Shown here: positions 1 through 64,000 of the stretch, one piece after another
How the letters are laid out: each line of letters begins with the position of its first letter
Position numbering within the stretch: the stretch's first letter is position 1
DNA from: Nemertoderma westbladi
Taxonomy: Eukaryota; Animalia; Xenacoelomorpha
Direction of reading: 5' to 3'
Length of the DNA stretch: 64,000 nucleotides
Assembly: GCA_032718475.1 (NCBI GenBank)
Contig: JAUCBJ010000981.1
Location: 23,308-87,307, forward strand
The notes under the pieces: generated by a model
The model's input: only the letters and a program-made list of their open reading frames with translations
The model's database searches: none
What the model was told of the DNA's origin: nothing
Translations under genes and position numbers: made by a program

Positions 1-870
1 CTAATCTCACATAGTAAGGAGAAAAACTGACGATATCCCACATAGTTATGCCTAAAATTGATACTAATCTCGCATAGATAGGAGAAAAACTGACGATATC
101 GCACATAGTTATGCCTAAAATTGATATTAATCTCACATAGTTAGGACAAAAACTGACGATATCGCACATAGTTCTGCCTAAAATTGATACTAATCTCACA
201 TAGTTAGGAGAAAAAACTGACGATATCCCACATAGTTATGCCTAAAATTGATACTATTCTCACATAGATAGGAGAAAAACTGATGATATCCCATATAGTT
301 ATGCCTAAAATTGATACTAATCTCATATAGTTAGGACAAAAACTGACGATATCGCACATATTTCTGCCTAAAATTGATACTAATCTCACATAGTTAGGAG
401 AAAAACTGACGATATCGCATATAGTTCTGCCTAAAATTGATACTAATCTCACATAGATAGGAGAAAAACTGACGATATCGCATATAGTTATGCCTAAAAT
501 TGATACTAAACTCACATAGTTAGGACAAAAGCTGACGATATCGCCCATAGTTATGCCTAAAATTGATACTAATCTCACATAGTTAGGAGAAAAACTAACG
601 ATATCCCACATAGTTATGCCTAAAATTGATACTAATCTCACATAGATAGGACACAAACTGACGATATCGCACATAGTTATGCCTAAAATTGATACTAATC
701 TCACATAGATAGGACACAAACTGACGATATCGCACATAGTTATGCCTAAAATTGATACTAATCTCACATAGTTAGGAGAAAAACTGACGATATCCCACAT
801 AGTTATAACTTACATTGATTCTAATCTCACATACTTAGGACAAAAAAATTGAACATATCACACATAGTTA
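1..870. repeat. 63-bp tandem satellite (dimer of two related ~31/32-bp subunits), runs off the left edge
   Basis: ctaatctcacatag recurs at 1, 64, 127 and onward; both halves contain atc(t/c)cacatagtta...aaaa(c/t)tga; the 21-aa repeats in ORF 204..800 reflect this period. Confidence 0.95.
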
Positions 871-1439
871 AGTCTAAACTGACGATATATAATGTGATTA
901 TCGCTAAAACTTATGTTATGTCACATGGTTCTCAGGACATAAATGTAATTTGACCAGTAGATATCTGTATAAGTGACTAAATTGATAGTTAAATCATTAA
1001 AATGTTTTTTCTGTGATTAGATATCCTGAGTATATATGTAATCACACTTCACAGAGGAAATTTGCATTGGTTATGCATTGGTTTCAAGAGCACACACCTC
1101 TGTCATTAAATTTAAGAGACCACTGACAGCTGTCAACTGTTACTTAATTTAATTTAACGTAGAATTAAGATTACAATTGACTAATCCTTATTGCCTCCAA
1201 CGAGAAATTCGTGTAACTGCAGTGCATTAAATTAGGGTAATAACATAGTCCAGTCAATCGGCTACTCACTGAAAGGGAGCCCTGAAAAATAGCAAGAAAG
1301 CAGTACTAGTTTAGGTACTAGTTCGCCATGTCGACACCTCTGTCTAATTTTGTACTACTTTTTGTAATTTATAAATATTCTTTAATTCTTCTTCTAAAAT
1401 TAAAATATTATGTCTGATACGTGCACTATTTATTCAGGA

Positions 1440-2480
1440 AATCAAAAAATATTGTTTATTTGTTGTAAGTCACTTTTTTTGTCAAAGTCGTTAACAAGTT
1501 TGACAAAAAAAGAACACTTTTTTATCAACAAAAAAAGTAATGCTTCCATGACATGAATAATAATATTGCATTTAAATGGATAATAGATTAAATAGATAAT
1601 TTATAATACAGTACTAGCTAGATTTTGACAATTTTTTTATAAATGTTATAGAACACGCATTGGCTATCAATTTTGATAAACATTTTTGTTATAGAACACT
1701 TTTTTTGTTCTAGAACATATTTTATATTTTTTATACTAGCTAGGTTTTTCTACTTTTTCATAAATGTTATAGAACAAGTGTTAGTTGTCAATTTTGATAA
1801 ATATTTATTTTCTTGAACACATTTTTTTTCTCGAACATTTTTTGGAAAAAATATCATACTAATATCAGTAGGTCAAATATTTGTTCTTAAAAAAAAAACC
1901 TCATTATAAAAGTGTTAGTTATCAATTTTGATAAATATTTCTGTTCTTGAACATATTTTTTTCTAGAACATTTTTTTGGAAAAAATATCGTACTACTGTC
2001 AGAAGGTCAAATATTTGTTCTAGAAAAAAAAACCTCATGATAAATGCCATTTTATATTAAAAAAAATGGTCAAACTATGGGTACCCAAGGTATAGTAATG
2101 CCCGTATTTCACTATGGAAGAAGCTTCGATGGACGATGTTTATGCTGAACTAGGCCCAGATAAAAGTGAGAGAAGACTTACAACAAATAAAAGGGCGTAA
2201 GTGGTGGCAAAAAGTAACATTTTTTTGTCTTTCTTTTGTAGTTATAAAAAAAGCCTACTTTAATTTTGCCACCACTTAACTAGTTATTATTTGTGGTAAG
2301 TCAATTTCTTTCTGAAATTCGTTAACAAGTTTGACAAAAAAAGAACACTTTTTGTCAACAAAAAAGTAAAAATGTTTAATTAAATTTCAAAGTCATTTCC
2401 ATGACATTGATTTTTTATACTAGCTAATTTTTTATAAATGTTATAGAAGACGTGTTAGCTATCAATTTTGATAAATAGAT
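1440..2480. repeat. AT-rich remnants of a non-autonomous DNA transposon related to 3215-4341
   Basis: Repeated ttctagaaca and atcaattttgataaa blocks; gttaacaagtttgacaaaaaaagaacac is duplicated at ~1490 and ~2321; a TIR-like end atgggtaccca...tagtaatgccc lies at ~2078-2103; limits approximate. Confidence 0.55.
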
Positions 2481-2489
2481 CAAATAAAT

Positions 2490-3082
2490 TGTGACGGGAT
2501 CAAGGGATCCCGACCGGTTTGTTGAACTACGCGTCACCGCGATATTGAGAATGGGAAAAGTTTGTTGTTATCTCTTTGATTCTTTAGTAATTAATATCAA
2601 TCAAATGAATAGTCAATAATAGCACAGTTGTGATGGATAATGTATGTGTATTGTATACTGGTAATAGGATAATAGGTGATGGTGACGGTGACGGTGGAAA
2701 ACATCACCGGTCTGTACTGAACTGAATGACTGAGTAAACTGACTAACTGATATAATTAACTGATAATGTATGTATTCATTCCTACATTACTTTGGCCTTT
2801 GTCCAGTGGATACTTTTCCCGGCTCCCATTGGTTGATGACCTACTTCACGCCTCTCACCTCTGTGGGAGTGCATCCCCCCCCCCCCCGCTGTTGGTTATC
2901 TGCCCTCTCGAGGTGGTTTGACCTCTAACCTCCCTTTGTGTGGCTTTTGGGGTGTATGTTATCCCCGTTATTGGGCGTGATACGAGATTGGTTGTTATCA
3001 ATCTCGTATCTCCAATATTGCTGAAAAGGGCGCCACTTCCCAACTTTATGGGGGTAATGAGGCGGAATTGTATCCGCTCACA
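2490..3082 (-). mobile_element. Solo LTR of the BEL/Pao-like family
   Basis: TG...CA ends (tgtgacgggatc ... ccgctcaca) homologous to the LTRs at 25016 and 58528; flanks TAAAT/TAGAT form a 5-bp TSD with one mismatch. Confidence 0.85.
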
Positions 3083-3214
3083 TAGATTTTTGTTCTAGAA
3101 GATATTTTATTTTTTTTGTTCTAGAACACGTTTTTATATATTTTTTTTTAGTACCGGTAGCTAGTTTTTCTACTTTTTTTAAAATAAATGTTATAGAACA
3201 CGACGTCACCCTTC

Positions 3215-4341
3215 GGTACTACTATGTTATGGGTACCCACTTTTTAAACAAATTTTTTCATATGAAAATGGCTTTTATCATTAGGTTTTTTGTTCTAGAA
3301 CAAATATTTAACCTTCTGCCAGTACGATGGTAGCTAGTAATTTTGATTTTGTGTTAGCTAGTACTTTTTATTAGCTAATGAAAAAATTATAATTGAAAAA
3401 TTGAAAAAAAAATTTGACCAACTTTTTTTGTAAAAATGTATTTTATTATGAGGTTTTTTTTATTTAGAAAAAATGTTTGACCTTCTGACAGTACTGTAAG
3501 ATGTTAGCTAGTACTTTTGATTTTGTGTTAGCTAGTACTATTTATTAGCTAGTAAATGTAAGATATACCGGTAATTTAATTCTCAATTATATATTTGCAT
3601 GGAATAATTTATGAGTCATGGTGTAGATAGTAATTTTTATTTGATAGTCAAAGTAGCTAGTAATTATTCACTAGCCATTTTTTCTATATTTTATACAAAA
3701 TATAGATGTCAAAATAGAGTTTTTACATATTTTACTTATTTAGGTCTATTTTACTTATTACTAGATTTATTAACTTTTTATTAATTGCGAGAATATATTG
3801 ATGATATGGAAATTGTCTAAATAAAAGGGGCACTACAAAAATGTCTTTTGTAATTTTAAGATCACTAGCTACCTTTAAAAACACTACCTGTAGCTACCAT
3901 AATAAAAAATAATAGCTATCCTCTCTCAGAAGGCGAAAAAATTTATGTTCTAGAACGAAAAAACCATCTTGATAATATCCTTTAACATGGTCCAAAATAT
4001 TATTTTGTAATTTTAAGATCACTAGCTACCTGTAAAAAAAGCTACCTTAATAAAAAATAATTGGTAACCTCTCTCAGAAGGTGAAATTTATATTCTTGAA
4101 CGAAAAACATCATGATAATATCCAATAACATGGTAAAAAAAATTAGGTACCAAAAATGTGGTTTTGAAATTTTAAAAACAGTAGCTACCTAAACGAAATC
4201 ACTAGCTAGCATAAAAAAAATAATAGCGAACATCTAACAGAAGATGACATTAATGTTCTAAAACAAAAAACCTCAAGATAATAGCCATCAACATTGTCAA
4301 ATAAATGGTCAAAAAGTGGGTACCCATAACATAGTAGTGCC
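3215..4341. mobile_element. Foldback-like MITE with TIRs and mirrored subterminal repeats
   Basis: ggtactactatgttatgggtacccactttt (3215) is the inverse of aaaagtgggtacccataacatagtagtgcc (ends 4341); internal blocks also mirror. Confidence 0.75.
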
Positions 4342-4689
4342 TAAATCGATATAATTCTAATTATTTTTGTATTAGAATAGTGTATATTTTTTATTTTTTG
4401 TTCTAGAACTCTTCACTGTTGCCATGGTAACCGAAATAAGGAATATTATAAAATTGAAACTAGATATTTTGTAATTCAGATACGACTTAGTACGATTTTT
4501 TTTTAAATTTACTAAAATAATATTTAATTTACTAAAATTACACTTTTATTTACTTTATTTTTGTAGGAGACCTGATAGACTTTCACATTTACAGCGGAAT
4601 CATATTTTGTTTAGCAAAAAATTAAAAATCACTAATTAATGTAGAGTTAAGAGTTATTTTGCATGGGGTCTTTATGGTAGATGTTGGGT

Positions 4690-7110
4690 CTGTCGCGACA
4701 TTGGAGTGGATGATCGACGTTTCCGAGATGTTGCGGCGCACCGGACGATGTGAAGCAGATCGGCAACCTCGGAGGCAGAAGAGAGTGGAGTGGAGCAAAG
4801 CAAAACTCAGTTTCCATCGCACCCAGGTTATGGACTGACAGTATCGCAGTTCCTGCATTTCAGCCAGCTTGTGAGCCAGACGAGGGCCAAATCGTTTGCC
4901 AATGGTGTCATGCCCACAAACGTAGTGAATATCATAGGAACAAAGTTCCCGTGTTCCACTTCTCTCACCCGCTCCTCATACTTGCGGATCTTCCGATCCT
5001 CATCATGATAGCGGTGCGCCGCCTCTAGGGACATAGCTGCATTTGTGTTGGCTAGCGGGTTGAAGGCTGACACATCGATAAACGACCTCTGAAAGCAGTT
5101 GCCCCAGAAGCCACTCATCCACACGTCCAATCTAGACTGTTGGTCTGTGGAGGTGGATCTCAAGGCGAAATGGTCGCCCATCAGTGGCTGGAGCATGGGC
5201 TTGACAGCCACATTATGGGACACCTCAGTCAGGGTGTCGGCCAAAAAGTCGCGGATCTCATTGTGCCTGATGGAGGGAAATCCCCCCGTGGGGCACAAAA
5301 GGACGTATGAAGGAGAAAATCGCACCCCCCCCCCCCCACAAGCACAATGAGATGGCAGACTTCATTGCTTACATCCATAACACAGGCAGAGCACATCGCG
5401 GAACTCCTCTTTGTCCAGGTGTGTGTCCTGCAAAGTCAGAGGCTTGCTTTTGAGCCAGGACAATGTGCATTTCTTTGACGTCAGCTCACAGAGCTTGCGA
5501 TGTTGTGGGGAGATCTTACCATACGTTTTTTTCAGCTTTTGCTGCTGTCTCCACCAACGACTGCACCTTCACCAGAGTCACTGCATGTTTCTGCAGTTCG
5601 CGGACTGCTAACATGGTATCCGGAGATGCACACAGGAAGGGTTCGCAAATGCAGCGGGAGTTATTGTACTGGGCGCTCAAATTGGACGGAACTGGAACTC
5701 CCAACCCACCATAGTGAACAGACAAAGAAACCAGCTGTCGCTCCTCGTGGGAGATACCTGGATGGTCAACCAGGCAGCTGAGGAGTTGGGTCACCAATTC
5801 TTCTAATTTCCAGAAATGAACTGTGGCGCTTGGGATGACGTGGGACATGAATTGCCACCGACACGACAGGCCAAATACCAACCCTGTATAAAATGCGTAT
5901 GCACAGTGTCGGTCAACTGTGGCAATGTCGGTGAGGCGGTCCACCTCACCAGAGAACTGGTCGACCTTGTTGGCGATGTACTGACGTCGGAACTCTTCAG
6001 TACCAGCGACTCCACCGAGGAGTTCATGTCCCACTGAAATCACGCAGATACCCATAATGGCAAATAGTAACTCTGCCTCATTGCGCTTCTCCTCCTTCAC
6101 TGTAAGGTGGCACTTTGACAGAAAGTAGCCATACAGTAGGCCTCTCTTGGATACGACGTCCCAGAACTTATGGAGCATGGGGAGTTTCCCTGCCGCATTT
6201 CCATCACCCGCAAACCACTGCTGTTCGGCCCCACATGCATCATCCAACTCCACCAGCAATGGCATAATTGCCATGGCTACGGGGTCCCCCTGGGTGGTCC
6301 CCTCCTCCGAAAGCAGGGTCTCTCCTCCAACAAACAGCCTCATAGGGTGGCTGTAGCAGTTAGTAACAATAGCCCGGAGCGCTGGGCACACATAGCGGAT
6401 GTCATGTATCGCTGCCTGCCGATTCAGCACATTAAACGCATTAGTGGTGTTGATCTGTAGCAGCGCATTACAGTCCTCCTCTTTGAATGCATCGCTGAGG
6501 CTGTGTATGGCATACTCTATCCCAGCCTTCTGGCCGAGACAGAGTTGTGTCTCTCCGCCAACTGTCTGTAGGTCCTCCCAGATATAGTGGATGACCGATT
6601 TCCCAATGACACAGCTCAGCACCTCACCAATCCTGATGGGTCGTACGCCAGGGTTCTTGTCGAGTACCAGTAACCAGGCATTGAAGAGCATAGACACAGC
6701 CTTTGGAGGGACCACTGTCTGCGCGATCTGTTTGGCCCACCCTGCTACCTGGTCACACAGATCAGTTGACTGGCTGTGAAACTTGGCCATGAGGTGATTC
6801 CACCCCTGAACATTAAGTCCAGAAGCGCCCACTGCGTTTCCCTTCATTCACAGTAGACTGGCGACTACTACCTGGCCATCATTCCCCTCAAATATCACTC
6901 CATGGTGCTCTAGGGCACCTCAAAACTCTGTGATGAGGGTCGAATCGTCCTCTGGTTGCGCTGGGGGGTGTTTATCTCGCAGTAGTGCTTTGCACACAAC
7001 CTTGGTGTTGCCATCCTTGTCCTTGAATGCATCATTAAGTTGTGCCAAGGGCTTCCCCCGATTGAGTTCACTAAGGCATCGTTTTCGCAGCTGACACATT
7101 GCCAGTCACC
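4690..7110 (-). mobile_element. CRE-clade non-LTR retrotransposon (RT + restriction-like endonuclease), decayed, 5'-truncated
   Basis: ORF 5516..6847 carries RT motifs LDKNPGVRPI, NAFN, EEGTTQGDP, WFAGD (decayed YADD); ORF 4828..5325 has C-GG-IRHNEIRD, RLDV-GFW, FIDV and K-RKY of an RLE; frameshifts present; limits approximate. Confidence 0.88.
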
Positions 7111-7131
7111 ATACCACTTAAGCTAACTTAA

Positions 7132-7277
7132 TTCGATTTAGAAAATCTGCAGAACTACAGAATAGAAATACGATTTAGTAAATCTGCACAACTACAGTAC
7201 AAAAATACGATTTAGTAAATCTCCACAACTACAGTACAAAAATACGATTTAGTAAATCTTTACAACTATAGTACAAA
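7132..7277. repeat. 37-bp minisatellite, left part
   Basis: aaatacgatttagtaaatctgcacaactacagtacaa; cgattt at 7171, 7208, 7245. Confidence 0.9.
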
Positions 7278-7278
7278 C

Positions 7279-10200
7279 ATTTTTTTTACTTACTAATTGA
7301 TATTATTACAACAAACAAATACAAACAATAAAAAACACAAAACAAACAATGGCTCTAATACCCACCACCAGGAAACAATCATACTTTAAAAAGAAAAACT
7401 TTTAGGTAGGAGCGGGAAAAGTCCAACAATATATATTATTTACAGTTTTATTTACATGGCTAATGTTGGGAGACCGGCCCCGTCCTCAAATCCCAGACCG
7501 CTACGCCACCTCGTGCGAGATCCACGCAGGCAGTGGGACGTACCGCAGACAATGGCGAACTACACTCGTGTGCGGACCCATCCCATAATGGTGGCGTAGG
7601 GTTTACCCCAGCAGCTGTGAAGTTTGGTGGCGATAATGCGGATCAGCATGTTCGCCTGCGGTGCCAACACTACGTCACACGAAGCCACGAAAGGTGAGAA
7701 GTCGCCGCGACGAGCTGCTACAGCAGCCGCGTACAACCGCTTCTTCTCATCTTCCGTAGCCTCGAGAATGGTCATAGGAGCACGTTTAGCGTAAGACTCG
7801 GCGTCAATGTTGGTTGACCTGATATCGATCAATGCCTGAGCCTGTGTGTTAAATGTGCCCCTAATCCCTACATCGCAACGCAGCCCTGCTCCATCACCAT
7901 CCTCCATCTGCTCCCTCACCACCGGCTCCAACATGACATTGCGCGGCCCAAACGCCAATGCAGCAAGGTCACCCACGGTGTCGCGCAACTCACTGTGGCA
8001 CTGGATGACATTCTTACAGACGATTCTTACAATTCAAACCGTGGTTCAAATCAAAGGCGGCCCCGCATCCGTCGCACCGACTGGGAATGCCGAGGAGGGG
8101 TCTCCCGTACCGAACTGCCACCATATCGCAGAATTCTCGTGGGGAAAGGTCATACTGGAGGTCAGCACGGGGGAGAGAAGAGATCCAGCTGCCGGTTTTG
8201 TACTCCGCTGCTCGGCGGATTGTGTGGCAGCGGTGTTCCGTCAATGCCCCCAGTGCCTCCTCGAACTCGGAAATCTCAGCCAGCTTCCTGGTCTCACCAT
8301 CCTCCTTCCTTGCCCTCACTAAACATTCCCAATGAGCTGAGAGATCAAACTCCTCTGTTCCAGCCATCGCACCACAGAGAAATCGGGTCCCTCGGGTTGA
8401 GACGAGGTACGACGGGTCGGCCTCGGATACCAGGTTTCGCAGACCCATACCTCCGCGTTGTGGGGACAAACTGAAGAGTTTGCGCTCGTCCGGCGTGATG
8501 GACCCTCCGAGCATGGCAGGGAGAAACCATTCGGCAATGGCAGTTTCAAGGACGGTGAATTCCTCTTCGCAGTCAGCGGTGACCCTCTGTATGTAGGCCC
8601 ACTCGCGCTGCAGCGAGCAAACCATGTCTGAGAAGGCCGCCTGCGGCTGGGAATCCGCCATGGTTGCCAACACGTCAGTCGCATCTACCCATGCCGCTAC
8701 CTTCGCCCGGACGAACTGGCGCTGCTCTCCTGCACTCCCGAGGAACCCACTGAGAAATCGGTGTCCTGTGACCACTTTTACAGGGTGGTCACGGAACACT
8801 CTGCGGGCCTCATCTTCATATTCCAGGGCTACCACCAGGTAGCACTTCGACGGCTCGGGATTGTAGCCAAAGGATGGTCCAATGTCGATCAGCCTCTCGA
8901 ACCACCGCAGTAAGTTGGCGAGTTTGCCCGCCCCGGCCGAGTCGTCGGCGTACCAGCTCTCGCGAACCGAAGGTGGCGGATCAACTGGAGGGCTCCGGTG
9001 GCATACATGAGCATTGCCAGTGGGTCGCACTGAGTTACGCCCTCCGCACTGAATATGATGGTATCCGTCCCCTTCATCACAAGGATGCTGTGACCACGGT
9101 AGCTATTATAGAGGAATGTGGAGCAATGTGGCCACAGGCAACGTGTGTTCCACAACACAGCCACCCGGTTGAGTGAGTTGAATGCGTTCGCCGCGTCCAC
9201 CAATAGCACGCCCCAACCCTAGTCAGCGTTGTCCTCAAAGAGTGACGACATCGAGTGTATCACCGCCTCAACTCCGGCTTAGGTCCCCGCGGACAGCTGT
9301 TCGGCGCCACACGTGATGGTGACATTGTCCCCTGTGATCATGGCCATTGCGCGGGCCATTATCCAGCGAAGACACTCCCCGATTCCGATAGGCCGCACAC
9401 CCGGACACTTATCCAGCGCAATAAGTCGGCCAGACATCAGCGCACGGAACGACTCCCATGAGACGACAACGTTCGCTAGTGTGCGGGTGAATGCAGCCAC
9501 AGTGTCACGAAGTCGCTCGCTGTGGGCGCCATAGTGGAGCAGGTAAACCCGCCAGTGCGTTGAGTCGCTGCCAGCGGGCCCACTCCCACCGTGGGGCCGC
9601 CGAGCGACATCCTCAATGTGTGCCGCAGTCACATCGACATCGACTTTAAGTGGCAGCTCGCTACAATGGATGGTTGAGTCCGAGTTGGGAGGAGCCGCTG
9701 CAGGGTGTTTGTCCTGTACAACATCGATGTCTGCTTCTGGTTCCAGAACTCCTCCTGAATCTCGTCCCATCACCCAACGGACCGCGCTCCTAACCTTGCC
9801 CTCTAGCATGAGCCTCATGAACACTCGGACAGTGTGGCCGATATCCTTATCTGAGGGCTGAGTTCCACTGTGCCTCCCTGAAGAATGCAGAGAGGAGCCG
9901 CACCTCCTGTAACAGAGTGTCTATCTCGCTGGAGCACCACATCACCACCCTGCGGCTGATAAGGCGGCGAATATCGGCTGCCTTCGCGATCTTCGGATCT
10001 CAGTGAGTGATCAGTGCATCAGCCATCATCAGTCATTCGGAATGAGCCAAGGCGTCCCCCCAACTGAGTCCCGCCACCAAGTTCCGGACCTCGGTGTCGA
10101 GGAGAGACACGACATCCCTTCCAACGGAACCACCTGGAAGTCTGTATCGTGATCCCTGCAGCTGGGTGACTCTGCGCCACTGGTGTAGTAGGTGGTCAGG

Positions 10201-10732
10201 AGGAGCCCCTCTGCCGCTAAGTGGTGCACCAAAAGCTCTTTCCATAAGACCTTCAGGGTCTACACTCTGTGGAGGACCTGAAGCACCAGGTAGCCAGAAC
10301 TGATCGAAAGTGTCCATAGGTTTGACCCTGCTTCTGTTTGGAAGGAGTGTGGAGCCAACTCCTGACAGTGGCGTCCGTGGGTGGAATCTGTTGATCGGTG
10401 GCGTTTGTGGGCGGCATCTTTTGAAGAGTGGCGTTTTTGGGCTGCTTCTTTTGAAGAGTGGCGTTTTTGGGCAGCGTCTTTTGAACGGTGGCATTCGAGG
10501 GTGACGTCTTTTGAACGGGGGCGTTCGTGGGCGGCGTCTGTTGAACGGTGGTGTTCGTGGACGGCGTCTGTTGAACGGTGACGTTCATGGACGGCGTCTG
10601 TTGAACGGTGACGTTCATGGGCGGCGTCTGTTGAACAGTGGCGTTCGTGAGTGACGTCTTTTGAACGGTGGTGTTCGTGGGCGGCGTCTGTTGAACGGTG
10701 GCATTCGTGGGCGGCGTCTGTTGAACGGTGGC
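7279..10732 (-). mobile_element. Second, distinct CRE-clade RLE non-LTR retrotransposon (pseudogenised)
   Basis: ORF pieces 10033..10494, 9279..9824 (ALDKCPGVRPIGIGE), 8889..9209 (DAANAFNS, EGVTQCDP), 8014..9030 (WYADD, CDGC-HGLNC knuckle) and 7560..7988 (RCDV-IDIR-EKKRLY); A-tail at ~7280-7287; candidate TSD AGTACAAA at 7270-7277 and 10733-10740. Confidence 0.9.
10370..10732. repeat. 30-bp GC-rich tandem repeat at the 5' end of the CRE element
   Basis: gcggcgtctgttgaacggtggcgttcgtgg, about 12 copies; gives 10-aa repeats in the ORF track. Confidence 0.92.
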
Positions 10733-10860
10733 AGTACAAAAACACGATTTAGTAAATCTGCACAACTATAGTACAAAAATACGATTTGGTAAATCTGCAC
10801 AACTACAGTACAAAAATACATAACTAACAGTAAATCTGCACCACTACTAAAACAGTACAA
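10733..10860. repeat. 37-bp minisatellite, right part
   Basis: The same unit as 7132-7277 resumes directly after the CRE element. Confidence 0.88.
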
Positions 10861-11200
10861 ATGACCTAATATCTCTAAGTATTATTTCCAACCCTTTAGC
10901 TACCCCATCAACCCATTGATTTACCGCTGCTACACTAAGCTGGTCCGCTTCGACCGAAGTTATCTTATATATCGCTCTAACACCCAGGGATGTTATACTT
11001 AAGCTTTCTAGTATTTTACGTCTATGTAAATCATTCTTTCTTGCTACTGATTATATTAAATTGAATTGTGGAATATGACCAGCTTCTACACAGTATATTT
11101 ATTTACAGTATATAAATTTATATTATATTTATTAATAATAACTTAATAATTACTTTTATCGACCTAAGAATCTTTTATAAACATAGCACCAATAATAAAT

Positions 11201-11250
11201 TAGAGCGTCAGACTTTGAACCCGGAGTCCACCAGTTCGATCCCACCTGGA
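11201..11250 (+). mobile_element. tRNA-derived SINE head remnant
   Basis: tagagcgtcagactttgaac...gttcgatccc contains the D-arm end, an anticodon-like loop and a B-box; no complete cloverleaf. Confidence 0.45.
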
Positions 11251-12492
11251 CGTCATCGCCGACTTTGCAAAGCTGTGTCCAACAAAAGTTATAATAATAT
11301 GAAACCACTCATTCACCCATAACACCAACAATAAACAATTTTTTCGCGCACCATCCCCATTGAAGTGACGTGCTACAATCAACAACTTACCTGTATCACT
11401 GTCATGAACGCCAAAGTTCGGTGGTTCGATAGTATATGAATAGTTTAACATCATGAACTCTATGGAGTTGCAATAAGCTGAAAGTAATAATATTTAAAAA
11501 TATTAGCTCGATCTACTAAAAAAGTTAATCTATATTTAATCTATATCAGTCTCCCTTAACCCTATTAGTACCGGGCTAAAAAATGTTGTACAAATAATTG
11601 GGGGTGGGGGGTGATGGAGGGGGGGGGGGGGGGGGTCATATTGACCCCCTTCTAAAATATACAATTTTTAACGTAAACGTCTGAATTTATTAGTACGTAG
11701 ATTTCAGATTTCACTAGTCTGAATCAGACAGGAAAAAAATTTCGAAAAAATTTACTGGGATGGTTATTTTTCAGTACCAACATTTCAAGTAAGTGAACAA
11801 TTTTCAAAAAATTTGAGTGACAATTTTCAGCTAATCATTTTTAAGTACATGTTTTCTGGGGCGCTGAATCCATTGGAAAATATTTAAAATGAGCTGATTA
11901 CTATAAATGGCAGTTTTAGTCCACTACATAGGATTGAAAAAAAAGTAACCCGCACTTTTCAGTTTGAACACACAATTTTAATTCACTTATACGATGCTAA
12001 AAATTAACATCTTAAGGTTTTCTGGGGCGCTGATTCTAATGGAATACATTTCTAATGCTCCAGATCATTGCTACTCGTATTTTTCGGCGTAATATGGCAA
12101 ATTTTGATGGTAGCACAAAATGTCATACCCATCACTAAAATTTCACCAAGTTTGAGACGTTCAGTGCTGTTTTATGATTCCATCTGATTCAGGACCCTCA
12201 TAACGCAAGAAACAAGATGATACTATCTATTGATCGATTTGCTTATTTTCATAAATTTGGTGCTGGCACAACAATTTTCACCCACCGGCAAAATTATGTT
12301 TCAAAAACTCTTATCCAATTTGTACTTATTCCATAGAATTCAGAACCCTCACAAACCCGTATAACGCAAGAAACAGGGTGACATAATCAATTGATATATT
12401 TGATGGGTATCAAAATTTGGTGCGCTCTTAATAATTAATTTAATAATAATTAATAATTATTAAGAGTGCTCTTAATTAATAATTTATTATCT

Positions 12493-12716
12493 AGAGCTCA
12501 CTTCATAATTCTTGATTTGATTGGTTGGACTGAATTGGTGGGAAGTTGAAATGCATACAGAGTAAGCCAGGTAACGGTTTAGGGTAGAACCGGTACGCTA
12601 ATTAATTATAAATCTGTTACCGGTCTGCGAGTGTATAGAATAAATGAGATCAGGTATTTTGAACTTCCCGCTAAATCAGACCAACCAATCAAATCACGAA
12701 TTATCTAGTGTGCTCT
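12493..12716. mobile_element. Short MITE with ~60-bp TIRs
   Basis: agagctcacttcataattcttgatttgattggttggactga...gggaagtt is mirrored by aacttcccg...tcagaccaaccaatcaaatcacgaattatctagtgtgctct. Confidence 0.75.
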
Positions 12717-14086
12717 TTTCATAATGTTCTGGATACATTTTTTTTAATGTGCCTTTAGGAGATCCGTAGGTTGAGGATTTTTTTGCAACTAATTTATGAA
12801 TAACATTTATCCTCAGGGTAAAGTGTCGTATGTGTGGAACTTATTTATAAACTAAATGTATTATCCCCTGCTGTGACTAATTTAATTGTCTGGATGCATT
12901 ATCTGTATTCCTACCACAACACACTGAAGTCCGGCGTTATGACAGCAAACCAGTTCCTACAGTTTATGGTTCATATTATGTCTGCATGCTTATTGTAAAA
13001 TGGTACATTAGGCTGGAGGCCTTTCATTGTTCAAACAGTTTTGATTTAGTTTGATCTACAACTAATTGAAAGTGACATTAAATCGGACTGGAATTATTAG
13101 AATATATTTAACTTCATTGAATGCCTCTGCTTTCTCTTTTCAAAATATCCATGATATTATTTTTTCGAATATTGATCTGATATTGCAGAATGTACTGCAT
13201 CTATAACGACCACATTGGACATCATGGCATAAAGATGTTACACTCGATAATATCACTAATACTGTTGTAATATTGATAATACCCAGATAAGGTATTCACA
13301 TATAGTATGTGGGGGTGTATGTGTAGGTGTACTTTTACATGTATGGCTGGATAACTAGAGTATAGTCTGGACTAATTTTACTAGCAAAGAGTTTCCCCCA
13401 CGGATGATATTAAATCCTCCTAGTTAACCTCGGGATCGATATCATTCTAATTTGTTCTACCCGCTAATTTTATACCTCGTGTATCAACTCTGTACGGCCC
13501 TACGTACGTACAGTCTATTAAACACAATAACCCCCCTCTGATTAGTAATGCGGACTATTAGAGGCCAGTGGAATTTTGACACAATTGGCCTCACAGGCGT
13601 CAGTTTTCTCCTGACCGACTGCCTGTCTTACCCCCTACTGGAGTGAGAACAGCCAAAAATTATTTGAGTCCCTTTTCTGATGACGTTTCTGGCTCAAACC
13701 GTGGGTCACCAGGGAGGCCAGATTGTGATGGGGAGAGGGATTCTGGAGTTGGAGGCTACTCTCATGTTCCACCCCGACCAACAAAGCCATTGGTGAATGA
13801 ATCTGAGGGAAGTCACTAGACTAGCCTCAGTAAACACCCTAACACTCGGGTCCCCAATGCGACAAGGTGAGCTGACTGCCTTGGCAGATAAGCTTTATCT
13901 TAGCGCAGTAGTGGGTATTCAATAGCACCGAATGCAGACTGGACAGACTGATAAGGTTCTGATTAAGGGCATGGGGGCGGTTGGCGACTCGCCCTCGCAT
14001 CAGCAGATGATAGTGGCAATGGTGGAATTGGTCTATTGATGAATCCAACTTAACATGCAGCATTGGACAAACTAGACCAAATCTCT

Positions 14087-14540
14087 AACCGCATCACGTA
14101 CTGGTTCAGTATGGGTACACCCCTCACCAAATTGAATCTGTTTTTTTTATCAATTTTGTCTGGATATATGTGGCTAACGACTAATTGAAATTAGCTTAAT
14201 ATATAATTGTCTGGATATATGTGGCTAACGACTAATTGAAATTAGCTTAATATATAACCGCATCAGGTACTGGTTCAGTATGGGTACACCCCTCACCAAA
14301 TTGAATCTGTTTTTTTAATCAATTTTGTCTGGATATATGTGGCTAACGACTAATTGAAATTAGCTTAATATATAATTGTCTGGATATATGTGGCTAACGA
14401 CTAATTGAAATTAGCTTAATATATAACCGCATCAGGTACTGGTTCAGTATGGGTACACCCCTCACAAAATTGAATCTGTTTTTTTATCAATTTTGTCTGG
14501 ATATATGTGGCTAACGACTAATTGAAATTAGCTTAATATG
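14087..14540. repeat. 169-bp tandem repeat (~2.7 copies) with an internal ~51-bp duplication
   Basis: aaccgcatca(c/g)gtactggttcag at 14087, 14256, 14425. Confidence 0.92.
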
Positions 14541-15334
14541 ATATATTCTAGAACACAAATGAAAACGTATAAAACTATAATCACTTCTACCCTTATATAT
14601 ATTACGGGATTAACCCTGTATCCCTTCAAGAATCCCAAAACCAATATATCACCTTATTAGCCATCAGCCGTATAACGGCAGTAATTATCACCCTACAAAT
14701 AAGGGTACTGTTACCTATATAGTAAGGTCAAGGTAGCAATAGGGTCCAGCAGCCAAACCAAAGAAGTATCACGTGGTTGCGCAATCTATCATATGTCATA
14801 CAGTAAATGTATTGTGCATATATATATTCCTTTCCCAGTGTACATAGATTGTATGGGGAGAACCCTTCGCGATCCTCCAATTATTGTGTTATTGTCCAGC
14901 TGAGAGAAAAACAGTAATCAATTACTTTAATTAAGCGATTTAACCATACATAAACTGCTGCCACCTAATGAGATTAGTGGCATGCAGAACCAATCATTAC
15001 ATTACAAATTCTGATTCTTAGCTCTCCAGTCTGTGTGGTGCCATTGTTTACACAAGCCCTGACTCTGCGGCATTTACCTCCTTGTGCGTGCGTCTGTTTC
15101 TTACTTTTATACTGTCATTAACCATTATATGCGAAGATAAAAACAAACCCAGTTGAGTTTTCACTGTGATCCAGAGCTATTAAGACCCCTTCTACCAGTT
15201 ATACTTCATTGTATTTCCACCCTCATGGTATCTAGGACGCAAGCAACTCACACTACATCTACCAGCCTATATCCCATGACAATATACATATACATCCCAT
15301 TTACACCTATACATAGGTTATGTGAACGCACCCT

Positions 15335-15580
15335 TAAACACTAATTATGTATATATTCAAATATTAAACACTAAGTATGTATATATTCAAATATTAAACA
15401 CTAATTATGTATATATTCAAATATTAAACACTAATTTGCTTTTTTCTTTTTGCTTCTGTCAAAAATCTTTGCTTTTTTTTGCTTTTTGCTTTTTTGCTTG
15501 CTTTTTTGCTGCTTTTTGCTTTGCTTTTGCATGTATATATTCAAATATTAAACACTAATTATGTATAATATTCAAATATT
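15335..15580. repeat. 30-bp minisatellite interrupted by a degenerate (TTTTGC)n tract
   Basis: aaacactaattatgtatatattcaaatatt x3, then the T/GC tract, then the unit resumes. Confidence 0.85.
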
Positions 15581-16648
15581 TAGTTATAAAAGTGTTAATA
15601 ATTGTTAAATGGTTATAGTAGTACAGGCTCCAGCCTATGACCCCATAGGAATTTTATATATAACTGAGTTACCCTACATAGATGTATAACATCTAGTACA
15701 GATCTATAGTACGGATATGGGACATTAAAAAAATTTGGGTAGACTTCACGAAATGGTTGCGCTCGTTTTTTAGGTGGTCTTAAACATAGAAACGGAGAAA
15801 ATTGCCATAGCAACAGCTCTTATAGTAGATATGACGAGTTAAAATTTAGGAAAGATTACTATTTTGGATATGAAGAATTAAATGGCATATTTCGTTTTTT
15901 TTAAATACAATAGCAACCACGTGAAAACTACCTTCGAAGTTAGCAGTATTGACAATATCCTTAGCAATGGGCTTTAAACGGGTGTAATGCATTTCCAGTA
16001 GTCGAAGCGTCATCGGATCAGAGTCAACCACCAATATATCAACTCTAAGGAACAATATGCACAACTTGCTTGCTTGCAGTTGCCATGGCAATGGGTTACT
16101 TTGGCTAGAAACGGGCTCTATATTAGCTGTAGCGTCATTATATCAACCTCCACCCCAACTATATCGAGTATAAGGAAAAATAAGCAATATGTTTCAGTTT
16201 CTAGATGCCAAGGCAACTTGTCAGAATTGTCAAAAAAGTTGTTTTCATATCACTTAGTTGTTTGACTACATAAAAGAGCGAATTTTGAAAGATAAGTGAG
16301 GTTTACATGTTACGTATATTTAAGAGATATTACATTAGTCATCACTTATGCCCTACTGTAACATTCTTAAATAAATGAAATTACATTGTGTTAAGAATTG
16401 CAATTACGACAGTAATCAGTGCACATAACACCGTTAGGCCTGCAAGAACAGTGCGCATGCCAGCCGCTAAGGGGCTACATATGTAATAAACGTTGCTTCA
16501 AGCTAAGTTCTATTCAAGCTAAGCTCAGTTCAAGGTAAAACTTAGCATATATGTACTAGATCATGGTCAGCGGTATACATTTCTTTCTGTGTAATTGGTT
16601 TGTAAAAATTAAAAAATCTATCTGAATGCACCTGTAAGGTGCATGGAA

Positions 16649-16741
16649 TGCCTCATTTTAGAGGATGGAGGTGAGGTGCATGCCTCATTTTAGAGGATGG
16701 AGGTGCATGCCTCATTTTAGAGGATGGAGGTGCATGCCTCA
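16649..16741. repeat. 27-bp tandem repeat
   Basis: tgcctcattttagaggatggaggtgca x3. Confidence 0.9.
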
Positions 16742-17199
16742 CTTTACACTAATTTACACTCCTATTTAGGGCAACACAAAACACTAATCCAAATCAAAGC
16801 AACCTATCGAATTGCGTTGTAATTTATCCTATGTTTCTCGACCTTTTGTCAAGTCTGATTATAATTTTGATATTTATTATTTTCTGTTCATTCGGGTTCA
16901 TAAATTTTCAGTCTATTTATCTGTGGCCGTATGTGAGTAAATTAATTACCGGAAGCAACACCAGCAGTTATAGTATTTGCAACGTAATGACGCAGTGGGT
17001 GGAAAGAAATTATGTGACAATTCCTGAATTCTGAATCTCTGAATTCTGATATCACTGTGTATTCAGCAATCTCGGGTAACGTGAATCAAAGGTCCAAAGT
17101 TCAAAGCATTATTACTATTACTCAGGAGGATATCTTAATTCGAAACAAATGAGTATGGTTAGTGCGATTTGGAATAACATTGTAAAAGTTTATATAAAA

Positions 17200-17242
17200 T
17201 CCGGAACGTTTCGTATAGTTACTTTACACATCATCAGCCGAA
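17200..17242 (-). ncRNA. Minimal type I hammerhead ribozyme (Penelope-like variant)
   Basis: Minus strand reads uucgg CUGAUGA u gugua-aaguaac-uauac GAAA cg UU ccgga: 5-bp stem I, 5-bp stem II, palindromic ACGU stem III, GUU cleavage triplet. Confidence 0.7.
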
Positions 17243-17307
17243 ATAACAGTATAATTATGACTAAAGAAATACAGATAAATGTATTAAATAGAGACTCTAA
17301 AAGTGAA

Positions 17308-18232
17308 GATGTCCTTAGATCATTGTAATGATGATGGGGTGATGATAACTCCACCTACTGGCTCCAGAAGTCGAGGAAATCCTGCCAAGTACCTAACTGA
17401 TCTAGACTTTGCTGATGACTTAGGAGTACTCTCAGAATCATTAGAGGGAGCCCAACGGCTCCTCAGCTCATTAGAACATGCTGCTTCTAGTGTTGGTCTT
17501 TTTATTAACTCCAGAAAGACCAAAATTCTGACAGTTAACTTTGAAAGTCCTCAGCAAGTCTCTGATCGGATGAGCATAAGCTCAAAGGATGGTATGCTTG
17601 AGCATGTGGGCGACTTCTGTTACCTGGGATCATGGATCCGGAAGTCAGGTGAGGACCTTCGAATACGTAAGGGAAAGGCATGGGCAGCCTTGAATAGGCT
17701 TTCCAGGATTTGGAAGTCCCCGAGAATTAATCGAAAACTTAAGGTCCGATTATTTAGAGCAGCAGTAGTTCCAGTACTCCTCTACGGGAGTCCATGCTGG
17801 GCTCTAACTGCTGAGGACACCAAATATCTGGATGGCACATTCACAAGAATGCTACGCCGGGTTCATTGTGTCAAGTACAATGCACACATCTCCAACGAGA
17901 CACTATATAACATTGGAGGTGTCTCATTGGTTCCCCCAAGCTTGACACTAGAACAAAATCGCCTCCGCTTTGCAGGACATTGCTTTCGCCGTGAGGACCA
18001 GCCAGTGCATAATCTTGTACTTTGGCAGCCTCATGGAGTGAATAAGCATGGTGGACAGCCCATGACTTTCTTGAGACGCATCTTAAAGGACACTGGCCTT
18101 AAAGATGCGGATGATCTAGCAAATGTCATGGGTGATAGGGAGTTGTGGCGGTGCAATTTTGTTGACAAGCCGGCACAGCATTCTTAAAAATGCAGCTGCA
18201 ATGCAGCATGCCGATCCTAGTAGTAGTAGTAG
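17308..18232 (+). mobile_element. RTE-clade LINE family A, 5'-truncated
   Basis: ORF 17303..18187 with LDFADD, FCYLGS and RLRFAGHC; (TAG)n tail; TSD TAAAAGTGAA at 17298-17307 and 18233-18242. Confidence 0.92.
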
Positions 18233-19154
18233 TAAAAGTGAAACGGAATGATAATTATGTTTATTATATTTCAACTTTTCGATGTGGGTGCCACCTCAAA
18301 ATTTGGTCCCCAGCAGAAATTTTTTTGAAATTTTCGAATTTTACAAGGTCATTTGTGAGTTAGTAATTCTTTATGTTGGGGCTTTTTTTTATTGATTCTG
18401 ATTCGTATCGAGCACTCTACTACTCTATATAAGTATGTAAGGGAAGTTGTACGTCATTTTTGGTGCACTAAAATTCGGGTGTGGCACTCCAAATTTTCAA
18501 AATTGCAATATTTGTTAAATACTCCGAAGTTTTGATTTCCATGCATTTTTATGGTTTTTCTGGCCTGCTTAATCGATTGAAAGTAATATCGAAGATTCAA
18601 TTCTTAGTGGTACATCATTTTTGGTGCACTAAAATTTGGGCATGGCAAGTAGGCTTACTTCAAATTTTCAAAATTACGATAATTACGATTTTATTATTAA
18701 TTCGGAAATGGAATATAATCACATTCGATTCAGGGTAGTGAAAAACCTACTAATGCTAGCCAACAATGCCACACTATCAGTTTTTATAATATCTAAAAAT
18801 TTGTATATTTGTCCTGGGACTACTTATATTTTTCGTGAAAATTATTATACCCACCTTATAAAATTTTCATTTTTTTGGATTTGAAAATGTTCTTCGATAA
18901 TTTTTTCACCTACAGCCTAAATTTCGTAGGATTTTATTGGATGATTACAAAAATACAGTGGGGGGGGGGGGGGGGGGAATCTACCCACCGCCAGTGCTGC
19001 TAATGGTCTAAACACCCCAGTGGTAATGGGGTTTAATATTAGAATAGTAAATAAAGAACGACAGATACAATACTGAATTAATTATTATACTGTAATGACA
19101 TTGAGGACCGTACATAGGTGAAATACAAATACAGAATTTTTATAGAAAATATGC

Positions 19155-20307
19155 AACAGGTAAACACGAAGTGGGGCCTTCGCGCAGCACGTGAAATGAG
19201 TTAATGCTAAGTATCAACTCGAAAGGATTATAAAAACATAGGAGAAGATTTTCCCGGAAAACGTTAACCCTCTAGCGGGAGACTGGGTAACTGAAGAAGG
19301 AAGGATTAGTTTCCCTACAAAGCCACAGCCTATGGTCTATTACATATCTACCAAGTTTCCGATTGACGGATCATAAATAACGAAATGTTGGAAGGTTTTC
19401 ACTTTCATACATTTAGCCCTCTAGCGGCATATTAAAGAACTACGGATCGATCACCTTCCTCACAAAGACGAGGCATGTGGTCTAGTACATACCGGTACTG
19501 TATATTCCAAAATTCAGCTTAAATAGATTAAGATCAAGGAATTCGCGAAGGTTATCACTTTCCTACATTTCGCCCTCTAGCGGCAGACTCGAAAACTCCG
19601 GACCGATTACTGTCCACACAAAGACTTAGGATGTCTTCTAGTACATATATGACAAGTTTCAGCGTAATCAGATCATAAACAACTAAATGGAAGAATAATT
19701 TCACATTCGGGACATTTCGCCCTCTAGCGGCAGACTGGAGAACTGCAGACAGATTAGCCTCCTTTGAAATTTACAGCTAATGGTCTAGTACATACTTCCC
19801 AAGTTTCAGCTTAAACGGATTAAAAGCAAAGAAATGGGTGGCCATTTAATGTTTAGACATGTGGCCCTCTACCGGCAGACTGGAAAACTTCGGACCGATT
19901 ACAATCCACACAAAGACTCAGGATGTCATCTAGTACATATATGACAAGTTTCAGCGTAATCAGATCATAAACAACTAAATGGAAGAATAATTTCACATTC
20001 GGGACATTTCGCCCTCTAGCGGCAGACTGGAGAACTGCAGACAGATTAGCCTCCTTTGAAATTTACAGCTAATGGTCTAGTACATACTTCCCAAGTTTCA
20101 GCTTAAACGGATTAAAAGCAAAGAAATGGGTGGCCATTTAATGTTTAGACATGTGGCCCTCTAGCGGGAGACCATTGCACTGATGGTGTCTGAAAGTCTC
20201 TCAAAAATCTCAACTTTTGCTCATATTGATACCTACAAATTTTCAACTTGGCAGCTTTAAATCCGACAAAGTTATTAGCATGTCAAAATCGTAACGACGA
20301 CGACAAC

Positions 20308-20357
<50 letters not shown>

Positions 20358-20440
20358 AACTATTTGCATAAATTGACCCACCCCCTAACAGTGTCAATTC
20401 GCTAAGGCTCCGCCAACTTCGTGGCTCGCCCCACACAATT
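19155..20440 (+). mobile_element. DINE-1/HINE-like (Helentron-associated) element with central ~147-bp tandem repeats and (GAC)n
   Basis: Subterminal cacgaagt (19165) is inverted as acttcgtg (20416); central repeats include a near-exact 292-bp dimer; microsatellite at 20294-20358; the 3' end gctaaggctc...cttcgtggctcgccccaca is shared with 21009-21042. Confidence 0.65.
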
Positions 20441-20779
20441 CAGTGATTGGGCTGGAATAGCAATACTGGTTGCCTCTATTACAATTCCTCTCAGGTTAGT
20501 CTACAGCCACAACTCCCAGCAGCTAGCTCCACACCAGCAGAGACTTGACCAATAATGGGAAGGATTAAATTTGTACTCAATAATTGTGCGGTTTAATTAC
20601 GTTTAGATCAATTAAAGACACATTTATTAAAGCAAATCACTTAAACTAATTAAAAACTATAATAGAATGGCGTATGGGGATTATATCTGTATAATTTTTA
20701 AGTATAATTATTTAAATCTTATACTGTAAAACAATTAATTTCCTTTAAAAGGCAGGTTGAAAATGGCGTTTTCACCGCA

Positions 20780-21045
20780 ATCAACTTAATTAACTAATTA
20801 ACTGCTATTATCTTAGCTTCTCGAAGGCCACACGGAAATTCTACTTGGAAAATTTCTAAACTTTTGCCAAACAACATGTGTACCAAGTTTGGATAGATTT
20901 CATCAAAGATTGGCCGAGTTATTAACGTTTAAAATTGAACACGACAGAACGACAGAACGACAGAACGACAGAACGACAGAACGACAGGTTGATTAATGGT
21001 ACCACTACGCTAAGGCTCACTCACTTCGTGGCTCGCCCCACATTA
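20780..21045 (+). mobile_element. 3' part of a second HINE-like element with an (ACGACAGA)n microsatellite
   Basis: 8-bp microsatellite at 20941-20987 followed by the same 3' terminal motif as 20401-20436; left limit approximate. Confidence 0.6.
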
Positions 21046-21132
21046 TAAGAAAAATATTAGAAGAAAAATTAATTAAGTGTACCAGTACCAATGTATGTAT
21101 TTGTATAGCTCAAACAGTTAGTAGACTTAAAG

Positions 21133-22290
21133 TATGCTTCTTTGACACTACCTATAGAAACAGGGGACTTCACACCTGCCGAACTCCAAAGAAGCATTAA
21201 AAGCATGTCCAATAATAAAGCGAGTGGATTAGATGAAATCCCAGCGGAGGTATGGAAAACCGGAGTGCTAAATAGACCATTATTGAATGTTTGCAACCGG
21301 ATGTTAAAAGGGGAAAAGCCACCACCAATTGGACTAAAGGTCAACTAAAGCGTCTCCCCAAAAAAGGAGACCTCGGCATACCAACAAACTATCGTGGGAT
21401 CTGTCTGCTTGTGGTAGCTGCCAAAATATACAATAAAATGATTCTATATAGGATTAGGCCTCACATAGAGAAACTACTGCGTAAGAGCCAAAACGGATTT
21501 CGACCAAGTAGATCAACAATAGCTCAGATACTTGCACTACGGAGACTGATTGAAGGAATTAAGTCAAAGAATCTCCCCGCAGTCATGACTTTTGTGGACT
21601 TCAAGAAGGCATTCGACTCCATCCATAGAGGTAAAATGCTTGAAATCCTAAGAGCTTATGGAATACCAGAAGTAATTGTTGCTGGCATTGGATTGTTATA
21701 TTGTGACACAGAAGCGCAGGTACTCTCACCAGATGGTGAAACTGAGTTTTTCTCAATCCTGGCTGGCGTACTGCAAGGTGACACATTAGCACCATTACTA
21801 TTTGTAATTGTGCTGGATTATGCAATGAGGACGGCCACAAAGGGTGAAGATCTGGGATTCACACTTCAAGAACGCAGAAGTGATATCCGGCAACTACAGT
21901 CACAGACACCGACTTTGCGGATGACATCGCCCTGCTCTCTAATACGCTAGCAGATGCACAGCTTCTACTAAATAAGGTGGAGAGGGCTGCTAAGGAGGTT
22001 GGATTGCATATAAATGCTACCAAGACCGAATTCATGACCTTTAATGTTGATGGAGACTTGACAACCATTGATAATAATCAACTAAGGAAGGTCGATGACT
22101 TCCAGTACCTTGGATCATGGATAGAGAGTAGCAAAAAGGACATAGAAGTTAGGAAAGCAAAGGCTTGGGTAGCTCTATCAAAAATGGATACCATCTGGAA
22201 ATCAGATCTCTCCAGGCACCTGAAGACTAAGTTCTTTCGAGCCACAGTGGAAAGTGTAATTTTATACGGGGGTGAGACCTGGAAACTATC
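21133..22290 (+). mobile_element. RTE-clade LINE family B fragment (RT), frameshifted
   Basis: KASGLDEIP, NYRGICL, QNGFR, VDFKKAFDS, GVLQGDTLAP, DFADD, FQYLGS; nearly identical to 56190-57208. Confidence 0.92.
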
Positions 22291-22572
22291 TGGACTGTAC
22301 TAAATCACATTGGAGGTGTTCAATTAGTCTCCCCTAGCTTGACACTTGAACGGAACCGCCTCCGCTTTGTAGGACATTGCTTTCTCCGTGAAGACCAGCC
22401 AGTGCATAATCTTGTGTTTTGGCGGCCTTATGGCGCGAATAAGCATGGCGGACAGCCCATGACTTTCTTGCGACGCATATTAAAGGACACTGGATGATCT
22501 AGCAAATATCATGGGTGATAGGGAGTTGTGGCGGCGCAATTTTGTCGACAAGCCGGCACAACATTCTTAATG

Positions 22573-23145
22573 ACACGAAGGAACATGTTGTTTCTCTGTT
22601 TCCAAATAATTTTACTTGCTTGATATTGGTCTGTCAAAAACATAATTCGTTCAACTCAAAATTATATTTAAGAGACCGGATCATGCTGAACATGGTTGTA
22701 TAAAATGCCTTCCTATTATTTTATTTTTATTATAATTAGCAACCATGCACTAGACAAATTATCTCATATAGTGTTGCTAAGGAAATGATTGCTTATTTGA
22801 TCTGGAATGCAATACTATTTTGTTTATTATGTATGTGTGTGTGTGTTTAACTGGGTTTTGGTGTAGTTAGTTTGATTAACATGTGTCCTGCACGGGTTAG
22901 TGTAGCTGATGAGCCAAATCCCGGCGAAACACATATGCAAAAATGTAACCAATGTGATAATTTTACTTACAGTATTTAAACAGGGTTGCGCTTTGTGTCC
23001 CTGCTTAAATAAAACGATGACTACTTACGGTTGAACAGATAGGAACATGTTGTTTCTCTGTTTCCAAATAATTTTACTTGCTTGATATTGGTCTGTCAAA
23101 AACATAATTCGTTCAACTCAAAATTATATGTAATATATATATATA
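22573..23145 (+). mobile_element. Retrozyme-like non-coding insertion: a 462-nt unit plus an 89-bp terminal direct repeat
   Basis: Exact repeat at 22579-22667 and 23041-23129; (AT)n tail; candidate TSD TAATG (22568, 23146); contains a hammerhead. Confidence 0.7.
22881..22934 (+). ncRNA. Type III hammerhead ribozyme
   Basis: augugU C cugcac-ggguua-guguag CUGAUGA gcc-aaauccc-ggc GAA Acacau: all three stems pair, the core is complete, and the GUC triplet predicts cleavage after 22887. Confidence 0.92.
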
Positions 23146-24489
23146 TAATGTAGCTGCAATGCAGCATGCCGATCGAAGTAGGGGCCGCATTCAGGCACAT
23201 TGAAGCCATCATTAGTCTCTACTCTACATAATAATTTACAGTAATTGAGAGCTCACCTTCTTGCTCAAACTAATGTTGTTGACAGTTATAATGAAACATC
23301 ATTATAATTTCATATTAATTTTCTAATATTTTCACTTATTGTCAATTATAAATTATATAAATTTTAATGCATAATGTATTTAATTTATGTATAGTATAAG
23401 AAATAAGAAATATATATTTTTTTATAAAATTTATTATTGAAATATCAACTTCAATGTTGAGGGACTTAAATAACTATGTTAATTATTTTAAAATGTTGTA
23501 TGAATCATTAGATAATAAAATAGTAAAATTTGGAATTAATGATATTTTCTCCATCAGATATACCAACATTCTGAAACTACGGACTTTCTTTCAGCAGCTA
23601 GAAAGACATTCCACCCAATGAAAATGCGAGAAAATACAGAATAAATTTCAGAAGCAGAAAGTGAACTTACCTAATGATCAACCATCTCCCCAATTGATTG
23701 GCTAAAGCTACACTAATACATTATATATTACATTATATACATTATATATCAATTATATTATATTGCACAAGTAGTACTTATATTTGAACTATATACATTT
23801 TTATAATCAATAATAAATTATTAGTCTGTCTGTAGAGATAATAATTCACTTATGACCCTCCGCCTCCATATTACCCCCAACCCCATGTCCTGGAATATAG
23901 TATCTTTATTATGTGATACAAATTGTAATTATTGATACACTACTTTTATGCATTCTTAAGGATATCAAGAAAGTAGTTTGGGCTCCTGACTTAGTAGTGG
24001 ATGAGAGCGCCTTTTACACAGCAGTTACTGTTTTAATTAATAAGGCACGATTTCACATCCACCAGAGGATACAACTCAGCTATTTTATCCAAATTCTTAT
24101 ATTTCGATATTATATTTTTGAAAAACATGGATGGTAAACATTCTATTATAACCAATAAACCACTATAAAATTTAAGAATAAAAAAAACTGATGTGTAACT
24201 GGTTCAATGTCGTGAAGACGTTTTTTTAAACGCTTGTATCTAATCATCGGACTTTTTCAAAAAACGTCTTTCTAAAGATAGGAGAAAATAAAATTTGTAC
24301 TATACTACACTATATAAAAACTTTTCTGTTTCAAATGTCATGATCTCATGAAGATTTCTATAATTTGTTTAGGTTCATGAAACTAAATTAAGACACACTA
24401 CATGACCTCTCAACTCTGTTCATAGCTGGCAATATGTATTTCCTAAGTTGGTTATTAGGTGACATTATATTAGTAATATCACCTTCTCA

Positions 24490-25015
24490 ACTGTAATTGG
24501 TAAAAAGCCACTTTCCCCATTTTCCGCTGGGTAGTGCAGGGAATTGCATCCGCTTACACTCCCCCCATGCTATCTTCCTGGTGAGAAGATAGCATCAACC
24601 TTAAGTGCGCTTCAATTCCGCTGGAATCCAATCTAGTATTGGATGTGGGGTGGAATTTTCTTCTCGGGGTCAGCTTTCCAGACTGGCCCCCCTGGGTCTG
24701 TTTTCACTACCCATCCTTGGTACATCTGCGAGCTAAGTTGTACCAAGGCATCTGGCGTCTCTGTTTTAGACGATCGCCCTCACCCCTCACACAATTTTAT
24801 GTGTCGGACTTTGTTGTCCGTTTCTCTCTCACTAATCCCATAGGACTTATCCCCCTCCACGCTCGCTCCCCACTCTTGAATCTCGCACTCTTTACTTCCC
24901 AATACCCCAACACATCCTCCCCATGCTCCTCCCACACTCAACCCATCTCATTCTCACTCACTTCTATTGGGCTTCACATTCTCGTTTATGCCGTCGCACT
25001 CAAGAAGTGAGGTCC
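24490..25015 (-). mobile_element. Older related LTR element remnant (LTR edge, PPT, 3' internal region), target of the 25016 insertion
   Basis: ccgcttaca|ctccccccatgctatcttcctggtgagaagatagcat parallels 25557-25602; left limit approximate. Confidence 0.75.
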
Positions 25016-26268
25016 TGTGACGGGATCTACGGATCCCGGTTTATCCGTTGGGTTTTCTATCCACGCGTCCCCGCCGTGTGTGAAAGGTAAAAGAGTTCTG
25101 ATGTTCGGTAATATGTATAAAGGTATAATAGTCTGATATAGCACAGTATAGTATGACACGGTTACCGGTAGATAAGTATGATGGCGGTAGCGGACGGTGA
25201 CAGAAGTCCCCGTTCCACCCTACTGATCTGACTGAGTAAACTAAACTGAATAGGGAAGCACCAACAGGTAATATATGTACTGCACAGTTGGCCATATTAC
25301 TGTACCTAGTCGATGCTGTCCCCCCATTGGCTAATATCCCACTTCTCGCCCTTTCACCTTCCCTGGTGTGTTTCCCGTTGCCCCTGTTGTTCTCTCTCTG
25401 TTAGGGGTTTGGCCCCTGACCCCTATTGTGTGTGTCTCCTTTGGGGCCTATTGTCCCCGTTTACTGGGCTGACACGAGGTTGATTGGTAATCAACCTCGT
25501 GCTCCCAATATTGATCAACGGCTTACTTTGTGGGTTCATGTTAGCGGAATTGGATAAGCTAACACTCCCCCCCATGCTATCTTCCCGGTGAGAAGATAGC
25601 ATCCACCAAAAAGTTCGCTACAATTCCGCTGGATCCCGATCTAGTATCGGGTGTGGGGTGGGTTATTTTCTTTCGGAGCCGGCTTTCCGGGCCGCTCCCT
25701 ATGGGTATGATATTGCTACCCTCTGGCGTTTCGTGTCGGGCCGATCGTGCGCTTCTCTCACACAACTTTTGTTTCCCCAACACTTTCGCCCTGACTCTAC
25801 TCTTCCTCTCCTCTCTTGCTCTAACTCTTGGACTTCCCTGTCCCTCACTCTTCCTCTCACTTCTCCCCACCCACGCTTGAATTGCGCCCACACTCTCTCC
25901 ACACTATCTCCATACCACCTCTCGCTATCTCTCTTGCCCTCCCTAAGGCCCTAATCTCTAATGCTACCCCTGTGCTATCATACCATCTACCTACTGCTTA
26001 CTAACTCTAACTATCTAACTCTACTAACTACTAACTCTACTCTCCGCTAACTCTCACTACTTCTGGCTCTAACTAAAGCCTCTAACTTTCTACTAACTCT
26101 AACTAGAACTACTAAGTCTAGCTAACTCCTACTAACTCTCTACTTCTACTAACTCTACTTGACTCATCTAAGTCTACCAACTCTCTAGCCCTTTAACTAG
26201 AACTCCCTAACTCTACCCACTCTTCTAACTACGTGGCGCTTGCGGTGCCAACAACCACTCTACTATCT

Positions 26269-26644
26269 GGCACCCTATGTGCCCTTCTACTACTCAACTA
26301 CCTCTCTAGCTCTACTACCTGGCACCCTATGTGCCCTCTCTGCTCTACTCTACTACCTGGCACCCTATGTGCCCTCTCTACTACTCTACTCTATCTCTAA
26401 CTCTCTAACTCTACTACCTGGCACCCTATGTGCCCTCTCTACTACTCTGCTCTATCTCTAACTCTCTAACTCTACTACCTGGCACCCTATGTGCCCGTCT
26501 CTACTATTCTACTCTATCTCTAACTCTCTAACTCTACTACCTGGCAACCTATGCGCCCGTCTCTACTATTCTACTCTCTGGCACCCTATGTGCCCTCTCT
26601 GCTACCTCTAACACTCTACTCTACTACCTGGCACCCTATGTGCC
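26269..26644. repeat. Array of 8 GGCAC-cctat-GTGCC hairpins in G-poor linkers
   Basis: Copies at 26269, 26321, 26359, 26420, 26481, 26543 (degenerate), 26580, 26630. Confidence 0.9.
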
Positions 26645-27040
26645 CTCTCTACTACTCTACTCTATCTCTAACTTACTTCCTTTACATCCACTCGCCTGCA
26701 CGTGACGCTCTGAATGCCGGCAGAGTGGGTACGTTAATTATGTGAACTACTACTAACTCTTACTAACTCTACTAACTCTCTACTAACTCTACTAACTCCA
26801 CTAACTCTCTACTAACTCAACTAACTCTACTACTAACTCAACTAACTCTACTACTAACTCTTTTTGTGCCCGGCACCTCTTGTGCCCGGCACCCACCCTA
26901 ATTAACATACCCTGCTCTTACATCAAACACGTCATCACGCCCGTGCCCCACTAAGTTCAGCGCATTCCCTACTAACTCTAACTACGTGGCGCTTACGGTG
27001 CCCACAACCCTCTACTGCTACTACTTTCTTTCTAACTAAC

Positions 27041-27335
27041 GGTACTACGTACCCTCTAACTAACTCTAACTCCACTAACTAACGGTACTACGTACCCTCT
27101 AACTCTTACTCTAACTAGCGGTACTACGTACCCTCTCACTACTCTAACTCCACTAACTAACGGTACTACGTACCCTCTTACTAACCTAACTAACGGTACT
27201 ACGTACCCTCTAACTAACTTCTCTAACTCCACTAACTAACGGTACTACGTACCTTCTTACTAACTTCTCTGACTCTACTCTTACTAACGGTACTGCGTAC
27301 CCTCTAACTCTTACTCTCTAACGGTACTATGTACC
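27041..27335. repeat. Array of 8 GGTAC-tac-GTACC hairpins in ctaact-rich linkers
   Basis: Copies at 27041, 27084, 27120, 27162, 27195, 27241, 27289, 27323. Confidence 0.9.
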
Positions 27336-27420
27336 ACCCTCTAACTAACTAACTAACTAACTAACTCTTACTACCTAACTTCTACCTACTCTATTATTTA
27401 ATTATTTTCATTAATTTTAA

Positions 27421-30400
27421 TTAAATAATTATTTTATATTTTATGCGTGGGAAGGGCGTCTCGCCCTCATTCCCACCCCCCTCAGTCCAAAACTTTGGAC
27501 GACTAAACACTCTCAGGTGCCCCTTCTTCCGGTAGGCACTCTCCCGCTGCCCTCCTATACGTCCTCTAACTCTTCGCCACACTCTCTTCGGTGCCACCTT
27601 TGCTGGCCTCCCCCTTCGTATGTGCGCTGGCATTAAAGCCCTCGACGACCCCCGCTCGTCCCTCGGTATACACGGCGTCTGCCCGTGTAATGCCCCCTCG
27701 CACTGTGTCAGTCCTGCGTGCGTATGCAACACGCCTCCTTCTACTTTCCCGACTCCTTTATGTTTGCTCATGGGCTTCTCTGCCCCTGGTTTAGTCCTTT
27801 CATATCCTCTCCCTTTCCAGCACTCTCCGGATCTGTGTCCTTTTACCACACATCGATGACATAGTCCGTTTGCGTCTGTGTAGGCTACACGATCTCGTTT
27901 GGGCAACGCTTGCCAGTACTTGCAACTCCTGGTCTTATGGGTTCCGTCCCGATGTAATTGACATTGGAATCCTGGATTATAGCGTTTCCTGTATAGTCCT
28001 TCACGTATCGCGCTTAGGTTTATATGTACCGATTTAGTGTTTCGATTGTCTAGACTCGGCCTACTGGGTATATTGGGATTATGTTTATTTTTGGTGTTAT
28101 TTTCTTCCTGTCCCCGCCACGGTGTGGCCCTGCTACCAGCTAACTGTGGACTAGCAGTCCCCTGTATGGCCGCGTGTGGTAGTGACTGTCCGCACGACCT
28201 GCTCTCGTCCAGGGAGTTCGATGTTCTTGCTCCTATCGGGGTATATTGTCGATATTGTGATGGGGGAATGTCACCCTGTCCCCCCCCCCCGCCGGTATGT
28301 TTGGTACTGGGGTTGATGTTAATATATTGGGGCCCATACGTCTATCTCCAATAACTCTCCCCTCCCCTGGATATATGTTATGTCCCTGTGTATTATAGTC
28401 ATGCTGCTGTACCGATATAGGCCTACCTACCTCTCGCCTACCTACCGGTATGTACTCCGCGACTTCCGGGTTTAATCCCGTCGTTCGCGCTACCCCATCG
28501 CCTACTCTATCTCTCCCAGCATGGCCTATAATAGTATGTGCAGTAAGGCCTACAGTATGTCCTGCAGTCTGCATGTGCCCTTTCGAACCGAAGTTTATTC
28601 TTCGCGAATCTCGAATCTCCCCGCGACTACTGCACTCTCGATCGGCAGCTATATCCCGTCGGGAAGCTTCTCTTCGATCCCCTCTCCTGTTCTCGACTTG
28701 ATATCGGTACGTCCTGTACCCCTCTCTTGGCGTGCGGTGCGTTTCTCCGGGGCGACGGCAATCTCCCGAAGTTCGACCCCACTGACTCCCTAACTCCATC
28801 TCTACTATCGACGGTCCGCTATCTGTCCTCACACTCCTATCGTTCGTGGCGACACCTTTTCTACTATCTCCTCTTCTTCTCTTTTCAGTGCAGTATTCCG
28901 GCTCATGAGATCTCTCGTCGACCTCCCGGTTAAACTCCACTGTTCTTCTTCCCTCTTCTGATCGGGCTCGACGCTTCGCCTGCCCTCTCGCGACGTCAAC
29001 CTGCCTCTCTCTGCTCGATCGCACGCCGCTGGGGATACTCGCAATCCCCCTATTACTCTCCGTCGCCGGGTGTTGCGGTTTACCTGATTCGGCCCGCGCA
29101 TTATCCGCTGACGGCTGTGGGACACTCTCTGCCCCCCCTCTCTCTCTACTAATCTCTCGCGGTGGGGTGCCCGTAGCCCCCCCCCCACCCGCCACTTCTA
29201 ACTTCACTATCTCTTACTACACTTCTGCGTCCCTCTTGTCGGACATTCTCTACCCCCCTTCTCTCGCCACTAATCTTTCGTGGTGGGGCTCTTGTAGCCC
29301 CCCCCCCCCCCCCCACTCGCCACATCTAACTTCACTATCTCTTACTTCGTCTCTACACCCCTCTCTAGTCGACGCACTGTCTTTACTACGGCTGGGTCTA
29401 TTCACCCCCGCCTCTCTCTCTACTACTGCGTGGCCTATCAGGCCCACCTCGGGTTGGCTCAACCCCGCTACCTCCTGCCTACCAACTACGTGGCCTACCA
29501 GGCCGCCGTCGGGTTGGCTCAACCCTGCCACTTCCTGCCTACTAACTACGTGGCCTACCAGGCCACCGTCTGCCGGGTTATGTACGTCCGACACGCTCAT
29601 ATTAATAGCACCATTCCCAATATTATTTGTTAAATCAATTAAATTATTAGAATTTGAAACGGGATTATTATTTAAATTATTTAAATTACTTAGATCACTA
29701 CTATTCTCTAAACTTAAATTATTATTCGAATTATTTTGCGGGTTTGAATTGAAATTATTATTTAGAGTATTTGTATTTAAATTTAAATTACTACTACCCG
29801 GTAAAATATTATTTCCTGTAATAAAGGGATTAGGGTTATCTACTACGGTACTATTAATATTAACTATTTCTAACGTACTACTATTACCCCCCCCCCGCCC
29901 GTACGGTTACTATGTGCACTATACGTGTACCGCACGCTCTGTTCCTTTTCCTCTCGCTCTGTGCTTATAAGTGGGGGCTCACTCTCTGATATTTCCAATC
30001 GCGCCAGTTCTAGTCGGCGCTTCTTTAGTTTGGCTTGATATTGCGCAAGCCCGCCTAGCACGGCATGCAAATCATCCCGCCTGCGCTCACCCTCTATCCC
30101 CCTCTCTCGCATATTCTGCTCGGCCAACTCTGCCTCTCTCGCAAGCATCTCAAGCCGCCTCGCCGGCTCGCTCTCTACTCCCATCTCTCGCTCTCTACAC
30201 TCCTTGGCTCTCTCTCTACACTCCTCGGCCCTCTCTCTACACTCCCTCTCCAACTCTCCTACCTTCTCTGAGAATGCGGTTTCCTCTCTCAATCGTCTCT
30301 CTAACTCATTCTGCTCTGTCGCAACCATTTCTAATTTATACGCCATGCGTTCACTCTCTCGCACCCGTCTTTCTTTTACGGAGGATGTAGCAGACTTATC

Positions 30401-31183
30401 GGTTGCGACGGACTCCCGCCGCCCCTCCGTCCTACTAACTTTCCCCCGCCTCCCGGAACTTCCTCCAACCGACGAGACCGAATCCTCGGAGTTAACCTCG
30501 GATTCGCCCTCCTCAGGTCTCTTCCAACCCACTAATTTTACTCCCCGGGCATCGACTAAGTATGGCCCTATGTACACTACGCTAGGTTCCATACCCCCAC
30601 ATTCCCATAGTTCAATCAGTTCGTTGGCAACCTCCCTCGCTCTCTCCTCGGCTAGTTCTCTCTGCCCAGAACACACTAGGTGATCAAAGTATCTGTTCGA
30701 CTCACCTAGTCCTTTTGTCATCTTGACCTCGTCTATCCTCGCCCCCTCCTTGGCCTCCTTTAGTAGTTCCCGGGTCGCGTTGTAGGCCCGTCGAAGTCGA
30801 TCAGAAACCCCGACGTCCTCGTCGCCGACCTCTCTTCCGTCTCTCCGGGTCCGACGTCATACCGACGGCCCCACCGTCGCCGTTCCGGTGGACCGTTCGT
30901 CGTCCTCGGCCTGTGGCTGGCCGGCGACATCGGTACGTCGACCTTCACTCCGCGTCGACTCGTCTTTCTCCCTTTCGACTCCCGACTCGTCCTCTCTTTG
31001 TAGACGACCCCCCACATCTTGGTTCGCCGGGTCGCTCGTTATCGACGTGGCGTCAACGTGCGTCGACGTGGTCGGCGTAGCATCGACCGGCGTCGTGGGT
31101 TCGTATCGTCTCGCCGTGGCCTCGCGGATCGTTAGATCGTCGTCCGGGGTCCGCGGCGGTGTCGTTCCTTTCTCTCGACTCAT
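27421..31183 (-). pseudogene. BEL/Pao-type Gag-like protein, broken by one stop and by frameshifts at poly-G runs
   Basis: VNSEDSVSSV motif followed by a coiled coil (29870..30721); C-terminal knuckles CQLH-H-SC ... LCHRCVVKGHRSGEC; 31183 and 30721 are in frame across a TGA. Confidence 0.72.
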
Positions 31184-32249
31184 CTTTGTCTTTGGTGGCT
31201 GGCAGCCACAGTCTGTCAGTTGGTTGGATCTAGTTCTATCACTGTCAGACTGTTAGGGCAGCTGCTAGGATTCTATCAACTGTCAGGGCAGCTGGGCGGA
31301 TCTGATTCTGTCACTGTCAGGGCAGCTGGGTGGATCTGATTCTGTCACTGTGACGGGATCTACGGATCCCGGTTTATCCGTTGGGTTTTCTATCCACGCG
31401 TCCCCGCCGTGTGTGAAAGGTAAAAGAGTTCTGATGTTCGGTAATATGTATAAAGGTATAATAGTCTGATATAGCACAGTATAGTATGACACGGTTACCG
31501 GTAGATAAGTATGATGGCGGTAGCGGACGGTGACAGAAGTCCCCGTTCCACCCTACTGATCTGACTGAGTAAACTAAACTGAATAGGGAAGCACCAACAG
31601 GTAATATATGTACTGCACAGTTGGCCATATTACTGTACCTAGTCGATGCTGTCCCCCCATTGGCTAATATCCCACTTCTCGCCCTTTCACCTTCCCTGGT
31701 GTGTTTCCCGTTGCCCCTGTTGTTCTCTCTCTGTTAGGGGTTTGGCCCCTGACCCCTATTGTGTGTGTCTCCTTTGGGGCCTATTGTCCCCGTTTACTGG
31801 GCTGACACGAGGTTGATTGGTAATCAACCTCGTGCTCCCAATATTGCTCAACGGCTTACTTTGTGGGTTCATGTTAGCGGAATTGGATAAGCTAACAGGT
31901 CCATCCAATGTCTCATCCTCCTTTTTCAGTCAATTAGTCCCCAGTCCCAGTAGCTAATTGGAAAAGGTTATATCTGACTATAGTACATATATTATAGTTT
32001 CTTTGATTGCTTCTTTGATACATTGATTGATTACCTACGTATATACAAATTGCACTCATGTTAATTGCACTTAGGAATTATTTGTACTGGTCTGTCCATG
32101 CGGTGCCTTCTAGACACGTTGACATAGCTTGTAATCAGTCCTAAAGTTCTATGTTGCTCCTCCTGCACCCTCCGGGAACCATCTCAGTCCTGCCTGGGTC
32201 GCTTCCTCCCTTCCTGTTTACTCTTGAGGCTACTCATCCTCGCTGATAC

Positions 32250-34160
32250 CGTCTTACCTCTTATTTCTCAATCTGGGGTTTTACCTATAGGTCTAAGCGA
32301 TCATTTTATAGTTTTTTGCACAAGAAAGACACAAAAATCTTTTTTCGGGGATCATAAAACAGTAACAGTTAGGTCTATGAAAAATTACAGCAAGGAACGC
32401 TTTTTAAGTTTGTTAGTTCATTCTGACTGGGAACCCTCTTTTAAGGCCGCTGACATTAACCATGCGTACACTGTTTTTAAAGATATATTTCTAAAGGTAC
32501 TTAATACTGTAGCTGTAGCACCAATTAAAGAAATTAGTCTTAAACAACGCACTGAGCCCTGGATGACCTCGGGTATTCTTAGTAATATCATAGAAAGAGA
32601 TAACTATTTGTATAAATTTAGGAAATACCGTGTTTTAGCTGATTATAATAATTACTGCAAATATAGAAACCTTGTCCAACGGGAAATAAAAAAAGCGAAA
32701 TCTGAATATTTATACAACAAAATAAGTGAGAATAAAGATAATCCTAAAAGTCTATGGTCTACCCTAAAATCTTTAGGTTATAAAAACCTTAAATCTAAAT
32801 CGAATATTGTTCTGCAAGATAACGGTGAGCTGATTCATGATTATACTCTAGTTAGTAATTTATTTAATAATTATTTTACTAATGTTGCCTCTAATTTAGT
32901 TAAGAAGTTACCGTTATCAAGTAATAAATATAGTATAGGGTCCGAAACTCTAAATAATTTTTATTTAGAAAAGTTACAAAATTCTGAAAAGTTATTTTTA
33001 AAACCCATTTCTGAGGATTTCGTTTTACAAAATCTACTTAGCCTATCAGCCTCAAAAAGTACCGGTCTAGACCTTATACCTGCCCGTTTTCTTAAGGATG
33101 GTGCTGAAGTACTTAAAGTGCCTATTACTTTTATTATTAATTACTCTATCGTAGCTAATGTAGTACCAGACGAACTGAAATTAGCTAAGGTTGTTCCTCT
33201 GTATAAAAAGAATAGTAAAGTAGAACCCTGTAATTACAGACCTGTTAGTATCTTAAGTGTTGTATCTAAAATTCTAGAACGTTCTGTTTTTCTACAGCTG
33301 GAAGCACATCTTAGTAGGCTAAATCTGATCTATGAACATCAGTCCGGTTTTCGTAAATAATATTCTACAGACACCTGTCTTATTAACTTAACTGATACAA
33401 TTAGATGTAATAACGCAAAGGGTTTAATACTGGTATGGTAATGTTGGACCTACAAAAGGCTTTCGATACTATAGATCACGAAATTCTGCTTGGTAAGTTA
33501 GGCATGATGGGTGTAGGTTCTATAGACTGGTTCAAGTCCTACCTGTCAGACAGAGGTCAAACTGTAGTCATTAGCAAATCGCAGTCTACTGTACAAGAGA
33601 TTACCTGTGGTGTACCGCAAGGTAGTATCCTCAAGGTAGGTCCTCTGCTTTTTTATGCTATGTAAATGATATGATAAGTAGTATAGATCCCGATTTTAAA
33701 CTCATTTTATATGCCGACGACAGTGCTCTTATTTTCTCTCATAAAGATCCTATCCATATTTCCCAAAAGTTAAGTGCAGTTCTAGAATCCTGTAATGAGT
33801 GGTTGGTTGATAATAAGCTATCCATTCACTACGGTAAGACTGAAATTATTTTGTTTGGTTCCAACAGAAAGTTAAAGAAGGTAACTAAGTTTGAAGTCAC
33901 TAGAAATGGACATAAGATTGAAAATAAAAAGGAAGTTAACTATTTAGGCGCCACATTGGATAACTGCTTATCAGGAGAAAGTACAGTGAAAAATATTTTC
34001 TCGAAAGTTAACAGTAGGCTTAGGTTTCTATACAGAAATAAAAATAGTTTAAACACCGACTCCCGCAAGTTAATTTGCACTTCTTTAATACAGTGTCACA
34101 TGGACTATGCATGCTCTTCTTGGTATGAAGGCTTAACCAAACAGCTTAAATGTTAAGTTA
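32250..34160 (+). mobile_element. CR1/L2-group LINE ORF2 fragment (APE C-terminus + RT), pseudogene
   Basis: [50 protein letters not shown]; stops and frameshifts present. Confidence 0.92.
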
Positions 34161-34189
34161 CTTTGCTCTTCTTTAATACAGTGTCACAT

Positions 34190-36440
34190 GGTTCCTTGGG
34201 CATGGGTGTTATTAACTCACGGTATCGCTTCGCAGGTGGTCCCACTGAGTGTTCCTCCTGTTTCCCCCTGGTAGCGTCCCACAAGATCATTTTCATCGCA
34301 TGCGGCATGTGTTCCGCCAGAAAATCCCTGAATTCTATCCTATTTTCTGGTGACTACCTATCCAGATATCTTTGGGTGTTGATGACCCCTCCGTATGATG
34401 CCGCTGTCGCTACCTCCTGATACGTGAATGGTAGTCTCCTCTTGGTAATCTGCTGGTAGGCTTGTAGATTAATGTTGAAGAAGCCCCACCGGAACTCCTG
34501 GGCCTTCATCCTTTGCCTTGTCATGACTCCGACAATGGCCCACTCCTCGAAAATGCGAAACTTCTCCTCGTCCTCCATCCTGTTACACTAGCACTCAAAG
34601 TGCCCCCTAAACTTGCTCTTCGAACACCTGTGGTGCAACCTTGGGCATGCGCCCATCCTCTGCATAGACTCGCGGCAGTAAAGACACGCCGTCCCCTTCT
34701 GGTAACGGTACAGACAGTTCTTTTGCTGATTCACTTGAATCACCACGCGCATTTCCCATCGACATCTGTGGGGCATTTACTGCCCCCCCCCCCCCCCTCT
34801 CGTCGCTAACTGGTTGCGGTGGGGTGTCTGTAGCCCCCCCCCCCCCCCCCACCCACCAATCACTTCTCACTTCGCCCCCATGCCCGCGTTTTCCTCCAGT
34901 CGACACGTCATTTCTATATATATCTCCCTGCGTTCGTTCGCCTGCATTTCTCCCTGCGCAACCGCGCGGCCTTGTAGGCCCGCCCGGGCTAGGCGTATTA
35001 CCTGTATCACCAACATTCGTTTTAATTATACAGCCACTAGCTTCACCCTGCTGATTTGTTATATTATTACTTGCATTATTTTGATTAATTTCACCGGAAT
35101 TATTTATAATATTATTATTTACTGTACCCGGGTTATTATTTAAATTATTTTGATTATCTGGCGCACCAATATTTACATTATTATTAATCAAAACATTATT
35201 TCCTGCAAGAAATGTTTCATTAGTATTAGGGTTATCTACTACGGTACTATTAATATTGATGTTTTCATTAAACATATTGTCATTACCACCCCCCCCCCGT
35301 CTGTCCGGTTGCACCAGTTTTGGGTCTGTTGTCTGGCACCTATAAGTGGCGTATTAACAAAGGTTTCCATCACCCCTGGTTCCTCATAAATACTTCCCGA
35401 ACCAGCCTCGCTCTCTGATAAACCCATTTTTGCCAGTTCTAATCGCCCGTTTTGCTTCGCCTGATACTGCATTAACCCCCTCAACTGGGTATGCATATCA
35501 TCCCTCATACGTTTACCCGCTCTCTCTCCCTCTCTATCGTCTCTAATACTCTGATCAGCCTCCCTTGCAATCCTCTCAGCTTTCCTCGCATCTCGCTCTT
35601 TGCGCTCGTTCGTTTCTCTCTCAACCCGTTCTCTGCGCTCACTCATCCCCATCTCCTCTCATTCCCTATAATTTCTCGCCACCTTCTCGGCCCTCTCTTT
35701 GCACTCTCTCGCTAGTTCCCTTTCCCTTTCTAGCAACACAGTCCCCTCATCCAGCTGTTTCTCTAGTTCCTTTTGGTCTAGCACGACTATGTCTAGCTGA
35801 CATGCCAGATCTATCTCTAACACCCTTCTTGCTTTCGCGGAGGATGTAGCGGACTTTTCGGTTGCGACGGACTCCCGTCGCCTGTTCATCCTACTGATTT
35901 TGCCATGCTTACTAGCATTCCTACTAACCAATGACACCGAATCTTCGGGGTTAACCTCGGGTTCGGCGTTGTGCGGATCCGCCCACCCCACTAACATAAT
36001 CCGCTCGCATCCACTAGATAGGGCCCTACATACACTACACTAGCTGCCACCACTTTGGATCGCCACAATTCAAACAGTTCTGTGGCTACCCCCCTCGCCC
36101 TCTCACTTGCTAGTTCCCCCTGCCCAAATCAGACTAGGTAGTGGAAATGTTTGTTGCACTCACCTAGCCTCTGGTACAACTTGGGCTGGTCTACCTTTCC
36201 TCCAGTTTTAGCGTCCTTTAACAACTTCCTCGTGGAGTTGTACCCTTGTTGCAGGCGATCACTCGTCCCGACGTCTTCCTCCTGGGACCTTGCCTCCTCG
36301 TCCGCTGCCGTACCGTCGGTCCCACCATTGCCATTCCGGTGGGCCGCTTGCCGCCTTCAGCCACTGGTTGGCTAGCGACTCCGGTACCTCGTTCGCCGCT
36401 GTGATCTCGCGTCGACTCACTCCCCTCTCCTCCTGGCAGT
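34190..36440 (-). pseudogene. Gag-like fragment of a related BEL/Pao-like element
   Basis: EVNPEDSVSLVS...RRESVATEKSATSS matches 29870..30721; Asn-rich tract; Cys/His knuckle region at 34588..34776; limits approximate. Confidence 0.75.
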
Positions 36441-37542
36441 GAATTATTTTTAATTTGAGATTCTAGATCAGTTTTTTCCACTAAATTCAGCCAGTCAATA
36501 GTTATCCTGATTAAATTACAAATTACTGTTCGGTTCGTCAAAACAATATTTCCGGAATTTCCTGTATAAAATAAATATTTTTTTTAATTTTTAACCCACA
36601 TGATCCGCAATAAGATTCTGTGCCAGTAAAGATTCCTGTAAACATGATCATTATTGAACATTCAGTAATCCTGTAAAGTGTACCAATGTGTTATTAGTAA
36701 ATGAATGGGAAAAAATTCCAGGACTGCTCACCTGAAGGTATTACGCAATCCCATGGTCCACCGCTATAAGGCGCTAAATATAAGTTGTTAGGTATTTTAG
36801 AATGTACCATTCTGTAGGCATTGCAATATTTTTATTTTATTTTGCTGTTGCGGACCGGTAGACTGCTGTGTTGGTTTCTGGTCAGACATTGCCTGATTGC
36901 TGCATTGTGCTGTTGTGGTTGTGGAACTACGGCAATACCAGCAGGTACTGCTGCTGTGCTGGTCTGGCATTTTGACTACCAGTTGCAAGAGAATCAGTTG
37001 AGAAATAGTCAGGTGCTGTACCAACAATCATAGACCTCTTGCAGTATGCAGTTTCATTGTGCTGTGGTGTTACAGTGGTGTGAAACTATGATATTGAAAC
37101 TGAACTACAGCAGTAGAGTTCCACACAATTCGGAACGGTTAACACTTATTCCAGAAATTAACAACTCTGGACAAGCAACACCAACTCTGTAAAATCCCTG
37201 CTGCAACCTACGGAAAGTTTTATTTTCTGCACCGAAGACTGAGCCAGGTGCAAAAAATCCTGCAACACCTTGGTTCAAAGCTGCACCAGCAATTCAAAAA
37301 TCGCACCAAGCTCAGCATCTCTATCATTGCTGATGCTACTTGACCAGAATTGGTATGGTTGACTATTTCTGATCGGGAGATACTCATAGTCATTAGTTTT
37401 TGTAACACTACTGACAACCTCTAGCTAGGATATGGATACTGGCATATCAATTGATAATTTAGGCTAAAGTTGTAGATACCAATTTCCTACTGTACATAGT
37501 TCTGTAAATTAACATATATACTGTACTGTTGGTTGTGTAATT

Positions 37543-38365
37543 ACTACTACTACTACTACTAGGTCGAGCGAACTCGGACAGTGGAAATGAGAACCTTCCA
37601 GGCTCCCCGATTCTCTATAGTTGTCGCAATTTCGTTTCTCCCAAGTTCAGCATCCCTTTCAAGTTGATCTATTTATGTTATTATGGCTGGTCATTCACAA
37701 CTACACTTTCCATGCATGAGTTGGTTGCCAGAAAAGTAGATCTGGTATGACCTCGTCTTTACTTCGCCAGCAGTGCCCACTGAATCTTAATCTACGTTCA
37801 CGGAGGGTGGTTGATACAGGTGGTATTGTACCATAAAGCTCGGTGTTTGTCATGTGTTGTCTCCAGCTGATGTTTAGGGCTGCCCTTAGTAGTTTTGTGT
37901 AGCAACCATCAATTTGTTGTTCAAGTGATTTAGTCAGTGTCCAGGTCTCACCCCCATAAAAAATACACTTTCCATTGTGGCTCGAAAGAACTTAGTCTAC
38001 AGGTGCCTGGGCTGGAGAGATCTGTTTCCAGATGGTATCCATTTTTGATAGAGCTACCCAAGCCTTTGCTTTCCTAACTTCTATGTCCTTTTTCTACTAC
38101 TCTCTATCCATGATCCTAGATACTGTAAGTTGTCAACCTTTCTTAGTTGATTATTATCAATGGTTATCAAGTTTCAATCAACATTAAAAGTCATTAATTC
38201 GGTCTTGGTAGCATTTATATGCAATCCAACCTCCTTAGCAGCCATCTCCAATTTATTTAGTAGAAGCTGTGTATCTGCTAGCATATTAGAGAGCAGGTAA
38301 TGTCATCCGCAAAGTCGGTGTCTGTGACTGTAGTTGCTGGATATCTACTACTTCTGCGCTCTTGA
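37543..38365 (-). mobile_element. RTE family B 3' fragment, diverged
   Basis: (CTA)n tail followed by ggtcgagcgaactcggac, as at 56190; colinear with 56190-56997. Confidence 0.9.
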
Positions 38366-38501
38366 CTATAATTTTTATATTAACATTAACAATGTACAGC
38401 AGTACAGCAACCTAACAAATTAGGCCTAGCTGACACCTGATGTTCTAATACAGTTTCGTAAGCGGCCCTCCCGCACTAACTTAAGTTATATAACCCTTAT
38501 A

Positions 38502-39440
38502 ATGGCTCCCAAGCCTGATGTTCAAGCCATCACAGCCAGACTGGACAACCAAGACAAGATTCTTAAGTCCCTAGCAACTGGTATCCAGAAAATTTCATTC
38601 CAACTTATCCAACTTAGTCCAGCTGTCGGTACCAACCCAGCTGTCGGTACCAACCCGCCAACTCTTGCTGATAAAATAAACTTCCTCCGTCAGGAGAATC
38701 AGTCCCTTAAGGATGACTTAGTGGAATCCAAACGCAGTAACGACTCTCTAAGTCAGTACATTAACAGGAATAATGTGCTTATTCACAGAATACTGGAATC
38801 CAATACAACCAGCGATTGCAAGCAGATTCTCGATATCTTAACTTCAGTTGGAATCAAACACTACCAAGTCGATGTTATCCACTGCCTTGGTAAATCCACC
38901 AATAGAGTTGGTACCAAAAGTAGGCCAATCATAATACGATTTCTTGGCTACTCACCGACACCGAGATATAATCTATTTAGGGAGAAAGATAAACTTCCTC
39001 CTAATGCTTACCCCTCCAATTATTTAACCCCTTTCCATTCATCCCTCCATCGCTCCACTACCTCACTAAAGAAAAAGCATATAGTCCATACGGCCTGCCC
39101 GTACAATGGCAACATATTCGTTCACCTTGGAAAAGATACTAACCCTATTCTGATCATCGACCACCAGAGTGATATCGCAAGATATAATCTATTTAGGGAG
39201 AAAGATAAACTTACTCCTAATGCTTACCCCTCCAATCATTTAACCCTTTTCCATTCATCCCTCCATCGTTCCACTACCTCACTAAAGAAAAAGCATATAG
39301 TCCATACGGCCTGCTCGTACAATGGCAACATATTCGTTCGCCTTGGAAAAGATACTAACCCTATTCTGATCATTGACCAGAGTGATATCGATGGTATTGA
39401 GTCCGACCCCAAAGCTACCAGTCATGTCCTACGCGGATGA
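38502..39440 (+). pseudogene. LINE ORF1-like protein (coiled coil + RRM + CTD) with a 216-bp internal tandem duplication
   Basis: Coiled coil followed by NRNNVLIH and RPIIIRF; the block at 38964 repeats at 39180; no ORF2 follows. Confidence 0.7.
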
Positions 39441-41929
39441 AATATGCAGAAAGACAGAGATCGACCTTGCAACTCCATGGATCGCACCACCAGATACTGA
39501 TACCAACGTAATCTACATGAACTATCATCTCGTTCCACCACATCGGGGCAATCTGTTTCGCCTGTTAATCTTGATCAACGCGCAACTGGTGGACTTTCCG
39601 ATACTCTCTTGGCTACTCTACTGGGTCCATGCTCAACATTTCTAGCTCTAGTACCTACCTAGGCTGCACTCTGTCATCTACAATTAATCAATCAATAATA
39701 ATAATTAATAACACTTTTTTCCTTTATTCTACATGGAATAGGTTATTCTATGGATTGGACTGTTGTATGTAGTGTACTATATGACTAATGTTGAATACTG
39801 GTTGGTACAACCAATATAGCTAGGGTGACGGGACCGGTATTAATAAAATTGATTGGAAGTATTTCAGGATTGGGATATATATTCGATATCAGGTGATGGA
39901 TGGGTTTTAAATAATAAGTGATTAATGGTATTTTTTTATGAGGATTATTTGTTATATGTAGAAATACTGTTCATATATATAGGTTTTCAATATATATATT
40001 GGGATATATTCGATATTAGGTAATGGGTTTTAAATAATAAGTGATTGCAAGTCAGGGTTTTTTCTGAGGATTATTTGTTATATATAATTCTATCATTTAG
40101 TTTTTTCTCACCTTTTCTTTGTCCAAATATAATTTAGGCCCCACTTCATTATATTTTTTTTTGCATCAAATATCCTTATTTTTTATACTTCACCCATTGG
40201 AGGAGCGTTTGTGATTCTTTTATCTTTCTATACAAATTATTTTTTTTTTCTTAAGGTCTAGTGTCAGCAATAGCGGTTCGGTTTTGGTCTGTTGGTGTAA
40301 AAGTTAACATGCCCCATATTGCCAGCTGATACAGTGGAGTTTATACCCAGACGATGAAGGAATGTAGGAAGGTGGATGGGAATGTGGGAATTAATAAACG
40401 CTGTTATTACCCTCCAATTGAAGGAAAAAAGCAGGTTACAGAAACAGGGTTTTCTAACCAAAACAATAAACGATTTTGTTACCTACCAATTGAGGGAAAG
40501 GAGAATGTTACCGCGGCTGACTTTTCTAACCAAAACAATAAACAACCAGCGGGCACCTTCCCACATTCCCATCCACCCACCCACCCATGTGGCAATAATA
40601 GGTTGATAAATAATTAGCATAAACATAATTATTTAAGTACTATTAGTAGTAAGAAGATTGTGATATCGTGTTAAAGTTAATTGGGAAAGCAATCAGCTGT
40701 AGTTGTTTAATTGGAGCCGTAATTGTGTCATGGGGGAGAGAGTACGAGAAAGGGAGAGAGGGAGATTGCGTGATGTGTAGTGTAGGTTGAAGTGAGAGAG
40801 AATATCGATACTTTTTATTTATTGATTTAACAGTATATTAATTATTGTGAGAGTATATTATATTTGCATTTAACTGATTTATTACATTATACTCAAACTC
40901 AGCTTTTGTTTACACCCACCTTCTTACTACCGTCCGACTGACTGATCAATAGATCATCCCCCTCAAAAAATAAAGGACATCGCGCACGCGCATAAAACAC
41001 TTAATAAAGATAAATTTAATAAAAAATATCGACCAATAAAAAATCGACCGAAAAGTGAAATCCTGGTATTCTTCACATGGGCGGTATTCTTCACATGGGC
41101 CGGCTCCAAAATTTGGCACCAGAGGAGTAGTATTTTGAAAAAAAAAATTAAATAGCGTGAAATGTAATTCCGAGATAAATTGCTTCAAAATTTGAACCTT
41201 CCCGCTCAAACCTGACTGTCTGTAGTCTGTTAATCGGTCAGTAATGTTTGACACTATGACTTCATACCAACTCACTAAAATTATCAACATGGGGGTTTTA
41301 GGGGTCAGTGATTTCCTTTCTGATGTCAGTTTTAATGTTTGGTGGTATCTAATACGTCTGTCTGACAGTTTGTCTGTCTCTCTGCCTTCTAAATTTTACC
41401 GGACAAACTGGTAGACGGAAAGACAGCGATAACTCGAGAACTAAAAAAGATCTTGCAAATCGGTTTTCAGATTTAACTCCCCATTAAATTCTGCATCAGA
41501 TGAAATAAAAAACAAAAATGTGACAATTTTACCCACGGAGGGGGTGACCGAAATCATTTATTTCCCTTGCTTTTTACCAAGGCGATTTAGACTTTCCATA
41601 ACCCCTATAGAGTTTAGACCCGTCAAGTCAAATCACAATTTTCAAAATTTATTGTCAAAATTGGTGTGTACAAACATCTGTGAGTACTCACATTATTCAT
41701 TTAAATATTATTTTGTAGTATTTGCTGGATGTGGGTAGAGCCTAAAAAATAGATGAAAAGGGAATATCAAAATTAAACGGTATATTATAGGAAGGGATCT
41801 AGGGGTCTTAACCTCGAATGATAAGTTTATTTTACCGAAAATAACTTATCTTCTATTGGTGCAAGGGTAGTGTACAAATTTTAGGAAACGCGTAATTTTT
41901 AATGAAATTAATATCTCATACCTCTCCAA

Positions 41930-41972
41930 ACCACGTACGCGTTTCGACATTACTGGGTCTCATCAGCGTGGT
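41930..41972 (-). ncRNA. Minimal type I hammerhead ribozyme
   Basis: accacg CUGAUGA gac-ccaguaau-guc GAAA cgcg UA cguggu: 6-bp stem I, 3-bp stem II, palindromic ACGCGU stem III, GUA triplet. Confidence 0.88.
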
Positions 41973-42036
41973 GTCGGATTCGAACCTGGGACCTCGAGGT
42001 GGAAGCCGAGACTACAACCACTAGGCCACAGGTTCT
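41973..42036 (-). promoter_or_regulatory. tRNA-derived Pol III internal promoter (A and B boxes) directly upstream of the hammerhead
   Basis: Minus strand has TGGCCTAGTGG (A box), a CT-TCC-AC anticodon-like loop and GGTTCGAATCC (B box); T and acceptor stems are broken. Confidence 0.8.
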
Positions 42037-42515
42037 TGAGATATGGTATTAATTGAGATTAGATTGATGAGGTATTAATTTCAAATCCAGCTGCCATAAC
42101 AAACACCTCGATAAATACAGCTTGCCAACACACATTGTTACTATCAATAAAAAAATAAAACGGGGAACACGGCATTACAATTTGAATTTATACTGTCTGC
42201 GGGGCGGGTACTGATTGGATAAATTCATAGTTTATTTTTGACATTCTTGTCGGCTTTTATATATTTTGTATTCATTAATAACTAACGTTTATTTCTAGTT
42301 GCTACAAACCTGCCAGACGTTTATTTCAAGTTGCTACAAACCTGCCAGGAAAAACTGACATTCGCCCAAGAAATACTTTGTGGTCGCAAGATATTGAGCT
42401 TATGTGCCTAGACACGATATAGTTTTTATTGAGTGTAAGATTGGGCACACATGGTTTTAGGCCCAAGTTTATCAATCACCAATTGGGCAATCTATCATGC
42501 AACAAACATATCGTC

Positions 42516-43244
42516 ATGGATATTGAATATCTGCAAATGCTATTGGTTGCTGTTTCTATAGTTACAGAGAAAGTTATAAAGGTTTCATCTATGGATTGTT
42601 TGCACGAAAATACCATGATTACTTTTAGGTCAGCTCGCCCAGATATCATGCCCGACACACCATGGTTTGAAGAACGCCCAGGAGTCAATACAACGGGTTG
42701 TACTTCCTGCCGAATGTTTTTCTCTCAATTGACAGGATTATACTTCGTAAACAGCGAAGAGATCAAAGGTTTGGCGTACAGCAGGGAACAAACCTGCGTA
42801 ACGGAGGAGGTCTGTGAGGAGATCTCCAATGAAGACGAATGCAGGGTGAGATGGAAGGATTTTCATCCTCGAGGTCTAGAACCTCATGAGGATGATGCCT
42901 ACACAGTCCGTGTCCAGATGACACGTCCAAGTTGTCAGACAGTCTGTTGCAACGGGCCAGGCGACTGCAACAAAGTTGAGGACCGAGAGTGGGAACACGA
43001 CTACCTGTTCCCAAACGGGACCGTGGATTGGACCGATTCGAAGTTTGATCCGGTTACAACAACCGAACCGGTTATAACAGTAAAGTCAACCACAGCTGAA
43101 CCGGTTACAACAACCGAACCGGTTATAACAGTAAAGTCAACCACAGCTGAACCATACACAACGACATCAAGTTGGGCAAATAATCTCAATGGAGCTGTGG
43201 CTTCTGTTTTGGTGGCAGTAACTATTCATATTAACTTCTACTGA
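42516..43244 (+). CDS. Putative Ly6/uPAR (three-finger)-like secreted or GPI-anchored protein with a Thr/Pro-rich stalk, 242 aa
   Basis: Uninterrupted ORF from the ATG at 42516; hydrophobic N-terminal stretch; 10 Cys ending CCNGPGDCN; two copies of the 17-aa PVTTTEPVITVKSTTAE; hydrophobic C-terminus after SSWANN. Confidence 0.7.
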   Translation: MDIEYLQMLLVAVSIVTEKVIKVSSMDCLHENTMITFRSARPDIMPDTPWFEERPGVNTTGCTSCRMFFSQLTGLYFVNSEEIKGLAYSREQTCVTEEVCEEISNEDECRVRWKDFHPRGLEPHEDDAYTVRVQMTRPSCQTVCCNGPGDCNKVEDREWEHDYLFPNGTVDWTDSKFDPVTTTEPVITVKSTTAEPVTTTEPVITVKSTTAEPYTTTSSWANNLNGAVASVLVAVTIHINFY

Positions 43245-45167
43245 TTTTCAGTAAATTGATGTACAAACTTTAATGATCATTATGTTATCTTCGCCCTCAA
43301 GCGGCAGACTGGAGAACTGCAGACGGATTGGCCTCCTCTGATTGACACTACTGATGGAACTGAAATTGTTAATAATGAAGCTGAAAATTATACACTAAGA
43401 AATCTTTTGGAGAAATCCTCAAAGTATATTATTCAAATCAAAACTTACCTTAACAAGGAAAAATTATCAATAAATGTAAAAAATATAATTTTGTACATCA
43501 TGTTGGTAAACTTTTATAATAGGCTCATACGAAGCGCAATAGTCGATTTAGTTGAGGAGATATTCAAAACAAGAATCGAATGATTATTTCTTTAGATATT
43601 GTGTGAAAAGTTTATGCTTGCTCAACTTGACCCAAGATATCAATCTATTGCACCCGCACATAAGTTTTGAAAAATATATCAAGAACTATTGACTTTACTA
43701 TTGATTTTATTGGTGTCTATACCCATCATTGCGGTCGAATGAGACTATTGTTTAGTATGTGAGCTAATTGGAAACTAACAAATTGGAAACGAAAGTAACG
43801 AATTGTTTTTAGTTAAAAACGCCTATATTGCATACGGTATCTCAAAATAATGTCGATTTGAACAGAACCTTTTTTTGGAAATATATCGAGAGCTTTTCAC
43901 TATATTATTTTCTCTATGGTGGTATCAACATTCAACAACACCCACTAAATCGATTATTGTGCATCGAATGAACCTAGTATCAAGCTCATACAACCATAAA
44001 TAGTATCAAACGATGTATTTTGCGTATTTAGTGCCAGTTTCTTTTAACTGTAAACCTTCAAAATTTGAACTCACTTGGGGTAGCACACGATAAATTTGAT
44101 TTAAATACAAAATGACAGTTTAACATTGTTTCTAATCATAAACTCTTTCCATTACAAATTACCAAGCTTATCATTTTTTTGTTAAAAAATAGTTTTGTTT
44201 CACGAAAAATGAGGTGTGGAGTGAAATAGTGAAATTTCACCCAATAGTTAATTTTACATATTTATTTTTCTTTCCAGACGAACTTTTTTTTCGAGCTTTA
44301 GCATCACACAGAATGGAATAAAAGCGGTTCCTTAAGAACAATAAAATAAAGAGTTTGGTAGTTTTCATCAGGAATTTATCAAATTGTATTTCATTGGTGC
44401 CGGGCCAAATTTGGTTCTCCCTAAATGGGCACGACCCTTCAGTTTCATATTTTGAGATTATTCCCAGTCGATTCGTCAGAGACCCAGGAAACGATTTTGA
44501 AAATAGTAATATAAACTATATAACTCATATTACCTCAACTCATTTTGAAAATGTTGAGTTCCATGCCTCATTTCTGGAACCATACAGTAAATGGTATATT
44601 AAATTATATTAGTCATTTTAAATGGAAATTTGGGGTAGGTACTTATTGGAGGAAATATTTCTCGCTTTGACTATAAATCAATTCCTGAATGTCGATTAGT
44701 ACTCGGAATGCTTGGCCGGGTAATTGATCCATGTTATGTTTAAGTTTCTCGAGTTAGACCTAGGGGGAATTATTTATTGGTCATAATTAAATCTTAATGA
44801 CACATTTTATAACTTGTTAATTTAGCGCATCAGTAGTACAGAGTACTCTACCCAGCCAGTAGTGAGGCACTACTGCTGGGATCTAAAAGGGATCTCAATT
44901 TTGTATATTTATTATAGATGCAGATTTATTTTATTGGTGATATTTAGGCCTACTTGTTTTGGTAGAAGGTTAAATATATGTGCTATATGTTGATTATATC
45001 TCTAACATGCTCTATTATATATATATATAAAAAGGGTTCGTTAATTGCTTATTAATAATAATAATTATTATTACTACTATTTATCTTATTACCTGTAACT
45101 ATACGACTAACCTTTCCTTCTTAGGATAACAAGAGACCATCTATCCCTTGTACTTAAGACTTCTTTA

Positions 45168-46100
45168 CTGTGGGGCGAGACACATAGTGGGCGAGTATTG
45201 ACATACGATTCATATAGGGCAAATGGGGCATGTCCTTTCTGTCCGTCCGTCCGTCTGTCTGTCTGGTAAATGTTCGAACGCGAACTTCTCGGCATCGTTG
45301 GTTCGGAATTGAACCAAGCTTTTAGTAGGTAAGTAAGTAGTAGAGGAAAAGTTTAGAAAGTTTGTAAAGTTTGGTGAAAAATCATGCAGTCTGACGTCAG
45401 CTACGACAGATTATGTGGTTTTTAGGAAATGTTAAATTTCTCGGGAACGCCTCATTTTCCTGAGCTGAAACTTTGGTTGCCTGTAGAGAATCTTGAAGTC
45501 TATCTTTTACGAAATTAAAAAGTTAAGACATTTAATTGGGGATCCTCTAGAGACTCAGAAGTAATGACATAGGCCTACCGGTACGGTACTACTGTACTGT
45601 GCAGCACTGGTAAGTAAGTACGAAATTGCAGAATAACAATATGACAACACCTAGCGGAGTAATATATGATTGTATATCGAATGAATACAATTATAGTATG
45701 GGTTATGGGGTCCGAGCCACGAAGTTGGCGGATCCTTTGCGAACTGATTCTATCTATCTATTAGGGGGGTAGGTGAATTATGGCAAATAGTTAATTCAAT
45801 AATGGTACTGTATGTCATCGTTGGTCGAAAATTAATAGGCATATCAATAAGACCATAAGTTGAGATTTTTTTAGGGACTTTCAGACACCATCAAATCAAC
45901 ATTCTCTCGTTAGAGGGCTACATGTCTAGACATTAAATATCCTCACATTTATTTTCTTTAGACCCGTTCTGAAGACCATTAACTGTTTCATTTAAAGGAG
46001 GCTCATCCGTCTGCAGTTCATCTAGTCTGCCGCTAGATGGCGAAATATCTCAAAGTGCAATCATTGCTTTAGCCTAAACGTACTTGTCAGATACGAGCTA
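45168..46100 (-). mobile_element. Two HINE-like fragments in reverse orientation
   Basis: tgtggggcgag plus (GTCY)n at 45169-45264; cgagccacgaagttggcgga at ~45713 and homology to the 19900-20440 repeats; limits approximate. Confidence 0.6.
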
Positions 46101-46398
46101 GAACACGTCCAGTGTGTTTGCCGGGCTACCAGTTCCACCTCACCACTATTCCAGCATATTGTAATTCTATAGGACATGCAATAGTGTTAGCCTTGTTTAT
46201 CTCGCAAAATGATTGGCCTAGTATTTAATGGAGATTCTCTAGAATAAAAATAGCTAAATAATTTTGTTGCGACATCGACATGGTAAATTAATATTTCAGT
46301 ATCAATACTAAAATGTCATAAGGTAAGTATATAACGAAATATAGTAGCGAAATATAGTACTTTTAAAGCACCGATTTTCTGTTAATACCTGCCTGTCA

Positions 46399-47469
46399 TC
46401 AATCCTCTGTGTGCCTTTGTGTTGGTGTGCAGATTAAGAGGGGGTTGAAAGCGAGCAACTTTCCCCTCTTATGATTTATTTGCGGTTTGGTTAATTTCTT
46501 AAATACCGATTTTGTGATAGAATTGCTCAATTTTAATTTGTTTCTCATAACTGAGCCACGTGCTGCGCGAAGGCTCCGACTAGAACGCTTGTTCCTTATA
46601 AAACCGTCTCGCCTTTTCTGACCACATACCCTCATGCATGATTTGCTAACTGCCTGCACTAGCAGCTCTACCCCCTGGGTGCAGCAAGGGTAGCCCCACT
46701 CTAGAGGCCTCACAGTCAACTGTGATAGCAGGTCACTTTTAGCTTCATTTTCGTTAAGATTGGTGGTTAATACAAATTCTTACATTACAAGTTTATTATC
46801 AGTTCATTATCATTAGTTTCATTACAAGTTTTTGGAGGGTTACGATGATAAACCCGAGGATGATGTTCCAAGGCAAAGTTCTCAATGCGTATCTTACATA
46901 TGATGTCATATGTAAGCTGTCTTTCGGATTTCAAAAGAATGGGAAGCTATAGCATATGAACAAGAATATTCTCAATATGGGTGTAATATGCTCCATTCTT
47001 TAAAACAGGGAATACAATTTCCTATTCTGCCTGAGTAAGACAGTTTTGGGAAAGCTGTATCATTTCCAGAAAGTGGCGTGCTCCATGGTGAATTTTTCAA
47101 TTTTCTTATCATGAGCCACATTGTAGCATATATTTGGATTGTAGCAACTTAGTGAGATAGTACATTGGAAGGGTCTACTTCTGTCACATATAAACGCAGA
47201 ATTCTCGAGGCAGTTGTGAGCCATCTTGCATGATTTATAGGACCTGTTTTTTTCTTGGCTAGACCTTCATTTATAATACCACACACATCACAGCTTTGCA
47301 AATATCAAACAGATATCGTTGATCAGTAGAAAGCTTTGTAAGCTGTGATAATGGAAAATCGGGAAATCCATCATTCCATATTGGTAAATATGCAACAGGA
47401 TCCCAAATTATCATCACAGTATCAGCACAACTTCGTGAATCTACATCATTATTTATTATATCTGGGTTT
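46399..47469 (-). pseudogene. hAT-superfamily (hATx/hATm-like) transposase C-terminal relic
   Basis: LSTDQRYL, GPINHARWLTTASRILRLY and YPCCTQGVE..RDGFIR; several stops; the subfamily call is from memory of motifs. Confidence 0.6.
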
Positions 47470-47478
47470 CTGCAGCCA

Positions 47479-48578
47479 GTTGCACCAAGCTCCACTAGCC
47501 GCTTTAGTGTTAGTGAAAAGTGCTCAGTGACACTAACCTACACCACGACACCACCCAAAAAGCTCTTACCGTTGCACCAAGCTGCACTAACCGCTTAGTG
47601 TTAGTGAAAAGTGCTTTAGTGACACTAACCTTCACCACCCTAACAGCTCTTACCGTTTCACCAAGCTCCACTAACCGCTTATTGATAGTGAAGAGTGCTT
47701 AGTGACACTAACCTACCCCACCCTAACAGCTCTTACGGTTGCACCAAGCTCCACTAACCACTTAGTGTTAGTGAAAAGTGCTAAGTGACACTAACCTTCA
47801 CCACCCTAACAGCTCTTACCGTTGCACCAAGCTCCACTAACCGCTTATTGATAGTGAAGAGTGCTTAGTGACACTAACCTACACCACCTTAACAGTTCTT
47901 ACCGTTGCACCAAGCTCCACTAACCGCATGGTGTTAGTGAAAAGTGCTTAGTGACACTAACCTACACCACCCTAACAGCTCTTACCGTTGCACCAAGCTC
48001 CACTAACCGCTTATTGATAGTGAAGAGTGCTTAGTGACACTAACCCACACCACCCTAACAGCTCTTATGGGTGCACCAAGCTCCACTAACCGCATAGTGT
48101 TAGTGAAAAGTGCTTAGTGACACTAACCTACACCACCCTAACAGCTCTTACCATTGCACCAAGCTCCACTAACCGCTTAGTGTTAGTGAAAAGTCCTTAG
48201 TGACACTAACCTACACCACCCTAACAGCTCTTACCGTTGCACCAAGCTCCACTAACTGCTTAGTGTTAGTGAAAAGTCCTTAGTGACACTAACCTACACC
48301 ACCCTAACAGCTCTTACCGTTGCACCACACTCCACTAACCGCTTATTGATAGTGAAGAGTGCTTAGTGACACTAACATACACCACCCTGTCTTACCGTTC
48401 GTTGCACCAAACTCACTATTAACCAGTAAGTGTCACTAACTAGATAGTGCCGCATACTTAGTGACACTAACCTACACCACCCTAACAGCTCTTACCATTG
48501 CACCAAACTCACTAACCAGTAAGTGTCACTAACTAGTTAGTGCCGGATACTTAGTGACACTAACCTACACCACCCTAA
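47479..48578. repeat. 83-bp tandem repeat derived from the Harbinger terminus (~13 copies)
   Basis: gttgcaccaagctccactaacc at 47821, 47904, 47987 and onward; further variant units at 50673-50870. Confidence 0.93.
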
Positions 48579-48759
48579 CTGCAGCCGGTTCCACCAACTC
48601 CACTAACAAATTAGTGCCACTAACCCCTTAGGGTGGTGTTAGTAGCACTAAGATAAGTGGCACTTATTTTAACTGTCCCACGACGACCACTAACACTAAC
48701 CCTATGCTTAGTGGCACTTACTGCCTCCCTAAAAGGAGCACTAAGCAGGGAGCACGACA

Positions 48760-49210
48760 TCTATAATAACTCTGAGAACTTTCATGGTGTTGGTGAGGGT
48801 GTTGAGAGTGGTGTGGTATCCGTGACGCGGCATCCCCATGATGATGAGGAAGATGAAAGCGCAGCTGCTGCACGGGTTATTGAATATGGAGCTATGTTGC
48901 AGGAAAACCAGGCAGTAACAGCGACACTGACCACAATAAATGACAAGGATACTGTCACCGAACTTCCAAAGACTAAGTCAATAAGCAGTGGCAAGCGATC
49001 TAGAGTTGCAGAAAAAAGCCTGGAAGAGCTCCATTTCGTTGTCTTGGAGAGTGAGAAGGAGAAGTTGCACATATAGAAGGGGAAGCTGCAAATGGAAACG
49101 GAGGTCATGCTTCTGAAGAAGGAATGTATGGAAATTAAAAGAGATATTCTTTTCCTCAAGCGGGATAAGTTGCAGAATGAGATTCGTCGTGTGACACAGG
49201 ATAATTGTTG
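48760..49210 (+). pseudogene. C-terminal coiled-coil remnant of the Harbinger Myb/SANT-type partner ORF
   Basis: SLEELHFVVLESEKEKLHI*KGKLQMETEVMLLKKE, convergent with the transposase; the SANT domain itself is not visible. Confidence 0.5.
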
Positions 49211-49536
49211 GGCGATGCAAGATATCTTTGAGAATAATTATACGACTCTGCATTTGTGAACATGTTAAATTGACAATGGAAATTATTTAATTAAACGAAA
49301 CAAAAAAGGAACTTATAAATAAGAGAGTATATTAATAAGTTCATTGATCCTACAGAATTTTCATAAGCTTAATAAATAATTAGCTGATTATTAAATAATA
49401 TATGTGGAAGCAATTAAACAAGTTTTCATCTGAAGATCGTGTTTGTTTGTGCCTGTTGAACCCCGTGTAAAACTTTTGCAAATTAAATACAAATTAATTT
49501 GGCCAATAAGCAATTGCAATCAAAATATTTATCAAA

Positions 49537-50076
49537 TTAAAAATACGTGCGAACAATATAGTCACGGAATCGTTTTCCATCCTTAAACTGTTCCTGCAGT
49601 CTAGCCGGCAATGCTGGTGAATTATTAGCATCTGGGTCACAGTCGTCGTCGAAGTCAGGCTGTTTTCTTTCTTTGGCAATGTTGTGTAGTATGAAAGCTG
49701 CAAGTAACGTTTGAATAGCGCGTTCTGGTGCCACACGAAGGCCCATAAGTAGTCCACGAAATCGTCGTTTCAGCTGACCGAAGCTCTGCTCAATCTTAAC
49801 ACGACCTATCTTCTGCTTATAATTGTATTCCTTCTCCATCGTCGTTTGTGGATCAAGGAATGGAGTAAGTAACCATGTCTTCCCGTTCCCATACCCACTA
49901 TCGCCAAGAAGAAGTCCGCCCAAACACCCAGATTCAAAGTCCATAAACATCTGGCTTTGCTGTAGAATGAAAGAGTCATGACAACAACCAGGCCACTTGG
50001 CATATACGTGTATAAACTTGTAGTCTAAGTCACATACTGCTTGGATGTTGAGCGATTTGTGGCCTTTGCGGTCCAT
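49537..50076 (-). pseudogene. Harbinger (HARBI1-like DDE_Tnp_4) transposase, C-terminal half
   Basis: RKGHKSLNIQAVCD, WPGCCHDS, LLGDSGY, IEQSFGQLKRRF, LHN. Confidence 0.92.
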
Positions 50077-52474
50077 AAATCCAAAACACTTTGCTTTTCC
50101 GACTGGTACCTGGTTCCTGACAGATTCCTTGTCAAACCTGAAGCGCTGATAAAATTCAACATCATTGTAGACAGACCTGGAAAGGGTTAAATCTGTCCAA
50201 AATCCGCCGTTTCTCGACGAGATTCATATAATATCAATTGACGAGCCGCCATCCTAATCGTATATGAATGGATTTCCTCTACTATTTTGTTGTGTTAATA
50301 TGGGGGCGAAATAATAGTTAGATTGACGAATAATATAATATATAGAATAAATAGTAAATAAATAATTAGTAATAATTAATAACAAATTTTAATTTAATTA
50401 AATGATTATGATAGGGTTCGATGAAAACAAATTAAATATATTTGTAATCAATCGCAAGTAAAAGTATCCGACCAACAAAAGTGAATTCAGCAGTTAGTGT
50501 AGTTTTTAGGGATATCTAGAGGTCCCTAAGCAAATCGCTCTAAAGTGTTAGTGGCACTAACAGTTAGTGATCTTGGTGGAACAGGCTAGGTCATAAGGGT
50601 GGCTCAGGTTAGTGGCACTAAGCAGTTAGCACTAACACTTAAGTGGTTAGTGAGAGTTGGTGGAACCGGCTGCAGCTCTTACCATTGCACCAAACTCATT
50701 AACCAGTAAGTGTCACTAACTAGTTAGTGCCGGATGCTTAGTGACACTAACCTACCCTACCCTAACAGCTCATCACTGTTGCACCAAATTCACTAGCCAG
50801 TAACTGTCACTAACTACTGTAGTTAGTGCCTGATGCTTATGGATCTCCATACCTCCCTAACCAGCACCGTAAACTACAGTATTTAATAAATAAATTAATA
50901 AATATACAAGGTTTATTTAATATATCTTATTTATTTAATATACCTAATTAATAATACTGGCTGGTGCAACGTTATAAGAAAGTCTCACTAACACCACCAT
51001 AAGCGGTTAATTAGTGGAGCCTGGTGCAACCAGCTGCTGTTCTTTTTAATACTGGCACATCAAGTGCCTCATGCACTCTAACCCGGTTGGCAATGTACAG
51101 TAGATGTTGTTGATACTTTTAATTCCTTGGAAGTTCCAAAGAATTAATAGTTAGTGCTAGAACTTAGCATGTTGTAACAATATGATGTACAACAAAATTA
51201 TAGCTCGTGAAAATAAGTATGAGGCTGTTCAAAAATTTATTTAACTTGTATGGAAGCTATATAGTGGGGTCGCTTAAGGCTGAAATATAGCAAAATCGTT
51301 AATTGCCGGACAAAAGCATGAAAATGTGACTATATATGTAAAAAAATGTGTAGATTAATCTGAGCCTGTGTACCAAAAAAATTGACTACTTCCCTAGCAA
51401 CAGGGTGACTTTCATAGCAACCGTTGTATATTTAATGAAATTATGATTGAAACTTGGGATAAACAACCTGTCTAGCAATAGAAGATGGTTAATAGTGACA
51501 TTTGCGCTGATACACTTTTCCTTGGCAACAGGGTGACCTTTCCCTAGCAACCGCTGTATATTTATTGAAATTTTAATTGAAACTTGGGATAAACAACATG
51601 TCTAGCAATAGAAGATGGTTAATAGTGACATTTGCGCTGATACACGTTTCCTTAGCAACAAGGTGACCTTTCCCTAGCAACTGCCTGCAATTCTGATTGA
51701 ATCTTGGGATCATGTTGGGATAACCAACCTGTATAGCAATATATGCATATATATAGCATATATATAATATATAGCAATACTTTCTGCTGTTATATTTCAC
51801 TTTGCAGTTACTCCCTTGTGAAGTATACCAGGTTTTCACCAAAACCACAGGTTACAGAAGGGCTGAATCAAACCAAAACAATAAACGAATTAGTATATGT
51901 ACAGGTTATAAGACAGAAATAAGCGCTATAAAACACTTAAAAAAGATAGATTTAAAAAAATAAAAAATAGTCATATATAAAATTCCAATAAAAAGTCGAC
52001 CGAAAAGTGAAATCCTGGTATTCTTCACGTGCGGCATGGGCGAATATAAGATTATTAGTAGTTATATTAGAGCTGATTGATATACGTTTCCATAAAAATA
52101 TTTAACTTTATGGGAATAATGTGTGTTTATAAAACTACAGTGTAAAAGTACAGTTAAAAATCCAAAAATATAGCCACGCGCGGAGCTGACCCCATAATAA
52201 TAATAATATAATAATACAATATGGATATATTTCTCTAAAAAATCTGTAAGAACTACTGTACTTCCAACTTCAACAATTTTTTTACTATTTCACTTGCCAG
52301 GCCCAGATGTAATACGGTTTTAGAACATCGTCATGCACTGAAAGGAGGCCAGAGGAACAAGATATCCTTGGCAATAACTTAAATCGTTCTAGAATGTTTC
52401 GCATATAATAAAAACAAACACAGATAAATATAATACCAATAGAAGAAGACCAAGAACTGGGATACTATGTCTCA

Positions 52475-53795
52475 GTGAATAAAACTCACCTAAAGGATGA
52501 CATTATTCAACATTTCAAACAATATAATGTTCAGGTTGTTTCTGATGGGAAAAATGTAATTTTGGTGTTTCCAGAATCGATGAAAGAAATGACCATGGCG
52601 GCATTTTTAGTACATGATGTTGATGCTGATCTATCCATATTGTCAAAAGCTGCAAATCTATGTCGATATCATTTATTGCAACATGAAGTTCCATCATTTT
52701 CTGGCACCTTTTCCGATTCATGCCAAATAGATGGATCTCCTCGTTATCTCCAATTTATAATATCAATGCTCTTGTATGGTTCTGGTATTAACACTGATGC
52801 TGAGATTTCACAGGAAGGACTCACAATTTCTCAGTTAATCACTTATAATTATAAACAATCTAGGACACAGTCAGTTGGAGGTCTCCATGTTCGGCATTGT
52901 ACAAAGAGGGAACCAGCATTACCCCAATATATTGGATTAAAAATTCATAGCACCACCCGGAGCAAAGTATTGATAGACCAAATGCATTCACTTGGGATAT
53001 GTTCATCATATGATCGGATATTGCAAATAGAAAACTCTATTGCATGTACTGTTGCTGAACGAGCACAAATTGATGATATTGTTTGCCCTATCAATTTACG
53101 TAATGGATTATTTACAACTGGAGCATTTGACAATATTGATGTGAATCTATCATCAACCACAGCAAAGTCATCATTTCATGGAACTGGCCTCTCCATCACT
53201 CAATTTCCAAATGAAAATAATGCAGGAGCGGCACGTCATGTTGATGAAGTACGTCTAACTAGAACCACAAAACCAGAACTTCCCACTTCATTTACAGTTG
53301 TCCCTGCATTGAATTTGAATACTTCTGTAAATAGATGTAGAAACATGCTAACAAATCATATTTTTCCACCCGATCTGTTAACAAATGCAATAGAAGACGA
53401 ATAAACTTGGATACATGAGGTTAAGAATCTTCTAGAAAGTGAAATTACCTCAAAAGAGCAAGCAGTTTCATGGGCTGCACATCATGCATCCATGAACAGG
53501 GGCCATGTTTCCAATCCCTCAATAGTATCCATGCTTCCAATGTTTCCCGAGATGTCGGACAACCCAGCTATGGTAATGCATTCTATAAGGATTATTCAGA
53601 AAATTACGGGGTACTTGAATCCGGGTCAAGTACCTGTCATAACATGTGACCAGCCATTATATGCAATATCGAAGTATATACAATGGAACTTCCTTGACGA
53701 ATTTGGAGAAAGTAAGCTAGTATGTATGCTTGGAGACTTCCCTCCCTCCAAGACCAACCGATACTCCCTTCACCAGCAGATTTCGGTTGGGTATT
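52475..53795 (+). pseudogene. Academ transposase fragment
   Basis: GAFDNID..SFHGT and LNPGQVPVITCDQPLY-KYIQW; the sequence then jumps to the C-terminal LPSPADFGW, indicating a deletion; internal stop at 53404. Confidence 0.8.
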
Positions 53796-53811
53796 TACTA
53801 CAGCACTTTGT

Positions 53812-54834
53812 GTCTACTGCTGACGGTGACACAGAACCATTTGAAGTGTTATGGGGCGTCCTCCAAGGAGACACACTTGCACCATTCTTGTTCATTATTG
53901 TGGTTGACTATGTTCTACGCATGTCCTTAGATCATTATAATGATGATGGGGTGATGATAACTCCACCTACTGGCTCCAGAAGTCGAGGAAATCCTGCCAA
54001 GTACCTAACTGATCTAGACTTTGTGATGACTTAGGAGTACTCTCAGAATCATTAGAGGGAGCCCAACGGCTCCTCAGCTCATTAGAACATGCTGCTTCTA
54101 GTGTTGGTCTTTTTATTAACTCCAAAAAGACCAAAATTCTGACAGTTAACTTTGAAAGTCCTCAGCAAGTCTCTGATCGGATGAGCATAAGCTCAAAGGA
54201 TGGTATGCTTGAGCATGTGGACGACTTCTGTTACCTGGGATCATGGATCCGGAAGTCAGGTGAGGACCTTCGAATACGTAAGGGAAAGGCATGGGCAGCC
54301 TTGAATAGGCTTTCCAGGATTTGGAAGTCACCGAGAATTAATCGGAAACTTAAGGTCCGATTATTTAGAGCAGCAGTAGTTCCAGTACTCCTCTATGGGA
54401 GTCCATGCTGGGCTCTAACTGCTGAGGACACCAAATCTCTGGATGGCACATTCACAAGAATGCTACGCCGGGTTCATTGTGTCAAGTACAATGCACACAT
54501 CTCCAACCAGACACTATATAACATTGGAGGTGTCTCATTGGTTCCCCCAAGCTTGACACTAGAACAAAATCGCCTCCACTTTGCAGGACATTGCTTTCGC
54601 CGTGAGGACCAGCCTGTGCATAATCTTGTACTTTGGCAGCCTCATGGAGTGAATAAGCATGGTGGACAGCCCATGACTTTCTTGAGACGCATCTTAAAGG
54701 ACACTGGCCTTGAAGATGCGGATGATCTAGCAAATGTCATGGGTGATAGGGAGTTGTGGCGGTGCAATTTTGTTGACAAGCCGGCACAGCATTCTTAAAA
54801 ATGCCGCTGCAATGCAGCATGCCGATCCTAGTAG
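53812..54834 (+). mobile_element. RTE family A copy inside the Academ element
   Basis: Nearly identical to 17308-18232; TSD TACAGCACTTTGT at 53799 and 54835. Confidence 0.93.
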
Positions 54835-55959
54835 TACAGCACTTTGTAGCACATTTACTACATGCACAGAATTATGCACATGCACTTGCTCTTGTTATTG
54901 ATTACATATGATTCGTATAATTAAAAGAATTGGTATAACTATAATACTAAATAATTTTAATTTACAGTTTTGTGGCTGTGTATTTGATGTATAAACACAT
55001 TATCCTCATAAAAGTATTTTTTAAATATAGATATCACCTTTTGTTTCTATGGAAACGTGCGTCACAGCTCCAATATAACTACTAACCATCTTATATTGCT
55101 ATAAATGCTGTTTATCTCCAGTTCCAATATTAATTACACTAAATTTCAGGCAGTTCCTAGGGAAAGGTCACCTTGTTGCTATGGACACGTGTATCAGCGC
55201 CAATGTTATTACTAACAATCTTATATTGCTAGACAGGTTGATTATCCCAAGTTTCAATCATAATTTCATTAAATATACAACGGTTGCTAGGGAAAGGTCC
55301 CCGGTTATTAAGGAAACGTGTATCAGCGCCTATGTCATCACTAACCATCTTCTATTTCTAGTCAGGTTGATTATCCCAAGTTTCAATCATAATTCCATTA
55401 AATATAGAGCGGTTGCTAGGTAAAGGTCTCCTTGTTGCTATGGAAACGTCTACAGACTTATATTATAAACTAAACCAGTTATATAATCGTAATTTTTGTA
55501 TATGGTGAGTTTCAATAACAGAAATGACCAATTTTACCCGGTTGCTATGTAAAAGTCACTCTGTTGCTAGAGAAGTAGTCAATTTTTTTGGTACACAGGC
55601 TCAGATTAATCTACACATTTTTTTACATATATAGTCATATTTTCATGCTTTTGTCCGGCAATTAACGATTTTCACCTTAAGCGACCCCACTAATACAATG
55701 AATTACTAATTGAATTATTAAGATTAGAAATGAAAACATTTTGCGTGTTAAAATTATGATGCAATACTACAGTATTCCGATTTCACTCACCTCTTGCAAT
55801 ACTACTCCGTTCTTTATACTGTATGCTCATATTTGACGCGAAATAACTTAATTGTTTTATCTTTTATAATAATTTTCCTCCCACATTTTGCGCGTTAAAA
55901 TTACGATGCACGATACACGATTACACACGATACATACGTACCATACACGATTGATATTT

Positions 55960-57540
55960 TCGTAATGATTTACATAATCCCGATTATGTTAGAGTGTGGT
56001 TCACTCGAGTCCGCTTAATGTCACACAGCCTGCAGATCGAAAAGGGTAGATGGAGTAGAACTCCCACCCAAGATCGTGTTTGTGTTTGTGATAAGTCGCT
56101 GTGCAGACTGAGGAACACGTTCTGACTGCTTGTCCTTTATCTGAGTGTATCCGTGATGAATATAGCAAACAATTGAACCTAAAGTCTTTACTACTACTAC
56201 TAGGTCGAGCGAACTCGGACAGTGGAAATGAGATCCTTCCAGGCTTCCCTATTCTCCATAGTTGTCGCAATTTCGTTTCTCCCAAGTTCAGTATCCCTTT
56301 CAAGTTGATCTATATATGTTATGGCAGGTCGTCCACAACTACGCTTTCCATGAGTTGGATGCCAGAGAAGTAGATCTGGTATGACCTCGTCTTTACTTCG
56401 CCTTTTAAGTGCCCACTGAATCTTAATCTGCAAGCACGGAGGGTGGTTGATACAGGTGGTATTGTACCATAAAGCTCGGCGTTTGTCATGTGTTGTCTCC
56501 AGCTGATGTTTAGGGCTGCCCTTAGTAGTCTTGTGTAGCAACCATCAATTCGTTGTTCAAGTGATTTAGTCAGTGTCCAGGTCTCACCCCCGTATAAAAA
56601 TACACTTTCCACTGTGGCTCGAAAGAACTTAGTCTTCAGGTGCCTGGAGAGATCTGATTTCCAGATGGTATCCATTTTTGATAGAGCTACCCAAGCCTTT
56701 GCTTTCCTAACTTCTATGTCCTTTTTGCTACTCTCTATCCATGATCCAAGGTACTGGAAGTCATCGACCTTCCTTAGTTGATTATTATCAATGGTTGTCA
56801 AGTTTCCATCAACATTAAAGGTCATGAATTCGGTCTTGGTAGCATTTATATGCAATCCAACCTCCTTAGCAGCCCTCTCCACTTTATTTAGTAGAAGCTG
56901 TGCATCTGCTAGCGTATTAGAGAGCAGGGCGATGTCATCCGCAAAGTCGGTGTCTGTGACTGTAGTTGCCGGATATCTACTACTTCTGCGTTCCTGAAGC
57001 ATGAATCCCAGATCTTCACCCTTTGTGGCCGTCATCATTGCGTAATCCAGCACAATTACAAATAGTAATGGTGCTAATGTGTCACCTTGCAGTACGCCAG
57101 CCAGGATTGAGAAAAACTCAGTTTCACCATCTGGTGAGAGTACCTGCGCTTCTGTGTCACAATATAACAATCCAATGCCAGCAACAATTACTTCTGGTAT
57201 TCCATAAGTAGTTTCTTTAAGTAGCATTTTCTATGAAAATACCGATAAACTTGAGGTAGTATGTAAATTTATTTCTGATGTTATTGGCCTTTACTAGTTT
57301 AAATTCAATATAATTTTGGTTTCACTTATGTATGACATTGCCTTGTATTACATTGTATATTTATTTATGATTGATTAATTTGTGCATTCTTATATTTATA
57401 TTATGGTGGCTTACTGTATTTTGGTTTCAATCAAGTAGAAAGACATTATTAAGTACAATTTATGGAATGACTGTGCTTGTTACATTACTTAGGTACATGT
57501 TACTGGCTGTTGGGGCGTTTTAACGAATAAATTAATTAAA
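55960..57540 (+). mobile_element. 3' end of an L2/CR1-group LINE, split by an RTE-B copy
   Basis: TRVRLMSHSLQIEKGRW..RVCVC..QTEEHVLTAC before 56190; VVCKFISDVIGLY* after 57209; AATAAA tail at ~57526; limits approximate. Confidence 0.7.
56190..57208 (-). mobile_element. RTE family B, 5'-truncated
   Basis: ORF 56319..57227 with GVLQGDTLAP and DFADD; (TAG)n tail. Confidence 0.93.
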
Positions 57541-58527
57541 GGTGGAGCGAGCCGCAAATCGCTTACTACTACTACTACCACCACCTACAGCCAGGAATAC
57601 AATGGGAATTATATGCAGTCAAGAGCTAACACTGGCCAGTGCCCAGTCCCCATGATAGTGTACCTGTTCAGCTTCAGAGAGGTGCTTTCTTTCCTTCTAT
57701 GGAATATGGGGCCTTAACCCACCACATTATGCACCACATTGATAAGCTAACTTGATCACGTATTTTCATGTGGTCGCAAATATCTTTCAACTAAACTTGA
57801 TAAAGTTTTATTTATGTAGGGATGCCATATATAGTAACTTAAATAAATATAATAAATCCAGTATAGAAGAGAGAAAAGGTATATTATTGCTTAAGTCAAA
57901 TTAATTATCAGTAATATACTGGCAATAGAAACAAGATCGTTATTATTTCTATATTACAAATCGTGATGAAATTTATTGTATGCAATAAAGAATAGTATTT
58001 CGTTGTTTTTAATTAATTTTTAATTTTATTTATTTATTTTATTCGCTTTTAATGTCACCGTTTTTATAGTTTAATTTTAAAGTGTGAACTAATAATGTAA
58101 TTTTATTCGAGTTCAGGATATTAAATGAAAGTAAATACACTTCTTGTTTACTAATAACTTATGTTAACTAATCCATTTTTTGTTTATAACCGCGCCATTT
58201 ACATGAATTATGGTTTATTAGGAAAACATGTAAAACATTATACATTATAAAGGCACAGGTGGAAGGAAGACTAGAGTAACAGCAGTGCACATAACATAGT
58301 TAGCAGTTAGCAGAACCAGCAAGAAAGCATCCTATTAGACGCACGCCACCCACCATACACATATCAGAGTGTACTTCCCATTGAATAATTGACATTTCAT
58401 ATCGCTAGTTGGCTAGCTTTGATGAGCGCCGCTGTCCCATAGGGCTAATGTAAAAATACTCACTCTTGGAAGACGATTTTCTGAGTAGATACACTTGGAA
58501 CCAAATGTCCCAATGTGGGTCCAGGGG

Positions 58528-59148
58528 TGTAAGCGGATTCAATTCCGCCTCATTACCCACCAATAAATGGGATAGCGGCATTTTCAGCAATATGTTGGAG
58601 ATACGAGATTAGCAATATTAATCTCGTATCACAACCAACATTTGGGGGGGGGGGGGGGGGCAACACAAGCCCCGAAGCCACACACAAAGGAAGGTTAGAG
58701 GTCAAACCACCTCGGAGGGGACACAGCTAGTAGAGGCTAGCAACAGGGGGGAAACACTCCCAGAGAGTGAAAGGGTGACAAGTGGGAGATTAGCCAATAA
58801 GGGCAAAGGAGAGCATCCGTTAGGTAACAGGCCAAGGTAGCGTAGGAGTGAGGCAATATTGGTATATCAATCATATATTATCTCCTGCTACCGGTTTGTG
58901 ACTCAGTTTAGTTAATTACTCAGTTAATGCAGACCGGTATCAGTTGTTTACCGTCATCAATCAGACACATACCGGTATCATTATATCTGTGGTTCCACCA
59001 TAACATTATTGTGCTATTATCAAAGAGACAACACCGGACTCTCATTGTTTTCCTATAACGGCTTCGGCCAAGCTACTAGCACCATCCCTGACAGTAGAAC
59101 GGTGACGCGTGAAACATCAACCCGGTCGGGATCTTTGATCCCGTCACA
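58528..59148 (+). mobile_element. Solo LTR of the BEL/Pao-like family
   Basis: tgtaagcgga...gatcccgtcaca; perfect TSD AGGGG at 58523 and 59149; inverse homolog of 2490-3082. Confidence 0.9.
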
Positions 59149-60332
59149 AGGGGAATGGAGGATAATTTAATTCGTACTGGACACCCACCTACGGCTGTAT
59201 TTTGTAGAAATCGCTCTTTTCAATGCGTCAGATGTTCTTAGCTAAACCACCTGGGGGTGTTTCACATAGCTTCATTTAATTTAGCTTAAATGACACGATC
59301 TAAATGACACCTAAATGACAGGAAGTTTTTACGATTCTCGAAACTGTCATTTAAGTGTCATTAAAGACCGCTCTCATTTAACATTAAATTGTACCATTTA
59401 GATAATTAGGTGTCGCTTAGCCTCCTGGTTGCTCATTTTCTTTGTCAGGGCGTTTCTCAGGTCTTGGAGAAGTCGTAGGATCAGCAGTAAGTAATGGTGG
59501 ATCAGCTTCTTCTCGCTTGAGGTGTAGTGATGTCTAGAGTGGTGAGCTCTTCTCTTATGGTAGCGGTTGGGCTAACATTTCATTTTCCATCATCCGTTGT
59601 CGGGTTTGTTTCTGGTTTGTTGGGGGTTTCGGGGTGGTTGTCATCTTTGCATTGTTGTAGGGGTATTGGTTGCGTTAGTTGCTGTTCCCTTTTCTGATTG
59701 CAGTGGATCATTCGGTGGATCATCGTCCTCGTTCTGGGGTGTTTTCTCCAAATCAATTGTTTTACAACGACGAGCGTGTTATATTTCTTAGGGCTAGCTT
59801 TTCCGTTAGCAGTGGCAGCGAATACGTTAATATACTTAAGTAATACCAAAGGATCAAGGGGATCAATGGCGAGTTGTTGCTAGGTTGAGATTCTTTATCA
59901 GTTTTTTTTGGGTTGTGAACCTTCATAGTCTTTTATAGACTCAGGTATTTTGGTAAAGACAATGATGACGACATATGCGATGGTTGTCGCATATCGAGGG
60001 CCCAATGCCAGAATGGTTTTTTAACTCAAAAAAGTTCATTCTGAGATATCCTTGATTAAAGACTTTCAGTGATAAATAAAAATTAGGAAACCAACCGATC
60101 ACATTGAAATTTGGCACAGATGAATACATATATATTACAAGATGAATTTTAATCAATGTAGCCTTTCATCTATAAGTAAAATTATTTTTTTAAAGATTAA
60201 AACGATGTATTTCCAATTAAATGGATTCCATGTATTATTTTATTTAAACCATTTCTGTTTTGGTTTTGATTTATTATTCTTAATAAAATTCGACCAAGGA
60301 AATAGCAAGTGTATAGTAGGGTGTAACAAAAA

Positions 60333-62020
60333 TCACTTTTTAGCTGCTCGTAATAGCTGTTTGCCATAATTTGGATTCCCTTCCCCGATCTTGTACTTCA
60401 CCCAGGTAGATTCAAAGTCAGAGTGAACGGACTCTGATGCCTGTTCGCTCCAATACCCGAGACCTAATTGACGTGGACTGCAGAACTGTGGTGCATGGAA
60501 TAAAACTGCATGGATCTTTGGTGTGATATTAATCCCGAGATCCGGGTAACACCTCCTGAATCTTTCTATGCAATCAACATAATTATCCATTAACTGTAAC
60601 CCATAGCAGGAGATAACAACCTGGTTGAATGCATGGAAGGCAGCAACATATCGATAATGTTGTAGTGGACAAATGCCTTGTAGAGTATCAACAGATTTTA
60701 ATAGTTCGCGGGATGAATTTCCATTAAATGAGCCACCATGGCTAGCTTCACGCTCAATGTACAAAGATTTAGGCCGTTCAATCACACCAGGCCATACTTT
60801 AAGCAATCCATTATATATTGTATTTACGGGTCCTAACATGAGAAGTAACTCTGGGGGTGGTATCACATCAAGGACCATGGTATCTTTGTCACTTATTGGG
60901 ACTGGGGGATGGGCACAGTTTGCAAAGTCTTTGGCCTTCTTTGGATCCTTGGCAGCTTCCTCGTAGAAATCCCAAAAATTATTATCAATATTAGCAAGGG
61001 AACGCATCTTGCCCACCTCACCAAGAGAATCCTTGTGAGTCTCACACCAGGTACAAGGGTAACACGAACTATGAGACATTAGCCCCAAAATAATATTAGC
61101 AAGTTTACGATCTGTGGCTATAATAGGAGTAGGGATAATCTTGGTTACAATCTCATTTAGTTTTAGTTTCATCCAAACTTTGAGCACATTAGTATAGTTT
61201 TCCTGAACATTAGGAGCAATTAACAGGATAAACAGCCGTTTTAGCTCAACATCGATACAGAATACAGATTCTCTTGAAGTTAATTCATAGTTATTCGAAT
61301 TAGCTTCCTTGAAGATAAAGTTTACAGGTGATGAATCAAAGAACTCATTGACTTTGTGGTTTTATATTGCGCAACTTGTCTTCCAAGTAGGTCTCAATAC
61401 AATCTCTGCTGCTAATAGTTGTACGGATGTGGGTTGCTAGGCATAATGTTTGGTTTGAACTCAGGTTCATGTCAACTTGGATACGTGATAAGGCACTTGT
61501 ACTAAACAGTACCTTCTTAACATGATGAACTGGACTAGTCCTTCCTGATCTCATCTTAGCAGCAACAGCAATAGGAAATGACTTACCTGTGCTTGTAGAT
61601 AATGACATCGTTTCTTTGGAAGATGAAGAGGTCAACACCGAATCATCTAGTTTGCCTTTTATTATAGCTGCTGCTAATTTATCCTTAGAAGTAGAAGTAG
61701 GGGTACCAGAACCGGCTATCTGATGTAGATTTTCAATTCTTTTACCCTTAGTGCACTGATGTTGCTTTCCACGGCCAATTACTGTAAGGCAATAGGTACA
61801 TAAGCTCATTGTTGCTGGTTTGAGATGACTACTATCTTTACCTGAAGTGGATTCCACCGGCCTTCCAGTTCCAGGGCGTTGTTTGTGTAAAGTTGGAGTA
61901 TCAGTTGAAACAGAAGAAACAACTGCTGCCTTACAGACTTCACATTTATATCGTTCAGATGATGTCGCTCTTGTAAATGGTGGAAGGGTTCCAATTACAG
62001 AATGATCAGAGTTTAATCCT
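60333..62020 (-). pseudogene. Chapaev/Transib-type (RAG1-core-like) DDE transposase relic
   Basis: TDRKL..ILGL..SCYPCTWC, PPELLLMLG, FNGNSSRELL, ITPKIHAVLFH, GLGYWSEQASESVH; N-terminal CEVC and CTYC-HQC in 61345..61950. Confidence 0.72.
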
Positions 62021-62028
62021 CATCTGGA

Positions 62029-62810
62029 ATAGTCTGAGCCTCAGTGAGGCATAGTCTGAGCCTCAGTGAGGCATAGTCTGAGCCTCAATGCCTCAGTGAT
62101 GCATAGTCTGAGCGTCAGTGAGGCATAGTCTGAGCCTCAGTGCCACAGTGAGGCATAGTCTGAGCCTCAGTGCCACATTGAGGCATAGTCTGAGCCTCAG
62201 TGAAGCATAGTCTGAGCCTCAGTGAGGCATAGTCTGAACCTCAGTGAGGCATAGTCTGAGCCTCAGTGCCTCAGTGAGGCATAGTCTGAGCCTCAGTGCC
62301 TCAGTGAGGCATAGTCTGAGCCTCAGTGAGGCATAGTCTGAGCCTTAGTACCTCAGTGAGGCATAGTGTAGTGTGAGCCTCAGTGAGGCATAGTCTGAGC
62401 CTCAGTAAGGCATAGTTTGGGCCCCAGTGAGGTATAGTCTGAGGCTCAGTGAGGCATAGTCTGAGCCTCAGTGAGGCATAGTCTGAACCTCAGTAAGGCA
62501 TATTCTGTGCCTCAGTGCCTCAGTGAGGCATAGTCTGAGCCTCAGTGAGGCATAGTCTGAGCCTCAGTGCCTCAGTGAGGCATAGTCTGAGCCTCAGTGC
62601 CTCAGTGAGGCATAGTCTGAGCCTCAGTGAGGCATAGTCTGAGCCTTAGTGCCTCAGTGAGGCATAGTCTGAGCCTCAGTAAGGCATAGTTTGGACCCCA
62701 GTGAGGTATAGTCTGAGGCTCAGTCAGGCATAGTCTGAGCGTCAGTGCCTCCGTGAGGCACATAGTCTGAGCCTCAGTGAAGCATAGTCGGAGCCTCAGG
62801 GAGGCATAGT
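62029..62810. repeat. 22-bp dyad-symmetric minisatellite with 30-bp variants
   Basis: atagtctgagcctcagtgaggc with an optional extra gcctcagt. Confidence 0.95.
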
Positions 62811-63662
62811 TTGATAGTCACATTAGTATAGTTTTCCTGAACATTAGGAGCAATTAACAGGATAAACAGCCGTTTTAGCTCAACATCGATACAGAATACA
62901 GATTCTCTTGAAGTTAATTCATAGTTATTCGAATTAGCTTCCTTGAAGATAAAGTTTACAGGTGATGAATCAAAGAACTCATCGACTTTGTGGTTTTATA
63001 TTGCGCAACTTGTCTTCCAAGTAGGTCTCAATACAATCTCTGCTGCTAATAGTTGTACGGATGTGGGTTGCTAGGCATAATGTTTGGTTTGAACTCAGGT
63101 TCATGTCAACTTGGATACGTGATAAGGCACTTGTACTAAACAGTACCTTCTTAACATGATGAACTGGACTAGTCCTTCCTGATCTCATCTTAGCAGCAAC
63201 AGCAATAGGAAATGACTTACCTGTGCTTGTAGATAATGACATCGTTTCTTTGGAAGATGAAGAGGTCAACACCGAATCATCTAGTTTGCCTTTTATTATA
63301 GCTGCTGCTAATTTATCCTTAGAAGTAGAAGTAGGGGTACCAGAACCGGCTATCTGATGTAGATTTTCAATTATTTTACCCTTAGTGCACTGATGTTGCT
63401 TTCCACGGCCAATTACTGTAAGGCAATAGGTACATAAGCTCATTGTTGCTAGTTTGAGATGACTACTATCTTTACCTGAAGTGGATTCCACCGGCCTTCC
63501 AGTTCCAGGGCGTTGTTTGTGTAAAGTTGGAGTATCAGTTGAAACAGAAGAAACAACTGCTGCCTTACAGACTTCACATTTATATCGTTCAGATGATGTC
63601 GCTCTTGTAAATGGTGGAAGGGTTCCAATTACAGAATGATCAGAGTTTAATCCTCATCTGGA

Positions 63663-64000
63663 ATAGTCTGAGCCTCAGTGAGGCATAGTCTGAACCTCAG
63701 TGAGGCATAGTCTGAGCCTCAGTGCCTCAGTGATGCATAGTCTGAGCGTCAGTGAGGCATAGTCTGAGCCTCAGTGCCACAGTGAGGCATAGTCTGAGCC
63801 TCAGTGCCACATTGAGGCATAGTCTGAGCCTCAGTGAAGCATAGTCTGAGCCTCAGTGAGGCATAGTCTGAACCTCAGTGAGGCATAGTCTGAGCCTCAG
63901 TGCCTCAGAGAGGCATAGTCTGAGCCTCAGTGCCTCTGTGAGGCATAGTCTGAGCCTCAGTGAGGCATAGTCTGAGCCTTAGTGCCTCAGTGAGGCATAG
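63663..64000. repeat. Second copy of the 22-bp minisatellite
   Basis: Same unit and a similar order of variants as 62029-62810. Confidence 0.95.

Follow-up and report, generated by a model that had tools for sequence, protein, structure and literature searches.

What kind of element has left a complete hammerhead ribozyme motif inside the 3' untranslated region of an RTE retrotransposon in Nemertoderma westbladi, and from what template was it copied? The locus lies on contig JAUCBJ010000981.1 of assembly GCA_032718475.1, within a stretch of 64,000 nt that was analysed as a whole (hereafter the window). We consider it probable that the insertion belongs to a young, multicopy non-LTR retrozyme that combines a type III hammerhead with a lock strand, and that it was likely copied from a circular RNA into AT-rich DNA by a Penelope-type enzyme.

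A type III hammerhead in a non-coding 462-nt unit

The insertion comprises one full unit and part of a second, with the following features:

22572-22578, plus strand: 6-7 nt like neither the unit nor intact RTE copies, likely an untemplated 5' junction
22579-23040, plus strand: non-coding unit, one full pass (462 nt, 33% GC)
22642-22665, plus strand: small hairpin with an A/C-rich loop beside the 3' end point (predicted helix)
22881-22934, plus strand: type III hammerhead motif, in which all 15 pairs check out
22881-22886/22929-22934: stem III, 6 bp including U16.1-A15.1
22885-22887: cleavage triplet GUC, predicted cut after C22887
22888-22893/22900-22905: stem I, 6 bp, two of them G·U
22906-22912: hammerhead core CUGAUGA
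22913-22915/22923-22925: stem II, 3 bp
22926-22929: GAAA of the hammerhead
Hammerhead loops: GGGUUA and AAAUCCC
23041-23129, plus strand: the unit's first 89 nt repeated without change, closing the insertion on its 3' side

Both the unit and the exact 89-bp terminal repeat described in the original prediction were recovered (22579-22667 is identical to 23041-23129, period 462), and the locus amounts to 551 nt, or 1.19 units, with a single ribozyme. The unit is non-coding as had been claimed, the longest stop-free stretch on either strand, read round the unit, being 65 aa. No LTR, PBS or PPT was found in its sequence, the 89-bp repeat being without a ribozyme and the ends scattered, and no ORF with reverse transcriptase plus GIY-YIG lies between the repeats at the locus. 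Transcription of the unit by Pol III was considered and rejected, as no A-box match accompanies the B-box-like 9-mer at 22649-22657 and six T4-5 runs are found internally.

The hammerhead itself was confirmed in full: besides the 15 of 15 pairs, it has the CUGANGA core, the GAAA, an NUH site (GUC), stems I and II closed by loops and an open stem III. Since stems I and II are both capped by short loops, the topology is type III. The loop GGG (22894-22896) could pair with the loop CCC (22920-22922), which makes the two a candidate pseudoknot. A type III descriptor yielded one match in the 64-kb window, and none of 300 dinucleotide shuffles gave stems I and III of at least 6 bp (1/300 with looser stems); the motif is beyond chance. 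On the minus strand of the unit, no core with at most one mismatch in CUGANGA is present, and a second ribozyme there was rejected, as the lock strand described below mirrors only the 3' half of the motif and its core is degenerate.

An Rfam search, proposed earlier as a check, returned nothing for the motif at the gathering score, and none of the five matches at E<=10 belongs to a hammerhead family; at the gathering score the search also missed the two type I hammerhead motifs of the window. One of these (17200-17245, minus strand) is a minimal motif with a 5-bp stem I and a palindromic stem III that adjoins the 5' end of an RTE fragment, and presumably resembles the motifs of Penelope pseudo-LTRs. 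The other (41925-42030, minus strand) follows directly upon a tRNA-like head with A-box- and B-box-like motifs (GGTTCGAATCC); it is likewise a minimal type I hammerhead, with a 6-bp stem I, a palindromic stem III and a predicted cut near 41936. ARAGORN called no tRNA at this site, whose arrangement resembles the tRNA-plus-hammerhead repeats of Schistosoma (tRNA mentioned in excerpts of PMC4918200).

For the ribozyme alone, the active fold is predicted to lie 4.7 kcal/mol above a competing fold in an energy model that leaves out the pseudoknot; the competitor draws on the GGG/CCC pairing as well, and the program has no means of scoring this pairing as a pseudoknot. In these equilibrium predictions the active fold is never the minimum, whatever the folding context. 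A further weak point is stem II, with only 3 bp.

A lock strand and a predicted switch

Directly upstream of the motif lies a further element:

22827-22880, plus strand: lock strand, 54 nt, a degenerate inverted copy of 22896-22948 that pairs with the 3' half of the ribozyme

The circular plus-strand fold reaches -118 kcal/mol (z -4.9; 0/100 shuffles as low) and the minus-strand fold -85 kcal/mol (z -2.3; 1/100 shuffles as low). In the former, none of the 15 ribozyme pairs forms, because 22827-22880 pairs with 22896-22948 as a rod. The lock duplex is predicted at -46.0 kcal/mol, compared with -20.2 for the same arms on the minus strand, and an energy as low was found for none of 14,172 other 54-nt tiles of the window and none of 2,000 shuffles of the lock. 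Over 48 positions the pairing comprises 32 Watson-Crick pairs, 11 G·U, one A·C and four others; when one diagonal was selected solely for its number of Watson-Crick pairs, it had 11 G·U against 2 A·C (p=0.011). As a decaying DNA palindrome would give G·U and A·C in equal number, it is likely as plus-strand RNA that the pairing has been maintained. Three variants fall in the lock: 22850G, carried by all other copies aligned, turns the one A·C into G-C, 22873G (17-64% of depth) adds a G·U, and a G-C is lost with 22855T (8-22% of depth).

The effect of the lock depends on its context in the folding predictions. With the lock upstream alone, as in the window copy, the ribozyme fold lies 24.0 kcal/mol over the minimum, and the gap drops to 8.6 kcal/mol once the 5' part of a cut unit is added in front; the lock pairs with this part (43 pairs) until the chain reaches 22930. 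In the fold of a cut-to-cut monomer, both ends come to lie next to each other where the rod terminates. These models predict that the lock strand turns the ribozyme off and aligns the ends of the cut monomer, as in plant retrozymes and viroids. The single ribozyme of the window copy is probably locked in this manner, so that a cleavage test on the whole unit could give a false negative.

A young family of near-identical copies

Five of nine listed sequencing runs, in four studies, contain the stretch or part of it, and no run on record as RNA is among those that carry it. In run X3, single unitigs identical to the unit have depths of 2077, 2240 and 2518 against 24 for the flank, and in run X4 one has a depth of 5572 against 74.7, giving a unit/flank ratio of about 75-105. 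The unitigs used are identical to the unit over 68-80 nt, and only single-unitig depths were taken, summed depths not being copy numbers; if the flank is present on one haplotype only, the copies per haploid genome would come to about half the ratio. The family comprises tens to about a hundred near-identical copies and is young. Single-copy status is excluded by these depths, and the multicopy family with circularly permuted copies that had been anticipated is supported by them together with scattered ends and by cover across both end points. Five substitutions and one 2-nt length variant pass a 3% threshold. The ribozyme carries none of them, which is uninformative, as 5 sites in 462 nt leave a chance of about 47% of finding none in 65 nt.

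In runs X1, X3 and X4 the cover is unbroken over 22667/22668 and 23040/23041, and the share of depth that leaves the unit into unlike sequence is 0-0.01. In addition, a 383-nt contig from run X2 reads 22893-23040 and then 22579-22813 with no differences, beyond the end of the window copy. Taken together, these observations describe the path of the family as a closed 462-nt cycle. No contig is long enough to span two ribozymes, and for this reason no tandem with two ribozymes is found among them. In run X2, which is only guessed to be RNA, depths of 67-113 for the RTE and 5.6 for the unit fit low-coverage DNA, and its cover gap at 22849-22892, around the cut site, was not taken as evidence.

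The 22 loose ends listed, of 160, are spread over 16 positions; of the 13 listed on the 3' side, 4 lie at 22665-22671, one of which may be the present locus. Loose ends at 22625 and 22690 were set aside, as they look like diverged continuations and not like true ends. Two head-to-head inverted joints were found, one linking 22888 to 22600 (a single contig of X3) and one linking 22649 to 23016 (X4 and X5), and a joint of 22547-22664 in run contigs is ambiguous in orientation. Position 22888 is the first base past the predicted cut, as expected for cDNA run-off from a cleaved RNA, while a chance match is not negligible among dozens of ends. The lock strand itself looks like an inverted arm that meets a direct arm head to head, and its resemblance to the present inverted joints of the family leads us to speculate that it may have arisen in this way.

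The original prediction explained the terminal repeat as the cDNA of about 1.2 passes round a circular RNA. The length fits, but as the family is near-clonal, an identical 89-bp repeat would also result from the copying of a tandem transcript. The same non-autonomous element may accordingly use as template a linear multimer transcript of tandem arrays, with no need of a circle and with a ribozyme that is rarely active or a passenger; a dimer transcript of near-clonal units would suffice, and the junctions are accounted for just as well in this way. In vitro, uncut RNA was accepted by a Penelope protein, and ribozyme mutants had no effect on insertion (excerpts of PMC11167929), while cleavage was absent in 8 of the 9 tested Xenopus dimer elements (excerpts of bioRxiv 10.64898/2026.07.22.740005). 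It is the lock that favours the circle: a strand that is specific to the plus orientation and is predicted to hold the cut ends close to each other is what a ligated and protected circle needs, and one copy ends at the predicted cut site. We therefore consider a linear template unlikely.

The closed path of the family also bears on the possibility that a coding Penelope-like element has the unit as its pseudo-LTR, the insertion then being a 5'-truncated partial tandem of it. Partial tandems with inverted arms are typical of such elements (excerpts of PMC8557442), animal retrozymes are reported to derive from pseudo-LTRs (excerpts of bioRxiv 10.64898/2026.07.22.740005), and a few ORF-bearing masters would hide in an exit share of 1%. 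However, the 462-nt path closes on itself with hardly any depth leaving it, and the repeats enclose no ORF; besides, the hammerheads of pseudo-LTRs are described as type I, and the unit has no similarity to the type I motifs of the window. Such an origin seems quite improbable to us.

The insertion site and its surroundings

The insertion is flanked by the two parts of an RTE copy, for which uninterrupted relatives are available in the window:

22299-22571, plus strand: 3' part of RTE family B, up to the insertion
23130-23150, plus strand: AT-rich stretch, probably target and not tail (RTE subfamily variant)
23147-23181, plus strand: rest of the 3' UTR of RTE family B, after the insertion
17902-18223 and 54513-54834: uninterrupted copies of RTE family B

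The two uninterrupted copies corroborate the earlier claim that an RTE 3' UTR has been split. They are 98.6% identical to each other and 84-85% identical to the interrupted piece, which thus belongs to another subfamily. Immediately upstream, 21100-22298 is occupied by a second RTE family (A), truncated where the family B fragment starts and related to 56572-57208 on the minus strand (98% over 637 bp) and to 37936-38365 on the minus strand (91%).

The AT-rich stretch had been read as an (AT)n tail and TAATG as a target site duplication, both of which would be accounted for if the retrozyme were mobilised by a LINE, e.g. the host RTE, with such a tail and a 5-bp duplication. TAATG is indeed present on either side of the insertion (22568-22572 and 23146-23150), RTEs are extremely abundant in the genome, and LINE-like target site duplications are reported for Nematostella repeats (excerpts of PMC4918200). 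Neither reading was confirmed. Both intact RTE copies have CATTCTTAAAAATG at the insertion point, so that a TAATG duplication needs a further deletion of 3 nt. Contigs that run past 22571 without the element (75, 60 and 65 in X1, X3 and X4) have a consensus starting with ATATATGTAATATATATAA at an agreement of 0.49-0.51, no single empty-site contig being among those listed, and this consensus matches the AT stretch at 23126-23149, which therefore probably pre-existed in the RTE subfamily. In the simplest reading, the AT stretch was already in the target and the TAATG flanks are probably a coincidence; a microhomology of about 5 nt (TATAT) between the end of the element and the AT stretch is possible. 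As tail and duplication are probably derived from the target, they point to a Penelope-type integration more than to a LINE-type one. The RTE's own 3' end, moreover, is a TAG repeat that is absent from the unit, and the copy ends are scattered, not fixed. We regard mobilisation by a LINE as highly improbable. A satellite or dispersed repeat at the DNA level with an inactive hammerhead-like fossil, for which the silence of Rfam could be cited, is more improbable still, given that the core and three stems are intact, that strand-specific G·U-rich pairing is meaningless in double-stranded DNA and that the junction looks like one of retrotransposition.

The window as a whole is crowded with nested retrotransposons and DNA transposons. 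Degraded ORF sets of retrotransposon type at two places (4828-6847 and 7560-9920, minus strand), without a Pfam hit, look like CRE-type elements, one reverse-transcriptase ORF of the window groups with animal clusters at 0.94 (a lead only), and a fragment of a Harbinger-type DDE_Tnp_4 transposase is located at 49537-50223 on the minus strand. A diverged direct repeat (24540-24653 and 25546-25661, about 1,007 bp apart) contains a 29-nt palindrome, and a 224-aa ORF is duplicated in near-identical form on the minus strand (61345-62019 and 62979-63653), the copy tested being without a Pfam match. An open frame of 273 aa (42423-43244, plus strand) has cysteines, a threonine-rich repeat and a hydrophobic end; sequence search gave no homologue for it, and the nearest atlas clusters are Ly6/uPAR-like at 0.87, again a lead only.

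How the element may be copied

For a retrozyme copied from a locked circle, the reading that we favour, the cycle would begin with read-through transcription of a locus with at least two units, and the multimer transcript would be cut after C22887 in each of them. According to the fold models, the lock in such a multimer would first pair with the preceding cut unit, which would make the next ribozyme cheaper to fold, and in the released monomer the rod would set the ends side by side for ligation and afterwards block re-cutting of the circle. Closure would likely be achieved by a host RtcB-type ligase; RtcB has ligated axolotl and mussel retrozymes in vitro (excerpts of PMC7229834). The locked circle would then undergo target-primed copying into AT-rich DNA, likely by a Penelope-type enzyme. 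Penelope-like elements are known for partial tandems, inverted 5'-truncated arms and a (TA)n bias (excerpts of PMC8557442), and a Penelope-like protein in purified form has been found to cleave AT-rich DNA and to initiate within its RNA, at an A/C-rich stem-loop (excerpts of PMC11167929).

In the case of the present copy, reverse transcription may have begun around 22665-22667, with a handful of matching A/T bases for priming and no duplication of the target; the small hairpin at 22642-22665 is, tentatively, a candidate for the start site. Copying would have proceeded once round, through the uncut site, and over 89 nt more before it stopped. With its one ribozyme, which is probably locked, the window copy itself likely makes no circles, and source loci with at least two ribozymes are predicted.

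A bolder reading would see here an animal circular RNA of viroid architecture, whose type III ribozyme is switched by a G·U-rich lock derived from one of its own head-to-head inverted insertions, and which either originated independently or captured the design of a plant retrozyme or viroid, possibly with RNA-to-RNA copying. We find it rather unlikely.

Comparison with known systems

Metazoan non-LTR retrozymes, described from coral, mussel and axolotl (excerpts of PMC7229834 and of bioRxiv 10.64898/2026.07.22.740005), are like the present unit short, low in GC, non-coding and multicopy, with one hammerhead per unit; they likewise lack LTR, PBS and PPT, and Penelope-like helpers have been proposed for them. 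The unit shares their non-coding length of a few hundred bp, a GC content below 50% and the multicopy state, but their hammerheads are type I and that of the unit is type III (excerpts of PMC7229834). The element thus works like a non-LTR retrozyme while standing outside the family as defined. In the accounts excerpted, their circles are mostly predicted with the ribozyme free, some mussel ones excepted, whereas ours is predicted to be rod-locked, and their RNAs are reported at 170-400 nt, slightly below the 462 nt of the unit.

The plant LTR retrozymes (excerpts of PMC4918200 and PMC7761336) offer the opposite combination. In their circles, cutting is prevented by a long hairpin in which a complementary strand pairs with the type III ribozyme, a trait which the unit appears to share according to the fold models and the strand asymmetry of its pairing. 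As described there, however, each of their LTRs of 300-400 bp carries a ribozyme and is accompanied by PBS, PPT and 4-bp target site duplications, all absent from the unit, and their RNAs are of 600-1000 nt with a GC content above 55%, compared with 33% GC and scattered ends in the unit.

The original prediction regarded type III as typical of plant retrozymes and viroid-like RNAs, animal hammerheads being mostly type I. Type III as such is no novelty in animal genomes, isolated motifs being reported from termites and dipterans (PMC7936874). The termite and dipteran hammerheads resemble ours as animal type III motifs with possible Watson-Crick pairing between loops 1 and 2, but differ in their long extensions of helix I and 6-bp stem II, the present one being compact (6/3/6 bp). 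In termite genomes they are isolated motifs, whereas that of the unit sits in a mobile repeat that encodes no protein. Insect elements with type III motifs have been mentioned as unpublished (excerpts of PMC7761336; PMC7936874).

With Penelope-like elements, the unit has in common the partial tandem, the inverted 5' arms, the AT-rich target and the absence of a clear target site duplication (excerpts of PMC8557442 and PMC11167929), as well as a possible preferred internal start (excerpts of PMC11167929). Their pseudo-LTRs, as far as these excerpts go, carry a type I ribozyme; the unit has type III and no ORF. Hammerhead viroids and satellite RNAs (excerpts of PMC6155905 and PMC7761336) agree with the unit in size, ribozyme type and a ribozyme blocked in the circle. 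In contrast to what is described there, the unit is chromosomal, multicopy in DNA, AT-rich and branched outside the lock, has no ribozyme on the minus strand and gives no sign of infectivity.

A search for relatives elsewhere gave no match to a family-specific pattern in metagenome contigs, and an architecture pattern matched nothing in viral contigs and five metagenome contigs. The five were rejected as relatives: stem I is formed by none of them, none can be aligned with the unit, and the only Rfam match among them was a tRNA. Two metagenome contigs, L004 and L005, carry related hammerhead-core motifs without a type III fold; towards its far end, L004 has a comparable motif on the other strand. 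A 2011 survey of type III motifs in animal genomes (Seehafer et al.) may list such repeats. In the literature searched, chiefly freely available papers without their supplements, no non-LTR repeat of an animal was found to be described as carrying a type III hammerhead.

None of the three components is new in itself, be it the retrozyme, the animal type III motif or the locked circle; what is unusual is a mobile non-LTR repeat built on type III. Eukaryotic hammerheads associated with repeats are overwhelmingly type I, and the possibility has been raised that repeat propagation needs this type (PMC3088659). Retrozymes have been split into those of plants (type III, locked, with LTRs) and those of animals (type I, mostly unlocked, linked to Penelope); the present element mixes traits of both, suggesting that the type of ribozyme does not depend on the machinery by which the element is mobilised. 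If the lock acts as modelled, it would offer an RNA-only answer to the question, left open in the excerpts of PMC7229834, of how animal circles escape self-cutting, and the predicted strand-swap switch could serve as a compact cassette for the production of circular RNA.

What the first reader, a model, noticed from the sequence alone, without database searches (positions are those of the whole stretch)
41885..42083. tRNA-headed Pol III cassette fused directly to a hammerhead ribozyme
Seen on the minus strand: A box TGGCCTAGTGG, a Gly(TCC)-like anticodon loop, B box GGTTCGAATCC, and immediately a minimal type I hammerhead (41930-41972). Known: Schistosoma SM-alpha couples a tRNA-like Pol III promoter to a hammerhead, and minimal hammerheads with a palindromic stem III are thought to cleave as dimers. 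Inference: a SINE/retrozyme hybrid that could process its own transcript. It lies ~480 bp upstream of, and divergent from, the only host-like gene.
Basis: partly seen in the sequence, partly recalled or inferred. Interest (0 to 1): 0.72.

Follow-up and report, generated by a model that had tools for sequence, protein, structure and literature searches.

The report
tRNA-headed hammerhead retrozyme, inverted insertion
This is one insertion, missing from the same spot in another sample, of an abundant non-coding repeat of about 411 bases in a likely animal genome that puts a tRNA-like promoter motif in front of a hammerhead ribozyme motif; it likely spreads as a self-cutting RNA pasted back by Penelope-type transposon enzymes, a design close to the known blood-fluke Sm-alpha repeats.

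Summary
The A box, B box and type I hammerhead lie inside a 377-bp insertion (41781-42157) between 6-bp target duplications; one contig of run X2 shows the empty site. Summed contig depth is thousands of times that of the flanks, and many contigs span head and hammerhead together, so they form one family; the unit is about 411 nt. The window copy is a tail-less main copy plus the family's 62-nt tail in inverted orientation. Two preferred ends and recurrent inversions match Penelope-like insertions. The hammerhead is the canonical animal form (1-bp helix III, palindromic loop), predicted to fold as a dimer; Gly(TCC) ancestry is unsupported. A downstream 10-nt antisense strand is predicted to block the core when transcription starts at the element's own promoter, but not in read-through RNA. 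Best reading: a Pol III-headed non-LTR retrozyme, like Sm-alpha, likely moved by a Penelope enzyme; this solitary copy is likely a dead end. Cleavage, transcription, circles and the partner are untested. The scan noted what is probably this family before, elsewhere in this genome, and similar designs in others.

The parts
41775..41780 (+). Left target-site duplication AAACGG
   Evidence: Identical to 42158-42163; X2 contig joins 41774 to 42158 with 6 letters fitting either side
41781..42157 (.). Whole insertion, 377 bp, 38% G+C
   Evidence: Summed depth rises from 28-338 in flank bins to 1e5-8e5 between about 41783 and 42158; length and G+C
41781..42097 (-). Main copy of the unit in RNA sense: left arm, tRNA-like head, hammerhead, right arm, body; ends at the first preferred end (end A, near 41783)
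   Evidence: Loose ends with unlike flanks before 41783/41785 in 44+13 (X1), 36+13 (X2), 42 (X3) contigs
42096..42157 (+). Tail of the unit (62 nt, 71% A+C, A-rich end = end B), inverted in this copy; 2-nt overlap with the main copy at 42096-42097
   Evidence: In other copies the body end lies directly before 42096 on the same strand: joint 41783/42096 in X1, X2, X3, X5; loose ends in 17 (X1) and 30 (X2) contigs; composition
42040..42083 (-). Left arm of an inverted repeat enclosing head and hammerhead; carries a copy-specific insertion of about 24 nt (42047-42071)
   Evidence: Inverted repeats I4 and I17; depth 0 over 42049-42059 in all four runs and a 23+1 nt gap in X5
41976..42035 (-). tRNA-like head; predicted rod-shaped hairpin
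   Evidence: no tRNA call by ARAGORN or Rfam
42018..42028 (-). Pol III A box motif
41976..41986 (-). Pol III B box motif; its 3' end overlaps the lower extension of hammerhead stem I
41930..41972 (-). Type I hammerhead motif, predicted cut after 41936; stem II has 3 bp here and 4 bp in the family majority (position 41949)
   Evidence: 41949 differs in 346,846 of 346,864 (X1) and 518,152 of 518,569 (X2) summed depth
41903..41929 (-). Right arm, complementary to the left arm
   Evidence: arm pairing probability 0.6-0.97 at 37 C when the left arm is in the transcript
41885..41894 (-). 10-nt perfect antisense copy of the hammerhead's GAAACGCGUA (core, helix III, cut site); predicted lock
   Evidence: matched by 5 of 2000 shuffles; no majority change listed there
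41864..41880 (.). Site of a copy-specific deletion (X5 contig has 52 nt where the window has 15)
   Evidence: Depth dip and table 8, record 25
41838..41841 (-). Only run of four U in the main copy; possible leaky Pol III stop
   Evidence: function inferred
42158..42163 (+). Right target-site duplication AAACGG

Best explanation
The feature is the middle of one 377-bp insertion of a high-copy non-coding repeat of about 411 nt that joins Pol III A/B box motifs to a type I hammerhead motif, and the family is likely a non-LTR retrozyme that would be transcribed from its tRNA-like head, cut by paired hammerheads in multi-unit RNA and reinserted by the enzyme of a Penelope-like element. Shown: family, unit anatomy, two preferred ends about 60-70 nt apart, recurrent inverted tail, 6-bp duplication, empty allele. 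Inferred: Pol III starts in one unit of a tandem and reads into the next; hammerheads pair through the palindromic helix III and release unit-length RNA that may circularise; a PLE reverse transcriptase starts at two internal sites flanking the A+C-rich tail, one per target strand, and the two cDNAs are joined head to head. The template carried an intact hammerhead junction and the upstream arm, so it was a multimer or a circle, not a plain transcript from the unit's own promoter. Predicted only: the upstream arm keeps the hammerhead foldable, and without it a 10-nt antisense strand blocks the core. The window copy is likely a dead end.
For: Depth and linked contigs. Empty site and 6-bp duplication. 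One 441-nt contig of run X5 starts and ends with the same stretch and reads body, tail, 17 nt, arm, head, hammerhead, body, i.e. a closed unit of about 411 nt. Five of the 15 joints shown (41804/42107, 41811/42096, 41816/42130, 41844/42113, 41850/42126), 1 of 4 (41933/42130) and an X4 loose end at 42011 are other inverted body-plus-tail copies of different lengths. PLE insertions are described with an inverted 5' copy and a tail at one end only (PMC8557442), and PLE RT starts at two internal sites in an AC-rich region downstream of the hammerhead, the tail being the stretch between them (PMC11167929). Size, low G+C, type I hammerhead and a TSD over 4 bp fit non-LTR retrozymes (PMC7229834); a 1-bp helix III with palindromic tetraloop is the axolotl Amex1 form that cleaves poorly alone and much better as a dimer. 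The double hammerhead equals the minimum-energy dimer, -36.1 against -27.8 kcal/mol for two monomers. No long reading frame follows the hammerhead.
Against: No autonomous PLE was seen: no genome is held and none of 38 window ORFs scanned has a GIY-YIG hit. The tail-to-head junction that closes the unit was seen in 1 contig only, from run X5 (another organism label, RNA status a guess), and in none of the joints shown for X1-X4 (tables cut). A closed contig cannot tell a circle from a tandem. The empty site rests on 1 contig in 1 run; X3, the same sample, does not list it. The tail (about 62-70 nt) is longer than the 30-40 nt described for PLEs and its own fold is weak (z -1.16). Near-invariance of the core reflects a young family and is no proof of selection; covariation was not testable. 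In print, 8 of 9 Xenopus retrozyme dimers did not cleave in vitro and the PAc hammerhead was dispensable for insertion in vitro. With a 2-nt shorter fragment and no lower stem I, the double hammerhead scored -25.7 against -34.8 for an inactive dimer. The lock weakens when the majority stem II is mimicked (stem I probability 0.08-0.44 at 37 C).
Confidence: 0.7

Rival explanations
1. It is a tRNA-derived SINE that carries a hammerhead but is moved by a LINE; the inversion is ordinary twin priming at an A-rich tail.
For: End B is A-rich with an AATAAA and is followed by a 6-bp duplication. Young LINE-type RT copies lie in the window (17309-18225 and 53921-54836 are 98.6% identical; RVT_1 hits). 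An unchecked scan note reports a 412-base array fused to a LINE tail (e1-10596620).
Against: Most unique flanks shown attach at the internal end A, which has no poly(A). Inversions recur around the same body/tail boundary. BLAST of 41701-42300 against the window found only short AT-rich matches at E 0.11 or worse and no shared LINE end (the window only). About 60 nt upstream of the head belong to the unit, unlike a plain SINE.
Confidence: 0.15
2. These are truncated terminal repeats (pLTRs) of an autonomous Penelope element whose own repeat carries a tRNA-derived promoter.
For: The insertion signature is that of PLEs. In PAc the ORF starts at the hammerhead and the RT start sites lie inside the first 172 nt of the ORF; an ATG sits inside this core too. 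Unchecked scan notes report this arrangement in other genomes.
Against: The frame from that ATG stops after 14 codons and all three frames of the body stop (the window copy is damaged). The X5 contig closes on itself with no ORF. Flanks beyond end B are unlike each other (agreement 0.54-0.65). The hammerhead is canonical, not the PLE minimal form (PMC4209133). Rare full-length copies would have been missed.
Confidence: 0.1
3. The family spreads at the DNA level (satellite or MITE-like) and both promoter and hammerhead are inert relics.
For: No RNA or cleavage was shown; inverted arms exist and one X2 contig has lost the part between them (41919/42072).
Against: The arms are internal, not terminal; variable one-sided truncation, inversion, short filler letters and a target duplication point to reverse transcription; the core is intact in over 99% of summed depth in X1 and X2.
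Confidence: 0.05

Closest known systems
Schistosoma Sm-alpha / Sj-alpha SINE-like hammerhead retroposons (passages of PMC6765202, and PMC2770079; Ferbeyre 1998 not held; Laha 2000 not read)
   Same: tRNA-derived Pol III promoter followed by a hammerhead; over 10,000 copies in Schistosoma; single copies said to be unable to propagate because an upstream unit must transcribe the next.
   Different: Sequence kinship was not tested. Here a Penelope-like inverted tail, two preferred ends, enclosing arms and an antisense lock are seen; the passages read mention none of these for Sm-alpha. Helix III here is 1 bp.
Metazoan non-LTR retrozymes (PMC7229834, passages and parts 2-4 of 6; bioRxiv 10.64898/2026.07.22.740005, parts 1-3 of 5)
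   Same: Non-coding unit within 150-450 nt, G+C under 50%, canonical type I hammerhead, TSD over 4 bp, PLEs proposed as partners; helix III like axolotl Amex1.
   Different: PMC7229834 has 0 occurrences of 'Pol III' or 'SINE' and names no internal promoter; it says most animal retrozyme circles leave the hammerhead unblocked, whereas this unit has an antisense strand. Tandems and circular RNA are not shown here.
EN+ Penelope-like elements, e.g. PAc of Anolis (PMC11167929, parts 1-2 of 4; PMC8557442, passages; PMC4209133, parts 1-2 of 4)
   Same: Hammerhead upstream of two preferred ends, A+C-rich tail at one end only, inverted 5' copy, AT-rich targets.
   Different: No RT/GIY-YIG frame; canonical rather than minimal hammerhead; tail about twice as long; tRNA-like head.

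Membership tests
Non-LTR retrozyme | Type I hammerhead with intact core in a 150-450 nt non-coding, low-G+C unit | tested here: met
   unit about 411 nt, 38% G+C, no long frame
Non-LTR retrozyme | Target duplication longer than 4 bp | tested here: met
   6 bp, with an empty allele in 1 contig of X2
Non-LTR retrozyme | Head-to-tail tandem copies | tested here: inconclusive
   Closed unit in 1 contig of X5 only; no second copy in the window; arrays are claimed in unchecked scan notes
Non-LTR retrozyme | Self-cleavage and linear/circular unit RNA | not testable with these tools
   Only contigs were available; folding supports a double hammerhead
tRNA-derived SINE | A and B boxes at tRNA spacing | tested here: met
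   31-nt spacer; 1 observed, 0 in 100 shuffles
tRNA-derived SINE | Recognisable tRNA ancestry of the head | tested here: inconclusive
   No ARAGORN or Rfam tRNA hit; rod fold; no host tRNA set to compare
tRNA-derived SINE | Element begins 10-15 nt before the A box | tested here: not met
   The unit extends about 70 nt upstream of the A box in the window and further in X5
tRNA-derived SINE | 3' end shared with a partner LINE | tested here: inconclusive
   No shared end within the 64-kb window; genome not held
Autonomous Penelope-like element | RT plus GIY-YIG reading frame | tested here: not met
   rare full-length copies elsewhere not excluded
Penelope-like element (insertion signature) | Inverted 5' copy, tail at one end only, two preferred 3' ends | tested here: met
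   against PMC8557442 and PMC11167929
Penelope-like element | Minimal hammerhead (long helix II, bulge after A9, no helix III) | tested here: not met
   Helix I 6 bp, helix II 4 bp in the majority, no bulge against PMC4209133
Sm-alpha / Sj-alpha | Sequence homology and Pol III transcription | not testable with these tools
   No Sm-alpha sequence came from any tool; no RNA assay

The most novel reading that the evidence does not exclude
A self-promoting retrozyme with a built-in switch: its Pol III head lets it transcribe itself, its hammerhead is silenced by an antisense strand in the promoter-proximal unit and released by the upstream arm in read-through units, so only tandem arrays yield circles, and a Penelope enzyme primes twice on such a circle to give copies like this one, which holds almost exactly one turn of the unit (all but about 17 and 9 nt at the two priming points). 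That would make it a SINE class that depends on PLEs instead of LINEs and explain how Sm-alpha-like repeats move.
Probability: 0.25. Interest if true: 0.7.

Novelty: new variant of a known kind. Interest (0 to 1): 0.45.

Why it matters
Both halves are known: a Pol III head plus hammerhead (Sm-alpha) and retrozymes as likely Penelope passengers. What this family adds is a young, still polymorphic element in which the two are joined and whose insertions carry the Penelope signature, so the open questions of who transcribes and who mobilises animal retrozymes become testable on one 411-nt RNA: with an empty allele, two mappable priming sites and a predicted fold switch. My searches turned up no paper describing a tRNA-headed, PLE-mobilised hammerhead SINE outside schistosomes, but I saw most hits only as listings, and Repbase, Dfam and most subscription papers were not searchable.

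Tried and rejected
No whole genome is held, so copy number, arrays and partner could not be counted directly. No RNA holder was listed; this says nothing on expression. X5 is RNA only by a guess and covers the element but not its flanks, which trace DNA of a high-copy repeat would also give. No second copy in the window. A general B-box-plus-core pattern gave 0 loci in viral contigs, 80 (the cap) in metagenomes and 15 in prokaryotic genomes; none of these 95 matches the family beyond one 19-nt B-box match. A family-specific core pattern gave 0 in viral contigs. A sequence look-up in earlier scan notes gave nothing. An 1,831-nt multi-copy contig in X4 looked like a possible autonomous partner but has changes at G5, A13 and U16.1 and an inverted tail, so I read it as a decayed copy inside another repeat. 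A MITE reading of the 41903/42083 inverted repeat was dropped: it is internal. An opposite-strand hammerhead at the second ACGCGT was dropped: the scan finds no core there. The host taxon was not identified: the neighbouring ORF had 0 hits among 708 candidates, no Pfam hit and only sub-threshold atlas leads; a transposon-like ORF gave 41 unnamed or hypothetical hits. Ferbeyre 1998 was not held. No supplements were read; those of PMC7229834 and the 2026 preprint could list tRNA-headed families.

Full report
Observation. The minus strand carries an A box at 42028-42018, a B box at 41986-41976 and a type I hammerhead motif at 41972-41930 with a predicted cut after 41936. My descriptor finds this one hammerhead on both strands of the window; 100 block shuffles gave none with stem I of 6 bp or more and stem II of 3 bp or more, and none had an A+B pair against one observed. 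Rfam gives nothing at gathering threshold and Hammerhead_HH9 at only 18.3 bits, E 0.16. ARAGORN and Rfam call no tRNA and the head folds as a rod, so 'Gly(TCC)' is a loop resemblance only. By the definitions in PMC4209133 (parts 1-2 of 4 read) the motif is the canonical metazoan form, not the PLE minimal form.

Context. The window is repeat-rich, with several RT fragments and a DDE transposase; an animal host is my inference from this content and from weak atlas leads. No genome is held, so I laid public contigs on the region: runs X1, X2, X3, X5 on 41550-42450 (826, 1098, 1918 and 1 records laid) and X1, X2, X4, X5 on 41895-42200 (399, 572, 35 and 1). X1-X4 share one organism label (three samples; one may be the window's source); X5 has another.

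It is a high-copy family. Summed depth over the hammerhead bin is 448,000, 522,000 and 656,000 in X1, X2, X3, against about 30-50, 80-160 and 45-90 in most flank bins. The tool warns that this is not a copy number; I take it as 'thousands'. The plateau runs from about 41783 to 42158 without a drop at the predicted cut, and listed contigs in all five runs span hammerhead and head together (for example X2 41936-42043, X4 41896-42011, X5 41880-42097). So head and hammerhead are one unit. The window copy departs from the majority by an insertion of about 24 nt in the left arm, a deletion between 41864 and 41880, and four substitutions, one of which (41949) removes the fourth pair of stem II. No other hammerhead position varies above 1% of summed depth in X1 or X2; this shows youth, not selection.

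It is a recent insertion. One X2 contig, at single-copy depth (83), joins 41774 to 42158; the six letters that fit either side, AAACGG, flank the element at 41775-41780 and 42158-42163. X1 and X3 do not list that joint among the 15 shown (30 were cut). The neighbouring ORF (ATG 42516; no homologues; no Pfam hit) is 353 bp away; an element missing from some alleles is unlikely to be its fixed regulator.

Anatomy. X5's single 441-nt contig begins and ends with the same stretch and reads, in RNA sense: body end, 8 nt, tail (42096-42155), 17 nt, left arm, head, hammerhead, right arm, body. That is a closed unit of about 411 nt, either a tandem or a circle. The body-to-tail junction is also in X1, X2, X3; the tail-to-head junction was seen only in X5. 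Unique flanks attach at two places: end A near 41783 (44+13 contigs in X1, 36+13 in X2, 42 in X3; agreement 0.43-0.5) and end B after the A-rich tail (10, 11 and 13 contigs; 445 loose-end rows were cut). In the window the tail is absent from the body end and sits inverted at the other end, overlapping the main copy by 2 nt. Five of 15 joints shown, one of four and an X4 loose end are further inverted body-plus-tail copies of different lengths, several with short filler; one (41933/42130, 1 contig) stops 2 nt from the predicted cut. The window's own junction is rare (depth 22 in X1, 3,480 in X2 at 42082-42092), so these are not deletions of a fixed inverted form.

Mechanism. PLE insertions are described with an inverted 5' copy and a 30-40 bp tail at one end (PMC8557442, 12 of 18 passages). 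For PAc, RT starts at two internal sites in an AC-rich stem-loop downstream of the hammerhead, the tail is the stretch between them, both target strands are cut and extended, and the hammerhead is not needed for insertion in vitro (PMC11167929, parts 1-2 of 4). Ends A and B, the 71% A+C tail and the head-to-head join fit this; the tail is longer than usual and folds weakly. The copy contains an intact cut site and about 60 nt upstream of the head, so I infer a multimeric or circular template. It holds one turn of the unit less about 17 and 9 nt, as double priming on a circle would give, though a dimer would do too. No long frame follows the hammerhead, and 0 of 38 window ORFs scanned, out of 76 listed, hit GIY-YIG: the partner is inferred, not found.

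Ribozyme. Helix III is one A-U pair with a CGCG loop, like axolotl Amex1, which cleaved 6% in an hour as a monomer and much more as a dimer (PMC7229834). Two copies of 41925-41979 co-fold with the double hammerhead equal to the minimum-energy dimer (-36.1 kcal/mol; two monomers -27.8); a fragment 2 nt shorter, scored without the lower stem I, favoured an inactive dimer (-34.8 against -25.7). A perfect 10-nt complement of GAAACGCGUA lies at 41885-41894 (5 of 2000 shuffles reach 10 nt). In RNA starting at the head (42035-42040) and reaching that strand, stem I probability is 0.00-0.01; with the left arm present (start at 42070 or beyond) it is 0.78-0.94. With a -3 kcal/mol bonus standing in for the majority stem II, the head-start values rise to 0.08-0.44 at 37 C. 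In longer head-start RNAs the antisense pairing itself drops to about 0.3, other folds sharing the blocking. The switch is a prediction on one damaged copy. PMC7229834 states that most animal retrozyme circles leave the hammerhead unblocked. Against easy assumptions of activity, 8 of 9 Xenopus dimers did not cleave (10.64898/2026.07.22.740005, parts 1-3 of 5).

Comparison. It works like Sm-alpha as summarised in passages of PMC6765202 and PMC2770079: Pol III promoter, then hammerhead, with propagation needing an upstream unit. I could not test kinship, and the primary paper was not held. It meets the tested sequence criteria of non-LTR retrozymes, with tandems inconclusive and RNA untested; it fails the autonomous-PLE test and one SINE criterion. 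I also read passages of PMC7761336, PMC10886601 and PMC8969392. Nine searches showed no description of this combination outside schistosomes; most hits were seen as listings only and no supplements were read. 'Twin priming' for L1 is recalled, from no call.

Earlier scan notes (unchecked AI notes, read after I had reached the 411-nt unit and the PLE reading) describe 411-412-base tRNA-headed hammerhead units elsewhere in this genome, as arrays, as an inverted polymorphic insertion and once fused to a LINE tail, and tRNA-headed pLTRs in other genomes. I could not compare sequences (one search found none), so they are leads. They pointed me to PMC11167929 and PMC2770079 and supplied the pLTR rival.

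Verdict. Real, a new variant of a known kind. Confidence 0.7 in a Pol III-headed, PLE-mobilised retrozyme; interest 0.45.

Noticed in passing
L002-L083, e.g. L003:652-770, L012:649-790, L013:347-470, L028:651-800, L029:649-780: A B-box-plus-core pattern returned many intact prokaryote- or phage-like tRNA genes (often Glu-TTC) followed within a few bases of the CCA by a foldable type I hammerhead: stems I and II of 4 bp or more in 44 of 80 metagenome loci (capped) and 1 of 15 genome loci; ARAGORN finds a tRNA in 45 of the 60 loci scanned. No shuffle control. It recalls the tRNA-linked theta ribozymes (from memory); searches showed no paper describing it. Unrelated to the window family.
   Followed up: partly
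window 42516-43244 (+): Intronless 242-aa ORF with signal-like start, cysteine-rich domain, Thr-rich repeats and hydrophobic end; no homologues or Pfam hit; atlas leads of 0.75-0.84 to Ly6/uPAR and receptor ectodomains, below the reliable range.
   Followed up: partly
window 41896-42011, run X4 record 17: A decayed, inverted copy of the element ends an 1,831-nt contig of raised depth (401), so it has probably been amplified inside another repeat.
   Followed up: no
window 41783-42155, run X5: A run with a different organism label holds a near-identical closed unit and none of the flanks: trace contamination, prey or symbiont, abundant circular RNA, or horizontal transfer.
   Followed up: no
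window 41919-42072, run X2: One contig lacks the whole head and hammerhead between the two inverted arms.
   Followed up: no
window 42285-42348: Two tandem 32-nt copies (97% identical) between the element and the neighbouring ORF; the region varies between runs.
   Followed up: no
window 17309-18225 and 53921-54836; 21655-22287 and 56572-57208: Pairs of RT-bearing retroelement fragments 98% identical, so recently active LINE-type families.
   Followed up: no
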